Positions 1-64,000 are shown, numbered from the stretch's first letter. The stretch: 64,000 nt of DNA from Moraxella sp. (GCA_030525705.1 JAUNEE010000001.1:13705-77704), one strand, 5' to 3'. A program made the numbers and translations. The notes: generated from the letters alone by a model not told the origin.

Positions 1-858
1 AAGCACCACAAACAGCACCGCCTGAGACAACCAAGCGAAGCTGTCCATGACACGCAGTACGTGTTCTGTGGCACGCACTTTTGTATTGCCGATGGCAACG
101 CCCGTCAGATACACCGCCAAAAAGCCTGAACCGCCAAGCAAGTTGGTGGCACTAAATACCGCAAAGCCTGCCGACATAATCAAAATGGCATACATACCAT
201 CTGCTAGATGCACCTTAGGCAAAAGCCGAGACAGTACATACCCCGCCAAAAGCCCCATCACAAGCCCAACGCCAATCTGCGTAAACAAAAGCTGTATCAC
301 ACTACCGATGGTCTGCGAGGCAGGGTCAAGGTTCACAGCGATAAGCGCTGTCACTAAAAGAATGGCTAAGGGGTCGTTCGCCCCTGATTCGATTTCAAGG
401 GTGGCTTGCACACGGTCGTTTAATTTGACCCCGCCATTTCTCAGCAAAGAAAAAACCGCAGCGGCATCAGTCGAACCAACAATGGCAGCAATGAGCATGC
501 CCAGCCGCCAGTCCACCTCTAAAAGCCATGTAATAAACAGACCCAGTGTAACCACCGTGGCAAGAACACCCCACGTTGCCAGCACCACCGCAGGTCTTAA
601 ACCGACACGAAAAGACTTTAGAGACGTTCTTAAACCACCGTCAAGCAAAATACACGCCAATGCTGCCTGCCCGATGAAGTTGGCAAGTCCGTATTGATTG
701 AACTCAATACCCAAAATGCCCTCTTCGCCCGCCAGTACACCTACGCCTAAAAAGAATAAAAGCAATGGCACGCCAAGACGGGCTGAAAGCGTGGTCGTCA
801 TGATACTCACAAATATCAAAACCGCAGAAACCAAGTATAAGATATTTAGAGTATCCAT
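1..858 (-). CDS. cvrA: K+/H+ antiporter CvrA/NhaP2 (5' part, runs off the window)
   Basis: Manual minus-strand translation gives MDTLNILYLVSAVLIFVSIMTTTLSARLGVPLLLFFLGVGVLAGEEG...ILLDGGLRT. GAGG RBS upstream; alternative ATG at 861. Not in the ORF track. Confidence 0.9.
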   Translation of the reverse strand, partial: MDTLNILYLVSAVLIFVSIMTTTLSARLGVPLLLFFLGVGVLAGEEGILGIEFNQYGLANFIGQAALACILLDGGLRTSLKSFRVGLRPAVVLATWGVLATVVTLGLFITWLLEVDWRLGMLIAAIVGSTDAAAVFSLLRNGGVKLNDRVQATLEIESGANDPLAILLVTALIAVNLDPASQTIGSVIQLLFTQIGVGLVMGLLAGYVLSRLLPKVHLADGMYAILIMSAGFAVFSATNLLGGSGFLAVYLTGVAIGNTKVRATEHVLRVMDSFAWLSQAVLFVVL

Positions 859-1092
859 CATCACCTCAAGTGTTGCTTAAGTATCGAAATCCAGTGGGCG
901 TATCATAGTGAAAATGATATTGACATTAACTTGGCAATCCTAACATAACTACACCAAATACGCCAGCCAAAAAGCCCAAAAACGATTAAAAAATCTTTTC
1001 CTATCATGAAGATGCATAAAAAACTTGTCTAAATGGCTAAGAATAGGCATAATAGTAGCTTTTATAACCAATTAAGCTTTTTTGGGGTACTT

Positions 1093-2883
1093 ATGCGTAC
1101 AGAATACTGCGGTAATGTTACCGAGCAATACATCGACCAAACCATCACTGTTGTGGGCTGGGTGCATCGTCGCCGTGACCACGGTGGGGTGATTTTCTTG
1201 GATATGAGAGACCGTGACGGTCTTTTGCAGGTGGTTATCGACCCTGACACCCCAGAGGCGTTCGCCACGGCTGACGCTGCCCGTTCTGAATACGTCCTAA
1301 AAATTACAGGTCGTGTGCGTAAGCGTTATGAAGGCACAGAAAATGCGAACATGAAAAGCGGTAACATCGAGCTTTTAGCAAAAGAAATTGAAACCCTTGC
1401 CAAAGCTGAAACTCCGCCCTTCCCATTAAATGACGAAACCATCAACGTCTCTGAGGAGCTGCGTTTAAAATACCGTTTCTTGGATATGCGTCGCCCAGAA
1501 ATGCAAGAACGCATGGTCTTTCGCGCAAAAGCCACATCAGTAATTCGCCGTTATTTGGACGAGCAAGGCTTCTTGGATGTAGAAACCCCGATTTTGACCC
1601 GTGCTACGCCTGAGGGTGCGCGTGATTACCTTGTACCAAGCCGTGTTTCTAATGGCGAATTTTATGCACTGCCTCAGTCGCCGCAACTCTTTAAGCAGCT
1701 TTTGATGGTGGCAGGCTTTGACCGCTATTATCAAATCGCCAAATGCTTCCGTGATGAAGACTTGCGTGCCGACCGCCAGCCTGAATTTACTCAGGTGGAC
1801 ATTGAGACTTCATTTATGAGTGATGAAGACATCATGAACTTGGCAGAGGGCTTAATCAAAAATCTATTCAAGACCATGATGGACATTGAATTCAATGCAT
1901 TCCCACGCATGACTTATGCCGATGCAATGAAATACTATGCCTCAGATAAGCCTGATTTGCGTATCCCGATGAAGCTTGTTGATGTCGCTGACATTATGCA
2001 AGCTGTAGAATTTAAAGTTTTCTCAGGTCCTGCAACTGACCCGAAAGGTCGTGTGGCAGCATTGCGTGTACCAAATGGTGGCGAACTAAGCCGTAAGCAA
2101 ATCGATGACTACACCAAATTTGTCGGCATTTATGGCGCCAAAGGCTTGGCATACATCAAAGTCAATGACGTTAGCAACATCAATAACGGTGTAGATAAAG
2201 AGTCAGGCTTGCAGTCACCCATCATTAAAAATATGACAGATGAAGTTTTGGTGGAATTGATTAAACGCACAGAAGCCCAAAACGGTGATATTATTTTCTT
2301 CGGTGCAGATAAAGCCAAGGTGGTGAATGACGCCATGGGTGCTTTGCGTGTCAAAATCGGTCATGACTTAAATATGGCGACTTGCCAATGGGCACCGCTG
2401 TGGGTGGTTGACTTCCCGATGTTCGAGGAGACCGATGACGGCAGATGGACTTCTGTGCACCACCCTTTCACCCGTCCAAAAGGCACGGTAGAAGAGATGA
2501 AAAATAGCCCAGAAACCGCTCTATCCATCGCTTATGACATGGTATTAAACGGCATTGAGTTAGGTGGTGGTAGCCTGCGTATTAGCACGCTTGAAATGCA
2601 AAAAGCCGTCTTTGAAGCACTGGGCATTTCTGAGGCAGAGGCAGAAGAGAAGTTTAGCTTCCTATTAAATGCTCTAAAATATGGCGCACCGCCACATGGT
2701 GGCTTGGCGTTTGGTCTTGACCGTCTTATCATGCTCATGGTGGGTGCAAGCTCTATCCGTGACGTCATCGCCTTCCCGAAAACCAAGACGGCTGAATGCC
2801 CGCTCACAGAAGCACCTGCCCCTGTTGACGCCAAGCAGCTGCGTGAACTTGGTATTCGTGTGCGTGAAAAAAATCAAGACTGA
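1093..2883 (+). CDS. aspS: aspartate--tRNA ligase
   Basis: MRTEYCG start, [35 protein letters not shown] and [12 protein letters not shown] motifs. Likely start is 1093, not 1033. Confidence 0.98.
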
Positions 2884-2895
2884 TTTGGGCTTGAT

Positions 2896-3831
2896 ATGAA
2901 TCCTTACGGTGTTTTTCGCTATGTGCCTTTGTCTGTTTTGCGGACATTGGCACGTTTTGTTGCGTGGATGATTTTGCTTATGCCCAATCTGAGCATAAAC
3001 CGCTCTGTGCATACAAATCTCATGCTTGCCTATCCCAAACTCGGTGTTGGCGAGCGAAAGGCACTGCATCGGCAAATCGTCATCAATCAGTGCCTAACCA
3101 GCGTCGAGTCGATAAAATCATGGGCAATGCCGCCCGAGTGGTCGACCGCCCAAATAGCTAAGGTGCATAACCAAGCAGCACTCGAAAAAGCACTTGCCAA
3201 CCCTAAAGGTATGCTTGCCATTGTTCCGCACCTTGGGACTTGGGAAATTATGAATGCGTGGTTAAACCAGTTTGGCAGCCCCACCATTATGTACAAGCCC
3301 GTCAAAGGTAAGCTAAGCAACGACTTTGTACTACAAGGTCGCCAACGCCTAAACGCCACGCTAGTTCCGACAGATGGCACGGGCGTCAAAGCCATCTTTA
3401 AAACCTTAAAAGAAGGCGGTTTTAGTATTATCCTGCCCGACCACGTTCCTGACCCATCAGGCGGCGTGGTTGTGCCATTTTTTGGCATTCCTTGCTTGTC
3501 CTCGACCCTTGCACCGAAGCTTGCCAACAAAACAGGCTGTGCTTTGCTTGGGCTATCCTGCATTCGCATAGATGATGGATGCTTTGAGATTTTTTGTACG
3601 CCTTTAGAGAATCCTAACTTATATCATAAAGACCCGAAGATTGCGACTTTGGCACTCAATCACGTCATACAAGCGATGATTACAGGACGAGATGAGCATT
3701 ATATGTGGGGCTATCGACGATTTAAGCACGTTCCAAACATAGAAAACATCTACTGGTATACAGAGGCAGAATTAAAACCCGTCATTGAACACTATCACGC
3801 GATTGATTTAGATAAGACAACTATGGAGTAG
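2896..3831 (+). CDS. lipid A late acyltransferase (HtrB/MsbB, LpxL/LpxX family)
   Basis: PHLGTWE catalytic motif, LPDH, VVPFFG, YMWGYRRFK. Confidence 0.88.
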   Translation: MNPYGVFRYVPLSVLRTLARFVAWMILLMPNLSINRSVHTNLMLAYPKLGVGERKALHRQIVINQCLTSVESIKSWAMPPEWSTAQIAKVHNQAALEKALANPKGMLAIVPHLGTWEIMNAWLNQFGSPTIMYKPVKGKLSNDFVLQGRQRLNATLVPTDGTGVKAIFKTLKEGGFSIILPDHVPDPSGGVVVPFFGIPCLSSTLAPKLANKTGCALLGLSCIRIDDGCFEIFCTPLENPNLYHKDPKIATLALNHVIQAMITGRDEHYMWGYRRFKHVPNIENIYWYTEAELKPVIEHYHAIDLDKTTME

Positions 3832-3836
3832 ATTTC

Positions 3837-4583
3837 ATGAAAGAAAATTATTATATTATCTGTATGAAATGGGGCAAAAAATACGGTGCAGATTACGTTA
3901 ATCGTCTGTACAATATGGTTAAACGCCATTGCACCCTTGATTTTCAAATGGTTTGTCTTACCGATGATGAAACAGGCATTGATAAAAACGTCAAATGCCA
4001 TCCCATTCCCAAATTGAATTTACCCGACAATATCCCTGAGCGTGGCTGGAAAAAACTCACCACCTTTAAACCTGAATTATATGATTTAAAAGGGACGGCT
4101 TTATTTTTAGATATTGATATTGTCATTGTTGATAATATCGATTGTTTTTTCACCCATCAAGCACAGCATGAAGACAGTGTGATGATTATCCGTGACTGGA
4201 AAAAACCTTGGCGAATGGTGGGGAATTCATCGGTTTATCGTTTTAAAGTCGGACAAAATACTTATCCGAATTTATTAAATTATTTTGAAAATAATTTTGA
4301 AAAAGTACGTTCCGAAGTACGCCACGAACAGGCATTTTTATCCAATTATCTAAGAGAACATCATCATTTGGAATATTGGGATAGCTCGTGGTGTGTGAGT
4401 TTTAAATATCAGTGCGTACAACCTTTTCCAATGAGTTTTTTTAAAGCCCCTATTTTGCCAGAAACCGCTAAAATGGTGATTTTTCACGGTGAGGTCAATC
4501 CACCAGATGCCATTATTGGACGCAGTGGAAAATGGTATCGTAAAGTTTTGCCTACCCCTTGGATTGTGGAGCATTGGAAATGA
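3837..4583 (+). CDS. putative GT-A fold glycosyltransferase (unassigned family)
   Basis: ICMKWGKKYGADYVNRLYNMV N-terminus, LFLDIDIVI DxD motif, VIFHGEVNP; lies in the LOS operon. Confidence 0.7.
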   Translation: MKENYYIICMKWGKKYGADYVNRLYNMVKRHCTLDFQMVCLTDDETGIDKNVKCHPIPKLNLPDNIPERGWKKLTTFKPELYDLKGTALFLDIDIVIVDNIDCFFTHQAQHEDSVMIIRDWKKPWRMVGNSSVYRFKVGQNTYPNLLNYFENNFEKVRSEVRHEQAFLSNYLREHHHLEYWDSSWCVSFKYQCVQPFPMSFFKAPILPETAKMVIFHGEVNPPDAIIGRSGKWYRKVLPTPWIVEHWK

Positions 4584-6166
4584 GCTACAAATTATCTGTG
4601 GTCATGATTGTTAAAAATGAATCTAAAAATTTAATGATTTCTTTGCCCGCACTGGAAGGCTTGGCAGATGAAATTATTATTTTAGATAGCGGGAGTACGG
4701 ATAATAGCCGCGAAATCGCTGAGCAATATGGGGCAAAATGGTTTGTGAATACAAACTGGCAAGGATTTGGAAAGCAGCGTCAAACTGCCCAGTCCTATGC
4801 CGCAGGTGATTGGATTCTAGCCCTTGATGCCGATGAAGAAATTACACCTGAATTAAAACAAAGTATTTTAGCAGTTATCCAAAATAAACCTGAAAATACG
4901 GTCTATGGTATTAAACGCATTGATTGTGTTTTCGGGCAAGAAATTGACAATAAATATTGGGCAATTAAAGCCCATTGGCGATTATATCCAAAACATTTTC
5001 AATATGACGATAATCTGGTACATGAATCTGTGGTTTTAAATAATGCAAAAACAGAGCATTTAAAAGGTTTTTTACGTCATCATACCGCAGAAACGCCATT
5101 ATTTTGGCTGACCAAGCGTTTAGAATATGCTAAAGCATGGGCAGATGACCGCCATAGACAAGGCAAAAAAGGGAAGTTTCATAAAGTAATTTTAAATCCT
5201 TTTTGGGCTTTTTTTAAACAATATTTTTTTGATGGACGTTTTTTACAAGGGCGTTATGGCTTAATTTATTCTTTATTATTTACTCAATATACATTTAATA
5301 AATATGCGATTTTATACGATTTAACCCACAATCAAGCGGAACAAGCGTTTTTAAAATCCATTGATATGGCGCAGCAGTTACAACCTATTGATTTATCACA
5401 AAAGAAAAGTACATTATCTTTAGTGATGATTTTAAAAAATGAAAGTAAACATTTAAAGGCTTGTTTAGATACTGTCCATGATATTGTCGATGAAATTATC
5501 ATTTTAGACAGTGGAAGTACAGACCATACCAAACAAATCGCCGAGCAATACGGGGCAAAATGGTATGTCAATACAAACTGGCAAGGGTTTGGCAAGCAGC
5601 GTCAAATCGCCCAAAGCTATGCCACCAGCGACTATGTTCTGGTGTTAGATGCCGATGAACGCTTAGACCAAGAGTTACGCCAATCCATCGTTAATATTTT
5701 AAATCAACCAGTACAAACCGATAAAGTATTTAGTATCGCTCGTGTTAATACATTTTGTGGTGTGGAAGTCCAGCCAAGAAAATGGTATACAGACAAACTG
5801 GCACGGCTGTATGCAAATCAGCATTTTAAATATTCTGATTTAGAAGTACATGAATCACTTGACCAAAAAGGTGTACCGAGCCAAGTTTTAAATGGTTATT
5901 TGCCTCATATTACTAATGATAACTTGCACCATTTTTTATTTAAAAATATAAGATATAGCCATGACTGGGCAAAAGAAAAATACAATAAAGGCAAACGTGT
6001 TAGTTTAATTGGTTTATTATTTCGCTCTTGGTTCTCATTTATTCGAGAATATATTATGCGTGCTGATTTTATGGGTGGTACATATGGCTTTATTTTAGCA
6101 GTCGCATCATTAGGATATACCATGGATAAATACATTATGCTTTGGCATATAAATCAGGAGAAATAA
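4580..6166 (+). CDS. two-domain GT2 glucosyltransferase, Lgt3-like (tandem WaaE/KdtX-type domains)
   Basis: Two copies of LSxVMIxKNE...IILDSGSTD...WQGFGKQRQ...LDADE...VHES. ATG at 4580 overlaps the upstream TGA. Confidence 0.88.
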   Translation: MSYKLSVVMIVKNESKNLMISLPALEGLADEIIILDSGSTDNSREIAEQYGAKWFVNTNWQGFGKQRQTAQSYAAGDWILALDADEEITPELKQSILAVIQNKPENTVYGIKRIDCVFGQEIDNKYWAIKAHWRLYPKHFQYDDNLVHESVVLNNAKTEHLKGFLRHHTAETPLFWLTKRLEYAKAWADDRHRQGKKGKFHKVILNPFWAFFKQYFFDGRFLQGRYGLIYSLLFTQYTFNKYAILYDLTHNQAEQAFLKSIDMAQQLQPIDLSQKKSTLSLVMILKNESKHLKACLDTVHDIVDEIIILDSGSTDHTKQIAEQYGAKWYVNTNWQGFGKQRQIAQSYATSDYVLVLDADERLDQELRQSIVNILNQPVQTDKVFSIARVNTFCGVEVQPRKWYTDKLARLYANQHFKYSDLEVHESLDQKGVPSQVLNGYLPHITNDNLHHFLFKNIRYSHDWAKEKYNKGKRVSLIGLLFRSWFSFIREYIMRADFMGGTYGFILAVASLGYTMDKYIMLWHINQEK

Positions 6167-6201
6167 GATAGATAAACAAACGCTAAAAAATCAGGCAAAC
6201 T

Positions 6202-7023
6202 ATGAAAAATCAGGTTATTAGTTTAAAAAATGCAGCAGACAGACGCACGCATATTACGCAGGAGTTCTCTAGGCAAGGTGTTTCTTTTGATTTTTTTGAC
6301 GCCATTACACCAGAATTACTCGAGAAAACCGCTCAAGCCCTTTCTATTAACATCATGGATAATGCCTTACTGTCCATGGGTGAAAAAGCCTGTTTTTTAA
6401 GTCATGTTTGCCTATGGCAAAAAATGATAGATGAAAATCTGCCTTATATGGCGATTTTTGAAGATGATATTTATTTGGGCAAAAATGCCCAGTTATTTTT
6501 ACAAGAAACGGATTGGCTTCCAAAAAAAGCAGATGAATTTTTAATAAAACTAGAGGGCTTTGATAAAAATAGGCAGTTTAATCATACCCCTTTATTTATA
6601 AAAGACGGTCGTCATTTGGTATGTCTGCACGAAGAGCATTTGGGTGCAGCAGGTTATCTTCTATCTTATAAAATGGCAGAAAAACTGTTAATGCTGGTGC
6701 GTCATGAGATGGTTTTATCTCCTGTTGATAATTTAATCTTTGGGTATTATCCGTTTGTAAAAAATAGCTATCTGGTATACCAATTGAACCCTGCCCTTTG
6801 TATTCAAAGTGACCGATGCTCTCTTTTTTTAGAGCACAATAAAAACAAAGTTTTTAATAGTCAGCTTTTAGATGAAAGAATACAACACAGAGAAAAACAA
6901 GGTTTTGATTTAAATAAAAAAAAGAAAGGGCTTTTTCATAAAATTATCAGGGAAATCGCCCGCCCTTTCTTAAGACTTTACAAAGCCCTACAGCAAAGAA
7001 AAAACAGCATAGGATTTCGTTAA
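6202..7023 (+). CDS. GT25 LOS glycosyltransferase (Lgt2/LgtB/Lex1-like)
   Basis: VISLKNAADRR, FFDAITP, GEKACFLSH, IFEDD, GAAGYLLS. Confidence 0.9.
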   Translation: MKNQVISLKNAADRRTHITQEFSRQGVSFDFFDAITPELLEKTAQALSINIMDNALLSMGEKACFLSHVCLWQKMIDENLPYMAIFEDDIYLGKNAQLFLQETDWLPKKADEFLIKLEGFDKNRQFNHTPLFIKDGRHLVCLHEEHLGAAGYLLSYKMAEKLLMLVRHEMVLSPVDNLIFGYYPFVKNSYLVYQLNPALCIQSDRCSLFLEHNKNKVFNSQLLDERIQHREKQGFDLNKKKKGLFHKIIREIARPFLRLYKALQQRKNSIGFR

Positions 7024-7835
7024 TGCCAAATACTTGCCAAGTCATCAGCTTAAACAACGCCACGGATAGACGCTCACATATCGAGCATACTTTTAAGGCC
7101 GCCAAGGTGGATTATGAATTTTTTGACGCCATTACGCCCGATACGTTGGTAGATATGGGAAAACTGCTCGGTCTTAATAATTTATTATCAAATAAAAGGC
7201 TGTCCATGGGTGAAAAATCCTGCTTTTTAAGTCATATTGCCATTTGGCAAAAAATGATAGATGATGAGCTGCCCTATGTTATTGTTTTTGAAGATGATGT
7301 GCTTTTAGGGGAAAATGCCGCCGATATTTTTATGGATAAAACATGGCTATCTATAATCTGTGACAACATAGATGTCTTGAAATTTGAAACCTTTTATGAA
7401 AAAGTTCATTTAAATCATGCCGCTCTTTTTTTATCCAAGTCTTTACCCAAAGAAAATCCACCACGACATTTATACCGCCTAAAAAGCCCACAAATGGGTG
7501 CGGGTGCTTATTTAATTTCTTCAAATGCTGCAAAACAGCTGTTAAAAAAAATACAAGAAACACCCAGTCATGCTTTAATGGCAATAGACCATATATTATT
7601 TGAGGTATTTATTCAGGAATTTAATATTTATCAAATGAAACCTGCGATTGCCTGCCAGTTAATGTTTCAAGATAAAGAAAAATTGCCCAGTCAGCTAGAA
7701 GTGCATAGAATCAGCAATGCCAACAACTCAAATAAACTCCAATACACCCTCCCCCAAAAAATCCTTAATATTTTTAAACGCCTAAAACGCAGCATCGGTA
7801 AAAGAACGTTTTATCAAACGATTGAGTTTAAATAA
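7023..7835 (+). CDS. GT25 LOS glycosyltransferase, tandem paralog
   Basis: VISLNNATDRR, FFDAITP, GEKSCFLSH, VFEDD, GAGAYLIS. Translationally coupled (TAATG). Confidence 0.9.
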   Translation: MPNTCQVISLNNATDRRSHIEHTFKAAKVDYEFFDAITPDTLVDMGKLLGLNNLLSNKRLSMGEKSCFLSHIAIWQKMIDDELPYVIVFEDDVLLGENAADIFMDKTWLSIICDNIDVLKFETFYEKVHLNHAALFLSKSLPKENPPRHLYRLKSPQMGAGAYLISSNAAKQLLKKIQETPSHALMAIDHILFEVFIQEFNIYQMKPAIACQLMFQDKEKLPSQLEVHRISNANNSNKLQYTLPQKILNIFKRLKRSIGKRTFYQTIEFK

Positions 7836-7859
7836 ACTCTTAAAAATAGACGGTTTATT

Positions 7860-7962
7860 TCTTGAGCGATGCCTACAGACGGGAAAAACAATAGTGACTC
7901 AATAAATCTGCTTTGAGCGGTTTTTCTTGTTTTTGAGTTTTTCATATTTTAAGTCTTGCAGG
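7860..7962. repeat. highly degenerate copy of the dispersed intergenic element
   Basis: gggaaaaacaatagtgactcaataaatctgctttgagcggtttttcttgttttt resembles the copies at 10951-11035 and 40043-40167. Confidence 0.35.
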
Positions 7963-7971
7963 GCTGAATAT

Positions 7972-8001
7972 AAAAAAGACGATTTAAAAACCGTCTTTTT
8001 T
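7972..8001. terminator. bidirectional rho-independent terminator
   Basis: aaaaaagacg-atttaaaaac-cgtctttttt between convergent genes. Confidence 0.75.
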
Positions 8002-8009
8002 ATCATTTT

Positions 8010-8999
8010 TCACTCATCTGCCATATGTAGTCTTGCTTTAATATTGGCTTTGGCACGAGGTTTTTGGGGATTTAGCGTTTCGCCCGCCAGTACTTTTTCA
8101 TAACAGACTTGATAGGATTTCGCCATAGCGGTATGGCTAAAATGGATTTTTGCGTGCTCATGGCAAGCCCTGCGGTCGAAACGGTCAATGTCTTTTACGG
8201 CTTCAGTCAGCACTTCATAGCGGTCAGACAGCACGCCCAGATTTTCTTGATTGATAATATCAGGCAGTGAGCCAAAAGGTGTGGCAAAGACAGGACAGCC
8301 CAAATACAAACTCTCCGTCACCGCAAGCCCAAAAGGTTCATGCCACAGCACAGGGAAAATTAGCCCTTTTGAATTGGCGATAAGCGTGTTTTTCTCTTCA
8401 CCGCCCACCATGCCATGAAAATGCAGACTGGGCGACAGATAAAAATACGGATTTCTGCGGATATTAAAGCGATTACCACCCAAAACATGCAAGGATTTGC
8501 CCGCAGCTTTGGCGATACGCACCGTGCCTTGCAGGTTTTTTACACGCCATGACGCTTTTGCCAAAAAATGCACATAGTCTTTAGGCTTATCTAAATTGGG
8601 CTTGCCATAACTTTCCCAGTACAGCCCATTATGCACATAACACACAGCTGTATTATTTTCGGCGTGCTTACTGGATAAATAAATGGTGTTGATGGGAAAT
8701 TCTTTTTCAACTTCTGAATTGCTATGCTCTGTGCAAACAAACGGCTTAGACAGCTCGCCCTCATAAGGCCAATGAAAATGCACGATATCGGGCCACTGTC
8801 CAATCTGCTCATCAAAGGACCTGGCATCATCGTATACTTGTACATCGGGGTGATTGTTGGCATTGGCTTTTAATAGATAACGCACCTCATGCCCCATTTC
8901 TTTTTGGGCAAGCCCCAATGCCCAAAGTACACGCTCTGTTCCGCCGTATTTTGGCGGTGGCAAAGGCATACGAGTTAAAAGTACGTGCAGGATTTTCAT
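8010..8999 (-). CDS. GT4 (GT-B) glycosyltransferase
   Basis: LPPPKYGGTERV and FPVLWHEPFGLAVTESLYLGCPV (EX7E motif). Confidence 0.9.
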   Translation of the reverse strand: MKILHVLLTRMPLPPPKYGGTERVLWALGLAQKEMGHEVRYLLKANANNHPDVQVYDDARSFDEQIGQWPDIVHFHWPYEGELSKPFVCTEHSNSEVEKEFPINTIYLSSKHAENNTAVCYVHNGLYWESYGKPNLDKPKDYVHFLAKASWRVKNLQGTVRIAKAAGKSLHVLGGNRFNIRRNPYFYLSPSLHFHGMVGGEEKNTLIANSKGLIFPVLWHEPFGLAVTESLYLGCPVFATPFGSLPDIINQENLGVLSDRYEVLTEAVKDIDRFDRRACHEHAKIHFSHTAMAKSYQVCYEKVLAGETLNPQKPRAKANIKARLHMADE

Positions 9000-9018
9000 A
9001 AAGCCTCCGCATCAATCA

Positions 9019-9047
9019 TTGACAAAAAATAGATATATTGCAATAAT
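9019..9047 (+). promoter_or_regulatory. sigma70 promoter for the 9111 operon
   Basis: TTGACA-17 bp-AATAAT with TG extension. Confidence 0.55.
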
Positions 9048-9110
9048 ACCACAGTTTTTATAAAAAGTCATGAACCGTTAATCGTCCATTTCAAATACAA
9101 GTGAATACCT

Positions 9111-10079
9111 ATGAAAATTCTGTTTCATGATAATCAGCTAAGCTATCGTGGTACTTCCAATGCAATGTTCGATTATGCATTTTATAGCAGAGAACTTCTT
9201 GGGCATGAGCCAGTAATCACCTACCAAAAGGACAATGAAAATAATTTTACACCCGCAATTAAAAGATTTTGTGACAACTTCGAAGTCATACCCTACCAAA
9301 ATACACAAGAACTAAAAAATATCATCAAAAATGAGCAAATTGACTTATTTTACAAAATTACTGGCGGCGAAAAAGAGAATCTGGGCATTGATATAAAAAC
9401 AGTCATTCATGCAGTCTTTAAGCATTATGAACCTTATGGGGATGTTTATGCTTATGTATCAAAATGGCTTTCTTTAGAAATGAGTCAAGGGCAATCACCT
9501 TTTGTTCCGCATATCATTCACTTGCCAGACCATCAAGCAGATTTAAGGGCGGAATTAGGCATTCCAAAAGACGCCATCGTTTTTGGTCAATATGGCGGTG
9601 CCGAATCCTTTGATATTAAATTTGTCCAAAAAACAATAAAACGCTTATCCAAAAAAAGAAAAGATTTATTCTTTTTATTTATGGGGACAAATCCTTTTGC
9701 CAAAGCCAATCTCTTTTTTAAATATAAAAATATCATATTTTTGCCAACCAATGTTGATATGATGTATAAAGTTGCTTTTATCAACACCTGTGACGCCTTT
9801 ATTCATGCCAGACATCGGGGTGAAACATTTGGTATTGCCATCGGGGAATTCTCCTCAAAAAATAAACCCATTATTACTTTTGGAGATTCTGAAGAAAAGA
9901 ATCATTTACAGGTATTAAAGGATAAAGCGATTTTATATAGCAATGAGCATGAATTAACTGACATTTTAATGTCTTTTAATCCTAATGTTATGAAACAAAA
10001 AGATTGGGATTGCTACAGTCAAGCATATTCCCCTGCCAATGTCATGACGCAATTCAACCAAGTTTTTATAGAAAATTAA
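9111..10079 (+). CDS. putative GT-B glycosyltransferase (divergent GT4-like)
   Basis: NQLSYRGTSNAMFDYA, LRAELGIP, CDAFIHARHRGETFGIAIGE (EX7E). Confidence 0.72.
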   Translation: MKILFHDNQLSYRGTSNAMFDYAFYSRELLGHEPVITYQKDNENNFTPAIKRFCDNFEVIPYQNTQELKNIIKNEQIDLFYKITGGEKENLGIDIKTVIHAVFKHYEPYGDVYAYVSKWLSLEMSQGQSPFVPHIIHLPDHQADLRAELGIPKDAIVFGQYGGAESFDIKFVQKTIKRLSKKRKDLFFLFMGTNPFAKANLFFKYKNIIFLPTNVDMMYKVAFINTCDAFIHARHRGETFGIAIGEFSSKNKPIITFGDSEEKNHLQVLKDKAILYSNEHELTDILMSFNPNVMKQKDWDCYSQAYSPANVMTQFNQVFIEN

Positions 10080-10091
10080 GCGAGATTTTTC

Positions 10092-10880
10092 ATGAGTTTA
10101 TCCACGCATGAATTTGACTTATCTCAAGTAGAATTTCATTCTTTTCATTGGGATAATTTTAATCAAGATGTTTTAAATGCTCACAAAAAAGTCATGACGC
10201 ATTTTGGCTTAAATGTCACTTACACCCAAGAAAATATTCCGCATGGGCAATGGCTCGACCGTGTCATTGGGCAATCAAAGAGCAAAGTTGTAGCAATTAT
10301 CGAGCCTGATTTGATTCCTTTAAATAAAGACATTGTCGAAAAAGCAGCTCGGTATGTCTTTGAAAATGATACTTTTTTAGGCTGTGCACAAGTCTCCAAC
10401 CACATTCACCCTGCAACGCACGTTTTTGCGTCCCCCGCATTCTTTTTTATCACTCCAGGCTGCTATGAAAAGCTCGGGCGTCCCTCTTTTTTAGAAACTA
10501 GGCGTGCTGATGTCGCTGAAGAATTAACGTTTGCTGCTGAGCGTATCGGACTACGCTTTAAAACCTTATTTCCAAAATGCTATGAGCGTCCGCCCGTAGA
10601 AGGCGTGTGGCGACTGGGCTCGTATGGGCATTATGGTATTGGTACGGTTTTTGAGGGTGGCGTTTATCACTTATTCCAAAGCCGTCTGGCGGCGAATGTT
10701 GACTTATTTGTCACACGCTGTGAAGAGGTTCTGTCTGGGCGTTTTGATGACAGCAGCTTTATTCCTTGTACGGGATTTGACAAACCTGCACAGGTGGTCG
10801 CCCCACCCTATGCCTATCCTTGGTTCTGCAAAACTAACACCCTAAGACGCTGGTATAGAAGCTATAAAAAACGCTGTTAA
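10092..10880 (+). CDS. hypothetical protein, possible GT-A-like glycan-modifying enzyme
   Basis: 262-aa ORF co-transcribed with a GT; IIEPDLIPL sits where a DxD motif would be. Confidence 0.55.
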   Translation: MSLSTHEFDLSQVEFHSFHWDNFNQDVLNAHKKVMTHFGLNVTYTQENIPHGQWLDRVIGQSKSKVVAIIEPDLIPLNKDIVEKAARYVFENDTFLGCAQVSNHIHPATHVFASPAFFFITPGCYEKLGRPSFLETRRADVAEELTFAAERIGLRFKTLFPKCYERPPVEGVWRLGSYGHYGIGTVFEGGVYHLFQSRLAANVDLFVTRCEEVLSGRFDDSSFIPCTGFDKPAQVVAPPYAYPWFCKTNTLRRWYRSYKKRC

Positions 10881-10882
10881 AA

Positions 10883-10919
10883 ATAAGCACGGCCGATGAT
10901 ATTTTTCGGGTGTGCTTAT
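10883..10919. terminator. stem-loop / terminator
   Basis: ataagcac-ggccga...tcgggt-gtgcttat inverted repeat right after the stop codon. Confidence 0.55.
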
Positions 10920-10950
10920 CTCATGCCTAAAAATTAAATCAATGGATATG

Positions 10951-11035
10951 CCGCTTTAAGCTATGCTTTTTGGGTGAGAAAATAGTGATGGCTCAACTTA
11001 GCTCACCACGAACGATGTTCTTATTTCTCGGCAAG
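10951..11035. repeat. dispersed intergenic element, copy A
   Basis: ccgctttaagctatgctttttgggtgagaaaatagtgatggctcaacttagctcaccacgaacgatgttcttattt aligns by eye with 40071-40150. Confidence 0.65.
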
Positions 11036-11049
11036 TCTCATAAAATTTT

Positions 11050-11937
11050 CTAAAAAATTAACCAGTCAGCACCTTCTTTTTTAATGCGTCTAATAATATC
11101 AAATGTTACTTTCCATCTTAATAAGTCTTCTTTACGATAATCACTAATCAAACCAAACAAATTTTTAGCCCGATAAATGACAATGCGTTTGATTGATTTT
11201 CTATAGGTTTTATTGATAAGGTCTTTAAATTTTTTATCATCAAAATGTTTTTTGGCGAACAAAAAACGAGAGCGATACCAACGATGATAAAAATCATAAT
11301 TCTTAAAAGGTTCACTCGCACCGCCTAAATGACGAACGCTCAAATCATCGAACTTTATCAAAGGCAGCCCTGCCTTTTTTATTCTAAAGCACAAATCCAC
11401 ATCTTCACAGTACATAAAAAAGTCCGCATCAAAACCACCCAAATCCATAAAAACCGAGCGTCTTAAATACAAAAAAGAACCCTGAAACCAGCAGATTTGC
11501 CCATCATAACCCAACGCATCATTAAACTCATAATGATAATACGTGGAAACGTCTTCATCATTATCATTTAAAATACAGCAACTTGCCACGCCGAAGTGAC
11601 CTTTTGTTTCCGCCTTAGTTAAAAGCTGTGTCAGCACATTAGCATCATGCAGGCGTATGTCTGGATTGATGATTAAAAGATATTCTCCAGAGGCTCGGCT
11701 GGCAGCAAGATTCATCGCTCGTCCAAAGCCGATATTCTCAACAGAATAAACTATATGCAGATTTAAGAAGGATAAATTTGTGTCACCAAGCTGCGTCTTT
11801 AGGGTGTTGCTTTGGCTATTATCTACAATAATAATCTCAAAAGCATCGGGCGTCAAAGACTGCCTTGCTACATCATGCAATAAATTCATAATGTGAGATT
11901 CTGTATGATAATTTACTAGCAGCAACGAAAGCTTCAT
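11050..11937 (-). CDS. GT2 glycosyltransferase, WbbL-like (probable rhamnosyltransferase)
   Basis: LLVNYH, IIVDNS, NIGFGRAMN, INPD, GGFDADFFMYCEDVDLCFR, HLGGAS; rml genes nearby. Confidence 0.85.
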   Translation of the reverse strand: MKLSLLLVNYHTESHIMNLLHDVARQSLTPDAFEIIIVDNSQSNTLKTQLGDTNLSFLNLHIVYSVENIGFGRAMNLAASRASGEYLLIINPDIRLHDANVLTQLLTKAETKGHFGVASCCILNDNDEDVSTYYHYEFNDALGYDGQICWFQGSFLYLRRSVFMDLGGFDADFFMYCEDVDLCFRIKKAGLPLIKFDDLSVRHLGGASEPFKNYDFYHRWYRSRFLFAKKHFDDKKFKDLINKTYRKSIKRIVIYRAKNLFGLISDYRKEDLLRWKVTFDIIRRIKKEGADWLIF

Positions 11938-12264
11938 GGGTTTTTCACTTTTTATAGGATTTTTTCTATTTTATCATGACTGTTTATACTTTTCCATCTA
12001 TCCTGCTGTATACTTATGTTAAAGAAATTTTAGCATTTTTTTCATAATTATGTTAAAATGAAAGCCTGTTTTTTCTAGAAAAAAGTTTTTATTGCAAAAA
12101 ACTTTTTGGTTTATTGGTGAATTGTAAAGTTACTTGGTATCAATTCTGAAGCCACACGGGTACTTAAAGCCGTTATGAAAGAATATTATGCCCGTGTACT
12201 CATTTGGATATTTTTTAATCATTACTAAATCATCATTAAAAATATTTAACAAATAAGCGTCATT

Positions 12265-14121
12265 ATGATAGAAAAACTCACATTCGGCTTATTCAAAGAA
12301 GAAGATTCCCGCAATTTTATGCGGCTAATGGCTTATGTTAAGCCCTATAAGGCGCGCATTGCTTTTGCTTTATTGGCGATTATTGGTGTCGCCATCACCG
12401 AGAGTTATTTGGCAGCATTTTTAGCACCGCTGATAAATCAAGGCTTCTCCACCCCCACAGGCGTACCGCCGCAAATACCAGAGAATCTTACAGGCATTGC
12501 CAGCACTTTAATTCATTGGAAAAATCAATTCCATTACGCCATCTGGGAAACAGAAAATAAAGTGTGGGTTGTGCCTTTATTTTTTATGTCTTTGGTTGTT
12601 TTTCGGGGTATTTGTCGCTTTGTCAGTAGTTATTTGATGACATGGGTGGCGGTGGTAACGGTCAGTAATTTACGCCGAGATATGTTTGATAAAATGCTTT
12701 CTTTGCCCTCAAAAGAGTTTCAGGAGACACCATCTGGGGTGATGTTAATGAACATGGTGCAAATGGCAGAAAGTTCTTTTAATAACGCCGCCAACGCCTT
12801 TATCGTTTTAACTCGAGATACATTGATTGTTATTGGCTTGGTATGTGTTCTTTTATATCTAAACTGGCAGTTAAGTTTGATTGTTTTGTTGATGTTTCCA
12901 GTGCTTTCGGGATTATCTCGTTATTATAGAAATAAGCTCAAAGAAGTAATTAACAGCGCCCAGCTTTCAATCGGCTCTTTAAACAACACAGTCAATGAAG
13001 TGCATCAAGGTCACAGGGTGATAAAGCTGTTCGGCGGTCATGGTCAAGCAGCCGCCAGATTCGCCGCCGTTAATGGCACCATTGTGCGTCTGGGCAAAAA
13101 AATCACTCAGGCGACATCGGCACGTTCGCCTTTTAGCGAGGTGATTGGTTCTATGGCTTTGGCGGTGGTGATTTTTATTGCACTTTGGCAAAGTCAAAAA
13201 GGTCTAACCACCATCGGTGAATTCATTGCTTTTATCGTCGCAATGATGCAAATGTTCGGACCAATCAAAAATCTGGCCAATGTCAGCATTCCCATGCAAA
13301 CCATGTTTTTAGCGGCAGATGGCGTATGTCAATTTATGGATTTAAATTCCGAAACCGATAATGGCAAAATTGAATTAAAAAACGTGGTTGGTTCTTTAAA
13401 ATATAAGAATATTTATGTAAAATACGCAGCAGAAAACAAAAATGCGTTGGATAATTTCAATCTAGACATTAAAGCGGGTGAAAAAATTGCCCTAGTGGGT
13501 CGTTCTGGCAGTGGCAAAAGCACCGCTGTTAATTTACTGCCCCGCTTTGTCGAAGCGACAGCAGGGGAAATTCTTTTAGATGGCGTAAATATTGACGAGA
13601 TTAGCCTAAGAAGCTTGCGTAGCCAGTTTGCGCTTGTTTCTCAAGAAACTTTTTTATTCGATGACACCTTATTTGAAAATGTCCGCTACTCTAAACCCGA
13701 CGCAACAGAAACTGAGGTGCTAGCGGCATTAGAGGCTGCCAATTTAAAAGAAATGGTGCAATCCTCGCCCGAGGGTTTACACCAACGCATCGGTCCAAAT
13801 GGCAGCAACCTTTCGGGCGGACAGCGTCAAAGGGTTTCCATTGCCCGTGCCATCTTAAAAGACGCACCGATTTTACTCCTAGATGAGGCAACCAGTGCCT
13901 TAGACAATGAATCGGAACACTTGGTGCAGCAGGCCTTAGAACGCCTTATGCGTGGACGCACCAGCATTATCGTGGCACACCGCCTTACCACCATTGAGCA
14001 GGCGGATCGCATTGTTGTGATGGACGAAGGGCGAATCATCGAAGAGGGGTCGCACCACGCACTCATGTCAGAAGGCGGTTATTATGCCAAATTACGTAAT
14101 CTTAGTGCTTTAAATGCTTAA
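12265..14121 (+). CDS. msbA: MsbA-family ABC half-transporter (lipid-glycan flippase)
   Basis: Six-TM domain plus NBD: GRSGSGKS, LSGGQRQR, LLLDEATSALDNESE, IVAHRL. Confidence 0.88.
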   Translation: MIEKLTFGLFKEEDSRNFMRLMAYVKPYKARIAFALLAIIGVAITESYLAAFLAPLINQGFSTPTGVPPQIPENLTGIASTLIHWKNQFHYAIWETENKVWVVPLFFMSLVVFRGICRFVSSYLMTWVAVVTVSNLRRDMFDKMLSLPSKEFQETPSGVMLMNMVQMAESSFNNAANAFIVLTRDTLIVIGLVCVLLYLNWQLSLIVLLMFPVLSGLSRYYRNKLKEVINSAQLSIGSLNNTVNEVHQGHRVIKLFGGHGQAAARFAAVNGTIVRLGKKITQATSARSPFSEVIGSMALAVVIFIALWQSQKGLTTIGEFIAFIVAMMQMFGPIKNLANVSIPMQTMFLAADGVCQFMDLNSETDNGKIELKNVVGSLKYKNIYVKYAAENKNALDNFNLDIKAGEKIALVGRSGSGKSTAVNLLPRFVEATAGEILLDGVNIDEISLRSLRSQFALVSQETFLFDDTLFENVRYSKPDATETEVLAALEAANLKEMVQSSPEGLHQRIGPNGSNLSGGQRQRVSIARAILKDAPILLLDEATSALDNESEHLVQQALERLMRGRTSIIVAHRLTTIEQADRIVVMDEGRIIEEGSHHALMSEGGYYAKLRNLSALNA

Positions 14122-14148
14122 TTTCATATTTTTTTATAATGCAAGAAA

Positions 14149-17100
14149 GTGACTATGCTATCACCTAATCTCCCTTTAATTTCTATCATCATTCCTTATT
14201 ATAATTGCAAAGAATATATTGCAGAAACCCTGCAGTCTATTGAAATGCAAACTTATATGAATATCGAAACCATTGTGATCAATGATGGCTCAGATAGACC
14301 TAATACTGCCTATATTGAATCTTTAATTCAAAGAAAAAAAGCAGAGCACAAAAACATTCATTACGCCTACCAAACAAACAAAGGGGTTTCCTCTGCTAGA
14401 AATACGGGTGGTCGTTTAGCTTGTGGTGATTATATTTTATTTTTAGATGCTGATGATAAATTACACCCAGAATTTATTCAAAAAACCTTATCCGCATTTA
14501 TCCATACACCTAACTGCGTTTTGGCTTATACCAAAGCAGAATATTTTGACGCCAAAGTAGGCGAATGGAAACTGCCGCCCTATGTAGGCATTAAAAGCCT
14601 ATTAACGGGGAATAAAATTCCCGTGACTGCTTTACATCGCATGAGTGACTTTATTCGTCTGCATGGTTTTGATGAACATCTACAGAATCACGAAGATTGG
14701 GATTATTGGATTCGCCTTTTAAAAGATGGCGGTGCGGTTGCTTATTTGACGGATATTTTGTTTTTTTATAGAAAAAGGCAAAATAACAGCTCGCTTAGTG
14801 ACAGTTTACTGAGTATAGGCTATCAACGAGCATGGCAAGCAGTTTATGATAAAAATAAAGAACTGTATCTACAGCACAATCTAAGTTTTTTTGATTTGGC
14901 ATCTTCTGTCGCAAATGCAGAAAGCTGGCAGAAAAAATATGAGGAAATGAGTGCTGTGCAAGTCACCACACTTGCCAGCCAAACTCATGTCTTAAATCAA
15001 CAAACAGCCTTAATTGAGCAAATTAACACTCTGCAAGAAAGATTGGCTGAGCACGAGTCTTTAATCAAAGAACAGCAAAAAGAAATTCAGCTTTGGCAAA
15101 AAAAATATGAAGACGGCATTCAAGAAAATAATACAGCCTTAAATCAATACAATACCACCTTAAATCACCAGTTAAACTTGGCTGACAAAAATAACAGATT
15201 GCAAAAAGATTTGATTGCCGCAGCCCAAGAGGCTTTAGCGATGAAATCTGAAAATGAACGATTGTCAAAAGAAAATATGACAATCTTAGCGGATAAAGCC
15301 CTCGCCGAAAATCATTTGGCACTCATCAATCACGCCCATCAAAATGTATTTACACAGCTAGAACAACAATCACATAAGCATAAAAAATACAAAAATCTGG
15401 TTATTTTGCAGTTATTAAAACCGCTTATTCAGTTAGAAGTCGGCTTGCGTTCCTTGAATCGCTACCGCAAGGCATTTCGCATATTGGTGCAAGAAAAAGG
15501 CAGTTTAGGCAAAGCCTATCAAACCTTCCGCCGTCATGTAAAACAGCATGGATTAAAAAGCGGGAAACGCCTATTAAAAAAGACATTGACCGATAACCGT
15601 TCCGCCTTTGACACCCCCGTACTTTTTACTCAGGTCTTAGAATATAAATCGGACTATCAACCAAAAGTATCTGTCATCGTTCCAAATTATAACCATGCCG
15701 ATTATATGGTTGATAGACTTTCTTCTATCATCAATCAAAGTTATAAAAATATTGAACTTATTATTTTAGATGACAATTCATCGGATAATAGCATAGCAGT
15801 CATTGAGGGATTTTTAGCAGATAAATCCATTGATTATCAACTCATAAAAAATGAAAAAAATTCAGGCAATGTTTTTAAGCAGTGGAAAAAGGGCTTTGAA
15901 TTAGCCACAGGTAAGCTTGTTTGGATTTGCGAAAGTGATGACACTTGTGAGCCTAACTTTTTACAGGAAATTGTTCCGCACTTTAGAGAGCAGACGGTTA
16001 ATATTGCCTTTGGTCGCATTCAGTTTATTGATAAAAAAGGTAATTTTTTAGAGGGCTTGGACGCTTATAGAGAAAGAAGCGAACAAGGCATTTGGCAGAG
16101 CGTCTGCATTCGACCCGCCTTTGAATGGTTCAATCAAGCCTTCGGTGTGAGCAATGTTTTTGCGAACGCCAGCGGTGGGTTAATACGCCGCCAATCACTA
16201 GCACCAAAAATCTGGGAGAATGCCACTAACTTTAAAATTTGTGGTGACTGGTATTTGTATCTGCACTTTGCCAATGCAGGTAGGATTGCTTACGTTCCAA
16301 CAGCGGTTTCTTATTTTCGTCAACACCAAAAGAACACCTCTGCAAGCAATTTCAACCAGCTTTATTATTATGAAGAGCATTTTCGCATTTTAAGTGAAAT
16401 TAAAAAAGTTTGGCGTATTTCACCCAGTACAGAGAAAAAATTTATTGATTCTATTAAAGAGCAATACGAGCGAATGAATATGCAAAAAACACAGGGTGAA
16501 TTTCATCTTGCGTTTAAAGAGCAGTTCTCACACATGAACCAGCTTAATGATATTAGTTTGCACATTCAAATATACTTTTTAGGTTTTCACCCTGGTGGCG
16601 GTGAGTTGTTCCCGATTGTACTTGCCAATCAATTAAAAGCGCTTGGGCATACCATCTCTATGGTCGCCTTGGATTTTAATTATGTGAATTTAGATATGAA
16701 AAATAAGCTAAATGACAGTATTCCTGTTTATCATATCTCTGAGTTACAAAATAATCCACATTTTCTTAAAAATCTAGGCGTTGATGTCATTCATACGCAC
16801 ATTTCAGGTGCTGACCATCATTTAATCAATTATCTTGAAAGAAATAATCTTTCCATTCCCTATCTTGTAACCATGCATGGTTCTCATGATAGAACATTTG
16901 ATGATTATAGCATTGTCAGTACTGAAAAAATGATAAAGTATGTCTCAAAATGGATATATATTGCGGATAAAAATTTGGCATTTTTCCATGATTTGTCGAT
17001 ACCGAAAAATATCAAAAAACTACCCAACGCCATGCCAAAAGACACGAATAAATCAGCTCACAGCAGACACTCTCTTGGCATAAAAGATACAGACATTGCC

Positions 17101-17661
17101 TTTGCATTTGCTGCTAGAGGCATATTTGAAAAAGGCTGGCTGCAGTTAGTAACAGCGTTTGAGGCGGCACTTAAAAAGGAAATGAAGCAAAATATTCATT
17201 TGGTATTGATGGGTTCTGGTGATGCTACCAATGAAGCAAAAAAACTCAGCACGCATACCAATATCCATTTTTTAGGCTATGAATCTGCGGTGAATGATGT
17301 GCTTGCCTTTTCTGATTGTGCTATTTTGCCGTCAAGATTTGCAGGCGAAAGCTATCCTTTGTTTTTAATTCAAGCCATTCAAGAGCATTTGCCCTGTATC
17401 GCCACAGACATTGGTGAGATAAATAATATGCTTGCTTTTAATGACAAAGAATCGGCAGGCATATTATTGCCCAATACACAAAATGACGCTGAATTCATAG
17501 AAGCCTTATCAAACGCAATAATGACCATGTGTGATGACAAAATCCGTTTGGCATATCAAGCGTGCTCTAAAAAAATAGCTGACAGATATGACATGAATTC
17601 ATTGGCATTAGAATATCTGGCTCAGTATGCAGATGCCATGCAAATCAATAGCGAAAAATAG
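14149..17661 (+). CDS. multidomain glycosyltransferase GT2 - coiled coil - GT2 - GT4
   Basis: GT2 ([25 protein letters not shown]), then Q/E/L-rich heptads, a second GT2 ([25 protein letters not shown]) and a GT4 ([26 protein letters not shown]). Confidence 0.88.
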
Positions 17662-17671
17662 GAAATTGCTT

Positions 17672-18739
17672 ATGAATATTTTAATTACAGGCGGTGCGGG
17701 ATTTATCGGTTCTGCGGTGGTACGCCATATTATTAACCACACCGAGCACCGAGTATTAAATGTGGATAAACTCACCTATGCAGGAAATCTAGAATCCCTA
17801 AAAAGCGTGAGCGATAATCCGAACTATCACTTTAGCCAAACAGACATTTGCGACTATGAAAAAATGCAGGCACTGTTTGAGACATTCGCCCCTGATATCG
17901 TCATGCACTTAGCGGCAGAAAGCCATGTTGACCGCTCCATCGCAGGGGCGTCAGAATTTATCCAAACGAACATCATTGGCACATTCACGCTGTTAGAAGT
18001 GGCACGCCATTATTACACCAAGCTTGACGATGAAAAAAAGTCCCGTTTTCGCTTTCATCACATTTCCACCGATGAGGTCTATGGCGACCTAGAAGGCACG
18101 GACGATTTATTTCTTGAAACAACACCCTACGCCCCAAGCTCGCCCTATTCCGCTAGTAAAGCAAGCTCTGACCACCTTGTGCGGGCGTGGCATAGAACCT
18201 ACGGACTACCCGTGGTCATCACCAACTGCTCTAACAACTATGGTCCTTATCACTTCCCTGAAAAACTGATTCCTTTGACCATCTTAAATGCACTAAACGG
18301 TAAGCCCTTGCCCGTCTATGGTAACGGGCTACAGATTCGGGACTGGTTGTATGTCGAAGACCACGCCCGTGCGTTATTTTTGGTGGCGACTACCGCTAAA
18401 ATCGGTGAAACTTATAATATCGGCGGACACAATGAACAAAAAAACATTGATGTCGTCCATGCCATCTGCGAGCTACTAGAAGAACTTGCCCCGAATAAAC
18501 CTGCGGGCGTGACGCACTATCGCGACCTTGTCACCTATGTAAAAGACCGCCCAGGGCATGATTTGCGTTATGCCATTGACGCCAGTAAAATCGAAAAAGA
18601 CCTTGGCTGGACGCCCGAAGAAACCTTCGCTACAGGATTAAAAAAGACCGTACAATGGTACTTGGACAATCAAGACTGGGTAAAAAATGTCCAAAGTGGT
18701 GACTATCAAAACTGGCTAAAAACCCAGTACCAAGCCTAA
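17672..18739 (+). CDS. rfbB: dTDP-glucose 4,6-dehydratase
   Basis: [35 protein letters not shown]. Confidence 0.97.
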
Positions 18740-18762
18740 ATTTTCAGCCAAAAGAGCACATT

Positions 18763-19659
18763 ATGACAAAGATTCTACTACTAGGAAAAAATGGACAAGT
18801 CGGCTTCGAGCTGGCACGCAGCTTACAGCCGTTGGGCAAGGTGATTGCCCTAGATAGAGCCACAGGCGGCGATGTCACCGATTTTTCACAAATGACGCAG
18901 GCATTTGCCAGCCACCGTCCGCATTTTGTGGTGAATGCTACCGCCTACACGGCAGTGGATAAAGCCGAAGAGGATAAAGACACCGCCGATTTAGTCAATC
19001 ATCTGGCGGTGGCTCATTTGGCACAGCTTGCCAAGGCACAGGGCAGCATTTTAATCCATTATTCCACGGATTATGTCTTTGATGGCACGGGTGAGGCGTT
19101 TTGGATAGAGACGGACGCCACAAACCCCGTTAACCACTACGGGGCAACCAAACGTGCAGGCGAGCTTGCCCTTGAGCATAGCGGAGCGGATTTTATCAAT
19201 CTTCGTACCAGCTGGGTGTTTGGTACACACGGCAACAATTTTCTTAAAACCATGCTAAAACTCGCCAAAGACAAAAAAACGCTCGGCATTATCCACGACC
19301 AAGTCGGCAGTCCCACCCCCGCCCAGCTTATCGCTGATGTCACCGCACAGATTATCCGCCAGCTTCAGCTAAACCCCGATTTTCAGGCATTCGGGCATTA
19401 TCATTTAAGTACGGGCGGGCTCTGCTCATGGTATGACTATGCAACTTTTATTTTCAAAGAGGCGCGTACGCTTGGCATGACACTTGTAGTAGAGGAAGTC
19501 AACGCCATCACGACCACCGACTACCCCACCCCCGCCAAGCGTCCGCATAACTCACGGTTGGACACAGGCAAGCTAAAAAGTACCTTTGGACTGTCCTTAC
19601 CCCACTGGCAACATGGCGTCACATACGTTTTAAAGGAGTTAATTCATGACAGGAGCTAA
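18763..19659 (+). CDS. rfbD: dTDP-4-dehydrorhamnose reductase
   Basis: [36 protein letters not shown]. Confidence 0.97.
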
Positions 19660-20557
19660 TATGAAAAAATGCAAAGGCATTATCCTAGCAGGCGGTTCAG
19701 GCACACGCCTACACCCCATTACTATGGGCGTCTCTAAGCAGCTATTACCAATTTATGACAAACCGATGATTTATTATCCCTTGTCGGTGTTAATGCTGGC
19801 GGGCATTCAGGAGATTCTTATCATTTCCACGCCTGAGGATTTGCCAAACTTTGAAAAAATGCTTGGCACGGGTGAAAACATCGGCTTAAAATTGTCCTAC
19901 AAAGTTCAGCCCAGCCCTGATGGCTTGGCACAGGCATTTATTTTAGGCGAGGAATTTATCGGCGAAGACAACGTCTGCTTAATTTTGGGCGATAATATTT
20001 TCTACGGTCAGCACTTTAGTGCACAATTACGCCGTGCCAGCGAGCAGACCACAGGTGCGACCGTTTTCGGGTATTATGTCAATGACCCCGAGCGTTTCGG
20101 GGTTGTGGAATTTGACAAAGACGGCAAAGCATTATCCATCGAAGAAAAGCCCACAAAACCAAAATCCAATTATGCCGTCACAGGTCTGTATTTTTATGAC
20201 AATGACGTGGTAGAAATCGCCAAAAACATTCAGCCTTCCGCCCGTGGCGAGCTTGAAATCACGGATGTCAATAATCTTTATCTAAAAAGAAACAGTCTCA
20301 ATGTCGAGCTTTTGGGGCGTGGCTTTGCATGGCTGGATACAGGAACGCATGACAGCTTATTAGATGCCGGTCACTTTGTGCAGACCATCGAGCATCGTCA
20401 AGGCTTAAAGATTGCCTGCCTAGAAGAAATCGCCTATGCTAATGGCTGGATTGATCAAGCTCAGCTAGTAAAACAAGGTGAATTATTCAAAAAAACAGGC
20501 TATGGGCAGTACCTTTTAAAGCTTGCTAAAGAACCCAAAATGTCCGAGCTTTTATAA
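19646..20557 (+). CDS. rfbA: glucose-1-phosphate thymidylyltransferase
   Basis: [35 protein letters not shown]. Alternative start at 19661; both starts have AGGAG. Confidence 0.97.
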
Positions 20558-20594
20558 ATCGGTGATTTTTAAACCCAGTCATAACGAGCATCAC

Positions 20595-21005
20595 ATGAAA
20601 CAACCTCTTGACGCATCTTCCGACACGTTCGCCAAAAGCATGAAAGGCAAAACAGGCTTCGGACGCATTAAAAAAGCCTTTGGGTATTCTTGTGATGGCT
20701 TTTTGGCGGCATACCGAAGTGAGGCGGCGTTTCGGCAGGTGGTGTGGCTAAATGCCGTACTGTGTCTGCTTTTGTGCTTTTTGCCTTTTGCTTTGACGGT
20801 GAAAATGCTGTTGATTATCATCTCTGCGATTTCAGTGATTGTGGAGCTGTTTAACACAGGGCTTGAAGCAGTGGTAGATAGAATCTCAGATGAATACCAC
20901 CCACTCTCAAAAGTCGCTAAAGATGTTGGTTCGGCGGCGCAGTTTTTAACTCTATGCGTGCAGTGTCTGTTATGGGCATTGGCGATTTTTAGTCTTTTTT
21001 GGTAG
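20595..21005 (+). CDS. dgkA: diacylglycerol kinase (DgkA family)
   Basis: RIKKAFGYSCDG, EAAFRQ, VELFNTGLEAVVDRIS, AKDVGSAA; three TM helices. Confidence 0.93.
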   Translation: MKQPLDASSDTFAKSMKGKTGFGRIKKAFGYSCDGFLAAYRSEAAFRQVVWLNAVLCLLLCFLPFALTVKMLLIIISAISVIVELFNTGLEAVVDRISDEYHPLSKVAKDVGSAAQFLTLCVQCLLWALAIFSLFW

Positions 21006-21009
21006 GTAA

Positions 21010-21591
21010 ATGATGAATATTATCGAAACAAAAATCCCCGATGTGCTTATCTTCGAGCCATGTGTGTTCAGTGATGAGCGAGGTTGGTTCATGGAGAGCT
21101 TTAACCAAAAAGTCTTCGAAGAGGCTCTCACCACCCGTGGTTTTAGCGTGCCGACTTTCGTGCAAGATAACCATTCTTTTTCCAACAAAGGTGTTCTGCG
21201 TGGGCTGCATTATCAGCTTGCACCCCATGCACAGGGCAAGCTTGTGCGAGTGGTGGCAGGACGTGTCCTTGACGTGGCGGTGGACATTCGCCCAGACTCA
21301 CCAACTTTCGGGCAATGGGTAGCCGTGGAGCTTAGCAAAGAAAATCACCGTCAGCTCTGGGTGCCTGAGGGATTTGCACATGGATTTGTTGCCTTAGAAG
21401 ATGGCACAGAATTTTTATACAAAACCACCAATTTTTATCACAAAGACAGCGAGCGTAGTATCGTCTATAACGACAGCGAGCTGAATATTGACTGGCAGGC
21501 AGATGATTTAACGCTCATCATCAATGAAAAAGATGCCAATGCTCCAACGCTAAAAACCGCTGTCGATGAGCTGACACATTTGGCATCATAA
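21010..21591 (+). CDS. rfbC: dTDP-4-dehydrorhamnose 3,5-epimerase
   Basis: DERGWFME, FVQDNHS, GVLRGLHYQ, QLWVPEGFAHGF. Confidence 0.97.
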   Translation: MMNIIETKIPDVLIFEPCVFSDERGWFMESFNQKVFEEALTTRGFSVPTFVQDNHSFSNKGVLRGLHYQLAPHAQGKLVRVVAGRVLDVAVDIRPDSPTFGQWVAVELSKENHRQLWVPEGFAHGFVALEDGTEFLYKTTNFYHKDSERSIVYNDSELNIDWQADDLTLIINEKDANAPTLKTAVDELTHLAS

Positions 21592-21675
21592 ATACACAGG
21601 TTTATCCCAATATAATGGGCTAACCCTCTAAAAATTTAGCTTGTTAAACACAAGGTGCGAATTTTAATGTTTAGC

Positions 21676-21701
21676 CTTGAACTTTAAAAAGACGCCCCCA
21701 C
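21676..21701 (+). promoter_or_regulatory. sigma32 (RpoH) promoter upstream of rpoD
   Basis: CTTGAA-14 bp-CCCCAC; an extended -10 TGCTATAAT also lies at 21754-21762. Confidence 0.6.
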
Positions 21702-21807
21702 TTGTAAAAAACACCTCGACTTTGCTTTAAAGTTGGGGTGATGATGATTTTTATGCTATAATGGCAGCTGCCTTTATTTTTGTATTTTTTATCTTTGAGC
21801 TTTCCTT

Positions 21808-23661
21808 ATGAGTGAAAACGAATCCATCTCCCAGCTTGCCGTCTTAATTCAGATTGGTAAAGAGCAAGGCTATCTAACCTATGCTGAGATTAACGACCAA
21901 CTGCCCGACTCGGTTGCCGAAAGCGAGCAGATTGAAGACATTATTCACACGCTGACTGAGGCAGGCATCAAGATTTTTGATGTTGCACCCGATGATGATG
22001 ACATTCTTATGGGTGAGACAGGTGCAGATGATGACATGGCGGCAGATGAAGCGGCGGCGGTATTGGCGTCCGTTGAGACTGAGCCGGGGCGTACCACAGA
22101 CCCTGTGCGTATGTATATGCGTGAGATGGGAACGGTTGACCTTTTGACCCGTGATGGTGAGATTAGTATCGCCAAGCGTATCGAGGAAGGCACCCGTGAA
22201 GTGCAGTACATCATGGCATACTGGCCTGGCACGGTGAAATTCGTGCTTGATGAATACGCACAAATCGAAACTGGCGAACGTAAAATCGCCGACATCGTCA
22301 CAGGCTTTTTAGAGCTTGATGAATATGACGACAGCCTGCTACAAGATGAAGTGGAATTTATCGGCGAAGAATCCAGCACAGCTAACATCGATGACGACAG
22401 CCTAGATGATGATGACGAGCCGATGGACGCTGATGATGACGTGGTAGGGCTAGACCCCGAAGAAGTGCGTCAACGCTTCGATGAAATCCAGACTTTATTC
22501 ACCGCCGCCAAAGACGCACTCGCCAAGCACGGGCGTGATAGTGACATCGCCCGCCAAGCCTATGATGAACTGGCAGGCAAGTTTATGCTACTTAAGCTTA
22601 ACTACCGCCTATCTGACCAAATCATGGCGTCCATGCGTGAGGTTTATGAGGACATCAGAAACAGCGAACGCCAAATCATGCGTCTGGTGGTGCGTTACGG
22701 CAAAATGCCAAAAGAAGAATTCAAAAAAACCTTCCCCGCCAATGAAACCAATACCGACTGGCTGTCGCACCGCATTGACGGCAAACCTGCTTTTGCTGAG
22801 ACTTTGCAGTCTGTTGCTAATGACGTGGTCGCCTTACAACAAAAAATCGCTGCCCATGAAGAAGCGTTGCAAATGGACGTCAAAAACATCAAGGCAGTAG
22901 CTCGTCAAATGGCAATCGGGGAAGCAAAAGCACGCCGTGCCAAAAAAGACATGGTAGAAGCGAACTTGCGTTTGGTGATTAGTATCGCCAAAAAATACAC
23001 CAACCGTGGCTTGCAGTTTCTTGACCTAATCCAAGAGGGCAACATCGGTCTGATGAAAGCGGTGGATAAGTTCGAGTATCGCCGTGGCTATAAATTCTCC
23101 ACCTATGCGACATGGTGGATTCGCCAAGCCATCACCCGCTCCATCGCCGATCAAGCACGCACCATTCGTATCCCCGTGCATATGATTGAAACAATCAACA
23201 AAATCAATCGGGTTAGCCGTCAGCTACTCCAAGAAATGGGGCGTGAACCAACCCCTGAAGAACTCGGGCAACGCCTTGACATGGACGAGGCAAAAGTGCG
23301 TAAAGTCCTAAAAATCGCCAAAGAACCGATTTCCATGGAAACACCCATCGGTGATGATGAGGATAGCCACTTGGGAGACTTCATCGAAGATAGCACCATT
23401 TCTAGCCCCATTGAGGACGCTACCGCCGCAGGTCTGCGTGAGGCCACCCGTGAGGTCTTAGACAACCTAACCGAGCGAGAAGCTAAGGTTCTAAAAATGC
23501 GTTTCGGCATTGACATGGCGTCCGACCACACCTTAGAAGAGGTAGGCAAGCAGTTCGATGTCACCCGTGAGCGCATCCGTCAAATCGAAGCGAAGGCCCT
23601 ACGAAAACTTCGTCATCCGTCTCGCTCCGAGCATCTGCGCTCTTTCCTTGAAAACGACTAA
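21808..23661 (+). CDS. rpoD: RNA polymerase sigma factor RpoD
   Basis: [52 protein letters not shown]. Confidence 0.99.
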
Positions 23662-23674
23662 CTTAAGTCACCCT

Positions 23675-23714
23675 AAAAGAAAAAGCCTTGATTTAACGGG
23701 GCTTTTTCTTTTTT
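23675..23714 (+). terminator. rho-independent terminator of rpoD
   Basis: aaaagaaaaagccttg...cggggctttttcttttt. Confidence 0.8.
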
Positions 23715-23733
23715 AAACGCATGCAAACGCACG

Positions 23734-23764
23734 CTTGAAAAACCAAAGCCCACCCCCCATTATA
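23734..23764 (+). promoter_or_regulatory. sigma32 promoter of ybeD
   Basis: CTTGAA-15 bp-CCCCATTATA; ybeD is a known RpoH regulon member in E. coli. Confidence 0.72.
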
Positions 23765-23792
23765 AAATCATTCTCGCTTTTTAGGAACAACA

Positions 23793-24128
23793 ATGAAAAA
23801 AACACTTAATTTTAACGCATTGGGCGAAACCGCCACCGCGCAAGGCAAAAAAACCGACATTCAACGCCCTGAGCTATGGCAATTTCCCATGGATTATCCC
23901 ATGAGCATTATCGGACATGAGGGCGAGCATGACAGCCTACTTCATGAAGTGACGCTGATTTTGGCAGAGCTATTTCCTGATTTCGACCCTGCCGTCATTC
24001 AGGTAAAACCCTCTAAAACAGGGCGTTTTCACGCACTGCGTTTAAGCTTGCATTTAACTTCTGCCGAAGAAGTCAACCGCTTATATGCCGCCCTAGATGC
24101 CGCAAAAACCGTGCGTACTGTCGTTTAA
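23793..24128 (+). CDS. ybeD: YbeD / DUF493 family protein
   Basis: WQFPMDYPMSIIG, PSKTGRF, RLYAALD...VRTVV. Confidence 0.85.
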   Translation: MKKTLNFNALGETATAQGKKTDIQRPELWQFPMDYPMSIIGHEGEHDSLLHEVTLILAELFPDFDPAVIQVKPSKTGRFHALRLSLHLTSAEEVNRLYAALDAAKTVRTVV

Positions 24129-24145
24129 GCCCATCCTCTTAAACC

Positions 24146-24176
24146 CAAAAAAAGCTTGTCATTTGGCAGGCTTTTT
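24146..24176 (+). terminator. rho-independent terminator
   Basis: aaaaagcttgtc-attt-ggcaggcttttt. Confidence 0.7.
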
Positions 24177-24214
24177 GTTATCTTGCTTATACCTTTATTT
24201 TTTTATATTTATTT

Positions 24215-25822
24215 ATGCCAAACGCTCCCACCCCCTTAACGCTTTTTGAGGATTTGCTTGATGAGCCAAGCACCAAAGCACCGAAAAAACCCTCAAAAAA
24301 CACCCAGCCTAAAAAAAATCCCAAGCCAGCGTCTGTTATGAATAAAACCCGTGAGCGAGCCACTTCAGCGGACAATGCCTCACTAGATACAGCCGTGCCA
24401 ACTCAAGCCAATTTGCACACAAAAACCCCAAGCCGAACAGCCATACAAAAAGCAACACCCCAAACCACCCAAGAAAACACAAGCCAAAACACCGACAACC
24501 AAAGAACATCTGCCCTATCCCCACCACCAAAAAAAACCGCTCATCACTTGCGTATTTTACATACAGCGGATTGGCACATTGGAAAAAGACTGCATAATGA
24601 AGCCCGCTATGCGGATTTTTCGGCATTTTTAGACTGGTTACTAGATGTACTAAAAACAGAGGCGGTAGATATTTTAGTAGTAGCAGGAGACATTTTTGAT
24701 ACCATGACCCCAAGCAACAAAGCCCAAGAGCTGTATTATGAATTTTTGGCAAATGCCCTAAAAACCACCTGCCAGCACATTATTATCATCGCAGGCAACC
24801 ACGACAGCCCAAGCTTTTTGGACGCCCCCAAAAGCCTATTTCATCATTTTAATACCCACATCATCGGCACGCCAAAAGCCCCTGAAGATGAAGTCATCAC
24901 CCTAAAAGATGACACGGGCAGTCCGTGTGCCATCATCGCTGCCGTGCCTTATCTAAGAGATAAAGATGTACGAGTCAGCACCTTCGGGGAGAGCCTAGCA
25001 GACAAAGACAAAAATACCGTGCTTGGTATTCAGTCGCATTATCAGGCAGTGGGCGAGTATTGTGAATCCTTAAAAGCACGGTTAAAAAACACCCATGGCA
25101 AGCCTTTACCCGTCATTGCCACGGGGCATTTATTCGCCGCAGGGGCGAGTGCTGCAGCCATTGATGATGGCATGAGACAGCTGTATGTCGGCAGTCTTGG
25201 AGTGGTCGGAGCGGACAGTTTTCCTGCGGTATTTGATTATGTCGCCTTGGGTCATATTCATGCCGAACAGACAATTGGCGGAAAACGGCACATTCGTTAT
25301 TCTGGATCACCTTTGGCGATGGGCTTTGGGGAAAGCTACCAACAAAAAAAGGTGCTACTCATCGACTTCGACCAAACCGCCAATACTCCCACCCCAGAAA
25401 TACACACGCTAGACGTACCACGCTTTCGTCAGCTTGAGCGTATCACGGGGGATTTGCCCAGCATTGAAGCAGCTCTTGATAAATTCATCATAAAACGCCA
25501 AGCGGATAACACAGACCCCCTAAATGACATTTGGCTGGACATTGAATACACAGGCACACCCATCGCCACGCTGGCTACGCATATTTTTGAGAGATTGGCA
25601 GGCACAGGGGTGTTTGCGTTAAATATAAAAAGTCGCAGTACACGGCTTGCCAGAATCCAAAAACAAGACCACACCCCAAGACTAGACGCCCTAAAGCCTG
25701 CCGATGTTTTCGCTGAGCTTATCAACCAAAAAAACACCGAGCCTGAGGACGCACCTGCCCTAAAAGCCGCCCATGAGCTGCTTTTACAGCGTTTATTTGA
25801 GACTGACAGCCACGCCGTATAA
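24215..25822 (+). CDS. sbcD: exonuclease SbcCD subunit D with N-terminal low-complexity extension (start uncertain)
   Basis: ILHTADWHIG, AGDIFD, AGNHDS, YVALGHIH, RYSGSP. Confidence 0.92.
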   Translation: MPNAPTPLTLFEDLLDEPSTKAPKKPSKNTQPKKNPKPASVMNKTRERATSADNASLDTAVPTQANLHTKTPSRTAIQKATPQTTQENTSQNTDNQRTSALSPPPKKTAHHLRILHTADWHIGKRLHNEARYADFSAFLDWLLDVLKTEAVDILVVAGDIFDTMTPSNKAQELYYEFLANALKTTCQHIIIIAGNHDSPSFLDAPKSLFHHFNTHIIGTPKAPEDEVITLKDDTGSPCAIIAAVPYLRDKDVRVSTFGESLADKDKNTVLGIQSHYQAVGEYCESLKARLKNTHGKPLPVIATGHLFAAGASAAAIDDGMRQLYVGSLGVVGADSFPAVFDYVALGHIHAEQTIGGKRHIRYSGSPLAMGFGESYQQKKVLLIDFDQTANTPTPEIHTLDVPRFRQLERITGDLPSIEAALDKFIIKRQADNTDPLNDIWLDIEYTGTPIATLATHIFERLAGTGVFALNIKSRSTRLARIQKQDHTPRLDALKPADVFAELINQKNTEPEDAPALKAAHELLLQRLFETDSHAV

Positions 25823-25837
25823 TCACACCGTATCCCC

Positions 25838-28800
25838 ATGAAAATCTTAAAACTACAACTTGAAAACATCAACGCCCTAAAAGGCAAATGGGTCATTGAC
25901 TTTAATGACGAGGCATTTTATGCTGGCGGAATTTTTAGTATTACAGGGCAGACAGGCGCAGGAAAAAGTAGCATTTTGGACGCCATTTGCCTTGCCTTGT
26001 ATGGCATGACGCCACGGCTGGGCAAAATCACCAAAGGCAACAACGAGCTTATGCACCTTGACACGGGGCATTGTTCAGCACAGGTGTGGCTTAGTATCAA
26101 TGACAAATCCTACCAGTTTTTTTTCGGACAGCACCGTGCCAAAGGCAAGCCTGATGGGGCATTGCAAGAACCCAAGCGTGAGATTAGCGAGCTTAAACCT
26201 GACGGCACAAGCCAGCTTTTGGCGGATAGATTAAAAGAAGCAGACACGCTGACGCCTAAGCTTTTAGGTATGGATTTTGAGCAGTTTACCCGTTCGGTGA
26301 TGTTGGCTCAGGGCGGCTTTGCTGCGTTTTTACAGTCGGACGCTCACAAACGGGGCGAGCTTTTGGAAAAAATCACTGGTACGGACATTTATGCCAAGCT
26401 TGGCGTGCTTGCTTTTGAGACGTTTAAAGAAAAAGACACCACCATCAAAGAACAAAGAAAACTGCTAAATGCCTTAAATCTGCCCGACCCACAGCAGATA
26501 ATGACCTTATCAGACGCCCTAGCCCAAACAGAAACCGCCATCAAACATGAAAGCGAAGCCTTAAAAGCCCTAGAAGAGAAAATCCATCTAAAAAAAGAAC
26601 AGCTGCAGCATTTAAATGCGAATGCGCAGCTAGATGAGGCACTGGCAGTCGCCAAGCAAGCCGTGGCAGACTTTTCACCACTTCAAAATAAGCTAGAGAC
26701 CAATCGCCGTCTTTTACCCCTAGCGGTGCATTACCAAAAATACCACGACCTATCTTTACGCCATGCAGAAGAAAATCATCAAATCCAACTGCTAAACGAC
26801 CGCCTAAATAACCAAGAGCGGCAGTTAGATGCCGCCAAACTCGACCAAGAGACCGCCAACACCGCCTACGAACACGCAAAACACACCCTCTCAAAAAAAG
26901 CACCACTCGTGCAGGCGTTGCGGGAGCATGAGCTTGGTCTGGTTTTTTTAGAAGAGCAGCTTGCCCAAAAGCAGACCCACTACGCAGAAAAACAGACCGC
27001 ACTCGCCGCACTTACCACCCAGCACACCAAAGAAAAAACCGCCCTAACAAAGCTTGTCCAGACCCAAGCCACCCTGCAGACCGACATTAACAGACTGGCA
27101 AGTGTCGCAGAGTTTAACAAAGAAGCCAATCTGGTCAAAGTACAGACATGGCAGACGCTTTTAATGGCGTTTTCAAACAATGTTAGCACCCTAAAAAGCG
27201 AACAAGCCGACATCACCGCACTTAGAATGCAGTTAAAACAAGACGAACTCACCCTAAAAAATCTGCAGACCGACACCCAGCACCAAACAGAAACGCTGTT
27301 TTCACTGTATCGGCAAACAGAGCCATTTTGCCCAGCCATAAAAACAGACATCGAAAAGGACACCGCCTACTCCCCAGAAAACGCCCTGAACGCAGAAAAA
27401 GCCCTAAAAACGGCTCTCGCTCAGCAGGAAAAAGACCTATCGGCACAACAGACGCAGCTGGTCGTGGTCGAGAGCGTGCTAGAAACAGCCGCCCAAAAAT
27501 TCCACCTAACCCAAAAACACCAGATGCTAAGCAGCCAAATCAACGCACTGTCACAAGCACTCACCCAGCACGAACACGAGCATAAACATGCCAAAGCTGA
27601 ATTTGACACCGCCCAAGCCAGCTTAAATCTTAGCCGTGAACAGTATGAAATGGCATTAAAACTGCACAGCTTGGAGGCATTATTTGAGGGGCTGACACCT
27701 GATACACCCTGTCCTTTATGCGGCTCTACGCACCACCCTTATGCAGACAATCCCGAGCATAAAACCGATGGCGAAACACTGCTTGCCACCGCCAAAGCCC
27801 TGCTTACAGAAAACGAAGAGCGACTTTCGCAGCTAGAAAAAAAACTCAGCGAAGCAAGCCACATTCTTTACCAAAAAACCGCAGAAAAAACCACCCAAGA
27901 AACCACGCTGGCAGAACTTGAAATGACGCTACTGCAGCTGTCCGCCAAACTTGAAGAAGCCGCTCTAAATTTTCAGGCAGATGGACATACAGACGCCGAG
28001 CTTACGCCCAGCCATCTAGAGTTTTGGCAGGCATTAAAAGAGACAAAAACCGCCAAAGTAACAGCTTTGCAGGCGGATTTGAGCATCTTTTCTGGGCTTA
28101 TCCATAAATGCGAGGTTTTGACAAAAGACCACATCGCCACCCATGATACGCTCAGACGCCATCAAGAAACGCTGTCTTTTAATCAAGACAAGCTCGCCCA
28201 AAAAAGCCACACGTGGAAACAGACACAGCACGCCACCAGTACGCAGGCAGGCACGCTCATCGAAAAAAGCCATGAGCTTGCCACCCTCATCGGTCACCAA
28301 AAAACCGCACTCAAAGACGACCACCCTGCCCATATGGCGCTGTCTGGGCTTGATATGCTTGTTCAGTTCGCCAATTTCGCCCTAACGATTGACCGTGACA
28401 GCCTGCCTTTATTGCACCAAGCCCACACCACCTTAAAAGAAACGCTGGGCGAGCATTTTTATGACACTCTAACCACCCAAGTAACAGCGGTGATGGAGGT
28501 ACTGCATTTATGCCATCAAGACCACCAAACCACTCAGGCGACCGCCATCGAGACGGCTTCAGCCATCGCCCTAAAAACCCAAGCCCTAAGCGACCTAGAA
28601 ACCCGTGAAAAAACGCTCACTCACGAGCTTATGCTCGCACAAGACGCCCTCACAAAAGCCCATGTCGCCCTAGAAGAAAGAACCCAAGCCAAAGAAGACT
28701 TGCTAAAAACGCATTTTTCCAAGCATACTAGCACCGCACCCGAGGCATTAAGTGCCGACCTAGAGGCGTACTTAACTCAGCACGAACGTGCGTTTTTAAA

Positions 28801-29809
28801 TGCCGAAAAAACCCTAGAAACCCTACTTACCCAAATAACTAACACAAAAGACAGCCTAAAAGAGCGTAAAAGCACTCTGACCGCACTAGAGGCAGAAAAA
28901 GATGCTGCTCATGCGGCGTTTTCTGAAAAGCTGGTGAAGCTGGGGCTTGATGAGATAGACTATCATGCCGCTCATCTTGATGAAGAAGAGCGTGAACGCT
29001 TAGAAACCGAGGCAAGCCAGTTGCAACATACATTCACCACCCTATCCGCCAAAAAAGAACAAACCGAGCTGTTACTTGCCGAGTTAAAACGCACACAGCC
29101 TGACATCGACACTTGGGAGCTTACCGAGCTGACGGACGACCATGGGATAAAAAAAGCCACACTTGAGACGCTCTTAACCAAGCTTGGCGAACAAAAACAA
29201 CAACAAAAAGACGCCCACACCGCCCAAGAAAAACAGACCGCCCTGCTAACCGCCATCACCAAAGGCGAGCAAGAAATGCACATCTGGGCACGGCTATCTG
29301 AACTTATCGGCGACAGCAAAGGCGCAAAATACAGAAACTTCGCCCAAGGCTTGACACTGGATTTTCTTTTGTCTGCTGCCAATGACGTCCTATTAAAAAT
29401 GAGTGACCGCTACGAGCTTGTGCGTAGCGAAGACGAAAAAAACACCCTTGGCATTGACGTCAAAGACCACTACCAAAATGCCCAAATCAGAAGCAGCAAG
29501 AATCTCTCGGGTGGTGAGAGCTTCATTATTAGCCTTGCCTTGGCACTTGGTTTATCACAGATGAATAGCCAAAAAATGCACATCGAAAGCCTATTTTTAG
29601 ATGAGGGCTTTGGGACACTGGACGAGGAGGCACTGGACGTGGCATTGTCGGTGCTTGGGCAAATCGAAGCAACAGGAAAAAGCATTGGCATCATCTCCCA
29701 CGTTGCCACCTTAAAAGAACGCATCAGTACCCAAATCATCGTAGAAAAAAAATCAGGGGGCTCTAGCATTCTAAAAGGCGCAGGCGTGATTCGGGGTGAC
29801 TGGGGATGA
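25838..29809 (+). CDS. sbcC: exonuclease SbcCD subunit C (Rad50-like ATPase)
   Basis: GQTGAGKS Walker A, long coiled coil with CPLCGS zinc hook, LSGGESF, LFLDEGFG, IISH. Confidence 0.95.
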   Translation: MKILKLQLENINALKGKWVIDFNDEAFYAGGIFSITGQTGAGKSSILDAICLALYGMTPRLGKITKGNNELMHLDTGHCSAQVWLSINDKSYQFFFGQHRAKGKPDGALQEPKREISELKPDGTSQLLADRLKEADTLTPKLLGMDFEQFTRSVMLAQGGFAAFLQSDAHKRGELLEKITGTDIYAKLGVLAFETFKEKDTTIKEQRKLLNALNLPDPQQIMTLSDALAQTETAIKHESEALKALEEKIHLKKEQLQHLNANAQLDEALAVAKQAVADFSPLQNKLETNRRLLPLAVHYQKYHDLSLRHAEENHQIQLLNDRLNNQERQLDAAKLDQETANTAYEHAKHTLSKKAPLVQALREHELGLVFLEEQLAQKQTHYAEKQTALAALTTQHTKEKTALTKLVQTQATLQTDINRLASVAEFNKEANLVKVQTWQTLLMAFSNNVSTLKSEQADITALRMQLKQDELTLKNLQTDTQHQTETLFSLYRQTEPFCPAIKTDIEKDTAYSPENALNAEKALKTALAQQEKDLSAQQTQLVVVESVLETAAQKFHLTQKHQMLSSQINALSQALTQHEHEHKHAKAEFDTAQASLNLSREQYEMALKLHSLEALFEGLTPDTPCPLCGSTHHPYADNPEHKTDGETLLATAKALLTENEERLSQLEKKLSEASHILYQKTAEKTTQETTLAELEMTLLQLSAKLEEAALNFQADGHTDAELTPSHLEFWQALKETKTAKVTALQADLSIFSGLIHKCEVLTKDHIATHDTLRRHQETLSFNQDKLAQKSHTWKQTQHATSTQAGTLIEKSHELATLIGHQKTALKDDHPAHMALSGLDMLVQFANFALTIDRDSLPLLHQAHTTLKETLGEHFYDTLTTQVTAVMEVLHLCHQDHQTTQATAIETASAIALKTQALSDLETREKTLTHELMLAQDALTKAHVALEERTQAKEDLLKTHFSKHTSTAPEALSADLEAYLTQHERAFLNAEKTLETLLTQITNTKDSLKERKSTLTALEAEKDAAHAAFSEKLVKLGLDEIDYHAAHLDEEERERLETEASQLQHTFTTLSAKKEQTELLLAELKRTQPDIDTWELTELTDDHGIKKATLETLLTKLGEQKQQQKDAHTAQEKQTALLTAITKGEQEMHIWARLSELIGDSKGAKYRNFAQGLTLDFLLSAANDVLLKMSDRYELVRSEDEKNTLGIDVKDHYQNAQIRSSKNLSGGESFIISLALALGLSQMNSQKMHIESLFLDEGFGTLDEEALDVALSVLGQIEATGKSIGIISHVATLKERISTQIIVEKKSGGSSILKGAGVIRGDWG

Positions 29810-30024
29810 TTTTTAAATAAAGATAAATGGATTGTTATTTTTTCTTTAAAAAATTCACCTAAAGCCCGCAACCAAAAAAACCCATAAAAAATTTATGGGT
29901 TAGCATTGCACTGCTGCTTTTGTCATGCTAATATAAGACAACACTCTCCTAAAAAGTATGTTTAATATGATTAAAAACTAAAATCCCACCCACGCAGACT
30001 TTGTCATTATTTAAGGAGCTTATC

Positions 30025-31089
30025 ATGACCACACCCAAAAAAACCAACCAAACAGGCTTAAAAAAATCCAAAACCGTCCCATTTTCCGATGCGGTAAACC
30101 GCTTAGAAGAACTCCTAGAACACGCAAGCCCCGATGAGCTTTTAGAGCTTGGACGGCGCATCAGTGACTACCTGCCCACCGCCCAAACTCTGCCCAACCT
30201 AAACCAAGAAATCCAAAGCAACAAATCCAAAGACACCGAACTGTCTGACAACTGGCGAGACGGCGGCTACCCCTACAAGCACCGCCTTAGCCGAAAAAAC
30301 TACGAAGCCCAAAAATACAAACTACAAATCGAGCTGTTAAAATTACAACGCCACATCAAAGACACAGGGCAAAAACTGGTGATTTTATTTGAGGGTCGAG
30401 ACGCTGCAGGTAAAGGCGGGACAATTAAACGCTTTATGGAGCATTTAAATCCCCGTGGTGCAAGGGTTGTCGCCCTAGAAAAACCCACAGAAACCGAACG
30501 TGGTCAATGGTATTTTCAGCGTTATGTAGAAACTTTGCCCACCCGTGGCGAAATGGTGCTGTATGACCGCTCATGGTACAACCGTGCGGTAGTGGAGCGG
30601 GTGATGGGTTTTTGCACAGACGAGGAGTATCATATTTTTATGGAGCAAGTGCCAGAATTTGAACGGCATTTGACCCAGTCGGGCATTATTTTGATTAAAT
30701 TTTGGTTTTCTGTTGGGCGTGAAGAACAAAAAATCCGCTTCGACCGCCGTGAGCATGACCCTCTAAAACAGTGGAAACTGTCTCCCGTGGACAAAGCAAG
30801 TCTTGATAAATGGGAAGAGTATACGCTTGCCAAAGAAGCGATGTTTTTTAATACCGACACCGCCGAGTCGCCTTGGATCGTCATTAAATCTGACTGTAAA
30901 AAACGTGCCCGTCTAAACGCCATGCGGTATGTTTTAAACAAGCTGGATTATCCCAATAAAGACGAGCGTCAAATCGGGCGGATTGACCCGCTGATTGTCG
31001 GACGGGCAGGCACACTGTATGAAACAGAAGAGCCGAAAGCCTTAAACCTTGCCGCCCAAAAATCCAAAAAACCCAAGCCCGCCCCATAA
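30025..31089 (+). CDS. ppk2: polyphosphate kinase 2
   Basis: FEGRDAAGKGG, WYFQRY, DRSWYNRAVVE, DPLKQWKLSP; AGGAG precedes ATG 30025. Confidence 0.95.
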   Translation: MTTPKKTNQTGLKKSKTVPFSDAVNRLEELLEHASPDELLELGRRISDYLPTAQTLPNLNQEIQSNKSKDTELSDNWRDGGYPYKHRLSRKNYEAQKYKLQIELLKLQRHIKDTGQKLVILFEGRDAAGKGGTIKRFMEHLNPRGARVVALEKPTETERGQWYFQRYVETLPTRGEMVLYDRSWYNRAVVERVMGFCTDEEYHIFMEQVPEFERHLTQSGIILIKFWFSVGREEQKIRFDRREHDPLKQWKLSPVDKASLDKWEEYTLAKEAMFFNTDTAESPWIVIKSDCKKRARLNAMRYVLNKLDYPNKDERQIGRIDPLIVGRAGTLYETEEPKALNLAAQKSKKPKPAP

Positions 31090-31145
31090 AAAAACAAATT
31101 CAAAAAACAGGGTTAAGTCAAAGAATTTTTTTATAAACTTTTAAC

Positions 31146-31173
31146 AAAAAGCCTACCTATGTGGGCTTTTTTT
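31146..31173 (+). terminator. rho-independent terminator
   Basis: aaaaagcctac-ctat-gtgggcttttt. Confidence 0.65.
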
Positions 31174-31302
31174 GTTATAATAATGCTTATTTTTAACCAA
31201 AACAATCCATCATTATCACATTGTAAAGCTGGGGTCACAAAGCCAACTTAACACTCCCTTGCTTTTTTATTGATACTTTCGCCTTGCGTTTAAGGATATA
31301 TT

Positions 31303-34300
31303 ATGTTTACTTTTGCTCATGAGCAGTCCGCTCTGCGTGACGCCATCACCAACGCCTACCGCCTAGATGAGGTGCAGGCAGTCACCACCTTGGCACAAAG
31401 CCTGGAGATTGACAATCAAAGCCAAGCCAACATCGACACCTTAGCAAAAAATCTCATCACAAAAGTACGTGCCGACCGCAGTAAATCCTCGGGCGTGGAC
31501 GCACTTATGCAAGAGTTTTCTTTGTCAAGCGAAGAGGGCGTGGCATTGATGTGTCTGGCTGAATCTTTGCTACGCATTCCCGATACCGCCACTCGGGATA
31601 AACTTATCCAAGACAAGCTGGCTGGCGGCGACTGGAAAAGCCATGTCGGCAACAGCCCCTCCATGTTTGTAAATGCGGCAGCTTGGGGCTTGGTTTTGAC
31701 GGGCAAGCTCACTCAGCCGACCGAAGAGGGCATGGGCTCGGCACTGACCCGCATTCTACAAAAAGGCGGCGCACCCTTTATCCGTGCAGGCGTTAATCAC
31801 GCCATGAAAATTTTGGGCAAGCAGTTTGTAACAGGGCAGACCATCGAGGAAGCGCTTGCCAATGGCAAACAGCGTGAAACCATGGGGTATCGCTTCAGCT
31901 TTGATATGCTGGGCGAAGCGGCAATGACCGAAGAAGATGCCGACCGTTACTATAACGATTACGTCACCGCCATTCATGCCATCGGTAAAGATGCCGCTGG
32001 TGCAGGCGTCTATCATGGCAACGGCATTTCTGTCAAATTATCCGCCATTCACCCCCGTTATGTCCGTGCTCAGCACGAGCGTGTAATGACCGAGCTTTTA
32101 CCTCGCCTAAAAGCTCTCTTTATGCTTGCTAAAGAATACAATATCGGACTAAATATTGATGCCGAAGAAGCGAACCGCCTTGAACTGTCCTTGGACTTGA
32201 TGGAGGCTTTAGTTTCTGACCCTGACTTGGCAGGGTTTAACGGCATTGGCTTTGTGGTGCAAGCCTACCAAAAACGCTGCCCATTTGTCATTGACTATCT
32301 GATTGACCTTGCCAGAAGAAACAATCAACGCCTTATGATTCGCCTTGTCAAAGGGGCTTACTGGGACAGTGAGATTAAATGGGCGCAGGTGGACGGCATT
32401 GATGGCTATCCTGTCTATACCCGAAAGGTACATACCGACATTTCTTATCTGGCGTGTGCCAAAAAACTTATGTTCGCCCAAGACGCCATTTATCCGCAGT
32501 TTGCTACGCACAACGCCCAAAGCCTTGCTACCATTTATGAAATGGGCAAAGACAAAGAATTTGAGTTCCAGTGCTTACACGGCATGGGCGAGACTCTCTA
32601 CGACCAAGTGGTCGGCGAAAAAAATCTGGACAGACAAGTGCGGATTTATGCGCCTGTGGGTACGCATAAAACCTTGCTGGCGTACCTTGTTCGCCGTCTT
32701 TTAGAAAATGGGGCGAACTCATCGTTCGTTAACCGCATTGTTGATGAGGCGGTTAGTATTGATGAGCTCATCATTCCACCCGTACGTGAGCTTGAACACA
32801 CGCAAGGCACCCCCAACCCCCTAACCCCTAAAGCCCCTGAAATTTATAGCAACGGACGCAAAAACTCAAAAGGGTTAGACCTATCAAATGAACACCAGTT
32901 GCAACGCCTTGAAAATAATATGTCTCAGGCGTCTGCCATTCATTTTGAGGTTGCCGCCATTACACCCATCTCGGTAAATGCCGCCAGTCGCCATGACGTC
33001 TTAAACCCTGCTGACCACAGCGACGTTGTGGGCGAGGTTTATTTCACCGACCCCGCCAGCATTCCAAAAGTCATCGCTCATGCCATCACCGCCCAGTACA
33101 GCTGGCAAAAAACCACGCCCAGTGAGCGCGCTGCCATCTTACGCCGCTTTGCCGACATGATGGAAGATGAGCGTCATATGTCACTTTTAATGATGGTGGC
33201 GGTGCGTGAAGCAGGCAAAACCCTAAATAACGCCATCGCTGAGGTGCGTGAGGCGGTGGATTTTTGCCGTTATTATGCCGATGAAGCAGAACGCTTAAAT
33301 CTAAACAGTCCTCTGGGTACTGTCGTGGCAATCAGTCCTTGGAACTTCCCGCTCGCCATTTTTGTGGGTGAAGTGGTGTCCGCCCTTGCCGCAGGCAATA
33401 CAGTCGTTGCCAAACCTGCCGAGCAGACCTCCATCATCGCCCACCTTGCGGTATCTTGGCTGCATGAAGCAGGCGTGCCAAAAGACGCCTTACAGCTGGT
33501 GCTGGGTGCAGGGGATGTTGGTGCAGCCTTAACCCAAGATGAACGCATTGATGGGGTGATTTTCACTGGCTCAACCGATGTCGCCAAGCGTATCAATCAC
33601 ATTCTATCAAGCCGTGATGACAATCCCGTGCTTATTGCTGAGACAGGCGGTATGAACGCCATGATTGTTGACTCTACTGCTTTGGCTGAACAGGTCTGTA
33701 CCGATGTCATTAGCTCTGCCTTTGACTCAGCAGGTCAACGTTGCTCTGCTTTGCGGATTTTATGCCTACAAGAAGACGTTGCCCCGCACATGATTGAGAT
33801 GATTAAAGGTGCGATGAATGAGCTAAGCGTGAACAACCCTGCCGAACTCTCCACCGATGTCGGTCCTGTGATTGATGCAGAAGCAAAAGCGAATTTAGAT
33901 GAACACATTAACCACTTAAAGACCAAGGCTCGTTATCACGAAACGCCTGTGAAAAGCCGAGCCGCAAGCTCAACTTTCGTCACGCCGGTGTTATTTGAAT
34001 TAAACGACCTCTCTGAGCTAAAAAAAGAAGTCTTCGGACCTGTGCTACACGTGGTGAAATACCGTGCTGATGACCTTGATGAACTCATTGATAACATCAA
34101 TGCTAAAGGCTACGCCCTCACCCACGGCGTGCACAGCCGTATCGATGGGACGATTGAACACATCGCCAGTCGCATTGAAGCAGGTAACATCTACATTAAC
34201 CGCAACATCGTCGGAGCGGTGGTGGGTGTACAGCCGTTCGGTGGGCATGGGCTATCTGGCACAGGTCCTAAGGCGGGCGGGCCTTTTTACCTGCAACGCC

Positions 34301-34890
34301 TAAGCCGCCTAGACCGCTGGCACCTGCCTACGCTTAGCACCCCCGCCAAACCAAACACCGCAGCGATAAGCAAAGTAATGACCACCATCGCTGGTATGTC
34401 TTTGGAGGCAAGCCAAATTAGCCGTCTTGAAAACTTGGCAATGCACTTGGAAGCACGTAGTTTGAATCACGCCACCACCAAGCTGGACGGCCCGACAGGT
34501 GAAAATAACACCTTGTCTTGGCACGCACCTAAGTCAGTGTGGCTGTATGGTGGAACACCAGAAAGTGCCGCCGCCGCCCTACTTGAACTTGCCGCCAATG
34601 ACACCAAAGTCGTCATCACCGCTGACTCCCCTTTAGCGACATGGGCAAAAGAACTTGAGGGCTATGTCATCCTAGCAGAAGAAAAAACGGCTGAGAAAAA
34701 TACCTTAATTGTTGCCCTAGAAGCACTAAGCGTAGAACAAAAAGTCGCCATCAGCCAGCTAGACGGGGCGATTCGCCGTGTGATTGACGCAAAAGACGGG
34801 CTTGATATGACACGCCTATATCACGAAGTCAGCCAAAGCTATAACACCACAGCGGCAGGCGGTAACGCCAGCTTGATGGCAAGTGCTTAA
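31303..34890 (+). CDS. putA: bifunctional proline dehydrogenase / P5C dehydrogenase PutA (no N-terminal RHH domain)
   Basis: SFDMLGE, IRLVKGAYWD, FATHN, YLVRRLLENGAN, ISPWNFPLAIF, AETGG, SAGQRCSA. Confidence 0.97.
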   Translation: MFTFAHEQSALRDAITNAYRLDEVQAVTTLAQSLEIDNQSQANIDTLAKNLITKVRADRSKSSGVDALMQEFSLSSEEGVALMCLAESLLRIPDTATRDKLIQDKLAGGDWKSHVGNSPSMFVNAAAWGLVLTGKLTQPTEEGMGSALTRILQKGGAPFIRAGVNHAMKILGKQFVTGQTIEEALANGKQRETMGYRFSFDMLGEAAMTEEDADRYYNDYVTAIHAIGKDAAGAGVYHGNGISVKLSAIHPRYVRAQHERVMTELLPRLKALFMLAKEYNIGLNIDAEEANRLELSLDLMEALVSDPDLAGFNGIGFVVQAYQKRCPFVIDYLIDLARRNNQRLMIRLVKGAYWDSEIKWAQVDGIDGYPVYTRKVHTDISYLACAKKLMFAQDAIYPQFATHNAQSLATIYEMGKDKEFEFQCLHGMGETLYDQVVGEKNLDRQVRIYAPVGTHKTLLAYLVRRLLENGANSSFVNRIVDEAVSIDELIIPPVRELEHTQGTPNPLTPKAPEIYSNGRKNSKGLDLSNEHQLQRLENNMSQASAIHFEVAAITPISVNAASRHDVLNPADHSDVVGEVYFTDPASIPKVIAHAITAQYSWQKTTPSERAAILRRFADMMEDERHMSLLMMVAVREAGKTLNNAIAEVREAVDFCRYYADEAERLNLNSPLGTVVAISPWNFPLAIFVGEVVSALAAGNTVVAKPAEQTSIIAHLAVSWLHEAGVPKDALQLVLGAGDVGAALTQDERIDGVIFTGSTDVAKRINHILSSRDDNPVLIAETGGMNAMIVDSTALAEQVCTDVISSAFDSAGQRCSALRILCLQEDVAPHMIEMIKGAMNELSVNNPAELSTDVGPVIDAEAKANLDEHINHLKTKARYHETPVKSRAASSTFVTPVLFELNDLSELKKEVFGPVLHVVKYRADDLDELIDNINAKGYALTHGVHSRIDGTIEHIASRIEAGNIYINRNIVGAVVGVQPFGGHGLSGTGPKAGGPFYLQRLSRLDRWHLPTLSTPAKPNTAAISKVMTTIAGMSLEASQISRLENLAMHLEARSLNHATTKLDGPTGENNTLSWHAPKSVWLYGGTPESAAAALLELAANDTKVVITADSPLATWAKELEGYVILAEEKTAEKNTLIVALEALSVEQKVAISQLDGAIRRVIDAKDGLDMTRLYHEVSQSYNTTAAGGNASLMASA

Positions 34891-34900
34891 TCCCCCCTTA

Positions 34901-34939
34901 AAAAATCCCCATTTTTTAGATTTGAAAAATGGGGATTTT
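34901..34939. terminator. bidirectional terminator
   Basis: aaaatccccatttt...aaaaatggggatttt. Confidence 0.75.
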
Positions 34940-34964
34940 ATTTAAAAAAACACTCATTAAGCAC

Positions 34965-35695
34965 CTACCCATTCTCAAACATTTCTTGATGCAGTGCGGT
35001 TGTTCTTTTGATAATGACCCACAACGCCCACGCAGAAATCAAAGACAACACAGAAGTTATGCTAAACAACCACAAAAATTGGATTATTTCACCAAAATAT
35101 TCTATAAACATCGCCATATCTTGTTCACTAGCTTCGTATGCTTTATCGACTTTATCCATTTGATGCTTTAAAACACGATTGGCAATGGACGGCACAATAA
35201 AACAGCCCCACCACAACAAAATCAACGGATGAAAAGTAGGTTTATTCGCTTTTTCAAAACCGCCATTGACCATTTGTTGCATTGCGACAAAGGGCAAAAA
35301 CAGCCCAACAAGCGGAATAAAAAACGACCCAATCGCCATCGCAGGGGAATATTGAAACCCAGCACACCCAAAGCACGGGCATTATGCTGACTGTCATAAA
35401 TCCATTTGCCGACAAGCACCATACTGACAACAAATACAACCGCTAACAGAATACCAAAACCCGATACCACCGTTTCCATCATAGCTGTCTGCGTCTGCCA
35501 CAGCTCAAAGGCTTGCTCGTCCATTAACAGCGTTTCGCTCACTTGCCCATAAAAATAGATCATCACAAGCGATGTTATGATATCAACAACAAGCAATCCA
35601 CCCGCCAAGCCAATGATGATGGATAGCCATTTGGTATTAAGGGGCTTAAAAGGCTTTTTGGCATAGGGTTTGGTTTTGGGGTCGCTCATCATCAA
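34965..35695 (-). pseudogene. DUF4328-like membrane protein split by a 1-nt frameshift near 35355
   Basis: Adding one T to GGT TTC AAT joins ...WIYDSQHNARALGVLG to FQYSPAMAIGSFFIP...LLWWGCF. Confidence 0.7.
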
Positions 35696-35909
35696 TTTTC
35701 CTTAAAAAAATTTCTTTATTATACCCCATCTCCCACCCAAACTCCCACCCCTATTCTCCAAAAATCCCCACAATTTTTAGTGATTTTCGCACCCTTTTCT
35801 CCCAACTTTTGGTTACAAAAATCTACCACCGCCCCACCCCTTGCCCTTTTTGGCGTACAAAAAAGTCAAGGGGGATTTACAAAATTTTCCCCTTTTAAAT
35901 TTACAAAAA

Positions 35910-35957
35910 ATGGGCTATATTGTGCAACCAATAAACTACAAGTACTAGATATTGTGT
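35910..35957 (+). promoter_or_regulatory. tandem NrdR boxes
   Basis: gtactagatattgtgt (35942-35957) fits acaCwAtATaTwGtgt; a weaker copy atgggctatattgtgc lies 32 bp upstream. Confidence 0.65.
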
Positions 35958-36011
35958 TTAACTTTTAACCAATGTTGTTTATTTTCTTAAAAATCAATAG
36001 GAAAACACACG

Positions 36012-38285
36012 ATGACCCATATTGACCAAATCAAAGTCACCAAGCGAGACGGACGATTAGAGCCGATTGACCTAGAAAAAATCCACAAAGTCATCACATG
36101 GGCTGCCACAGGCTTAGAGAATGTTTCTGTGTCTCAAGTGGAGCTAAAATCGCACATTCAGTTTTATGATGGTATTAGAACCCGTGACATTCACGAAACC
36201 ATCATCAAATCCGCCGCCGACCTCATCTCGGCTGACACTCCAGATTATCAATATCTGGCGGCACGACTTGCCATTTTTCATCTGCGTAAAATCGCCTACG
36301 GGCAATTCGAGCCACCTGCCTTGTACGACCACGTTAAAAATCTAACCGAACAAGGCAAATACGACCGCCATATTCTAGAGGATTATAGCCCTGAAGAATT
36401 TGCACTATTAAACGACTACATCGACCACGACCGTGACATGAACCTTGCCTATGCCGCTGCTGAACAGATGATGGGCAAATACTTGGTGCAAGACCGTGTC
36501 AGCAAGCGTGTCTTTGAAAGCCCGCAGTTTTTATATATGCTGGTGGGTATGTGTCTCTTTGCTGGGTATGACAAGTCTGAACGCCTTGACTATGTCAAAC
36601 GCTTTTATGACGCCACCAGTAATTTTTACATTTCTTTGCCGACACCCATCATGTCAGGCGTGCGTACACCGACCCGTCAGTTTAGCTCCTGCGTTTTGAT
36701 TGAGTGCGATGACAGCCTTGACAGCATTAACGCCACCACGTCAGCAATCGTCCGTTATGTCTCCCAACGAGCAGGCATTGGCGTGAACGCAGGGCGAATT
36801 CGTGCATTGGGCAGCCCCATTCGAGGCGGCGAGGCTCAGCACACAGGCTGTATCCCATTTTTTAAAATGTTCCAAGCGGCAGTCAAATCCTGCTCACAAG
36901 GCGGCGTGCGAGGCGGTGCGGCAACTTTGTTCTATCCTTTATGGCACTTGGAAATCGAGAGCCTGCTTGTTCTAAAAAACAACCGTGGCGTTGAAGACAA
37001 CCGTGTGCGTCACATGGACTATGGCGTACAACTCAACAAGCTCATGTACCAACGTCTCATTAAAAATGAGGACATCACCCTATTTTCGCCCTCCGATGTA
37101 GACGGGCTGTACGAAGCATTTTTCGCCAACCAAGACGAGTTCGAGCGTCTATACGTACAATACGAAAATGACGAAAGCATCAGAAAACGCAGCCTGCCTG
37201 CCCGTGACTTGTTCAGCCTTATGCTAAATGAACGTGCCAGCACTGGCAGAATTTATATTCAAAATGTCGACCACTGCAACACGCATTCAGCGTTTTTGCC
37301 CGAGGTTGCACCGATTCGCCAGTCAAATCTGTGCATGGAAATCACCTTGCCAACCAAGCCTTTGGATAATATCAATGACGAAAATGGCGAAATCGCCCTA
37401 TGCACTCTATCTGCCATTAACTTGGGCAAAATCGAAACGCCTGCCGACATTAAAGAGCCTGCCGAGCTGATTGTACGGGCGCTGGACGCACTGCTTGATT
37501 ACCAAGACTACCCCATTCGTGCTGCCGAAATCGCAAGCAAGAACCGCAGAACGCTTGGCGTCGGTGTGATTAACTATGCTTATTATCTTGCCAAAAATGG
37601 CACACGTTACTCAGATGATAAAGCACTGGGCTTAACGCACCGCACTTTTGAGGCCTTGCAATATTATCTTTTGGAAGCCTCGAACAAGCTTGCCCAAGAA
37701 AAAGGTGCTGCCCCGCTGTTCAATGAAACCACCTACGCACAGGGACTCTTGCCCATTGACACCTACAAGGCGGATTTGGACGACATCTGTGTTGAGCCAC
37801 TACATCTTGACTGGGAAGCATTGCGTGAAAAAATCAAAACGCACGGACTTAGAAACTCGACCTTGACCGCCCTAATGCCATCTGAAACCTCAAGCCAAAT
37901 CGCCAATGCGACCAACGGCATCGAGCCGCCTCGTGGACTTGTCTCCGTCAAGGCGAGCAAAGACGGGATTTTAAAACAAGTTGTGCCTGAGATTGACCGC
38001 TTGCGTTTTGAGTATGAACTTTTATGGCAAATCCCAAACAACCAAGGCTATCTAAAGCTTGTGGGCATTATGCAAAAGTTCATTGACCAAAGTATCTCAG
38101 CGAATACCAACTACGACCCTGCGAAATTCGAGGGCAACAAAGTCCCAATGAAACTGCTCATTCAAGACCTACTCACTGCTTATAAGTATGGTGTAAAAAC
38201 GCTGTATTATCATAACACCCGTGACGGTGCGGACGATACACAAGCCGACATGGACGACTGCGTAGGCGGGGCGTGTAAGATTTGA
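36012..38285 (+). CDS. nrdA: class Ia ribonucleotide reductase alpha subunit
   Basis: ATP-cone VTKRDG, QFSSCVL, QSNLCMEI, PSETSS, KTLYY, C-terminal CVGGACKI. Confidence 0.98.
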   Translation: MTHIDQIKVTKRDGRLEPIDLEKIHKVITWAATGLENVSVSQVELKSHIQFYDGIRTRDIHETIIKSAADLISADTPDYQYLAARLAIFHLRKIAYGQFEPPALYDHVKNLTEQGKYDRHILEDYSPEEFALLNDYIDHDRDMNLAYAAAEQMMGKYLVQDRVSKRVFESPQFLYMLVGMCLFAGYDKSERLDYVKRFYDATSNFYISLPTPIMSGVRTPTRQFSSCVLIECDDSLDSINATTSAIVRYVSQRAGIGVNAGRIRALGSPIRGGEAQHTGCIPFFKMFQAAVKSCSQGGVRGGAATLFYPLWHLEIESLLVLKNNRGVEDNRVRHMDYGVQLNKLMYQRLIKNEDITLFSPSDVDGLYEAFFANQDEFERLYVQYENDESIRKRSLPARDLFSLMLNERASTGRIYIQNVDHCNTHSAFLPEVAPIRQSNLCMEITLPTKPLDNINDENGEIALCTLSAINLGKIETPADIKEPAELIVRALDALLDYQDYPIRAAEIASKNRRTLGVGVINYAYYLAKNGTRYSDDKALGLTHRTFEALQYYLLEASNKLAQEKGAAPLFNETTYAQGLLPIDTYKADLDDICVEPLHLDWEALREKIKTHGLRNSTLTALMPSETSSQIANATNGIEPPRGLVSVKASKDGILKQVVPEIDRLRFEYELLWQIPNNQGYLKLVGIMQKFIDQSISANTNYDPAKFEGNKVPMKLLIQDLLTAYKYGVKTLYYHNTRDGADDTQADMDDCVGGACKI

Positions 38286-38298
38286 TTGCCCATTCATA

Positions 38299-38348
38299 AA
38301 ATCAATGGGGTTAAAAATTATGATTTAAATTTTTAACCCTTGATTTTT
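38299..38348 (+). terminator. stem-loop / terminator after nrdA
   Basis: aaaatcaa-tggggttaaaaatt...aatttttaaccc-ttgatttt. Confidence 0.65.
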
Positions 38349-38542
38349 CAAAAGCTTGGTAAAATATTTCGTTCATTCTTTATTAAAATCCGTCATCAAG
38401 CAAATACGATACGCTCTTAAGCTGATGTTTAGAAACCATAGGAGCAAATCCACTTTACCCCTATGAAGTTTACGTTTAATTGATTGACGATTTTTTAGTT
38501 GATTGCTTATTTTTATCCAGCCCCTAAAAAGAGACATTAAAA

Positions 38543-39673
38543 ATGCACTATTCCATCTTCACCCAAACCAAAAACGATGTGCTAACCGAACCCATGTTTT
38601 TTGGGCAACCTGTCAATGTCGCACGTTACGACCAACAAAAACACCCAATCTTTGAACAGCTCATCGAAAAACAACTTTCGTTCTTTTGGCGACCTGAAGA
38701 GATTGATGTCAGCCGAGACCGCATTGATTTTGGCAATTTATCTGTACATGAGCAACACATTTTTCTATCAAATCTAAAATACCAAACACTTCTTGATAGC
38801 ATTCAAGGTCGTAGCCCTAACGTGGTGTTATTACCGCTTGTATCCATTCCAGAATTAGAAACTTGGATTGAAACTTGGTCATTTTCTGAGACCATTCACT
38901 CCAGAAGTTATACCCATATTATCCGCAATGTCGTGAATGACCCATCGGTGATTTTTGATGATATTATGGATAACGAGCATATTCTTGCCCGCGCTGAGGA
39001 CATCGCCAAATATTATGATGATTTGCATGAACTTGCCAGCATTTATAATATGTATGGCGAGGGCAAACACAGCATCAATGGCAAAGAAATTACTGTCGAC
39101 CTAAAAGAATTAAAAAAGAAGCTGTATTTGTGCTTGGTGGCGGTGAACGTATTAGAAGCGATTCGTTTTTATGTTTCTTTCGCCTGTTCATTTGCTTTTG
39201 CAGAACGAAAAATGATGGAAGGCAATGCCAAAATTATCCGTCTTATCGCCCGTGATGAGGCTCTGCATTTAAATGGCACACAGCATATGATTAACCTTAT
39301 GCGTATGGGGCGTGACGACCCAGAAATGGCAAAAATCGCCGCTGAATGTTATGATGAATGCCTTGAGATTTTTAGAATTGCCGCCGAGCAAGAAAAAGAC
39401 TGGGCAAGCTACCTATTTAAAGACGGCAGCATGATTGGCTTAAACCGTGATATTTTATGCCAATACATCGAATACATCACTAACATTCGCATGAGTGCCA
39501 TTGGACTTAACCCAATTTTCAGCCAAACCTCAAATCCAATCCCGTGGATTAACACTTGGCTTGTTTCGGACAACGTCCAAGTCGCCCCCCAAGAAAGCGA
39601 AATCAGTAACTACTTGGTCAGCCAAGTTGAAAATAGCATTAGTGACGATGACTTCACCGATTTCGACCTATAA
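38543..39673 (+). CDS. nrdB: class Ia ribonucleotide reductase beta subunit
   Basis: [50 protein letters not shown]. Confidence 0.98.
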
Positions 39674-39681
39674 GGCGGCAC

Positions 39682-39936
39682 ATGGGCTGGGTCATCACAA
39701 AAAACAAACGCTTTTACCTGCATGAGGGTGAAACGCTATTAAATGGGCTGCTACGCACCGAAGAACCCTCATCATTTGAATGCCGTCAGGGGTACTGCGG
39801 TGCGTGCAAAACCCGACTAAAAATCCACACGGGCAGCACCGCTCATACCTTGCCACCTTTGTGCCAGCTTGAGAATGACGAGGTTTTGGCGTGCTGCTGT
39901 GTCGTGACAGGCGTGGTGGAGATTTTAACCAAATAA
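39682..39936 (+). CDS. yfaE: 2Fe-2S ferredoxin YfaE-like
   Basis: CRQGYCGAC...LACC, directly after nrdB. Confidence 0.88.
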   Translation: MGWVITKNKRFYLHEGETLLNGLLRTEEPSSFECRQGYCGACKTRLKIHTGSTAHTLPPLCQLENDEVLACCCVVTGVVEILTK

Positions 39937-39964
39937 ACACAGCCAAATCACAGGCTGTGTTTAT
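39933..39964 (+). terminator. terminator of nrdB-yfaE
   Basis: ataaacacagcc-aaatcaca-ggctgtgtttat. Confidence 0.75.
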
Positions 39965-40042
39965 TATTTTTAGCAAATCATTTCCATTCTTATACCGCCC
40001 AGCAAAACACCCACCCACAATAAGTCTTAACCTTTCCAATAG

Positions 40043-40167
40043 ATTTCCTGCAAAACTAGGTTTTTTTCGTTCGCCCTTAAGCTATGCCTTTGGGTGGCGA
40101 AAAACTGTGGCGGTTTGACAAGCTCACTTTGAGCGACTTTCCTTATTTTGGCGTTTCGCAGGAAGTT
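40043..40167. repeat. dispersed MITE/REP-like element, copy B, with terminal inverted repeats
   Basis: ttcctgcaaaac (40045-40056) and gtttcgcaggaa (40153-40164) form an inverted repeat; the interior is similar to 10951-11035. Confidence 0.65.
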
Positions 40168-40171
40168 TAAT

Positions 40172-40213
40172 AAAAAACCGTGACCTTAAATAGTTTCAGC
40201 ATCACGGTTTTTT
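40172..40213. terminator. bidirectional terminator
   Basis: aaaaaaccgtga...tcacggtttttt. Confidence 0.65.
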
Positions 40214-40453
40214 ATTTTTAATCCTAAGCCAAAATGACGACTTTTAAGACATTCAATGTCAAGGCGGCATCGACTATATCCACATTTTATTTAATAGCTC
40301 ACACAGTTTTTGGCTAAGCGTATCTCGCCCCCAAAGCACTGCCACCCAAAAACCAAAACCCGAGCTAAAAACACTTTTTTGACGAAAAGATTTTTGAGCT
40401 TCTTATGATGAATGCAACATCTCCATTCTCCAAGCTTGACGCTTAATTGCTGC

Positions 40454-41758
40454 TTAATTATTCTGCTTTTCTGGGATAGGTAGCGACTGCGGTTGTGGCA
40501 ACTGAGTGCTTCTGCCACTAAAATCGGGACGCTGTGCCAAAGTCGCATCAAGGCTTAGCTTTTCGCCTGCACGCTCAAGCTCGATTTTTACTGTGCTGTT
40601 TGGGGCTTTTTTGGCAATGCCTTGCACCAGTGCATTCGCATCAACAATAGGCGTACCATCAATCGCCAAAATCACATCACCCGCCATAACGCCCGCTGTT
40701 GCAGCAGGTCCATCAGGCGTGACATTTGCCACTAAAACGCCTGTTTGGTTTTCTAGGCTGGCAGGATTATTAGGGCGTCTACCCACCTCGATGCCCAGCC
40801 AGCCACGGCTCACCGTACCTGTTGCAATCAAGTCTTGCATGACTTTTTCCACCAAAGCGGTCGGAATGGCAAAGCCGATACCCATCGAGCCACCAGAACG
40901 TGAATAAATCATGGTGTTAATGCCGATAAGCTCACCATAAGCGTCCACCAATGCCCCGCCTGAATTGCCAGGGTTAATGGCGGCGTCCGTTTGGATAAAG
41001 TCCTCAAAGGTAGACACCCCAAGCCCCGTTCTGCCCGTCGCAGAGACAATGCCTTGCGTCACTGTCTGCCCTACGCCAAAAGGATTGCCGATGGCAAGCG
41101 TGACATCGCCCACCTGCACAGGGGATTTTTTAAAGGCAAGCGGAGTTAAGTCGCTTAACGCCACCTTAATCACCGCCAAATCCGTTTCCACATCAGAGCC
41201 AATGACTTCTGCTGTCGCCTTTCTACCATCGGACAACGCCACAATAATTTCATCAGCCTTATCAATCACATGAGCGTTGGTAATGATATAGCCATCGGCC
41301 GATACCACCACCCCTGAACCCAAGTTTGTTTCGTCATCTGCTTGGGGCAAATCGAAGCCATGGTACTCTAAAAGTTGACGCAAAACAGGGTCGCCTGCAT
41401 ACGGATTTTCCACTTTTTGGGTGGTATAAATATTCACCACAGACACCGACGCTTTACTCACCGCATCATGATAAGAAACCACAGGCGTGCTACTCACCAC
41501 AGGGGCGACAGGCTCAGTAGGTGCAATCACCGCAGGCACAACCTGTTCTGGCGTAACAGGCTGACTCATACCTTGCGTGCGTTCATTCACAAACCACCAA
41601 AACACAAATGCCAAAGTCAAAAACAACAGCCACGGCAGGAGTGTCCACGCCGAAAAGCCTCGCTGTTTCTTAGATAATCCCTCTTTATGCGACAAGATGG
41701 CTGTGCTTTTTTCAAAAGACGCTTGGGCATCTAAGGGTGAATGATCTGGCTTGAGCAT
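40454..41758 (-). CDS. HtrA-family serine protease with one PDZ domain (DegS/AlgW-like)
   Basis: N-terminal TM helix, LGSGV, TNAHV, DLAVIK, IQTDAAINPGNSGG, single PDZ. Confidence 0.92.
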   Translation of the reverse strand: MLKPDHSPLDAQASFEKSTAILSHKEGLSKKQRGFSAWTLLPWLLFLTLAFVFWWFVNERTQGMSQPVTPEQVVPAVIAPTEPVAPVVSSTPVVSYHDAVSKASVSVVNIYTTQKVENPYAGDPVLRQLLEYHGFDLPQADDETNLGSGVVVSADGYIITNAHVIDKADEIIVALSDGRKATAEVIGSDVETDLAVIKVALSDLTPLAFKKSPVQVGDVTLAIGNPFGVGQTVTQGIVSATGRTGLGVSTFEDFIQTDAAINPGNSGGALVDAYGELIGINTMIYSRSGGSMGIGFAIPTALVEKVMQDLIATGTVSRGWLGIEVGRRPNNPASLENQTGVLVANVTPDGPAATAGVMAGDVILAIDGTPIVDANALVQGIAKKAPNSTVKIELERAGEKLSLDATLAQRPDFSGRSTQLPQPQSLPIPEKQNN

Positions 41759-41986
41759 GCGTTTTCCTTAATAAATGATACGAGCCTATCACAGACATGG
41801 CTAGCCGTGTGTTAAAAAAGCCACGCTTGACAAAGCACCTAAATGACAGGCATTATACCGAGTCTAGCCAAAGTCTCTATGAGAATTTTGTTGTTTTTAG
41901 CCGAATTTTGTTAAAAAATTGCAATCATTCTTTGACGATTTTTACTTAATTTTTTCAATTTTCCAAAACTTAGTACGGAATTTATC

Positions 41987-42766
41987 ATGACCGAAAAACT
42001 CACCGCCCCTTTAAGCCCAAAAGAGCTGACCGCTCTTTGTGATGAGCTGTTATCTGCTCACGCATTTAAAGACTACTGCCCAAATGGGCTACAAATTGAC
42101 GCCGACACCCCCATAAAAAAAATCATCACAGGGGTCACCGCCTGCCAAGCACTCATCGAGGTCGCCATTAAAGAGAACGCTGACGCCATTTTAGTGCATC
42201 ATGGCTATTTTTGGAAAGGTGAAGCCCCTGCTTTGGTGGAGATGAAAGGTCGGCGTATCAGGCAGCTATTTAAAAATGACATCTCACTCATCGCCTATCA
42301 CCTACCCTTAGACGCCCACCCCACACTTGGCAATAACGCCAAGCTGGCTGAAAAACTGGGGCTATCCATCACAGGGGCATTATACCCCGAAGAAAAATAT
42401 CCCGTGGGCAATGTCGCCACCTGCCCTCCGATAAGTCCTGATGAGCTTGGCGAAAAAATCACCACCGTCCTTGGCAGAACACCCCTCATCATCAAAAGCC
42501 CAAACAAACACCCCATCACAAAAGTGGCACTTTGTACAGGGGGTGCACAAGACATGATAGAACAAGCCTACAAAATGGGCTGTGATGCCTTTATCTCTGG
42601 GGAAATCTCAGAACGCACCACGCACGCTGCTCGTGAGCTTGGCGTGCATTATTTTGCCGCAGGACACCACGCCACCGAAAAAGACGGCGTGCGAGCCTTG
42701 GGTGAATATTTAGCCACCCATCACGGTTTCGAGGTCCGCTTTATTGACATTGATAATCCTGCCTAA
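41987..42766 (+). CDS. Nif3-like dinuclear metal center protein (YbgI)
   Basis: DYCPNGLQ, LVHHGYFW, YHLPLDAHP, AAGHHATE, DIDNPA. Confidence 0.93.
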   Translation: MTEKLTAPLSPKELTALCDELLSAHAFKDYCPNGLQIDADTPIKKIITGVTACQALIEVAIKENADAILVHHGYFWKGEAPALVEMKGRRIRQLFKNDISLIAYHLPLDAHPTLGNNAKLAEKLGLSITGALYPEEKYPVGNVATCPPISPDELGEKITTVLGRTPLIIKSPNKHPITKVALCTGGAQDMIEQAYKMGCDAFISGEISERTTHAARELGVHYFAAGHHATEKDGVRALGEYLATHHGFEVRFIDIDNPA

Positions 42767-42799
42767 CCAAAGCACAAAACCAACTTGCATAGCACAAAT

Positions 42800-42831
42800 A
42801 AACCCCTGTGTCAAATTGGATTTAGGGGTTT
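42800..42831 (+). terminator. stem-loop after the Nif3-like gene
   Basis: aaacccct...aggggttt. Confidence 0.5.
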
Positions 42832-43197
42832 ATCTTTTAAAAAACTCAATTAGTGATTGTCTATTTTTTGTTATTTATCTCCAAGCATATTCATATAACT
42901 ATATGATTTTTAATAATTTTCTATAAAGTGACTAATGAGTTTAAATTTAAGTATTGACAAAGTATAAATTTATAAAATAAAAAAATATTTGTTTCAAATT
43001 TTGTCAAAAAATTCTTGATTACATTTTTTTAAAGGACGTTTTTGCCGTTTATCATAAAAAAATTACGCTTTATCGCCATTAAAAAAACTTAACTTGCACA
43101 ATTTCCAGTGATTTAAGATATTAAGCCTAAGCTTATTTTGGTCTGCTTTTTTAGCAAGTGAACTTTTGTACATCTTGTTCGCCTGACCAAGCTAAGA

Positions 43198-44598
43198 ATG
43201 CAGATAGATAATAACAATTACGTGTGTTTAAATTGTTTTGCTAGCTTGCCAAACTTAACAGTAGCCACGACCGACACCAGATTTTTTAAGGTGCAAATGA
43301 CTTGCCAGACAAGCCGTGTGGTGAACCCAAGGAGACATTCCGTGCATTACATTCACAGCCGATTAACCACAGACAACATAAAAAATACGCTAAAAAACAA
43401 CTTACAGCAAGCGACTTACACTCCGATTGAGCATAACTGCTGTCATCAAAGCTTGTATTTAAGTGGGTATTGCCTGCCACCTGCCAGCGAAATCACCCCA
43501 TCATCCGCACCAAAAAACATCAAGCTAAATGCAGCATGGCGTTTTGGTCGACTTGCCTTGCCTGCTTTAGGCTTATTTGCCCTAGTCGCCCCAAATAAAA
43601 GCTTAACCAACGTACAGCCTTTAAGCGGCATGGAAAAAATCAACATCACCAAAACCCTAACCGTCGCCGCCACGCCTGAGCATCTCTTCGTACATGATGG
43701 GCATATGCACGGGCTGGGTTATGATGTCGCCAATCGTTACGCCGACCACCTAGGGGCTGAGCTTGACATAAAATCTTATGAAGATGAAGAAAAAGCCCTA
43801 CGTGCCATTAAGCTTGGCGAAGCCGACATTTTAATTAGCAATAACAGCTATCAAAGCAAAGATGGCGTCATCGGTGAGCAAATTGCCTGCCAAAACAACC
43901 CAAGTTTTAGCGAATACGGCTTAAATAGCAATACAGGCTTTATTTTCAATCAAAATAACACTGCCTTGATTGAACACGCTAAAGGCTATCTGTGCAATAC
44001 AGAATCCGCAAAAGACACCAGCACCATGGCGAAATTCTACCGTGCAAACGCTCTGGACAGCTATAGCGTCATGCATTTTAACCGCGCCATGAAAGAAAGA
44101 CTGCCTTTATACCAGTACGCTTTTAAATCACAAGCGAAGAAATACGGGCATGACTGGCAGCTGCTTGTCGCCATCGGCTATCAAGAGTCTCATCTAGAGC
44201 CGACCGCAACCTCACGCACAGGCGTACAAGGCATTATGATGTTAACCAATGACACAGCCGCCGCCATGGGCGTAGAGGATCGTACAGATGCAGTGCAAAG
44301 CATTGAAGGCGGTGCACGCTACCTAAGCAAATTAAAAGAAAAATTCTCCGATGTGCCTGAATCTGAACGACTGTGGTTCGTCTTAGCAGCCTACAACATG
44401 GGTCCTTATGCCGTCAGAAATATTCAAGAGAAAATCGCTGAATCTGGTGAAAACCCCGACCTTTGGAGCAATTTTTACACCTATCTATCGGATAATGCTG
44501 GTAAAAATAGTCGCTATGTACAGTGCATGCACTATGTCACAAATATCCGCACCTATTTTGAGGCGCTAAAATTAGACGAAGAGCGTGTAAAAGCTTAA
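43198..44598 (+). CDS. MltF-like lytic transglycosylase (start uncertain, probably downstream)
   Basis: DWQLLVAIGYQESH, SRTGVQGIMMLT, SIEGGARYL, LAAYNMG; partial substrate-binding-like domain. Confidence 0.85.
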   Translation: MQIDNNNYVCLNCFASLPNLTVATTDTRFFKVQMTCQTSRVVNPRRHSVHYIHSRLTTDNIKNTLKNNLQQATYTPIEHNCCHQSLYLSGYCLPPASEITPSSAPKNIKLNAAWRFGRLALPALGLFALVAPNKSLTNVQPLSGMEKINITKTLTVAATPEHLFVHDGHMHGLGYDVANRYADHLGAELDIKSYEDEEKALRAIKLGEADILISNNSYQSKDGVIGEQIACQNNPSFSEYGLNSNTGFIFNQNNTALIEHAKGYLCNTESAKDTSTMAKFYRANALDSYSVMHFNRAMKERLPLYQYAFKSQAKKYGHDWQLLVAIGYQESHLEPTATSRTGVQGIMMLTNDTAAAMGVEDRTDAVQSIEGGARYLSKLKEKFSDVPESERLWFVLAAYNMGPYAVRNIQEKIAESGENPDLWSNFYTYLSDNAGKNSRYVQCMHYVTNIRTYFEALKLDEERVKA

Positions 44599-44603
44599 AA
44601 CTA

Positions 44604-44636
44604 AAAGTCCATCACCTGATGGGCTTTGGTTTTTTT
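44604..44636 (+). terminator. rho-independent terminator
   Basis: aaagtccatca-cc-tgatgggcttt followed by a T run. Confidence 0.7.
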
Positions 44637-44707
44637 AGCCCAAAGAATATGCTATAATAACGGCTTTAATATCCATTCCCAATGTCTGCCACATTGATGA
44701 TGACACC

Positions 44708-45088
44708 ATGACAAAGACCACCCTACTCATCACCGCTTCGCCCGACAGCCAAAAAGCCTGGCAGGCCCTACGCACCGCTCAAGACCACCTTCAGGCAGGT
44801 GATGATATTTCTGTGTTTTTTTATGGTGATGGCGCATATATCGCCAATGCCTTTCGCTGGCAAACCGCCGATGTGCCTGATATAGCAGCCGCATGGGCAG
44901 ATTTGCATAAAACATACGGACTTGCCCTACCTGTCTGTGTCAGCACGGCACTGGCACGGGGCGTCACCGACCAAGAAAACGCCAAACGTCACCATTTGAC
45001 AGGTGAAAACTTAAGAACGCCTTTTTATTTGGCAGGCTTATCCGAGCTTGCAATGATGGTTACAGACGGTCAATTAAAACAATTTTAA
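44708..45088 (+). CDS. tusD: sulfur relay protein TusD/DsrE
   Basis: VFFYGDG, VCVSTALARG, LAGLSEL. Confidence 0.85.
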   Translation: MTKTTLLITASPDSQKAWQALRTAQDHLQAGDDISVFFYGDGAYIANAFRWQTADVPDIAAAWADLHKTYGLALPVCVSTALARGVTDQENAKRHHLTGENLRTPFYLAGLSELAMMVTDGQLKQF

Positions 45089-45092
45089 AACA

Positions 45093-45422
45093 ATGAAACT
45101 GCATTTTATCATAAAAAGTGACAGCGAGCTTATTGGCTACGAGGCGATGGCACTCGCATTTTTATTCGCCAGCTTTGAACATGAAGTTCAACTTGAACTA
45201 AAAAAACCTGCTTTAAGCCTACTTTTAGATGACAGTACTCGCTTGCACGGCATGGTTAAATCCACGCCCTTGTATGACATTCCAGCTGTGTGGGTGGAGG
45301 ATTGCGGTATACTTTTAGAAAAAATAACTGAGCACGACCGAGCAGATTTTTCATCTGTGCTGACCGAAAAACCCACAGACAGCACTGTGCTTAATGGCTT
45401 TGATAGCGTATTGGTGTTTTAA
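45093..45422 (+). CDS. divergent TusC/DsrF-like protein
   Basis: EAMALAFLFASFEHEVQ...LYDI...FDSVLVF, between tusD and tusE. Confidence 0.6.
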   Translation: MKLHFIIKSDSELIGYEAMALAFLFASFEHEVQLELKKPALSLLLDDSTRLHGMVKSTPLYDIPAVWVEDCGILLEKITEHDRADFSSVLTEKPTDSTVLNGFDSVLVF

Positions 45423-45749
45423 ATGACTAATGAAACAATACTCACGCTCGATGATGATGGACATCTCATCAATCACAAGGATTGGTCACCCAAGGTGGCA
45501 CAGCACTTGGCGGACACACTTGATGTTACTCTGACGCAGGTGCATTATGATATCTTAGAGCAGGTGCGTGTGTTTTTCACCACTTATCATCACAGCCCTA
45601 GCACTCGCCCACTCATAAAGCATCTGACAGCCACTCTACCAGAACTTGACATCACTAACCAAAAACTACAAGCGCTATTCAATACAGGGCTTGTGGCGCG
45701 TCATGTTAATCGCCTAGCAGGCCTGCCAAAACCCCCGAACTGTCTTTAA
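45423..45749 (+). CDS. tusE: sulfurtransferase TusE/DsrC
   Basis: LDDDGHL, HSPSTRPL, C-terminal AGLPKPPNCL. Confidence 0.92.
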   Translation: MTNETILTLDDDGHLINHKDWSPKVAQHLADTLDVTLTQVHYDILEQVRVFFTTYHHSPSTRPLIKHLTATLPELDITNQKLQALFNTGLVARHVNRLAGLPKPPNCL

Positions 45750-46060
45750 GTAAGCACTTAAAGAACGTAATGGGCTCATACCAAACATTTAATAGCGTCC
45801 AGATAATCACTTACACTAAAACCCGAAAACCATTCTCAAGGCAAATTATCCATACCCCACGTTAAAAACACCCTAAAAACCGCCCCACCAACGCCTACTT
45901 TAACTCCATTAAATCCTCTCATTTAAAATACGCCCATTAAAAATCGCATATTTTAAAAAACACGCCATTTCATCGATGTACAAAAATAGCATGATTTTTG
46001 AAATTATCGCTGTTAAATGATATTATTTTTAAAGCATATATGCCTATTTTTAAAATGTTT

Positions 46061-46090
46061 TTGAAACATAAAATATGGATTATGTTAAAT
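46061..46090 (+). other. dif/cer-like site: perfect XerD arm, degenerate XerC arm
   Basis: ttgaaacataa-aatatgga-ttatgttaaat. Confidence 0.35.
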
Positions 46091-46139
46091 AAAAAGTGAT
46101 TCAATATAAATAATCCGCACGCCAAAAAACTTGTGTACA

Positions 46140-46186
46140 AAAAAACAGCAAAAACGGACAGATTTGACCGATAATTGCTGTTTTTC
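46140..46186 (-). terminator. probable terminator of trmL
   Basis: aaaaacagcaa...ttgctgttttt. Confidence 0.55.
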
Positions 46187-46203
46187 GCTTTGATTATTTA
46201 TAA

Positions 46204-46752
46204 TTATCTTGAAGTCGGCTTATGATAACCGACACTCCGCCCAACATCTCCCACAAAGCCAAGCTGACGCCACACTTCGTAAAGACAAATCGATACACTG
46301 TTGGCAAGATTTAAGCTTCTAGACTCAGGCAGCATTGGCAAACGCAGCCAGTTCTCCTCGCCAATATCCGCACGCACCTCATCAGGCAGACCGTCCGTTT
46401 CACTGCCGAACACCAGTGCCACCTTACCAGCCCCCGCTGCCTGAAAATTAAAATCGTAAGCATAAAAAGGACGACTAAACTTAGTGGTCATCGCTACCAT
46501 TTTTTCCACCCCCCAAGCAGCCAAAGCCGTCTTCGCCGCCGCCCAATCCTTATGCACCTGCAAATCGGCATATTCATGATAATCCAGCCCTGCGCGCTTA
46601 AGCTTAGTATCATCAAGCTCAAAACCCAAAGGACGCACAAGGTGAAGCATCGCCCCTGTATTAGCACACAATCGAATGATATTGCCCGTATTATTCGGGA
46701 TTTTTGGCGAAAACAGCACAATGTGCAAAAAAGGCGTATTCTTTGTCATCAT
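46204..46752 (-). CDS. trmL: tRNA (cytidine/uridine-34 2'-O)-methyltransferase
   Basis: PKIPNNTGNIIRLCAN, LKRAGLDYH, FGSETDGLP, RSLNLANS. Confidence 0.95.
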   Translation of the reverse strand: MMTKNTPFLHIVLFSPKIPNNTGNIIRLCANTGAMLHLVRPLGFELDDTKLKRAGLDYHEYADLQVHKDWAAAKTALAAWGVEKMVAMTTKFSRPFYAYDFNFQAAGAGKVALVFGSETDGLPDEVRADIGEENWLRLPMLPESRSLNLANSVSICLYEVWRQLGFVGDVGRSVGYHKPTSR

Positions 46753-46893
46753 CTACCTTTAATTTATAAAATAATTGGGCATTTTTGCATTAAACTTAAA
46801 AACACCCCTAGTTTTTTTAAAAAAATTTGGTTAAGATAAACACAGGTCGATAAGACCTATGGTTTTTATCATCATTCATCGTAAGGAGTTCTT

Positions 46894-47035
46894 ATGAAAA
46901 AGTTAGTTATCGCTTCTGTTGCTGCTGTTTTTTGTTTTAACAGGCTGCAACACCATCAAAGGCTTCGGCAAAGACATTTCTAAGGCAGGTCAAGAAGTTT
47001 CAAATGCCGCCAGCAGCGTACAGAAAAAAATGTAA
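46894..47035 (+). pseudogene. entericidin EcnA/B family lipoprotein with a +1 frameshift in a T6 tract
   Basis: AAGGAG RBS. Removing one T at 46928-46933 gives MKKLVIASVAAVFVLTGCNTIKGFGKDISKAGQEVSNAASSVQKKM*. Confidence 0.85.
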
Positions 47036-47040
47036 TTCCC

Positions 47041-47069
47041 AAAAACCCAAGCCAAAAACTTGGGTTTTT
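47041..47069. terminator. bidirectional terminator
   Basis: aaaaacccaag-ccaaaaa-cttgggttttt. Confidence 0.75.
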
Positions 47070-47073
47070 TAAT

Positions 47074-48234
47074 TCATAAAAACGCCTGCACTAAATGATT
47101 AACATAACGAAAACCAAGTGCTGTCGGGCGAATAATTCTCTTGTCATTAACCAAAAGCCCCTGTGCCTTTAGACGATCTAATGTCGGCTCTATCTGACTC
47201 ATACTAAGTCTTGTCGCACGCTCAAAATCCGCCACGGACACGCCATGCTTTAGCCTAAGTGCATTCATCATATATTCAGAAACCAGCTCTGACGGGTCAA
47301 TGGCACGCCACTGCACCATCTTAGGTGCCGTATCATAATTAAGATAATCCTTCGGCAGGCGTGATTTAGAAAAGCGATAAACTCCGCTATCATGTCCACA
47401 TACCCCTTTAGGAAGGCTAATTTTTCCGTGCGCTCCTGCACCAATCGCCAAATAATCCCCAAACTGCCAATAATTCATATTGTGCCGACACGGCGTGTCT
47501 TTTTCTCCCACCCACGCCGACACCTCATAATCATCAAAACCATGAGCGTATAAAATTTCCCTACCCGCACTTTCTATGTCCGCCAAAGTATCCTCACAGG
47601 GCAAGTCAGGCGGCGTACGAAAAAAAGCCGTATTTGGCTCGATGGTTAGCTGATACCAAGACAAATGCGTCACGCCTGCCTCTAGGGCGGTTTTCAAATC
47701 ACGCACGGCTTTTTCTACCGTTTGGTGCGGTAAGCCATACATAAGGTCGGCATTCACCCGTGAAAATCCCGCATGACAGGCTTGGCTGATGGCAGTTTCC
47801 GCTTGTTTAGCACTATGAATTCGCCCAAGCACCGTCAAGCTTTTTTCATCAAAGCTCTGCACGCCAATGGACAAGCGGTTAAAACCCACAGACAAATACT
47901 CATCAAAGGGTGCGTGTTCGATGGTTGCAGGATTCGCCTCAAGCGTCATCTCGCAGTCATCACTAAAAGACAATCTCTCTTTTAAGCCAAGAAACAGACG
48001 TTCATACGCTGGCACGGGCAATAAAGACGGCGTCCCCCCACCCACGAAAACACTGGTAATTTCTCGCTCTTGCGCCAATACGACCTGACTGTCCATATCC
48101 GCAAACAAAGCATCGACATATTGCTCAAAAGGCGGATTCTCCCCCATGGTATGAGAATTAAAATCACAGTAAGGGCATTTTTTGACACACCAAGGAATGT
48201 GAATATACAGCCCTAAAGATGACGCCATACTCAC
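47074..48234 (-). CDS. hemW: radical SAM heme chaperone HemW
   Basis: YIHIPWCVKKCPYCDFNS, GGGTPS, EANP, HNMNYWQFGDYLAIGAGAHG. Confidence 0.93.
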   Translation of the reverse strand: MSMASSLGLYIHIPWCVKKCPYCDFNSHTMGENPPFEQYVDALFADMDSQVVLAQEREITSVFVGGGTPSLLPVPAYERLFLGLKERLSFSDDCEMTLEANPATIEHAPFDEYLSVGFNRLSIGVQSFDEKSLTVLGRIHSAKQAETAISQACHAGFSRVNADLMYGLPHQTVEKAVRDLKTALEAGVTHLSWYQLTIEPNTAFFRTPPDLPCEDTLADIESAGREILYAHGFDDYEVSAWVGEKDTPCRHNMNYWQFGDYLAIGAGAHGKISLPKGVCGHDSGVYRFSKSRLPKDYLNYDTAPKMVQWRAIDPSELVSEYMMNALRLKHGVSVADFERATRLSMSQIEPTLDRLKAQGLLVNDKRIIRPTALGFRYVNHLVQAFL

Positions 48235-49433
48235 GCCGAAAACTCGAACTGCAACAGCTCAAAACGGGTATTTAAATGACGCTCCAAAGCGGGCAAATTA
48301 AACGCATCATCTTCACCAACCAACGCCACAGCCACGCCTGCCTGCCCTGCACGCCCCGTGCGTCCGATACGATGCACATAATCATCGGGCGTGTCTGGCA
48401 AGGTATAATTCACCACCAGTGCCACGTCATCGACATGAATGCCCCGCCCTGCCACATCGGTGGCGACAAGAATATTCGCCTTACCCTCTTTAAAGGCTTG
48501 CAAATGACGCTCCCGCTTATTTTGGGCGACATCACCCGACATCTCCACCACAGAAAATTCCTTTTCAAGCCTATCCACCAGCCGTCTGACTTGGTCTTTA
48601 CGATTGGCGAAAATAATGGTTTTACCTTGCTCGCTTCGTAAAATTTGCTTTAACGCGGGCAGTTTTTGTTCATCGCTTAATAGATAAATCTTTTGGGTAA
48701 TGTCGGCATTGGTTTTTTGGGCGGCGGCAATCTCAACAAAGGTTGGGTTTGACAGCCAGCGATACGCCAAATTCATCACATCGGTATTAAATGTGGCAGA
48801 AAATAGCAGGCTTTGGCGGTGCGTATTCGGCGGCAGGCGATTGATAATTCTTTTAATATCAGGGATAAAGCCCATATCCAGCATGCGGTCCGCCTCGTCC
48901 AAAACGAACACTTCCACCCTATCTAAAAACAGTACGCCACGCTGCACCCAGTCGATAATCCGCCCCGGTGTTCCAATTAAAATATCCAGCGGACGGCGAG
49001 CGAATGCCTTTTCTTGCTTATCCAAATCACTACCACCCGTTACACATAGGCTGTATAAAGAAGTTTTGGCGGTCAACGCCTGACAGTCGCTAAAAATCTG
49101 CTGTGCCAGCTCCCGAGTGGGTGCTAAAATCAATGCCCGTGGCTCGCCCAGATAATGCACTTCATCTTTGGCAAATGGACGCTTCAGCAAGGCTTCGATA
49201 ATCGTCAATAAAAACGTCGCTGTCTTGCCCGTGCCTGTCTGTGCCTGACCGATGGCATCATGACCTGCCAGCGTATAAGGCAAAATCTGAGATTGAATCG
49301 GTGTTAAATGCTCAAAACCAAGCTTCATCAACGCCGACTGTACAGGCTTAGACAAAGGTAATTCACAAAAACGCTGAAACTGCACGGTATCATGTGTAGG
49401 CAGGTTCTGGGTATTTTCTGGCAAATCAGTCAT
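48231..49433 (-). CDS. DEAD-box RNA helicase (RhlB-like)
   Basis: AQTGTGKT, PTRELA, LDEADRMLDMGF, SAT, YVHRIGRTGRAG. Confidence 0.92.
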   Translation of the reverse strand: MTDLPENTQNLPTHDTVQFQRFCELPLSKPVQSALMKLGFEHLTPIQSQILPYTLAGHDAIGQAQTGTGKTATFLLTIIEALLKRPFAKDEVHYLGEPRALILAPTRELAQQIFSDCQALTAKTSLYSLCVTGGSDLDKQEKAFARRPLDILIGTPGRIIDWVQRGVLFLDRVEVFVLDEADRMLDMGFIPDIKRIINRLPPNTHRQSLLFSATFNTDVMNLAYRWLSNPTFVEIAAAQKTNADITQKIYLLSDEQKLPALKQILRSEQGKTIIFANRKDQVRRLVDRLEKEFSVVEMSGDVAQNKRERHLQAFKEGKANILVATDVAGRGIHVDDVALVVNYTLPDTPDDYVHRIGRTGRAGQAGVAVALVGEDDAFNLPALERHLNTRFELLQFEFSA

Positions 49434-49457
49434 AATATCATCTTTTTTTAACCATCA

Positions 49458-49877
49458 TCACAGGGCGATATTTGGGGTTTTACCCATACAGGCAGAAAAG
49501 GATAACTCTTCTAGCATGGCAGCAAACACCGCCTTATCTTCATCATTTTCTAAAATATCCATGGTATAAACATGGTTTAAATCCGCCTGCCACGCCTCTG
49601 CGATTTTTTCCAAAAACGCCGTATGACTAAAAGACGTCGACAAAACCTCGAAACGCTCCGACAACAGCTTGGCAGCTTCCTCCTTTGCCAGTCCTTTTTG
49701 GCGAGCCACCGCCGAGGCAAACGCCCCTTGGCTGGCGATGGCACAAATAGAAGCACGATATTCCTCATCGCCTAAAGTGGCGTCATTTGCACTGACCGCT
49801 TGACTTAACAACAAGCCTAAAGCAAACCCCCCGAAAAGCACATAACGCCGCAGGCTTGCCCAATCAAATTTAAACAT
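49458..49877 (-). CDS. hypothetical exported protein
   Basis: Signal-peptide-like N-terminus ending AVSA; two Cys residues. Confidence 0.7.
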   Translation of the reverse strand: MFKFDWASLRRYVLFGGFALGLLLSQAVSANDATLGDEEYRASICAIASQGAFASAVARQKGLAKEEAAKLLSERFEVLSTSFSHTAFLEKIAEAWQADLNHVYTMDILENDEDKAVFAAMLEELSFSACMGKTPNIAL

Positions 49878-49958
49878 ACGTACCTCATTTAAGCTGTATT
49901 CCAATGACTTATTGTAGCACATTTTACACCCTGTGAGCGTGCTTAATTAAAAGACCCC

Positions 49959-49996
49959 TAACAAAAAACACAGCCCTATCGCTGTGTTTTTTGTTA
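49959..49996 (-). terminator. terminator of the csp gene
   Basis: taacaaaaaacacagc-cctatc-gctgtgttttttgtta. Confidence 0.8.
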
Positions 49997-50022
49997 ACGC
50001 TTGATGGTCTTTTTGTGAAAGC

Positions 50023-50232
50023 TTATAACTTGGTGACCTCTTCGGCTTGCAGCCCCTTATCACTTTGAGTAACGATGTATTCCACCGCCTGCCCTTCTTT
50101 TAGGGAGCGATAACCCTCACCTTGAATAGCACGAAAATGCACAAAAATATCTTCACCGCTGGCACGCTGAATAAACCCAAAACCTTTTGAGTCATTAAAC
50201 CACTTCACAGTACCTTGTTCACGAGCTGACAT
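50023..50232 (-). CDS. cold-shock domain protein (CspA family)
   Basis: [15 protein letters not shown] (RNP1) and DIFVHF (RNP2). Confidence 0.96.
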
Positions 50233-50423
50233 AGCTGATTCCTATCCAATGCCTGTCCTAAGCGCAAATTCATTAAAGAGCCTAACCACAAGCGCATTTC
50301 TATCAAATTTTTGGTCATACCAAAAAACACCAACGCATATGCCAGCATATCCACCCAAGATGATGTCATCAAATAGACACAGTTTTTATACAACTTAGGC
50401 AACATCAAGCAATACACGCCCTT

Positions 50424-50451
50424 ATAATACCACGTTTGACCCATGGTTCAA
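50424..50451 (-). promoter_or_regulatory. sigma70 promoter of csp, implying a long 5' UTR
   Basis: Minus strand TTGAAC-16 bp-TATTAT with TG extension. Confidence 0.5.
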
Positions 50452-50565
50452 GTCTTTTGTAACAAAAAATCAAAATTTTTGTTGGTTTTTTGTATCTTTT
50501 TGGGTTATTTTTGCCATGATTATTTAAAATGCTTAACACAAACCTCACCCAGATAAGGCAAATTT

Positions 50566-51024
50566 ATGAAAAAAGTCGCCCTCATTAACGGTCCCAATCT
50601 TCATCTGCTTGGCAGGCGAGAGCCAGACATTTACGGCAGCACCACCCTTGCTGACATTGAAGCACAACTAAAAAGCCTCGCCCGTACGCATTACATTGAG
50701 CTTATCACCTTTCAATCCAATCACGAAGGCGACATCGTGGACTTTATTGGCGAAGTGGGGTTACTTGCCGACACGCCCATCGATGGCGTCATTATCAATC
50801 CTGCCGCCTTTACGCACACTTCAGTCGCCATTAGGGATGCTTTATCTGCCCTAAACAAGCCATTCATCGAAGTGCATTTATCCAACGTCCATGCTCGTGA
50901 GCCGTTTCGTGCACACTCTTATTTTTCAGATAAGGCTGTGGGCGTGATTTGCGGACTGGGCGTGATGGGCTATCAAATGGCACTAGAATGGTTTATCCAA
51001 TCATACAAAGATGGTCAGATTTGA
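50566..51024 (+). CDS. aroQ: type II 3-dehydroquinate dehydratase
   Basis: [48 protein letters not shown]. Confidence 0.96.
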
Positions 51025-51076
51025 TTAACAGCTAAACCCCAACAGGCATTCACTTCATTTAATAAGGACAGATACA

Positions 51077-51859
51077 ATGAAAGCGTTGTTTTTAAGTGCG
51101 TTGTTTATTTGGCTTAGTATGTCAGCCCATGCCGATAATAGACTGGACAAGTTCGCAAAAATTTATGCTCCGCCAGATGAGTACTGTAAAGAAGATTGCT
51201 ATTATCTCGCCCCCTCACCACGTGACTTTCGTAACATTACTTTTGTCAATGACTTTCATGAAAAGCAGTCACAAAATTTAGAGCTGGCAGAAGACTGGCA
51301 TAATAACATACAAATTGTTTTAATTAGCAAAACAGAAGGTCGCTATGAATATAAAGTGCGTTTTGCGAAGTTTCATCGCCTACATAAAAAATATTACGTT
51401 GCAAAACAAACACCCTATGTGCTGACCGTGAATCAAATGGGTAGCAAAGAATACGCCAGCCGATACTTCGGCATTACCGATGAGAACGGCTACAGCCAAA
51501 GCATTACGCTTGATGCACCTTTAAAAGAAACGCACGAATTACAAGAAAAAGACTTAATCATTGATATGCGTGAATTTATCAATGTTATTGATGGCTACGG
51601 CAGTACAAATACCGCCTTTGATGGCAAATCAATCGGCACGTTTGAAGTAGGACCCGTATATGAACCTCATACACACATAAATATCCCCATGGCGTATCGA
51701 TTCACTTGTCCGAATCGCTCTCATGAATTTTATTATTTTGTCACAGATAATTCTGGTTATACACCCTATTTTAGATATAAAGGCTGTATTTACATTCCTT
51801 TTATGATTTTAGATAAAAAGTATGGGCAATTTCCTTATCACCATAACTACCGAAGATAA
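51077..51859 (+). CDS. hypothetical secreted protein
   Basis: AAGGA RBS, signal peptide ending SAHA, Tyr-rich. Confidence 0.75.
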   Translation: MKALFLSALFIWLSMSAHADNRLDKFAKIYAPPDEYCKEDCYYLAPSPRDFRNITFVNDFHEKQSQNLELAEDWHNNIQIVLISKTEGRYEYKVRFAKFHRLHKKYYVAKQTPYVLTVNQMGSKEYASRYFGITDENGYSQSITLDAPLKETHELQEKDLIIDMREFINVIDGYGSTNTAFDGKSIGTFEVGPVYEPHTHINIPMAYRFTCPNRSHEFYYFVTDNSGYTPYFRYKGCIYIPFMILDKKYGQFPYHHNYRR

Positions 51860-51873
51860 AATAAAGCCTCATT

Positions 51874-51907
51874 AAAAAACCGTCACTTTTTAAATGACGG
51901 TTTTTTT
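51874..51907. terminator. bidirectional terminator
   Basis: aaaaaaccgtca...tgacggtttttt. Confidence 0.75.
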
Positions 51908-51908
51908 A

Positions 51909-52649
51909 TCAAACACCGCCTCCAGAATAATTCATTAGCCCGATAATCGCAATCCCTGCCGCAGGAATGGTAAGCGGCAATGTCACGACATCATACGCAA
52001 TCGCAAGCGGGGTTAATAAAAGCATGGCGGGACGGGTATGTGTTGCCTCATAACGAAATACCACTTTTAAAGGTTCTTTTAGGCGATAAGACATCGCTTG
52101 AGTATTTTGGGCTTGTTTTACTAGCGTAAAAGTAGTCTCTACACTTTGTACGCACGCCAGCATTTCTTTTGCTTCATGAGTTTTTATCTCACAACCAAAC
52201 CCAAGCGTCTGCAAGCTTGCACGCTCACCTGCCTTTAATGCACTTTTTGGCTTTAAAAATAAAAAGCTGACCGTTTTGTTTGCTTGTGGCACGCCCACTG
52301 GATTGACACCCAAATCAAGCTCCACCAGCCGCTCCTCGCCAACAGTATCTGCGGTAATATACAGATGATTTAAGTCCACACGCTCAAAAATCTGACCAAA
52401 CAAATCCTGAGGTATGCTCATGCTCGGCTCTGGCGTCACCAAAATACTATTCTCCTGCCCAACCAATACCATGGCATGAGGGTGTGAAGCAATCGGGGTT
52501 TTAGGCTTGCCAATCGCAATAATACTCTCAGAAGCAGCAATTTTTTGTGTATAACGCTCCTGAACACTGCTATAAATCACACCTGCTGTCATACAGCCCG
52601 ATAAAACTGCCGCCATTCCAGCAACTGCCAATCCTTTTAAAAAACTCAT
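51909..52649 (-). CDS. lipoprotein, YidX-like
   Basis: MSFLKGLAVAGMAAVLSGC lipobox; C-terminal LLTPLAIAYDVVTLPL. Confidence 0.7.
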   Translation of the reverse strand: MSFLKGLAVAGMAAVLSGCMTAGVIYSSVQERYTQKIAASESIIAIGKPKTPIASHPHAMVLVGQENSILVTPEPSMSIPQDLFGQIFERVDLNHLYITADTVGEERLVELDLGVNPVGVPQANKTVSFLFLKPKSALKAGERASLQTLGFGCEIKTHEAKEMLACVQSVETTFTLVKQAQNTQAMSYRLKEPLKVVFRYEATHTRPAMLLLTPLAIAYDVVTLPLTIPAAGIAIIGLMNYSGGGV

Positions 52650-53212
52650 AGTGTACGCTCCTTTTTCGATGAATAAAACACCATTATCCATTTATCATAA
52701 ATTTGCCTATCATAATCACTTTTATCTTTAACACACTCTGTCACCTTAAAGCCAAGCGATAAATAAAGCTGTTTGGCAGTAGGGTTAAACTCAAATACTT
52801 CAAGTTCTATCTTGGATATTCCAAGTACATCAAACGCATATTCCATACTTTGTTGTAATGCCCATTTGCCAATGCCAAGCCCACGATACGCTTTATCAAA
52901 AATCGCCATTCTAAAATGGGCATAGCCTTGATTATTCATATCCATAAAAGCACATTCGCCAATGATTTTATCATCATTAACAATCAATAGCCATTTTCTT
53001 TGCGTGTCGCTTAATGACTGTTTAAAAAAGTGTATCACTTCTTCTTTCTTAAAAACAGGTTTTGACCCGGTCATTATGGCAACGGTCGCATCCAAGGGGC
53101 AAAAACAGTCATTATAGTATTGCTAACTTTGATGAATATTCGCCAGCATTAAGTCAATGTTTTGATTATTAATAGTGAATGTATATAACCTATTTTTGTC
53201 TATTTTTAACAT
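52646..53212 (-). pseudogene. GNAT (RimJ/RimL-like) acetyltransferase interrupted by an in-frame TAG at codon 30
   Basis: MLKIDKNRLYTFTINNQNIDLMLANIHQS*QYYNDCFCPLDATVAIMTGS...YRGLGIG...LEVFEFNPTAKQLYLSLGF; TAG at 53125-53123. Confidence 0.8.
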
Positions 53213-53214
53213 TC

Positions 53215-54288
53215 CTAAATCACAGGATTGATGACAGGAATTTTATTATCCTTATCCTTTTCTCTTTCAAATTTAGGATTAAAGCTTTGTACTTGTGGAT
53301 TAACAGGTAAACCCATATCGGCAAGTTTATCCGCCACACCGACTTGAATATTATCGCCTTCAAATAGCCTTTCATCATCGTTTCGTTCGGTTTTTAAACT
53401 TTCAAAATCAAAGAGTTCACGGTCGGCTAATTGACTTGGGGCGACATTTTGCAGAGCCTTAAACATACTGGCTAGGCGTTTTGGGTGTGCCTTATCCCAT
53501 TCACGAAGCATATCATTTATCATTGCCCGTTGTAAATTCTCTTGCGAGCCACACAAATTACACGGAATGATTGGAAATTTTTTATAATTAGCGTATTTAA
53601 TAATATCCTTTTCGGCAACATAGGCAAGCGGGCGAATTAGGATATTTTGTTTATCGTCCGATAACAGTTTTGGGGGCATTGCCTTTAAACTTCCGCCGTG
53701 AAATAAATTCAAAAAGAAAGTCGCCAAAATATCATCTCTATGGTGTCCTAATGCCACTTTGGTTGCCCCAATTTGTTTGGCAAAACCATATAATGAGCCA
53801 CGGCGAAGTCTTGAACACGCTGAGCAATAAGTTTTGCCTTCTGGCACAACGGATTTGACAATGCTATAAGTGTCTTTTTCTAAGATATAATAAGGAATGC
53901 CTTGTTTGGAGAGATATTCTGGCAAAATATGCTCTGGGAAATTGGGCTGTTTTTGGTCAAGATTAACAGCAACCACTTCAAAATTAATCGGGGCAATGCG
54001 TTTTAAAAATAACAAAATATCCAGCAGAGTAAAACTGTCTTTTCCGCCAGAAATACACACCATCACGACATCGCCATTTTCAATCATATTAAAATCACGA
54101 ATTGCCCAAGACACTTCTTTTCTAAGTTTCTTTTGCAATTTTTTAAAATTGCCAATGTCAATGCCGTCATTGAGTTCGTGTTTGTCATCATTAGCCAATT
54201 CGTCATCGCTAGAATCACCAAGCAATACTTGGTTTAGTTCTTGGATTTCTTGTTGGTCGGTTTGTTCGTTAACAGTTTGGGTATTCAT
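53215..54288 (-). CDS. ttcA: tRNA 2-thiocytidine(32) synthetase
   Basis: SGGKDS PP-loop, [24 protein letters not shown]. Confidence 0.96.
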
Positions 54289-54382
54289 AAAATGCCTGTT
54301 TAATAATCAAATAGGATTAACAAAATTCTTTAAAAAATTAGTTAAGGGCACTGCAATTCACCCCCACTAAAAAAATCAATCT

Positions 54383-57106
54383 TTATTCCGCACTCTCTTT
54401 ATCCAATGCCTTACTTAGCCTTTGTTCAATCTCATCTTTATTGGCAAGTTTAGGATTGACAAAGATACGCTTTTGGGTCGGCTTAGCATCAGATTTTTTA
54501 TTGCCATATTTATCATCAAAAAAAGTTTTTTGAGCGCCTTTATTTGGCTTATCAAAAAAAGATTTATCGGATTTTCTTTTATTTGATGAACTGGAATTTT
54601 TATCAAAAGTCTTGCCTGACGCCTTAGAAAAAGACTTAGCGGCGGATCCATCAAAGCCTTTATCGTCTTTATTAAAGCGTCTTTCGTTTTTTCCTCGCTC
54701 TTTTGATACCGCAGAGGATTTTTTATCGCCATCTTTGCCATTTTTTAAAGTGGCATGAGACATTATACCGCCTTGGTGGGGATTCTCTGTGATGCCTGCT
54801 GCTATTTTTTGGCTGTTTTTATGGCGGATTTCATAGCTTTGATGAATGGGTTTTTTAACATCAAAATCAAAACCGATGGTCTGATGCGTGATATCCGTCA
54901 CCTCATAACGCTGTTTTAGACCGTCATCAAGCTCAAAGCGGGTGTAATTATTGCTAAAATACAGCACACCGCCACTGGCGAGACGGTTCATTGCACGGTT
55001 AATGAGTGCCACATGGTCTCTTTGTACATCGAATGTACCTTTAAATTTCTTGGAATTAGAAAAAGTCGGCGGGTCGATAAAAATCACATCAAAACGCTCG
55101 GTGTTTTCTTTTATCCACTCAAAAACATCAGCGGCGATAAACTGATACTTTGGTTCATGCTCATAAAGAGTCGACAAATCAAGCCCGTTTAAGGCGAAAT
55201 TCGCTCGCCCCCAGTCCAGATAATTGGCGGACAAATCCACGCTGACCACGGATTTCGCCCCGCCCAAGGCAGCCTGCACGCTGGCGGTACACGTATAAGC
55301 AAAAAGATTTAGCACACGCTTGCCCTGTGCTGCAGCCCCCACCAACCGACGCATGGCACGGTGGTCGATGAACAGCCCCGTATCCAAATAATCGGTGAAA
55401 TTCACATAAAACACCGCATTACCCTCTTCGGCAAGCCAGTATTTTCTCTGTTTTTGGGCGTTGTCGTTCTTGGTGTATTGCTCATTGCCTGACTGCTTAG
55501 CACGGGTTTTAATAAACACCTGCTCCCGACTTAAAGACAGTGCTTGACGCACCGCCAGTAAGGCTTGATTGAAGCGAGCTTTGGCGATATCTGGGTCAAT
55601 TTGCTTAGGCGGAGCATATTCTTGGACGTGGGCATAATTGCCATATAAATCCACCGCAATGTTAAAATTCGGCAAATCCGCATCATAAATCCTAAGATTG
55701 CTCACGCTTGTCTCTTTGCCATGGCGTGATTTTTTTGCCTCTTTTTTTAGATGGCTTAGGTTTTTTTGTAGGCGGTTAATGAAAGCTTGTACATTTTCAT
55801 CTTCATGGCTGATGGGTTGTTTTTCAAAACGCTCTATCAAGCTTGGCGATTTTTCTAATTTTAAGCCACCATGACGAAAATATACTGTCAATGCACCATT
55901 ATGACAACGCAAGGTTGATGGCGTATCAATGGGCAAAGTATCCGCCTGCTCCACATGGCTTGCCAGTACGCCCATATCTGCACGGCGTATGCCTGCACTC
56001 AGAAGCCCTGCTACCGCCTGCAAGCCTAAGCCCTGATACAAAGGCTTAATGACATCACCCTCACCCAGACGCTCCCCATAGGGCGGATTTGTGATAATTA
56101 AGGGATACTCAGCATTTAAGGTGGCTAGGCTGTCAGCAAGTCCTGAAAGACTCTTTTGCAAAAAACTCACCCGATGAGCAATCTGCCCAAGCCCTGCCGC
56201 CATCAAGTTTTTATGGCACGCCTGCACCGCTGTTGCATCTGCATCAAAAGCCAACACTGTCATCGCTTGGAAATTATCCAAATTTTCATGAAAAGACCGC
56301 AAAGCACGACTCACCGCCGACTGCCAAAGCGTCTCATCATGGTGCTGCCAATGATAAAAACCGAACTCAGTATTCGCCTTATCAATACCCACAGGATAAT
56401 CGGCACGCATGAGCAGTGCCTCAATGATGAACGTACCCGAGCCACACATCGGGTCGATGAGGGCATCGTGCTTCTTTAAATGCCAGCCGCATTCATACAA
56501 CAGGGCAGCCGCTAGGTTTTCTTTTAAGGGGGCAGCGGTATTAGCGATGCGATAACCACGGCGGTGCAAGCTCGTTCCTGACAAATCCAAGGCAAGTTCC
56601 GCACACTCTGCACCCACATGCACCATGATGGAAAAGTTAGGATTTTTACCATCGACATTCGGACGGCTGCCGTACTTGGCATTAAACGTGTCGGCGATGG
56701 CGTCTTTGACACGCATGGTCGCAAATTGCTGATTCACCGCCACACGCTTATCCACACTCAGACGGATGGCAAAGGTGTGCGACAGCCCAAACAGTTCCAC
56801 CCAAGGCAAACGGCACGCATACTCATACAGCACATTCGCCACATCTTCGCTGATGACGTCTTTGGGCTTGCCATTTTCGATGATTTGCTTTTTCTTAAAG
56901 TGATACTCACCTAAAGGCAAAAGCACGCGGCTTGCCACTCGGCTGTATAGACAAATGTGATAAAACTGCTCTAGGCTGACAGTCACCGCCACACGCCCTG
57001 ATTTGATAAATTTTCCTGTCACGCCAAAGCTGTCAAGCTCAGTAATAAGTGCGTCTTCTAGCCCATCGGCACAGGTAAGGGTAAGATGAAAGGTCGATGT
57101 GGTCAT
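54383..57106 (-). CDS. rlmKL: bifunctional 23S rRNA m2G2445/m7G2069 methyltransferase with basic C-terminal tail
   Basis: THUMP domain, SLHRRGYR, DPMCGSGT, TNPPYGERL, YLDTGLFIDHR, DPPTFSNSKK. Confidence 0.95.
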   Translation of the reverse strand: MTTSTFHLTLTCADGLEDALITELDSFGVTGKFIKSGRVAVTVSLEQFYHICLYSRVASRVLLPLGEYHFKKKQIIENGKPKDVISEDVANVLYEYACRLPWVELFGLSHTFAIRLSVDKRVAVNQQFATMRVKDAIADTFNAKYGSRPNVDGKNPNFSIMVHVGAECAELALDLSGTSLHRRGYRIANTAAPLKENLAAALLYECGWHLKKHDALIDPMCGSGTFIIEALLMRADYPVGIDKANTEFGFYHWQHHDETLWQSAVSRALRSFHENLDNFQAMTVLAFDADATAVQACHKNLMAAGLGQIAHRVSFLQKSLSGLADSLATLNAEYPLIITNPPYGERLGEGDVIKPLYQGLGLQAVAGLLSAGIRRADMGVLASHVEQADTLPIDTPSTLRCHNGALTVYFRHGGLKLEKSPSLIERFEKQPISHEDENVQAFINRLQKNLSHLKKEAKKSRHGKETSVSNLRIYDADLPNFNIAVDLYGNYAHVQEYAPPKQIDPDIAKARFNQALLAVRQALSLSREQVFIKTRAKQSGNEQYTKNDNAQKQRKYWLAEEGNAVFYVNFTDYLDTGLFIDHRAMRRLVGAAAQGKRVLNLFAYTCTASVQAALGGAKSVVSVDLSANYLDWGRANFALNGLDLSTLYEHEPKYQFIAADVFEWIKENTERFDVIFIDPPTFSNSKKFKGTFDVQRDHVALINRAMNRLASGGVLYFSNNYTRFELDDGLKQRYEVTDITHQTIGFDFDVKKPIHQSYEIRHKNSQKIAAGITENPHQGGIMSHATLKNGKDGDKKSSAVSKERGKNERRFNKDDKGFDGSAAKSFSKASGKTFDKNSSSSNKRKSDKSFFDKPNKGAQKTFFDDKYGNKKSDAKPTQKRIFVNPKLANKDEIEQRLSKALDKESAE

Positions 57107-57165
57107 GTTTTTTCTTTTTTAGGCTTATAAAGGGAATGGGTGTATTATAGCATAAAATTACAATA

Positions 57166-57199
57166 AAAATCGGACGCAAAGCTCATTTTACGTCCGATT
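57166..57199 (-). terminator. terminator of the mscS gene
   Basis: aaatcggacg...cgtccgattt. Confidence 0.65.
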
Positions 57200-57215
57200 T
57201 ATCTTTGTCTTAACA

Positions 57216-58448
57216 TTAACTGCCATCTGGAAAAGTATGGGCGGGCGTCAATGCCGCTGGCGGTGACTTGGCAGATTCGGTCAGCGATGCGGACTCAGGG
57301 GATTTGACTGCTTGGAGTATTGCCTCCGTTTTTTCTGTCGCCTCTTTGCCATAAATCAGCTGCATATGCGGATACGGGGCGGTCATACCCTGCTCATCTA
57401 ATACCTTTTTAATGTTCTCAATGATATGCTCTTTGACAATAGGCAACCGCGCCACCGCAGCGGGTGCAACCCAAAAACGCACTACCAAAAACACCCCGTA
57501 CTCGCCCACCTTATCTATGGTCACGGTGGACAAAGGGTGCGGCAGCACTGCACTGTCATTTTTTAAAACCGCCAAGATACTGCTACGCGCTTCATCGACA
57601 TCGGCATCCAAGGCAATACGCACAGGCACATCAAATCGCACAAAGGTTTTCGAGGTTAAGTTCACCACCTCAGATGAAGCAACGGTAGAATTTGGGAAAA
57701 TCACGATGATATTATCACGGTCTAAAATGTGCGTGGTACGCAGGGCGATTTTCACTACACGTCCTTCTTGCGTGCCAATCCGCACCCAATCTCCCACCTG
57801 AAAGGACTGCTCCACCAAAATAGCAATGCCTGCGATAAAATTCGCCAAGGTGCTTTGGGCGGCAAAACCCACCGCCACACCCGCAATCCCCAGACCTGCT
57901 ACGATAGAAACGATATCAAAGCCAAACTGTGCCATGACGGTCGCTGACGCCAAAACCACAATCAGCACCACCACCATATTATGCACAAGCTGTTCAATCG
58001 AAGCATTTAAGTCATAGTGACTTAACAGCCCACGCACCAGCTGTCCGCTCATTGCCCATAGCACATAATAAAAGCCCGCCCAGCTCGCTGCTTTGGCAAC
58101 CGCTTTGATGGTGTCGCCTTTTGCTCCAACTTGAGTCATAATCGCCAGAATGCTCGCCACCAACCAAAAATACCGCAAGGTAGAACGTGCAATGCGGATA
58201 TGTCTATCCGACAAACGAAACAGCGTACGAGAGTGCTTAATGAGATAAACACAGACCCAATAAAAAAAGCCGATAATCGCCAATAAGATTAAAATCTTAA
58301 TGCCGATACCTAAAAAGTGCCAGCCACGACTTGCCCAGTCCATGCCTTCTTCAAGCGAACCGCCCAACGCCAGATACACCGACTGGTACAGCTCTCCTAA
58401 AATCTTTTCAAAAAAAGACGCCGCACCTAACGCCTCTGCACGCATCAT
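57216..58448 (-). CDS. MscS-family mechanosensitive channel
   Basis: AGLGIAGVAVGFAAQSTLANF, FQVGDWV, IFPNS, APYPH. Confidence 0.92.
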   Translation of the reverse strand: MMRAEALGAASFFEKILGELYQSVYLALGGSLEEGMDWASRGWHFLGIGIKILILLAIIGFFYWVCVYLIKHSRTLFRLSDRHIRIARSTLRYFWLVASILAIMTQVGAKGDTIKAVAKAASWAGFYYVLWAMSGQLVRGLLSHYDLNASIEQLVHNMVVVLIVVLASATVMAQFGFDIVSIVAGLGIAGVAVGFAAQSTLANFIAGIAILVEQSFQVGDWVRIGTQEGRVVKIALRTTHILDRDNIIVIFPNSTVASSEVVNLTSKTFVRFDVPVRIALDADVDEARSSILAVLKNDSAVLPHPLSTVTIDKVGEYGVFLVVRFWVAPAAVARLPIVKEHIIENIKKVLDEQGMTAPYPHMQLIYGKEATEKTEAILQAVKSPESASLTESAKSPPAALTPAHTFPDGS

Positions 58449-58693
58449 ATATAATCTATTCCAAAATACTATCCATAAAAAGTGATTTAATCTTACTTGG
58501 TTTTTTATTGATTAAATCTGATGTATTTTAACAAATTTTTATAACACTTGCACGCCCATTCTTTTTAAAAATCCTTAAAAAATCAATCACGCCTGCTTAT
58601 TTTTGGCTTTAAAAAAAAGGCATTTTTTGTTATTATGTGGCACAAATTTTTTAGCCCCGCTCTTCGCCATTAAAAATACTGTCAGGGAGTGCC

Positions 58694-59605
58694 GTGAACA
58701 ACTTTTTTACGTTAATTTTAATTCTTACCCCAATGTTTATCGGTTTTTCATTACCGAAAAATACCCACATTGCCAAATTCGGTGAATGCATATTAAACGC
58801 CTTGGTGTTTTTAATTTTATGGGTGATTGGTGTTGAATTAGGCTTAGTGCCAGACTTAGTAGAAAAACTGGGCAATATCCTGTTATATTTGACGGTGTTG
58901 ATTGTTTTAACCATTGGCTCAGGGCTATTGTCTTTATATCTTTTTGACAAATTCTCACCTTGTCCCTATTATAAAAAAAGCGAACAAAATCAAAGCGATC
59001 ACATTAGCTTAAGTGGCAGCGTCATTCAAATGGGCTGTTTGGCACTCGGCTTTGTCATGGCACGCTTTTTGCCACCTCAATTTTTACCGCCCCATGGCAG
59101 CAATACTGTACTTTTAATGCTACTGTTGTTTTTAGTGGGTTTATTATTAAAAAACGCCAACATCAGCCTAAAAGACACCCTATTAAACCGCCGTGGGCTG
59201 TATATTAGCACGCTGTTTATACTGTCTGTGCTGGGTGGCGGTCTGATTTTTGCGGCGATTTTCGAGGAAGTATCATGGTCGAAAGGCTTAGCATTGTCCT
59301 CAGGCTTTGGCTGGTATTCTTTGTCAGGCACAGTGATGACAGACGCTTATGGGGCGGTTTGGGGCAGCGTGGCACTTTTAAATGACCTTATGCGTGAAAT
59401 CATCGCTTTGATTTTTATTCCGCACATCATGCGTTATTCCTCCTCTGCTGCCATCGGAGTGGGTGGCGTCACCAGTCTTGATTTTACGCTCCCCACCCTC
59501 CAAAAGGCAGGCGGCAGTCAGATTGTGCCTTTGGTGATTAGTTTTGGTTTTATTACCAATGTCATCTCGCCCATCTTAATGGTCTTTTTCTCCTCCTTAA
59601 AATAA
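58694..59605 (+). CDS. lysO: lysine exporter LysO (YbjE) family
   Basis: SGFGWYSLSG, NDLMRE, GGVTSLDFTLP; multiple TM helices. Confidence 0.88.
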   Translation: MNNFFTLILILTPMFIGFSLPKNTHIAKFGECILNALVFLILWVIGVELGLVPDLVEKLGNILLYLTVLIVLTIGSGLLSLYLFDKFSPCPYYKKSEQNQSDHISLSGSVIQMGCLALGFVMARFLPPQFLPPHGSNTVLLMLLLFLVGLLLKNANISLKDTLLNRRGLYISTLFILSVLGGGLIFAAIFEEVSWSKGLALSSGFGWYSLSGTVMTDAYGAVWGSVALLNDLMREIIALIFIPHIMRYSSSAAIGVGGVTSLDFTLPTLQKAGGSQIVPLVISFGFITNVISPILMVFFSSLK

Positions 59606-59616
59606 ACCTTTAAACC

Positions 59617-59649
59617 AAAAAAACACCGAAGATACATTCGGTGTTTTTT
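59617..59649. terminator. bidirectional terminator
   Basis: aaaaaacaccgaa-gataca-ttcggtgtttttt. Confidence 0.8.
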
Positions 59650-59662
59650 ATGGCAAATCAAA

Positions 59663-60247
59663 TTATTTGGTGGTTGTGCCAAAAGGCGATACACCCGTTG
59701 AGACAGGCTGCACACCGATAATCCCCTGCACCGCTTCACCGCCTTCCGCAGCTGGACGGGTGGCAGTATCAACTGGCACACTCAAACGCACGCCATCAAG
59801 CCCGATTTTCACCCCGATTTTTTTATACCAAGGCAAAGCATCATAAGCTGCCTGCTCTGCCGCTTTTTCTCGTGCTTGGCGAGCAAGGTTATTTTGGGGG
59901 ACGATATAAATGATACGGCTGTCACTGGCAACCACACCTCCTGTCTCGTCCTGAAGTTCCGCAGTTAACAGGTGATTGCCCGCCTCATACTCTGCGGTCG
60001 CCAGCGTGGTTTCGTATTGATTGGCAGAGACGTACTGCCCGTCTACTTTAAACAGCAAGGTATAAATCGGCTCTGGGGTGGGCGTCACCGCAATTTTCAC
60101 ATCAATACTTTGAGCAGGGGTTAAATAGCCACTTTGGTCAGCAGGGCTAACAAAATTCACATTAAACGCCCATGCAGACACACTCAATAAAAACGCTGGT
60201 ACTACTGCCAAGGTTTTTAGCATCGGTTTTTTAAATACAGATTGCAT
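59663..60247 (-). CDS. secreted protein with an Ig-like beta-sandwich domain
   Basis: Signal peptide ending SAWA; FVSP...FKVDG...GNHLLTAELQD pattern. Confidence 0.65.
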   Translation of the reverse strand: MQSVFKKPMLKTLAVVPAFLLSVSAWAFNVNFVSPADQSGYLTPAQSIDVKIAVTPTPEPIYTLLFKVDGQYVSANQYETTLATAEYEAGNHLLTAELQDETGGVVASDSRIIYIVPQNNLARQAREKAAEQAAYDALPWYKKIGVKIGLDGVRLSVPVDTATRPAAEGGEAVQGIIGVQPVSTGVSPFGTTTK

Positions 60248-60458
60248 CACTTTTATCTCTTCTTTATCTTTTTTACGCAAAGACAAAACAGCTCATCAAA
60301 CTTCCTCGGGCAACAGTAAAACTCATGGGTTAACTCAATCACCCAATACGTCCGCTCGACCTGTTTTGTCATAATTGCCGAAAACTTCAGATAGCATAAG
60401 CAAAAAAACAACAAAAAACAAGCCCAAACCGCCAAATGCTCAAAAATTATACCCAAAA

Positions 60459-60487
60459 TAAAAAGCCGTCATCAGACGACTTTTTAT
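60459..60487 (-). terminator. terminator of glnA
   Basis: taaaaagccgtc-atca-gacgacttttta. Confidence 0.7.
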
Positions 60488-60496
60488 CAAAATCCT

Positions 60497-61906
60497 TTAG
60501 CAGTTATAGTACAGCTCAAGCTCCAAGGGGTGTACCGCCTCGTTTAGCTTATGCACTTCTTGCATTTTTAGCTCGATATAAGCATCAATCATCTCTTTAC
60601 TAAAGACATCGCCTTTAAGTAAAAACTCATGGTCTTCTTTTAGGGCATGAAGTGCCACTTCCAGATTTTCCGCCACGGTTGGAATGCTCGCTTCCTCTTC
60701 AGGCGGTAAGTCGTACAAGTTTTTGTCCGCTGCTTCACCTGGGTGGATTTTATTAACAATGCCATCAAGACCCGCCATCAAAATCGCCGCAAACGTCAAG
60801 TAAGGGTTCGCCGCAGGGTCTGGGAAACGCGCCTCGATACGCACCGCTTTCGGGCTAGAAACGTGCGGAATGCGGATACTGGCCGAGCGGTTAGAAGCAG
60901 AATACGCCAGCTTAATCGGTGCCTCAAAGTGGGGCACTAGGCGTTTATAGCTGTTAATGCTTGGGTTGGTGATGGCGTTCAAGGCACGGGCGTGCTTAAT
61001 CACTCCACCGATAAAATACAAAGCTTCGGTTGATAGCCCTGCATATTCATCGCCCGAAAAGATATTTTTGCCATCTTTAGAGATAGAAACGTGAACGTGC
61101 ATACCAGAACCATTATCGCCCACCAAAGGCTTTGGCATGAAAGTGGCGGTTTTGCCAAATTGAGCAGCAACATTACGCACGATGTACTTAAACTGCTGAA
61201 TTTCATCGGCTTTTTTCACCAAAGTGTTAAAAGACACCCCAATCTCAAGCTGACAACTTGCCACCTCGTGATGATGCACCTCGACACGTCCCTCGCCCAT
61301 CACTTCTTCGATTTTCTCGCACATCACCGTACGCATATCATGAAAACCATCAATCGGCGGTACTAGGGCATACGCACCTTTCACCGCAGGACGGTGAGCG
61401 GTATTGTTCCAGTCATAGCTGTTATTGTGTGACCAAGCAGCGTGTTCAGCACTGATTTTACTAAACGCACCTGACATATCGGTTTGCCATTTTACGTCAT
61501 CGAATACGAAAAATTCAGGCTCAGGACCAAAGAATGCCGTATCGCCAATGCCTGTAGATTTTAAATAAGTCTCGGCACGGCGTGCGATGGAACGTGGGTC
61601 TTTTTCATAGCCTTGCATGGTCGCAGGCTCAATGATATCACAAGAGACAACCACGGTCGGCGTCTCAAAAAACGGGTCTAAATAAGCACTTTCAGGGTCT
61701 GGCAATAAAATCATATCAGACGCTTCAATGCCTTTCCAGCCTGCCACAGATGAACCATCGAACATTTTACCATCTTCTAAGGTGTCTTCATCAACCGTAT
61801 GTGCAGGAAACGTCAGACGCATCTCCTGACCTTTGGTATCTGTGAAACGAAAATCCACCCATTTCGCCCCAGATGATTGGATTAAATCCAAAAGTTTATT
61901 GGACAT
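60497..61906 (-). CDS. glnA: glutamine synthetase type I
   Basis: [49 protein letters not shown] adenylylation site. Confidence 0.98.
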
Positions 61907-62128
61907 AGCACAGCACTCCATGAAATTAAGCAATTAAAAAACACCCGTTCTCGCTAATTAGCAATCAGCTCAACTGGCAATCACAACAGTATAGAACAAA
62001 ACTTTTTAAATTCCAATAACAAAAATTTTTTGATAAAAATAAAAATTGTAGCAACAGTACCGCTTTTATATGCACCATCATTAAATACATTTAAGCAAAT
62101 TTTTAGCTTTTTAAAAGCAATAATCCAC

Positions 62129-62437
62129 TCAATCTGGCAGTTTCATTTGAGTTTCATCCGGGTTTAAGCCAAAATAAAACACCACCGTCATCACCACGCT
62201 GTTTACCAGCAAGTAAGCCATATCCAGACTTTCATGCCCCAAAAGCGACAAAGACGCCCAACCAGACAACCCCAACGCCACCAGAAAACAGCCCGCAACA
62301 TAAGGCAAAAGGCGTTTATCGCTTATCGGCAGTCGGTCTTTGTTTTTCTTATGTGGCTTGATACGCTTTAAAAAAATGAGCGTCCCTGCCACATACATCA
62401 CCCCACCGACAAGCAAATAAACAAAAAAACTCATCAC
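62129..62437 (-). CDS. hypothetical membrane protein
   Basis: Three hydrophobic segments; in an operon with the upstream lipoprotein. Confidence 0.65.
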   Translation of the reverse strand: MMSFFVYLLVGGVMYVAGTLIFLKRIKPHKKNKDRLPISDKRLLPYVAGCFLVALGLSGWASLSLLGHESLDMAYLLVNSVVMTVVFYFGLNPDETQMKLPD

Positions 62438-62442
62438 ATCCC

Positions 62443-62979
62443 CTACTGACTATCATGCACGCCATCATGCGGTGACGCCAAAACCAAAGGTGTATCATCA
62501 CACGCCACCTGATAAATGGTATTCACCGCCCCAAACAAGCTCACCACATAAGAACTGTCCATATGCGGATTCACTGCCGTCACCGCTTTGTCTATACTCG
62601 CCAGTGCCATCACTTCATCGGCACGCACAAGCACAGCTTTAACGTCTTTTCTATCCAAAGAAATAGCATTCGTACTAAAAAACTGCCACGCCTCGTCCAC
62701 AGTCTTATTTAAAAGCGGCTCTGGCTTATCCCATGTGCCATCTGGCTCTTTCATCTGCATGGTGTAACCTGACTGGCTTTGATTGATAAAAATCTGTGCA
62801 GGCAGGCTTTTATCCACACTATAACAACCAGAAAAATCAAGCGTCGTCTTGTCTGTTTTAGTGTCTTTCTTATCCAAGCTAACCGTATTTGAGTCGCTAC
62901 TCGGTGACTGACCGCACGCCAACAGTAGCATTGTCACACCCAAAAGCATAAAAAATCGACAAGAAGATTTTTTCATCAT
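62443..62979 (-). CDS. hypothetical lipoprotein
   Basis: MMKKSSCRFFMLLGVTMLLLAC lipobox followed by a Ser/Lys/Thr tether. Confidence 0.75.
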   Translation of the reverse strand: MMKKSSCRFFMLLGVTMLLLACGQSPSSDSNTVSLDKKDTKTDKTTLDFSGCYSVDKSLPAQIFINQSQSGYTMQMKEPDGTWDKPEPLLNKTVDEAWQFFSTNAISLDRKDVKAVLVRADEVMALASIDKAVTAVNPHMDSSYVVSLFGAVNTIYQVACDDTPLVLASPHDGVHDSQ

Positions 62980-63200
62980 CACAGCTCTAATCTTAAAAAG
63001 GTGCATTTTAACAAGTCCTAACGCTTTTCGCCATCAATTTTCACGCAAAAAATGCTTTTTTTATCATCTTTCCAAATAAACCTCCAAGAAAATCTTAAAA
63101 AACTTTCATACATCACTAAAACCCCAAATAACAAGCCCATGACAAATGGGCATTTTATGCTATAATAATGCACAAATTATGTACATTTTTTGATTTTAAC

Positions 63201-64000
63201 ATGAATACAGACAGACTTACCATTTACACAGATGGTGCTTGCAAAGGCAATGGCAAAGCAGGCGACAGTGCAGGCGGTTATGGTGTTTTTATCAGTTACC
63301 CAGACGGTAGTTCCCGTAAAATCTGGGGCGGTGAACCTGCTACCACAAACAACCGCATGGAGCTTCTTGCTGCCATCACCGCCCTAGAAAGCACAAAAGA
63401 CAGTGCACTACCCATCACCCTTTACACCGACTCCAATTATGTCAAAGACGGCATTAGCAAATGGATACATGGCTGGAAACAAAAAGGCTGGAAAAAAGCC
63501 GATGGCAAGCCCGTCCTAAACCAAGAACTCTGGCAAAGACTGGACGCTGCAAGCCTAGGCAGGCAGATTGACTGGCAATGGATAAAAGGACACGCAGGAC
63601 ATCACGGCAATGAAATGGCGGACAGTCTTGCCAATGAAGGCGTCACAGGCAGCGGTGACCGCTTTTATCCCACAAACAACCCACCTCAGCCAAACCAAAA
63701 AACACCATCACAGGACAGCCCCATGCCTTATGACCATACACCATTTGACCACGCACCACTGGACGCCTACACGCCAGATGACGCCATGTCTTATGACAAC
63801 AGCCACGAACCCCCAAGCTCACCCAATAACAACGAAACTCATAGCCCAGTTAGCATAAAAAGCGACAACGCAGAAAACACCCCCGTTTATGATGGCGATA
63901 CCAGCCGTGCCAACCCATATTTTGTGCCGATTTTACCCACCCCCATCAACCACGGCAAGCCCGAACGCCAGCTCATCATGGATACAGAAACCACAGGTTT
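63201..64000 (+). CDS. dnaQ: RNase HI fused in frame to DNA polymerase III epsilon (5' part, runs off the window)
   Basis: Manual translation: [38 protein letters not shown], a Pro/Asp/Asn linker, then [11 protein letters not shown] (ExoI motif) in the same frame. Not in the ORF track. Confidence 0.92.

What the first reader, a model, noticed from the sequence alone, without database searches (positions are those of the whole stretch)
12265..21591. Candidate new glycan assembly line: MsbA-type flippase + all-in-one GT with coiled-coil ruler + dTDP-rhamnose genes, with no wzm/wzt/wzx/wzy/waaL in the locus
Seen: one co-oriented unit, msbA -> 1170-aa GT2/coiled-coil/GT2/GT4 -> rmlB-D-A-dgkA-C, with a WbbL-like GT2 divergently upstream and no Wzm/Wzt, Wzx, Wzy or ligase gene in the locus. 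Known: coiled-coil ruler enzymes (E. coli O9a WbdD, WbbB, Geobacillus WsaE) normally work with Wzm/Wzt. MsbA-like half-transporters (PglK, Wzk) can flip lipid-linked glycans. Characterised Moraxella make short LOS. Inference: a length-controlled, rhamnose-containing polymer is built in the cytoplasm, on lipid A-core or on Und-PP, and exported by a dedicated MsbA paralog.
Basis: partly seen in the sequence, partly recalled or inferred. Interest (0 to 1): 0.82.

Follow-up and report, generated by a model that had tools for sequence, protein, structure and literature searches.

The report
Ligase-free, ruler-measured LPS chain pathway
Moraxella-like and many Neisseria-family bacteria carry a sugar-chain-building enzyme with a predicted built-in length ruler directly behind what is usually their only lipid A flippase gene, with no O-antigen exporter found, so they likely build a measured sugar chain straight onto their endotoxin and flip it out whole, a route not described in the papers searched.

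Summary
The genes are real and lie as described. The 1170-aa enzyme has ruler anatomy: GT2, about 150-residue heptad helix, basic amphipathic helices, GT2, GT4. The 'dedicated MsbA paralog' idea is not supported. This MsbA is a distinct long type, about 73% identical to Neisseria MsbA and 36-38% to native Moraxella MsbA. It is the only MsbA in 10 of 13 same-genus carriers. The second msbA in this bin lies on a probably foreign contig, and the bin's own lpxK locus lacks msbA.

The finding is wider than one locus. The ruler linker occurs in 35 of 176 Neisseriaceae genomes, all long-MsbA carriers (35 of 80, against 0 of 91 with only the short type), and in 33 it is the gene directly after msbA. 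No Wzm was found in those 35. A 98%-complete Moraxella carrier also lacks WaaL/PglL, WecA and WbaP-type initiators. The same slot holds Kingella-type pamABC galactan genes in three other genomes.

Best reading (about 55%): a capped, length-set polymer built on lipid A-core and flipped by the housekeeping long MsbA with no ligase. No glycan was measured, and rhamnose content is unproven.

The parts
12265..14121 (+). Long-type MsbA (618 aa), lipid A-core flippase with a 45-aa TM1-TM2 periplasmic loop holding a predicted helix (aa 78-94)
   Evidence: TIGR02203 793.5 bits; TMD alone best matches solved MsbA, E 2e-38; 73-74% to named Neisseria/Wielerella MsbA; loop lengths; model
14149..17661 (+). 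Ruler-type multidomain glycosyltransferase, 1170 aa from GTG (1168 from ATG at 14155)
14173..14898 (+). N-terminal GT2 domain, predicted chain cap/terminator; replaced by a methyltransferase, another GT2, or nothing in relatives
   Evidence: PF00535; module swaps; role inferred
14917..15390 (+). Coiled-coil spacer, aa 257-414, predicted ruler
   Evidence: heptad test; model helix; spacer length about 24-163 aa across relatives
15394..15594 (+). Conserved basic amphipathic helices (aa 416-482), predicted membrane anchor; the family's shared 'linker'
   Evidence: 24% K/R and tied-highest hydrophobic moment in the protein; shared by all module variants
15661..16542 (+). Second GT2 domain, predicted polymerase module 1
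   Evidence: PF00535; pLDDT about 90
16561..17655 (+). GT4 (GT-B) domain, predicted polymerase module 2
   Evidence: PF00534/PF13439; Foldseek top hits are GT4 BshA, E 6e-17
17672..21591 (+). rmlB, rmlD, rmlA, dgkA, rmlC: dTDP-L-rhamnose supply plus a diacylglycerol-kinase-family gene
   Evidence: NCBIfam over cut-off for rmlB/D/A/C; PF01219
11050..11937 (-). Divergent GT2, candidate adapter that primes the core; weak WbbL resemblance
   Evidence: PF00535; TIGR01556 far below cut-off; present in the 4 other Moraxellaceae loci with ruler or cap-GT2 cassettes
2896..10880 (.). Upstream LOS cluster behind aspS: lipid A acyltransferase, 248-aa ORF, double GT2, two GT25, GT4, GT4-like, GT2-like 262-aa ORF
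   Evidence: GC 33-37% for most genes against 46% for the genome

Best explanation
The 1170-aa protein is likely a one-chain polymerase, ruler and cap that grows a repeat-unit glycan directly on lipid A-core in the cytoplasm, and the long-type MsbA encoded just upstream, which is usually the cell's only lipid A flippase, likely flips the finished smooth LPS with no Wzm/Wzt or WaaL step. Steps: (1) upstream LOS enzymes build the core, and the divergent GT2 may prime it (inferred). (2) The amphipathic helices hold the enzyme at the membrane (predicted). (3) The C-terminal GT2 and GT4 alternate to make a two-linkage repeat (inferred from WbbB-like order). (4) When the chain spans the coiled coil, the distal GT2 caps it (inferred). 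(5) Long MsbA binds lipid A and flips the product (lipid A role follows from family membership and sole-copy status; carrying a polymer is inferred). Shown: gene order, domain anatomy, co-occurrence, and the missing genes in the genomes tested.
For: Anatomy matches the published ruler layout, with the terminator distal and polymerase modules membrane-proximal (PMC11231755). Modules swap around a fixed linker: cap is GT2, methyltransferase PF13578 or none; the C-terminal part is GT2-GT4, GT2-GT2, GT4-type pairs, PF13524-GT25-like or WsaF-like; spacer length is 24-163 aa among proteins sharing cap and C-terminal module. The linker is in 35 of 176 Neisseriaceae genomes and 2 of 261 Moraxellaceae including this one. 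It is the first gene after msbA in 33 of the 35 and in both Moraxellaceae; it is four genes later in G818 and across a contig break in G785. All 35 carry long MsbA (80 long-type genomes; 0 of 91 short-only), and 33 of 35 show a single MsbA match. ABC-2 permeases in all 35 were YadH-like, KpsM/CtrC-like (10 genomes) or 370-1100-aa types, none Wzm; 25 lack KpsM too, six of them closed genomes. The same Pfam model detects a real Wzm. G171 (98% complete, ruler gene after msbA) has no PF04932, no PF02397 and only MraY for PF00953. Six of 30 Neisseriaceae carriers, two closed, have only a PglL-size Wzy_C protein. pamABC-type galactan genes lie directly after long msbA in G874, G877 and G754, and a pamABCDE-type run lies two genes on in G758; the K. 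kingae galactan is LPS-attached with an unresolved export route.
Against: No glycan, mutant or transcript data. E. coli MsbA encloses lipid A-core in an inward-facing cavity (PMC6286764), and how a long chain would pass is unexplained. Long MsbA does not need a polymer: 13 of 29 linker-negative long-MsbA Neisseriaceae loci read had no GT directly downstream. Short MsbA also sits among GT genes in 3 of 8 loci, so msbA-LOS linkage is not special to the long type. About 20 of the 35 carriers are near-identical relatives, so counts overstate independence. All 30 Neisseriaceae tested have a PglL-size protein, 24 have a second Wzy_C hit, and the three such loci read are Wzx/Wzy/initiator clusters, so Und-PP chemistry exists there. 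The K. kingae authors report a putative waaL homolog. Several family members lack any cap domain (P0003, G171, G787). This genome is only 64% complete and has kpsMTE. Ligases were sought with one Pfam model only. Distant relatives of the GT2-GT4 module work beside wzm/wzt (L037).
Confidence: 0.55

Rival explanations
1. Short LOS extension only: the three GT domains each add one or a few sugars to the outer core, the coiled coil is a captured relic or scaffold, and MsbA does its ordinary job.
For: The gene sits in the LOS outer-core cluster. The same slot holds small stand-alone GTs, including the N-terminal GT2 on its own followed by GT2 and GT4 genes with no coiled coil (G054, G126, G769, G853). 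Some members have no cap.
Against: Spacer and amphipathic helices are kept across many module combinations. Methyltransferase caps make sense as terminators. Two-gene WbdD/WbdA-like versions occur in the same slot (G803, G810, G760). GlfT2-like polymer synthases use the slot too.
Confidence: 0.2
2. The polymer is built on undecaprenyl-PP, flipped by long MsbA acting like PglK/Wzk, then ligated to lipid A-core or protein by PglL or an unrecognised ligase.
For: All characterised ruler systems use Und-PP (PMC11231755). Long MsbA has a 29-aa periplasmic insert with a predicted helix, reminiscent of the PglK external helix (review PMC4900756). PglL-size proteins are in 30 of 30 Neisseriaceae carriers tested.
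Against: G171 lacks PF02397, WecA-type and PF04932 genes, as does this partial genome. The TMD matches MsbA; PglK is not among the 60 rows shown, and the PglK model scores 211 against a cut-off of 1000.
Confidence: 0.15
3. One reading: a dedicated second MsbA exports the polymer while a canonical MsbA handles lipid A.
For: Two TIGR02203 hits in this bin. G099, G167 and G175 hold both types; G795, G814 and G863 do too. S. meliloti msbA2 is a precedent (PMC3687685).
Against: The bin's second msbA is on C85, which repeats plsB-like, rsmG-like, parA and parB genes of C53 at 62-66% identity, the only such contig pair. C53 reads exbB-exbD-lpxK-kdsB with no msbA. Long MsbA is the sole copy in 10 of 13 same-genus carriers and 33 of 35 ruler-positive Neisseriaceae.
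Confidence: 0.05
4. The product is a capsule-like or O-polymer exported by KpsMTE or by a Wzm/Wzt that was missed.
For: kpsMTE is present in this genome and G171 and in 10 of 35 Neisseriaceae carriers; this genome is incomplete.
Against: 25 of 35 carriers, including closed G632, G767, G775, G788, G792 and G809, show neither KpsM nor Wzm.
Confidence: 0.05

Closest known systems
WbbB (K. pneumoniae O12) and ORF6 of O7; WbdD/WbdA (E. coli O9a)
   Same: Distal cap enzyme, coiled coil, membrane-proximal polymerase modules; one-chain and split versions both occur (PMC11231755).
   Different: Those are ABC-transporter (Wzm/Wzt) systems built on Und-PP and ligated by WaaL. Here no Wzm is found, the neighbour is msbA, and the cap is a GT2. 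No sequence homology to WbbB was tested.
Neisseria/Moraxella LOS outer-core assembly (lgt genes plus MsbA)
   Same: Sugars added on lipid A-core in the cytoplasm, then MsbA export (PMC3526765); same genomic neighbourhood (GT25, glyQ/glyS or aspS).
   Different: Known LOS is short and built by single-domain transferases; no ruler or terminator is described in the passages read.
Kingella kingae pamABCDE galactan LPS
   Same: Polymer attached to LPS, cytoplasmic synthases, no obvious wzx/wzy. pam-type genes occupy the same slot after long msbA.
   Different: Single GlfT2-like synthase, no coiled-coil ruler. The authors hypothesise Wzm/Wzt plus a putative WaaL; 'msbA' occurs 0 times in the main text of both papers.
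[quoted passage not shown]
   Same: A commensal Neisseria makes LPS whose genes were unresolved (PMC3078933); genomes with MsbA 94-100% identical to an N. sicca-named MsbA carry the ruler gene.
   Different: Strain 4320 itself was not examined; that paper pointed to other loci.
PglK (C. jejuni), Wzk (H. pylori, recalled), MsbA2 (S. meliloti)
   Same: MsbA-like half-transporters that move, or are proposed to move, lipid-linked glycans.
   Different: Those are extra paralogs; this is a true MsbA by TMD sequence and usually the sole copy.

Membership tests
MsbA lipid A flippase | TIGR02203 above cut-off; TMD closest to solved MsbA | tested here: met
   793.5 vs 602; top 16 TMD hits are MsbA
MsbA lipid A flippase | Basic ring for lipid A phosphates (E. 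coli R78/R148/K299, numbering recalled) | tested here: met
   Positions 114, 184, 335 are R/K in at least 90% of long and short types; mapping by an offset of 35-36, not by structure
MsbA lipid A flippase | Transports lipid A-core | not testable with these tools
   Sole-copy status supports it
Dedicated MsbA paralog (MsbA2-like) | Coexists with a canonical msbA | tested here: not met
   Sole copy in 10 of 13 same-genus and 33 of 35 ruler-positive genomes; own second copy probably foreign
PglK/Wzk flippase | Sequence family | tested here: not met
   NF050066 211 bits vs 1000
PglK/Wzk flippase | External helix parallel to the membrane | tested here: inconclusive
   Helix 78-94 predicted at pLDDT about 60-70; geometry not measured; PglK not listed
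Coiled-coil ruler terminator/polymerase (WbbB/WbdD/ORF6-O7 type) | Extended coiled coil between distal enzyme and polymerase | tested here: met
Coiled-coil ruler terminator/polymerase (WbbB/WbdD/ORF6-O7 type) | Membrane-associated amphipathic helix after the coil | tested here: met
   Basic amphipathic helices aa 416-482; membrane binding itself is predicted
Coiled-coil ruler terminator/polymerase (WbbB/WbdD/ORF6-O7 type) | Polymerising and terminating activity; length follows coil length | not testable with these tools
   needs enzymology
ABC-transporter-dependent O-antigen pathway | Wzm/Wzt exporter | tested here: not met
   None among PF01061 hits in 35 Neisseriaceae carriers or G171; many hits classed by size plus representatives; own genome 64% complete
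ABC-transporter-dependent O-antigen pathway | Und-P initiating transferase | tested here: inconclusive
   Not found in G171 or own genome; a PF02397 gene is present in G632's Wzx/Wzy cluster
ABC-transporter-dependent O-antigen pathway | WaaL ligase | tested here: inconclusive
   No PF04932 in G171 or own genome; Neisseriaceae have PglL-size and often Wzy-size hits; one Pfam model only
WbbL rhamnosyltransferase (11050-11937) | Rhamnosyltransferase family score | tested here: inconclusive
   TIGR01556 34.8 vs 200.55; WbbL enzymes can share only 12% identity

The most novel reading that the evidence does not exclude
A fourth, ligase-free O-antigen route. A mobile 'long' MsbA subfamily with a periplasmic helical insert has replaced the ancestral flippase in about half of Neisseriaceae and a third of this Moraxella-like genus because it can flip lipid A-core carrying a whole polymer. 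The slot behind it takes interchangeable polymer cassettes: ruler enzymes, split WbdD/WbdA-like pairs and pamABC galactan synthases. This would explain Kingella galactan LPS and commensal Neisseria smooth LPS with one mechanism.
Probability: 0.35. Interest if true: 0.92.

Novelty: new variant of a known kind. Interest (0 to 1): 0.8.

Why it matters
Reviews list three O-antigen routes, all built on undecaprenyl phosphate and joined by WaaL (PMC6286764; PMC12269835), and treat the coiled-coil ruler as a marker of ABC-transporter assembly. A ruler enzyme working on lipid A-core with the housekeeping MsbA would break both rules. It names candidate genes for two open questions: how K. kingae exports its galactan LPS and how commensal Neisseria make smooth LPS. 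It would also widen what MsbA, an antibiotic target, is thought able to carry, and offer a two-gene route to length-defined glycans for glycoengineering.

Tried and rejected
Genome-collection scan with the whole GT gave 1 weak locus. The GT2-GT4 half matched 0 of 41 other same-genus genomes at E 1e-20. Two class-level scans (300 scored and 201 genomes) found no close MsbA outside this genome (one genome was not scored); a phylum scan gave two Neisseriaceae-like handles. The metagenome scan returned 80 loci at 29-41% identity; I read 6, and one (L037) has wzm/wzt beside the homolog. 'Neisseria-type versus Moraxella-type MsbA' was too simple: Neisseriaceae themselves split into long and short types. 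Structure comparison of the MsbA model only showed the generic exporter fold, tied at Z about 33; PglK was not listed. Promoter/terminator scan was uninformative (39 sites vs 24 +/- 5 in an AT-rich region). No RNA holder was listed; the small-share runs were laid only to test gene linkage. Tetranucleotide distance did not single out C85 (rank 12 of 109 windows), so its foreign origin rests on duplicated core genes. The first tree was a quick search, unfinished; the second is FastTree without 11 rows (near-duplicates and partial sequences); no one-clade test was run. Earlier scan findings: none. Literature searches that found no description of this arrangement: (0 papers); the library lacks most subscription papers, and no supplements were read. 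No complex prediction was run.


Full report
Observation. The ORFs are as reported. MsbA passes the lipid A flippase model, and rmlB, D, A and C pass theirs. The 1170-aa protein has GT2, GT2 and GT4 domains. Between the first two lie two heptad segments that beat shuffles (0 and 12 of 2000) and then basic amphipathic helices. AlphaFold gives a long helix and confident C-terminal domains; the second half of the N-terminal GT2 is low-confidence. The unit ends a low-GC LOS cluster that starts behind aspS and a lipid A acyltransferase. Contigs in three other runs span the msbA-GT junction. The genus is taken as Moraxella from named close MsbA hits; this is an inference.

Is MsbA a dedicated paralog? 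The bin (1.45 Mb, 64% complete) has a second MsbA on C85, 36% identical, next to an lpxK. But C85 repeats four core genes of C53 at 62-66% identity plus lpxK, no other contig pair does so, and C53 reads exbB-exbD-lpxK-kdsB with no msbA. C85 is most simply a misbinned or phage-carried piece. Among 41 other genomes of the genus, 13 have the window's type at 71-75% and 10 of them have no other MsbA, including closed G139. The lpxK locus lacks msbA in 5 of 5 carriers read. In 17 of 18 loci read the gene adjoins LOS genes; the last contig is 3 kb. So this is a replacement of the housekeeping flippase, not an extra copy.

The long MsbA. It is 73-74% identical to proteins named Neisseria and Wielerella MsbA. 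In the family around G632 (taken as Neisseriaceae from that identity), 171 of 176 genomes match: by my count 80 have the long type (62-100% to P0222) and 91 only a short type (40-45%); G795, G814 and G863 have both (26 weaker matches were not listed). The TM1-TM2 loop is 43-45 aa in 66 of 67 long sequences and 14-15 aa in 10 of 10 short ones, with a predicted helix at 78-94. A FastTree puts 17 Moraxellaceae long sequences in one branch (97) inside Neisseriaceae long sequences, which suggests one transfer into Moraxellaceae; direction was not formally tested. The TMD is MsbA-like, not PglK-like.

The ruler family. Homologs share the amphipathic linker but swap caps and C-terminal modules, and spacer length runs from about 24 to 163 aa. 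Using the linker as query, 35 of 176 Neisseriaceae genomes hit (30 of 98 in one genus, 5 of 9 in another) and 2 of 261 Moraxellaceae. I read 20 loci from 20 of the 35 genomes, one more, and placed the rest by coordinates: 33 are directly behind msbA, often between glyQ and glyS; G818 is four genes on; G785 is split by a contig end. G753 and G756 have a second copy elsewhere. All 35 have long MsbA. Split versions with cap-GT2, short coil and amphipathic tail followed by a separate GT2-GT4 gene occur in G803, G810 and G760.

Missing machinery. PF01061 hits in all 35 carriers were YadH-like, KpsM/CtrC-like beside KpsT (10 of 10 such loci read; nine also showed KpsE) or larger unrelated permeases (11 loci read, one of them from a non-carrier; the rest classed by size). 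The model detects a real Wzm. In 30 carriers, every genome has a 604-663-aa Wzy_C frame, PglL-like in the one carrier checked, G787; 24 have a second hit, and the three read lie in Wzx/Wzy/initiator clusters. G171 has no Wzy_C, no PF02397 and only MraY. The own genome shows none of these either, but it also misses MraY, which shows its gaps.

A link to a proven polymer. Of 29 linker-negative long-MsbA Neisseriaceae loci read, 16 have a GT gene directly after msbA and 13 do not. Three hold DUF4422, UDP-Galp mutase and GlfT2-like genes there (G874, G877, G754), and G758 has the five-gene run GT111-mutase-GlfT2-GT4-GT25 after an insertion element and glyS. That order matches published pamABCDE. 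G758 and G874 each show one PglL-size Wzy_C protein and no Wzm. The Kingella papers show galactan on LPS, cytoplasmic synthesis, no obvious wzx/wzy, and leave export open.

Mechanism and rivals. The simplest reading that needs no missing gene in any carrier is assembly on lipid A-core and export by long MsbA (0.55). Short LOS extension (0.2) and an Und-PP route through MsbA with PglL or an unknown ligase (0.15) remain. Rhamnose is available in this genome, but rml genes follow msbA in 7 of 18 Moraxellaceae loci, only one of which has the ruler, and no rml operon lies near Neisseriaceae ruler loci, so its place in the polymer is open. Against the best reading: no biochemistry, strong kinship among carriers, long MsbA in strains with no cargo, short MsbA also beside GTs in 3 of 8 loci, and no model for passing a long chain through MsbA.

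Papers seen: PMC11231755 abstract, passages and first part of the Discussion; PMC12269835 one passage and Discussion; bioRxiv 10.1101/2022.06.13.495970 passages; PMC3078933, PMC3526765, PMC4900756, PMC3687685 and PMC6286764 passages only. No supplements were read; they could mention msbA linkage. Wzk, the E. coli residue numbers and the gene labels glyQ/glyS for most loci, fabD, rsmG and plsB rest on recall or on similarity to loci scanned.

Verdict. A real feature, larger than first reported: a new variant joining LOS-style assembly to ruler-controlled polymerisation, with a fair chance of being a separate pathway. Interest 0.8.

Noticed in passing
G000:C85:1-18364 (L002, L010): Contig repeats a parA-parB-lpxK core region of C53 at 62-66% amino-acid identity, carries a native-type msbA and ends in phage-like genes with an integrase 92% identical to one on C63; likely misbinned or phage-carried.
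   Followed up: partly
Neisseriaceae: Two nearly mutually exclusive MsbA types (long in 80, short only in 91 of 176 genomes) are scattered within single genera, a repeated replacement of a core gene.
   Followed up: partly
L196:7331-11091, L225:4821-8632, L233:7281-11172, L195:4602-10466: pamABC-type galactan genes lie at or near the slot behind long msbA.
   Followed up: partly
window 10092-10880: 262-aa ORF with no Pfam hit; nearest Atlas clusters are mostly phage proteins with a GT2-like fold (score 0.98, TM 0.81).
   Followed up: partly
L016, L028, L175, L181, L192, L198: A three-gene cassette or part of it (stand-alone N-terminal GT2, 247-aa GT2, about 510-aa GT4) without a coiled coil is shared by Moraxellaceae and Neisseriaceae, mostly right after msbA.
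   Followed up: no
L018:7077-9046: FdtA-like and DegT-family genes (amino-deoxysugar synthesis typical of O-antigens) follow long msbA in G161, which showed no PF04932 or PF02397 hit.
   Followed up: no
L163:3642-7212 and many Neisseriaceae loci: Runs of two or three related 334-355-aa ORFs with no Pfam hit follow the ruler gene; probably an unannotated glycosyltransferase family.
   Followed up: no
L015:6798-8929, L193:6904-9018, L231, L234, L224: An unannotated protein of about 650-705 aa (apparently two ORFs in G174) recurs in the cargo slot together with a GT2.
   Followed up: no
G000:C39:7048-9618 (L011): kpsM-kpsT-kpsE capsule export genes are present in this genome.
   Followed up: yes
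L206 (G175:C1:852000-871000): The native-type msbA of closed G175 lies about 13 kb from lpxK, in a stretch bracketed by two ORFs with the same N-terminus, which suggests displacement or re-acquisition.
   Followed up: no
window 20523-21005: dgkA-family gene inserted between rmlA and rmlC; not in that position in the 7 other Moraxellaceae rml runs read.
   Followed up: no
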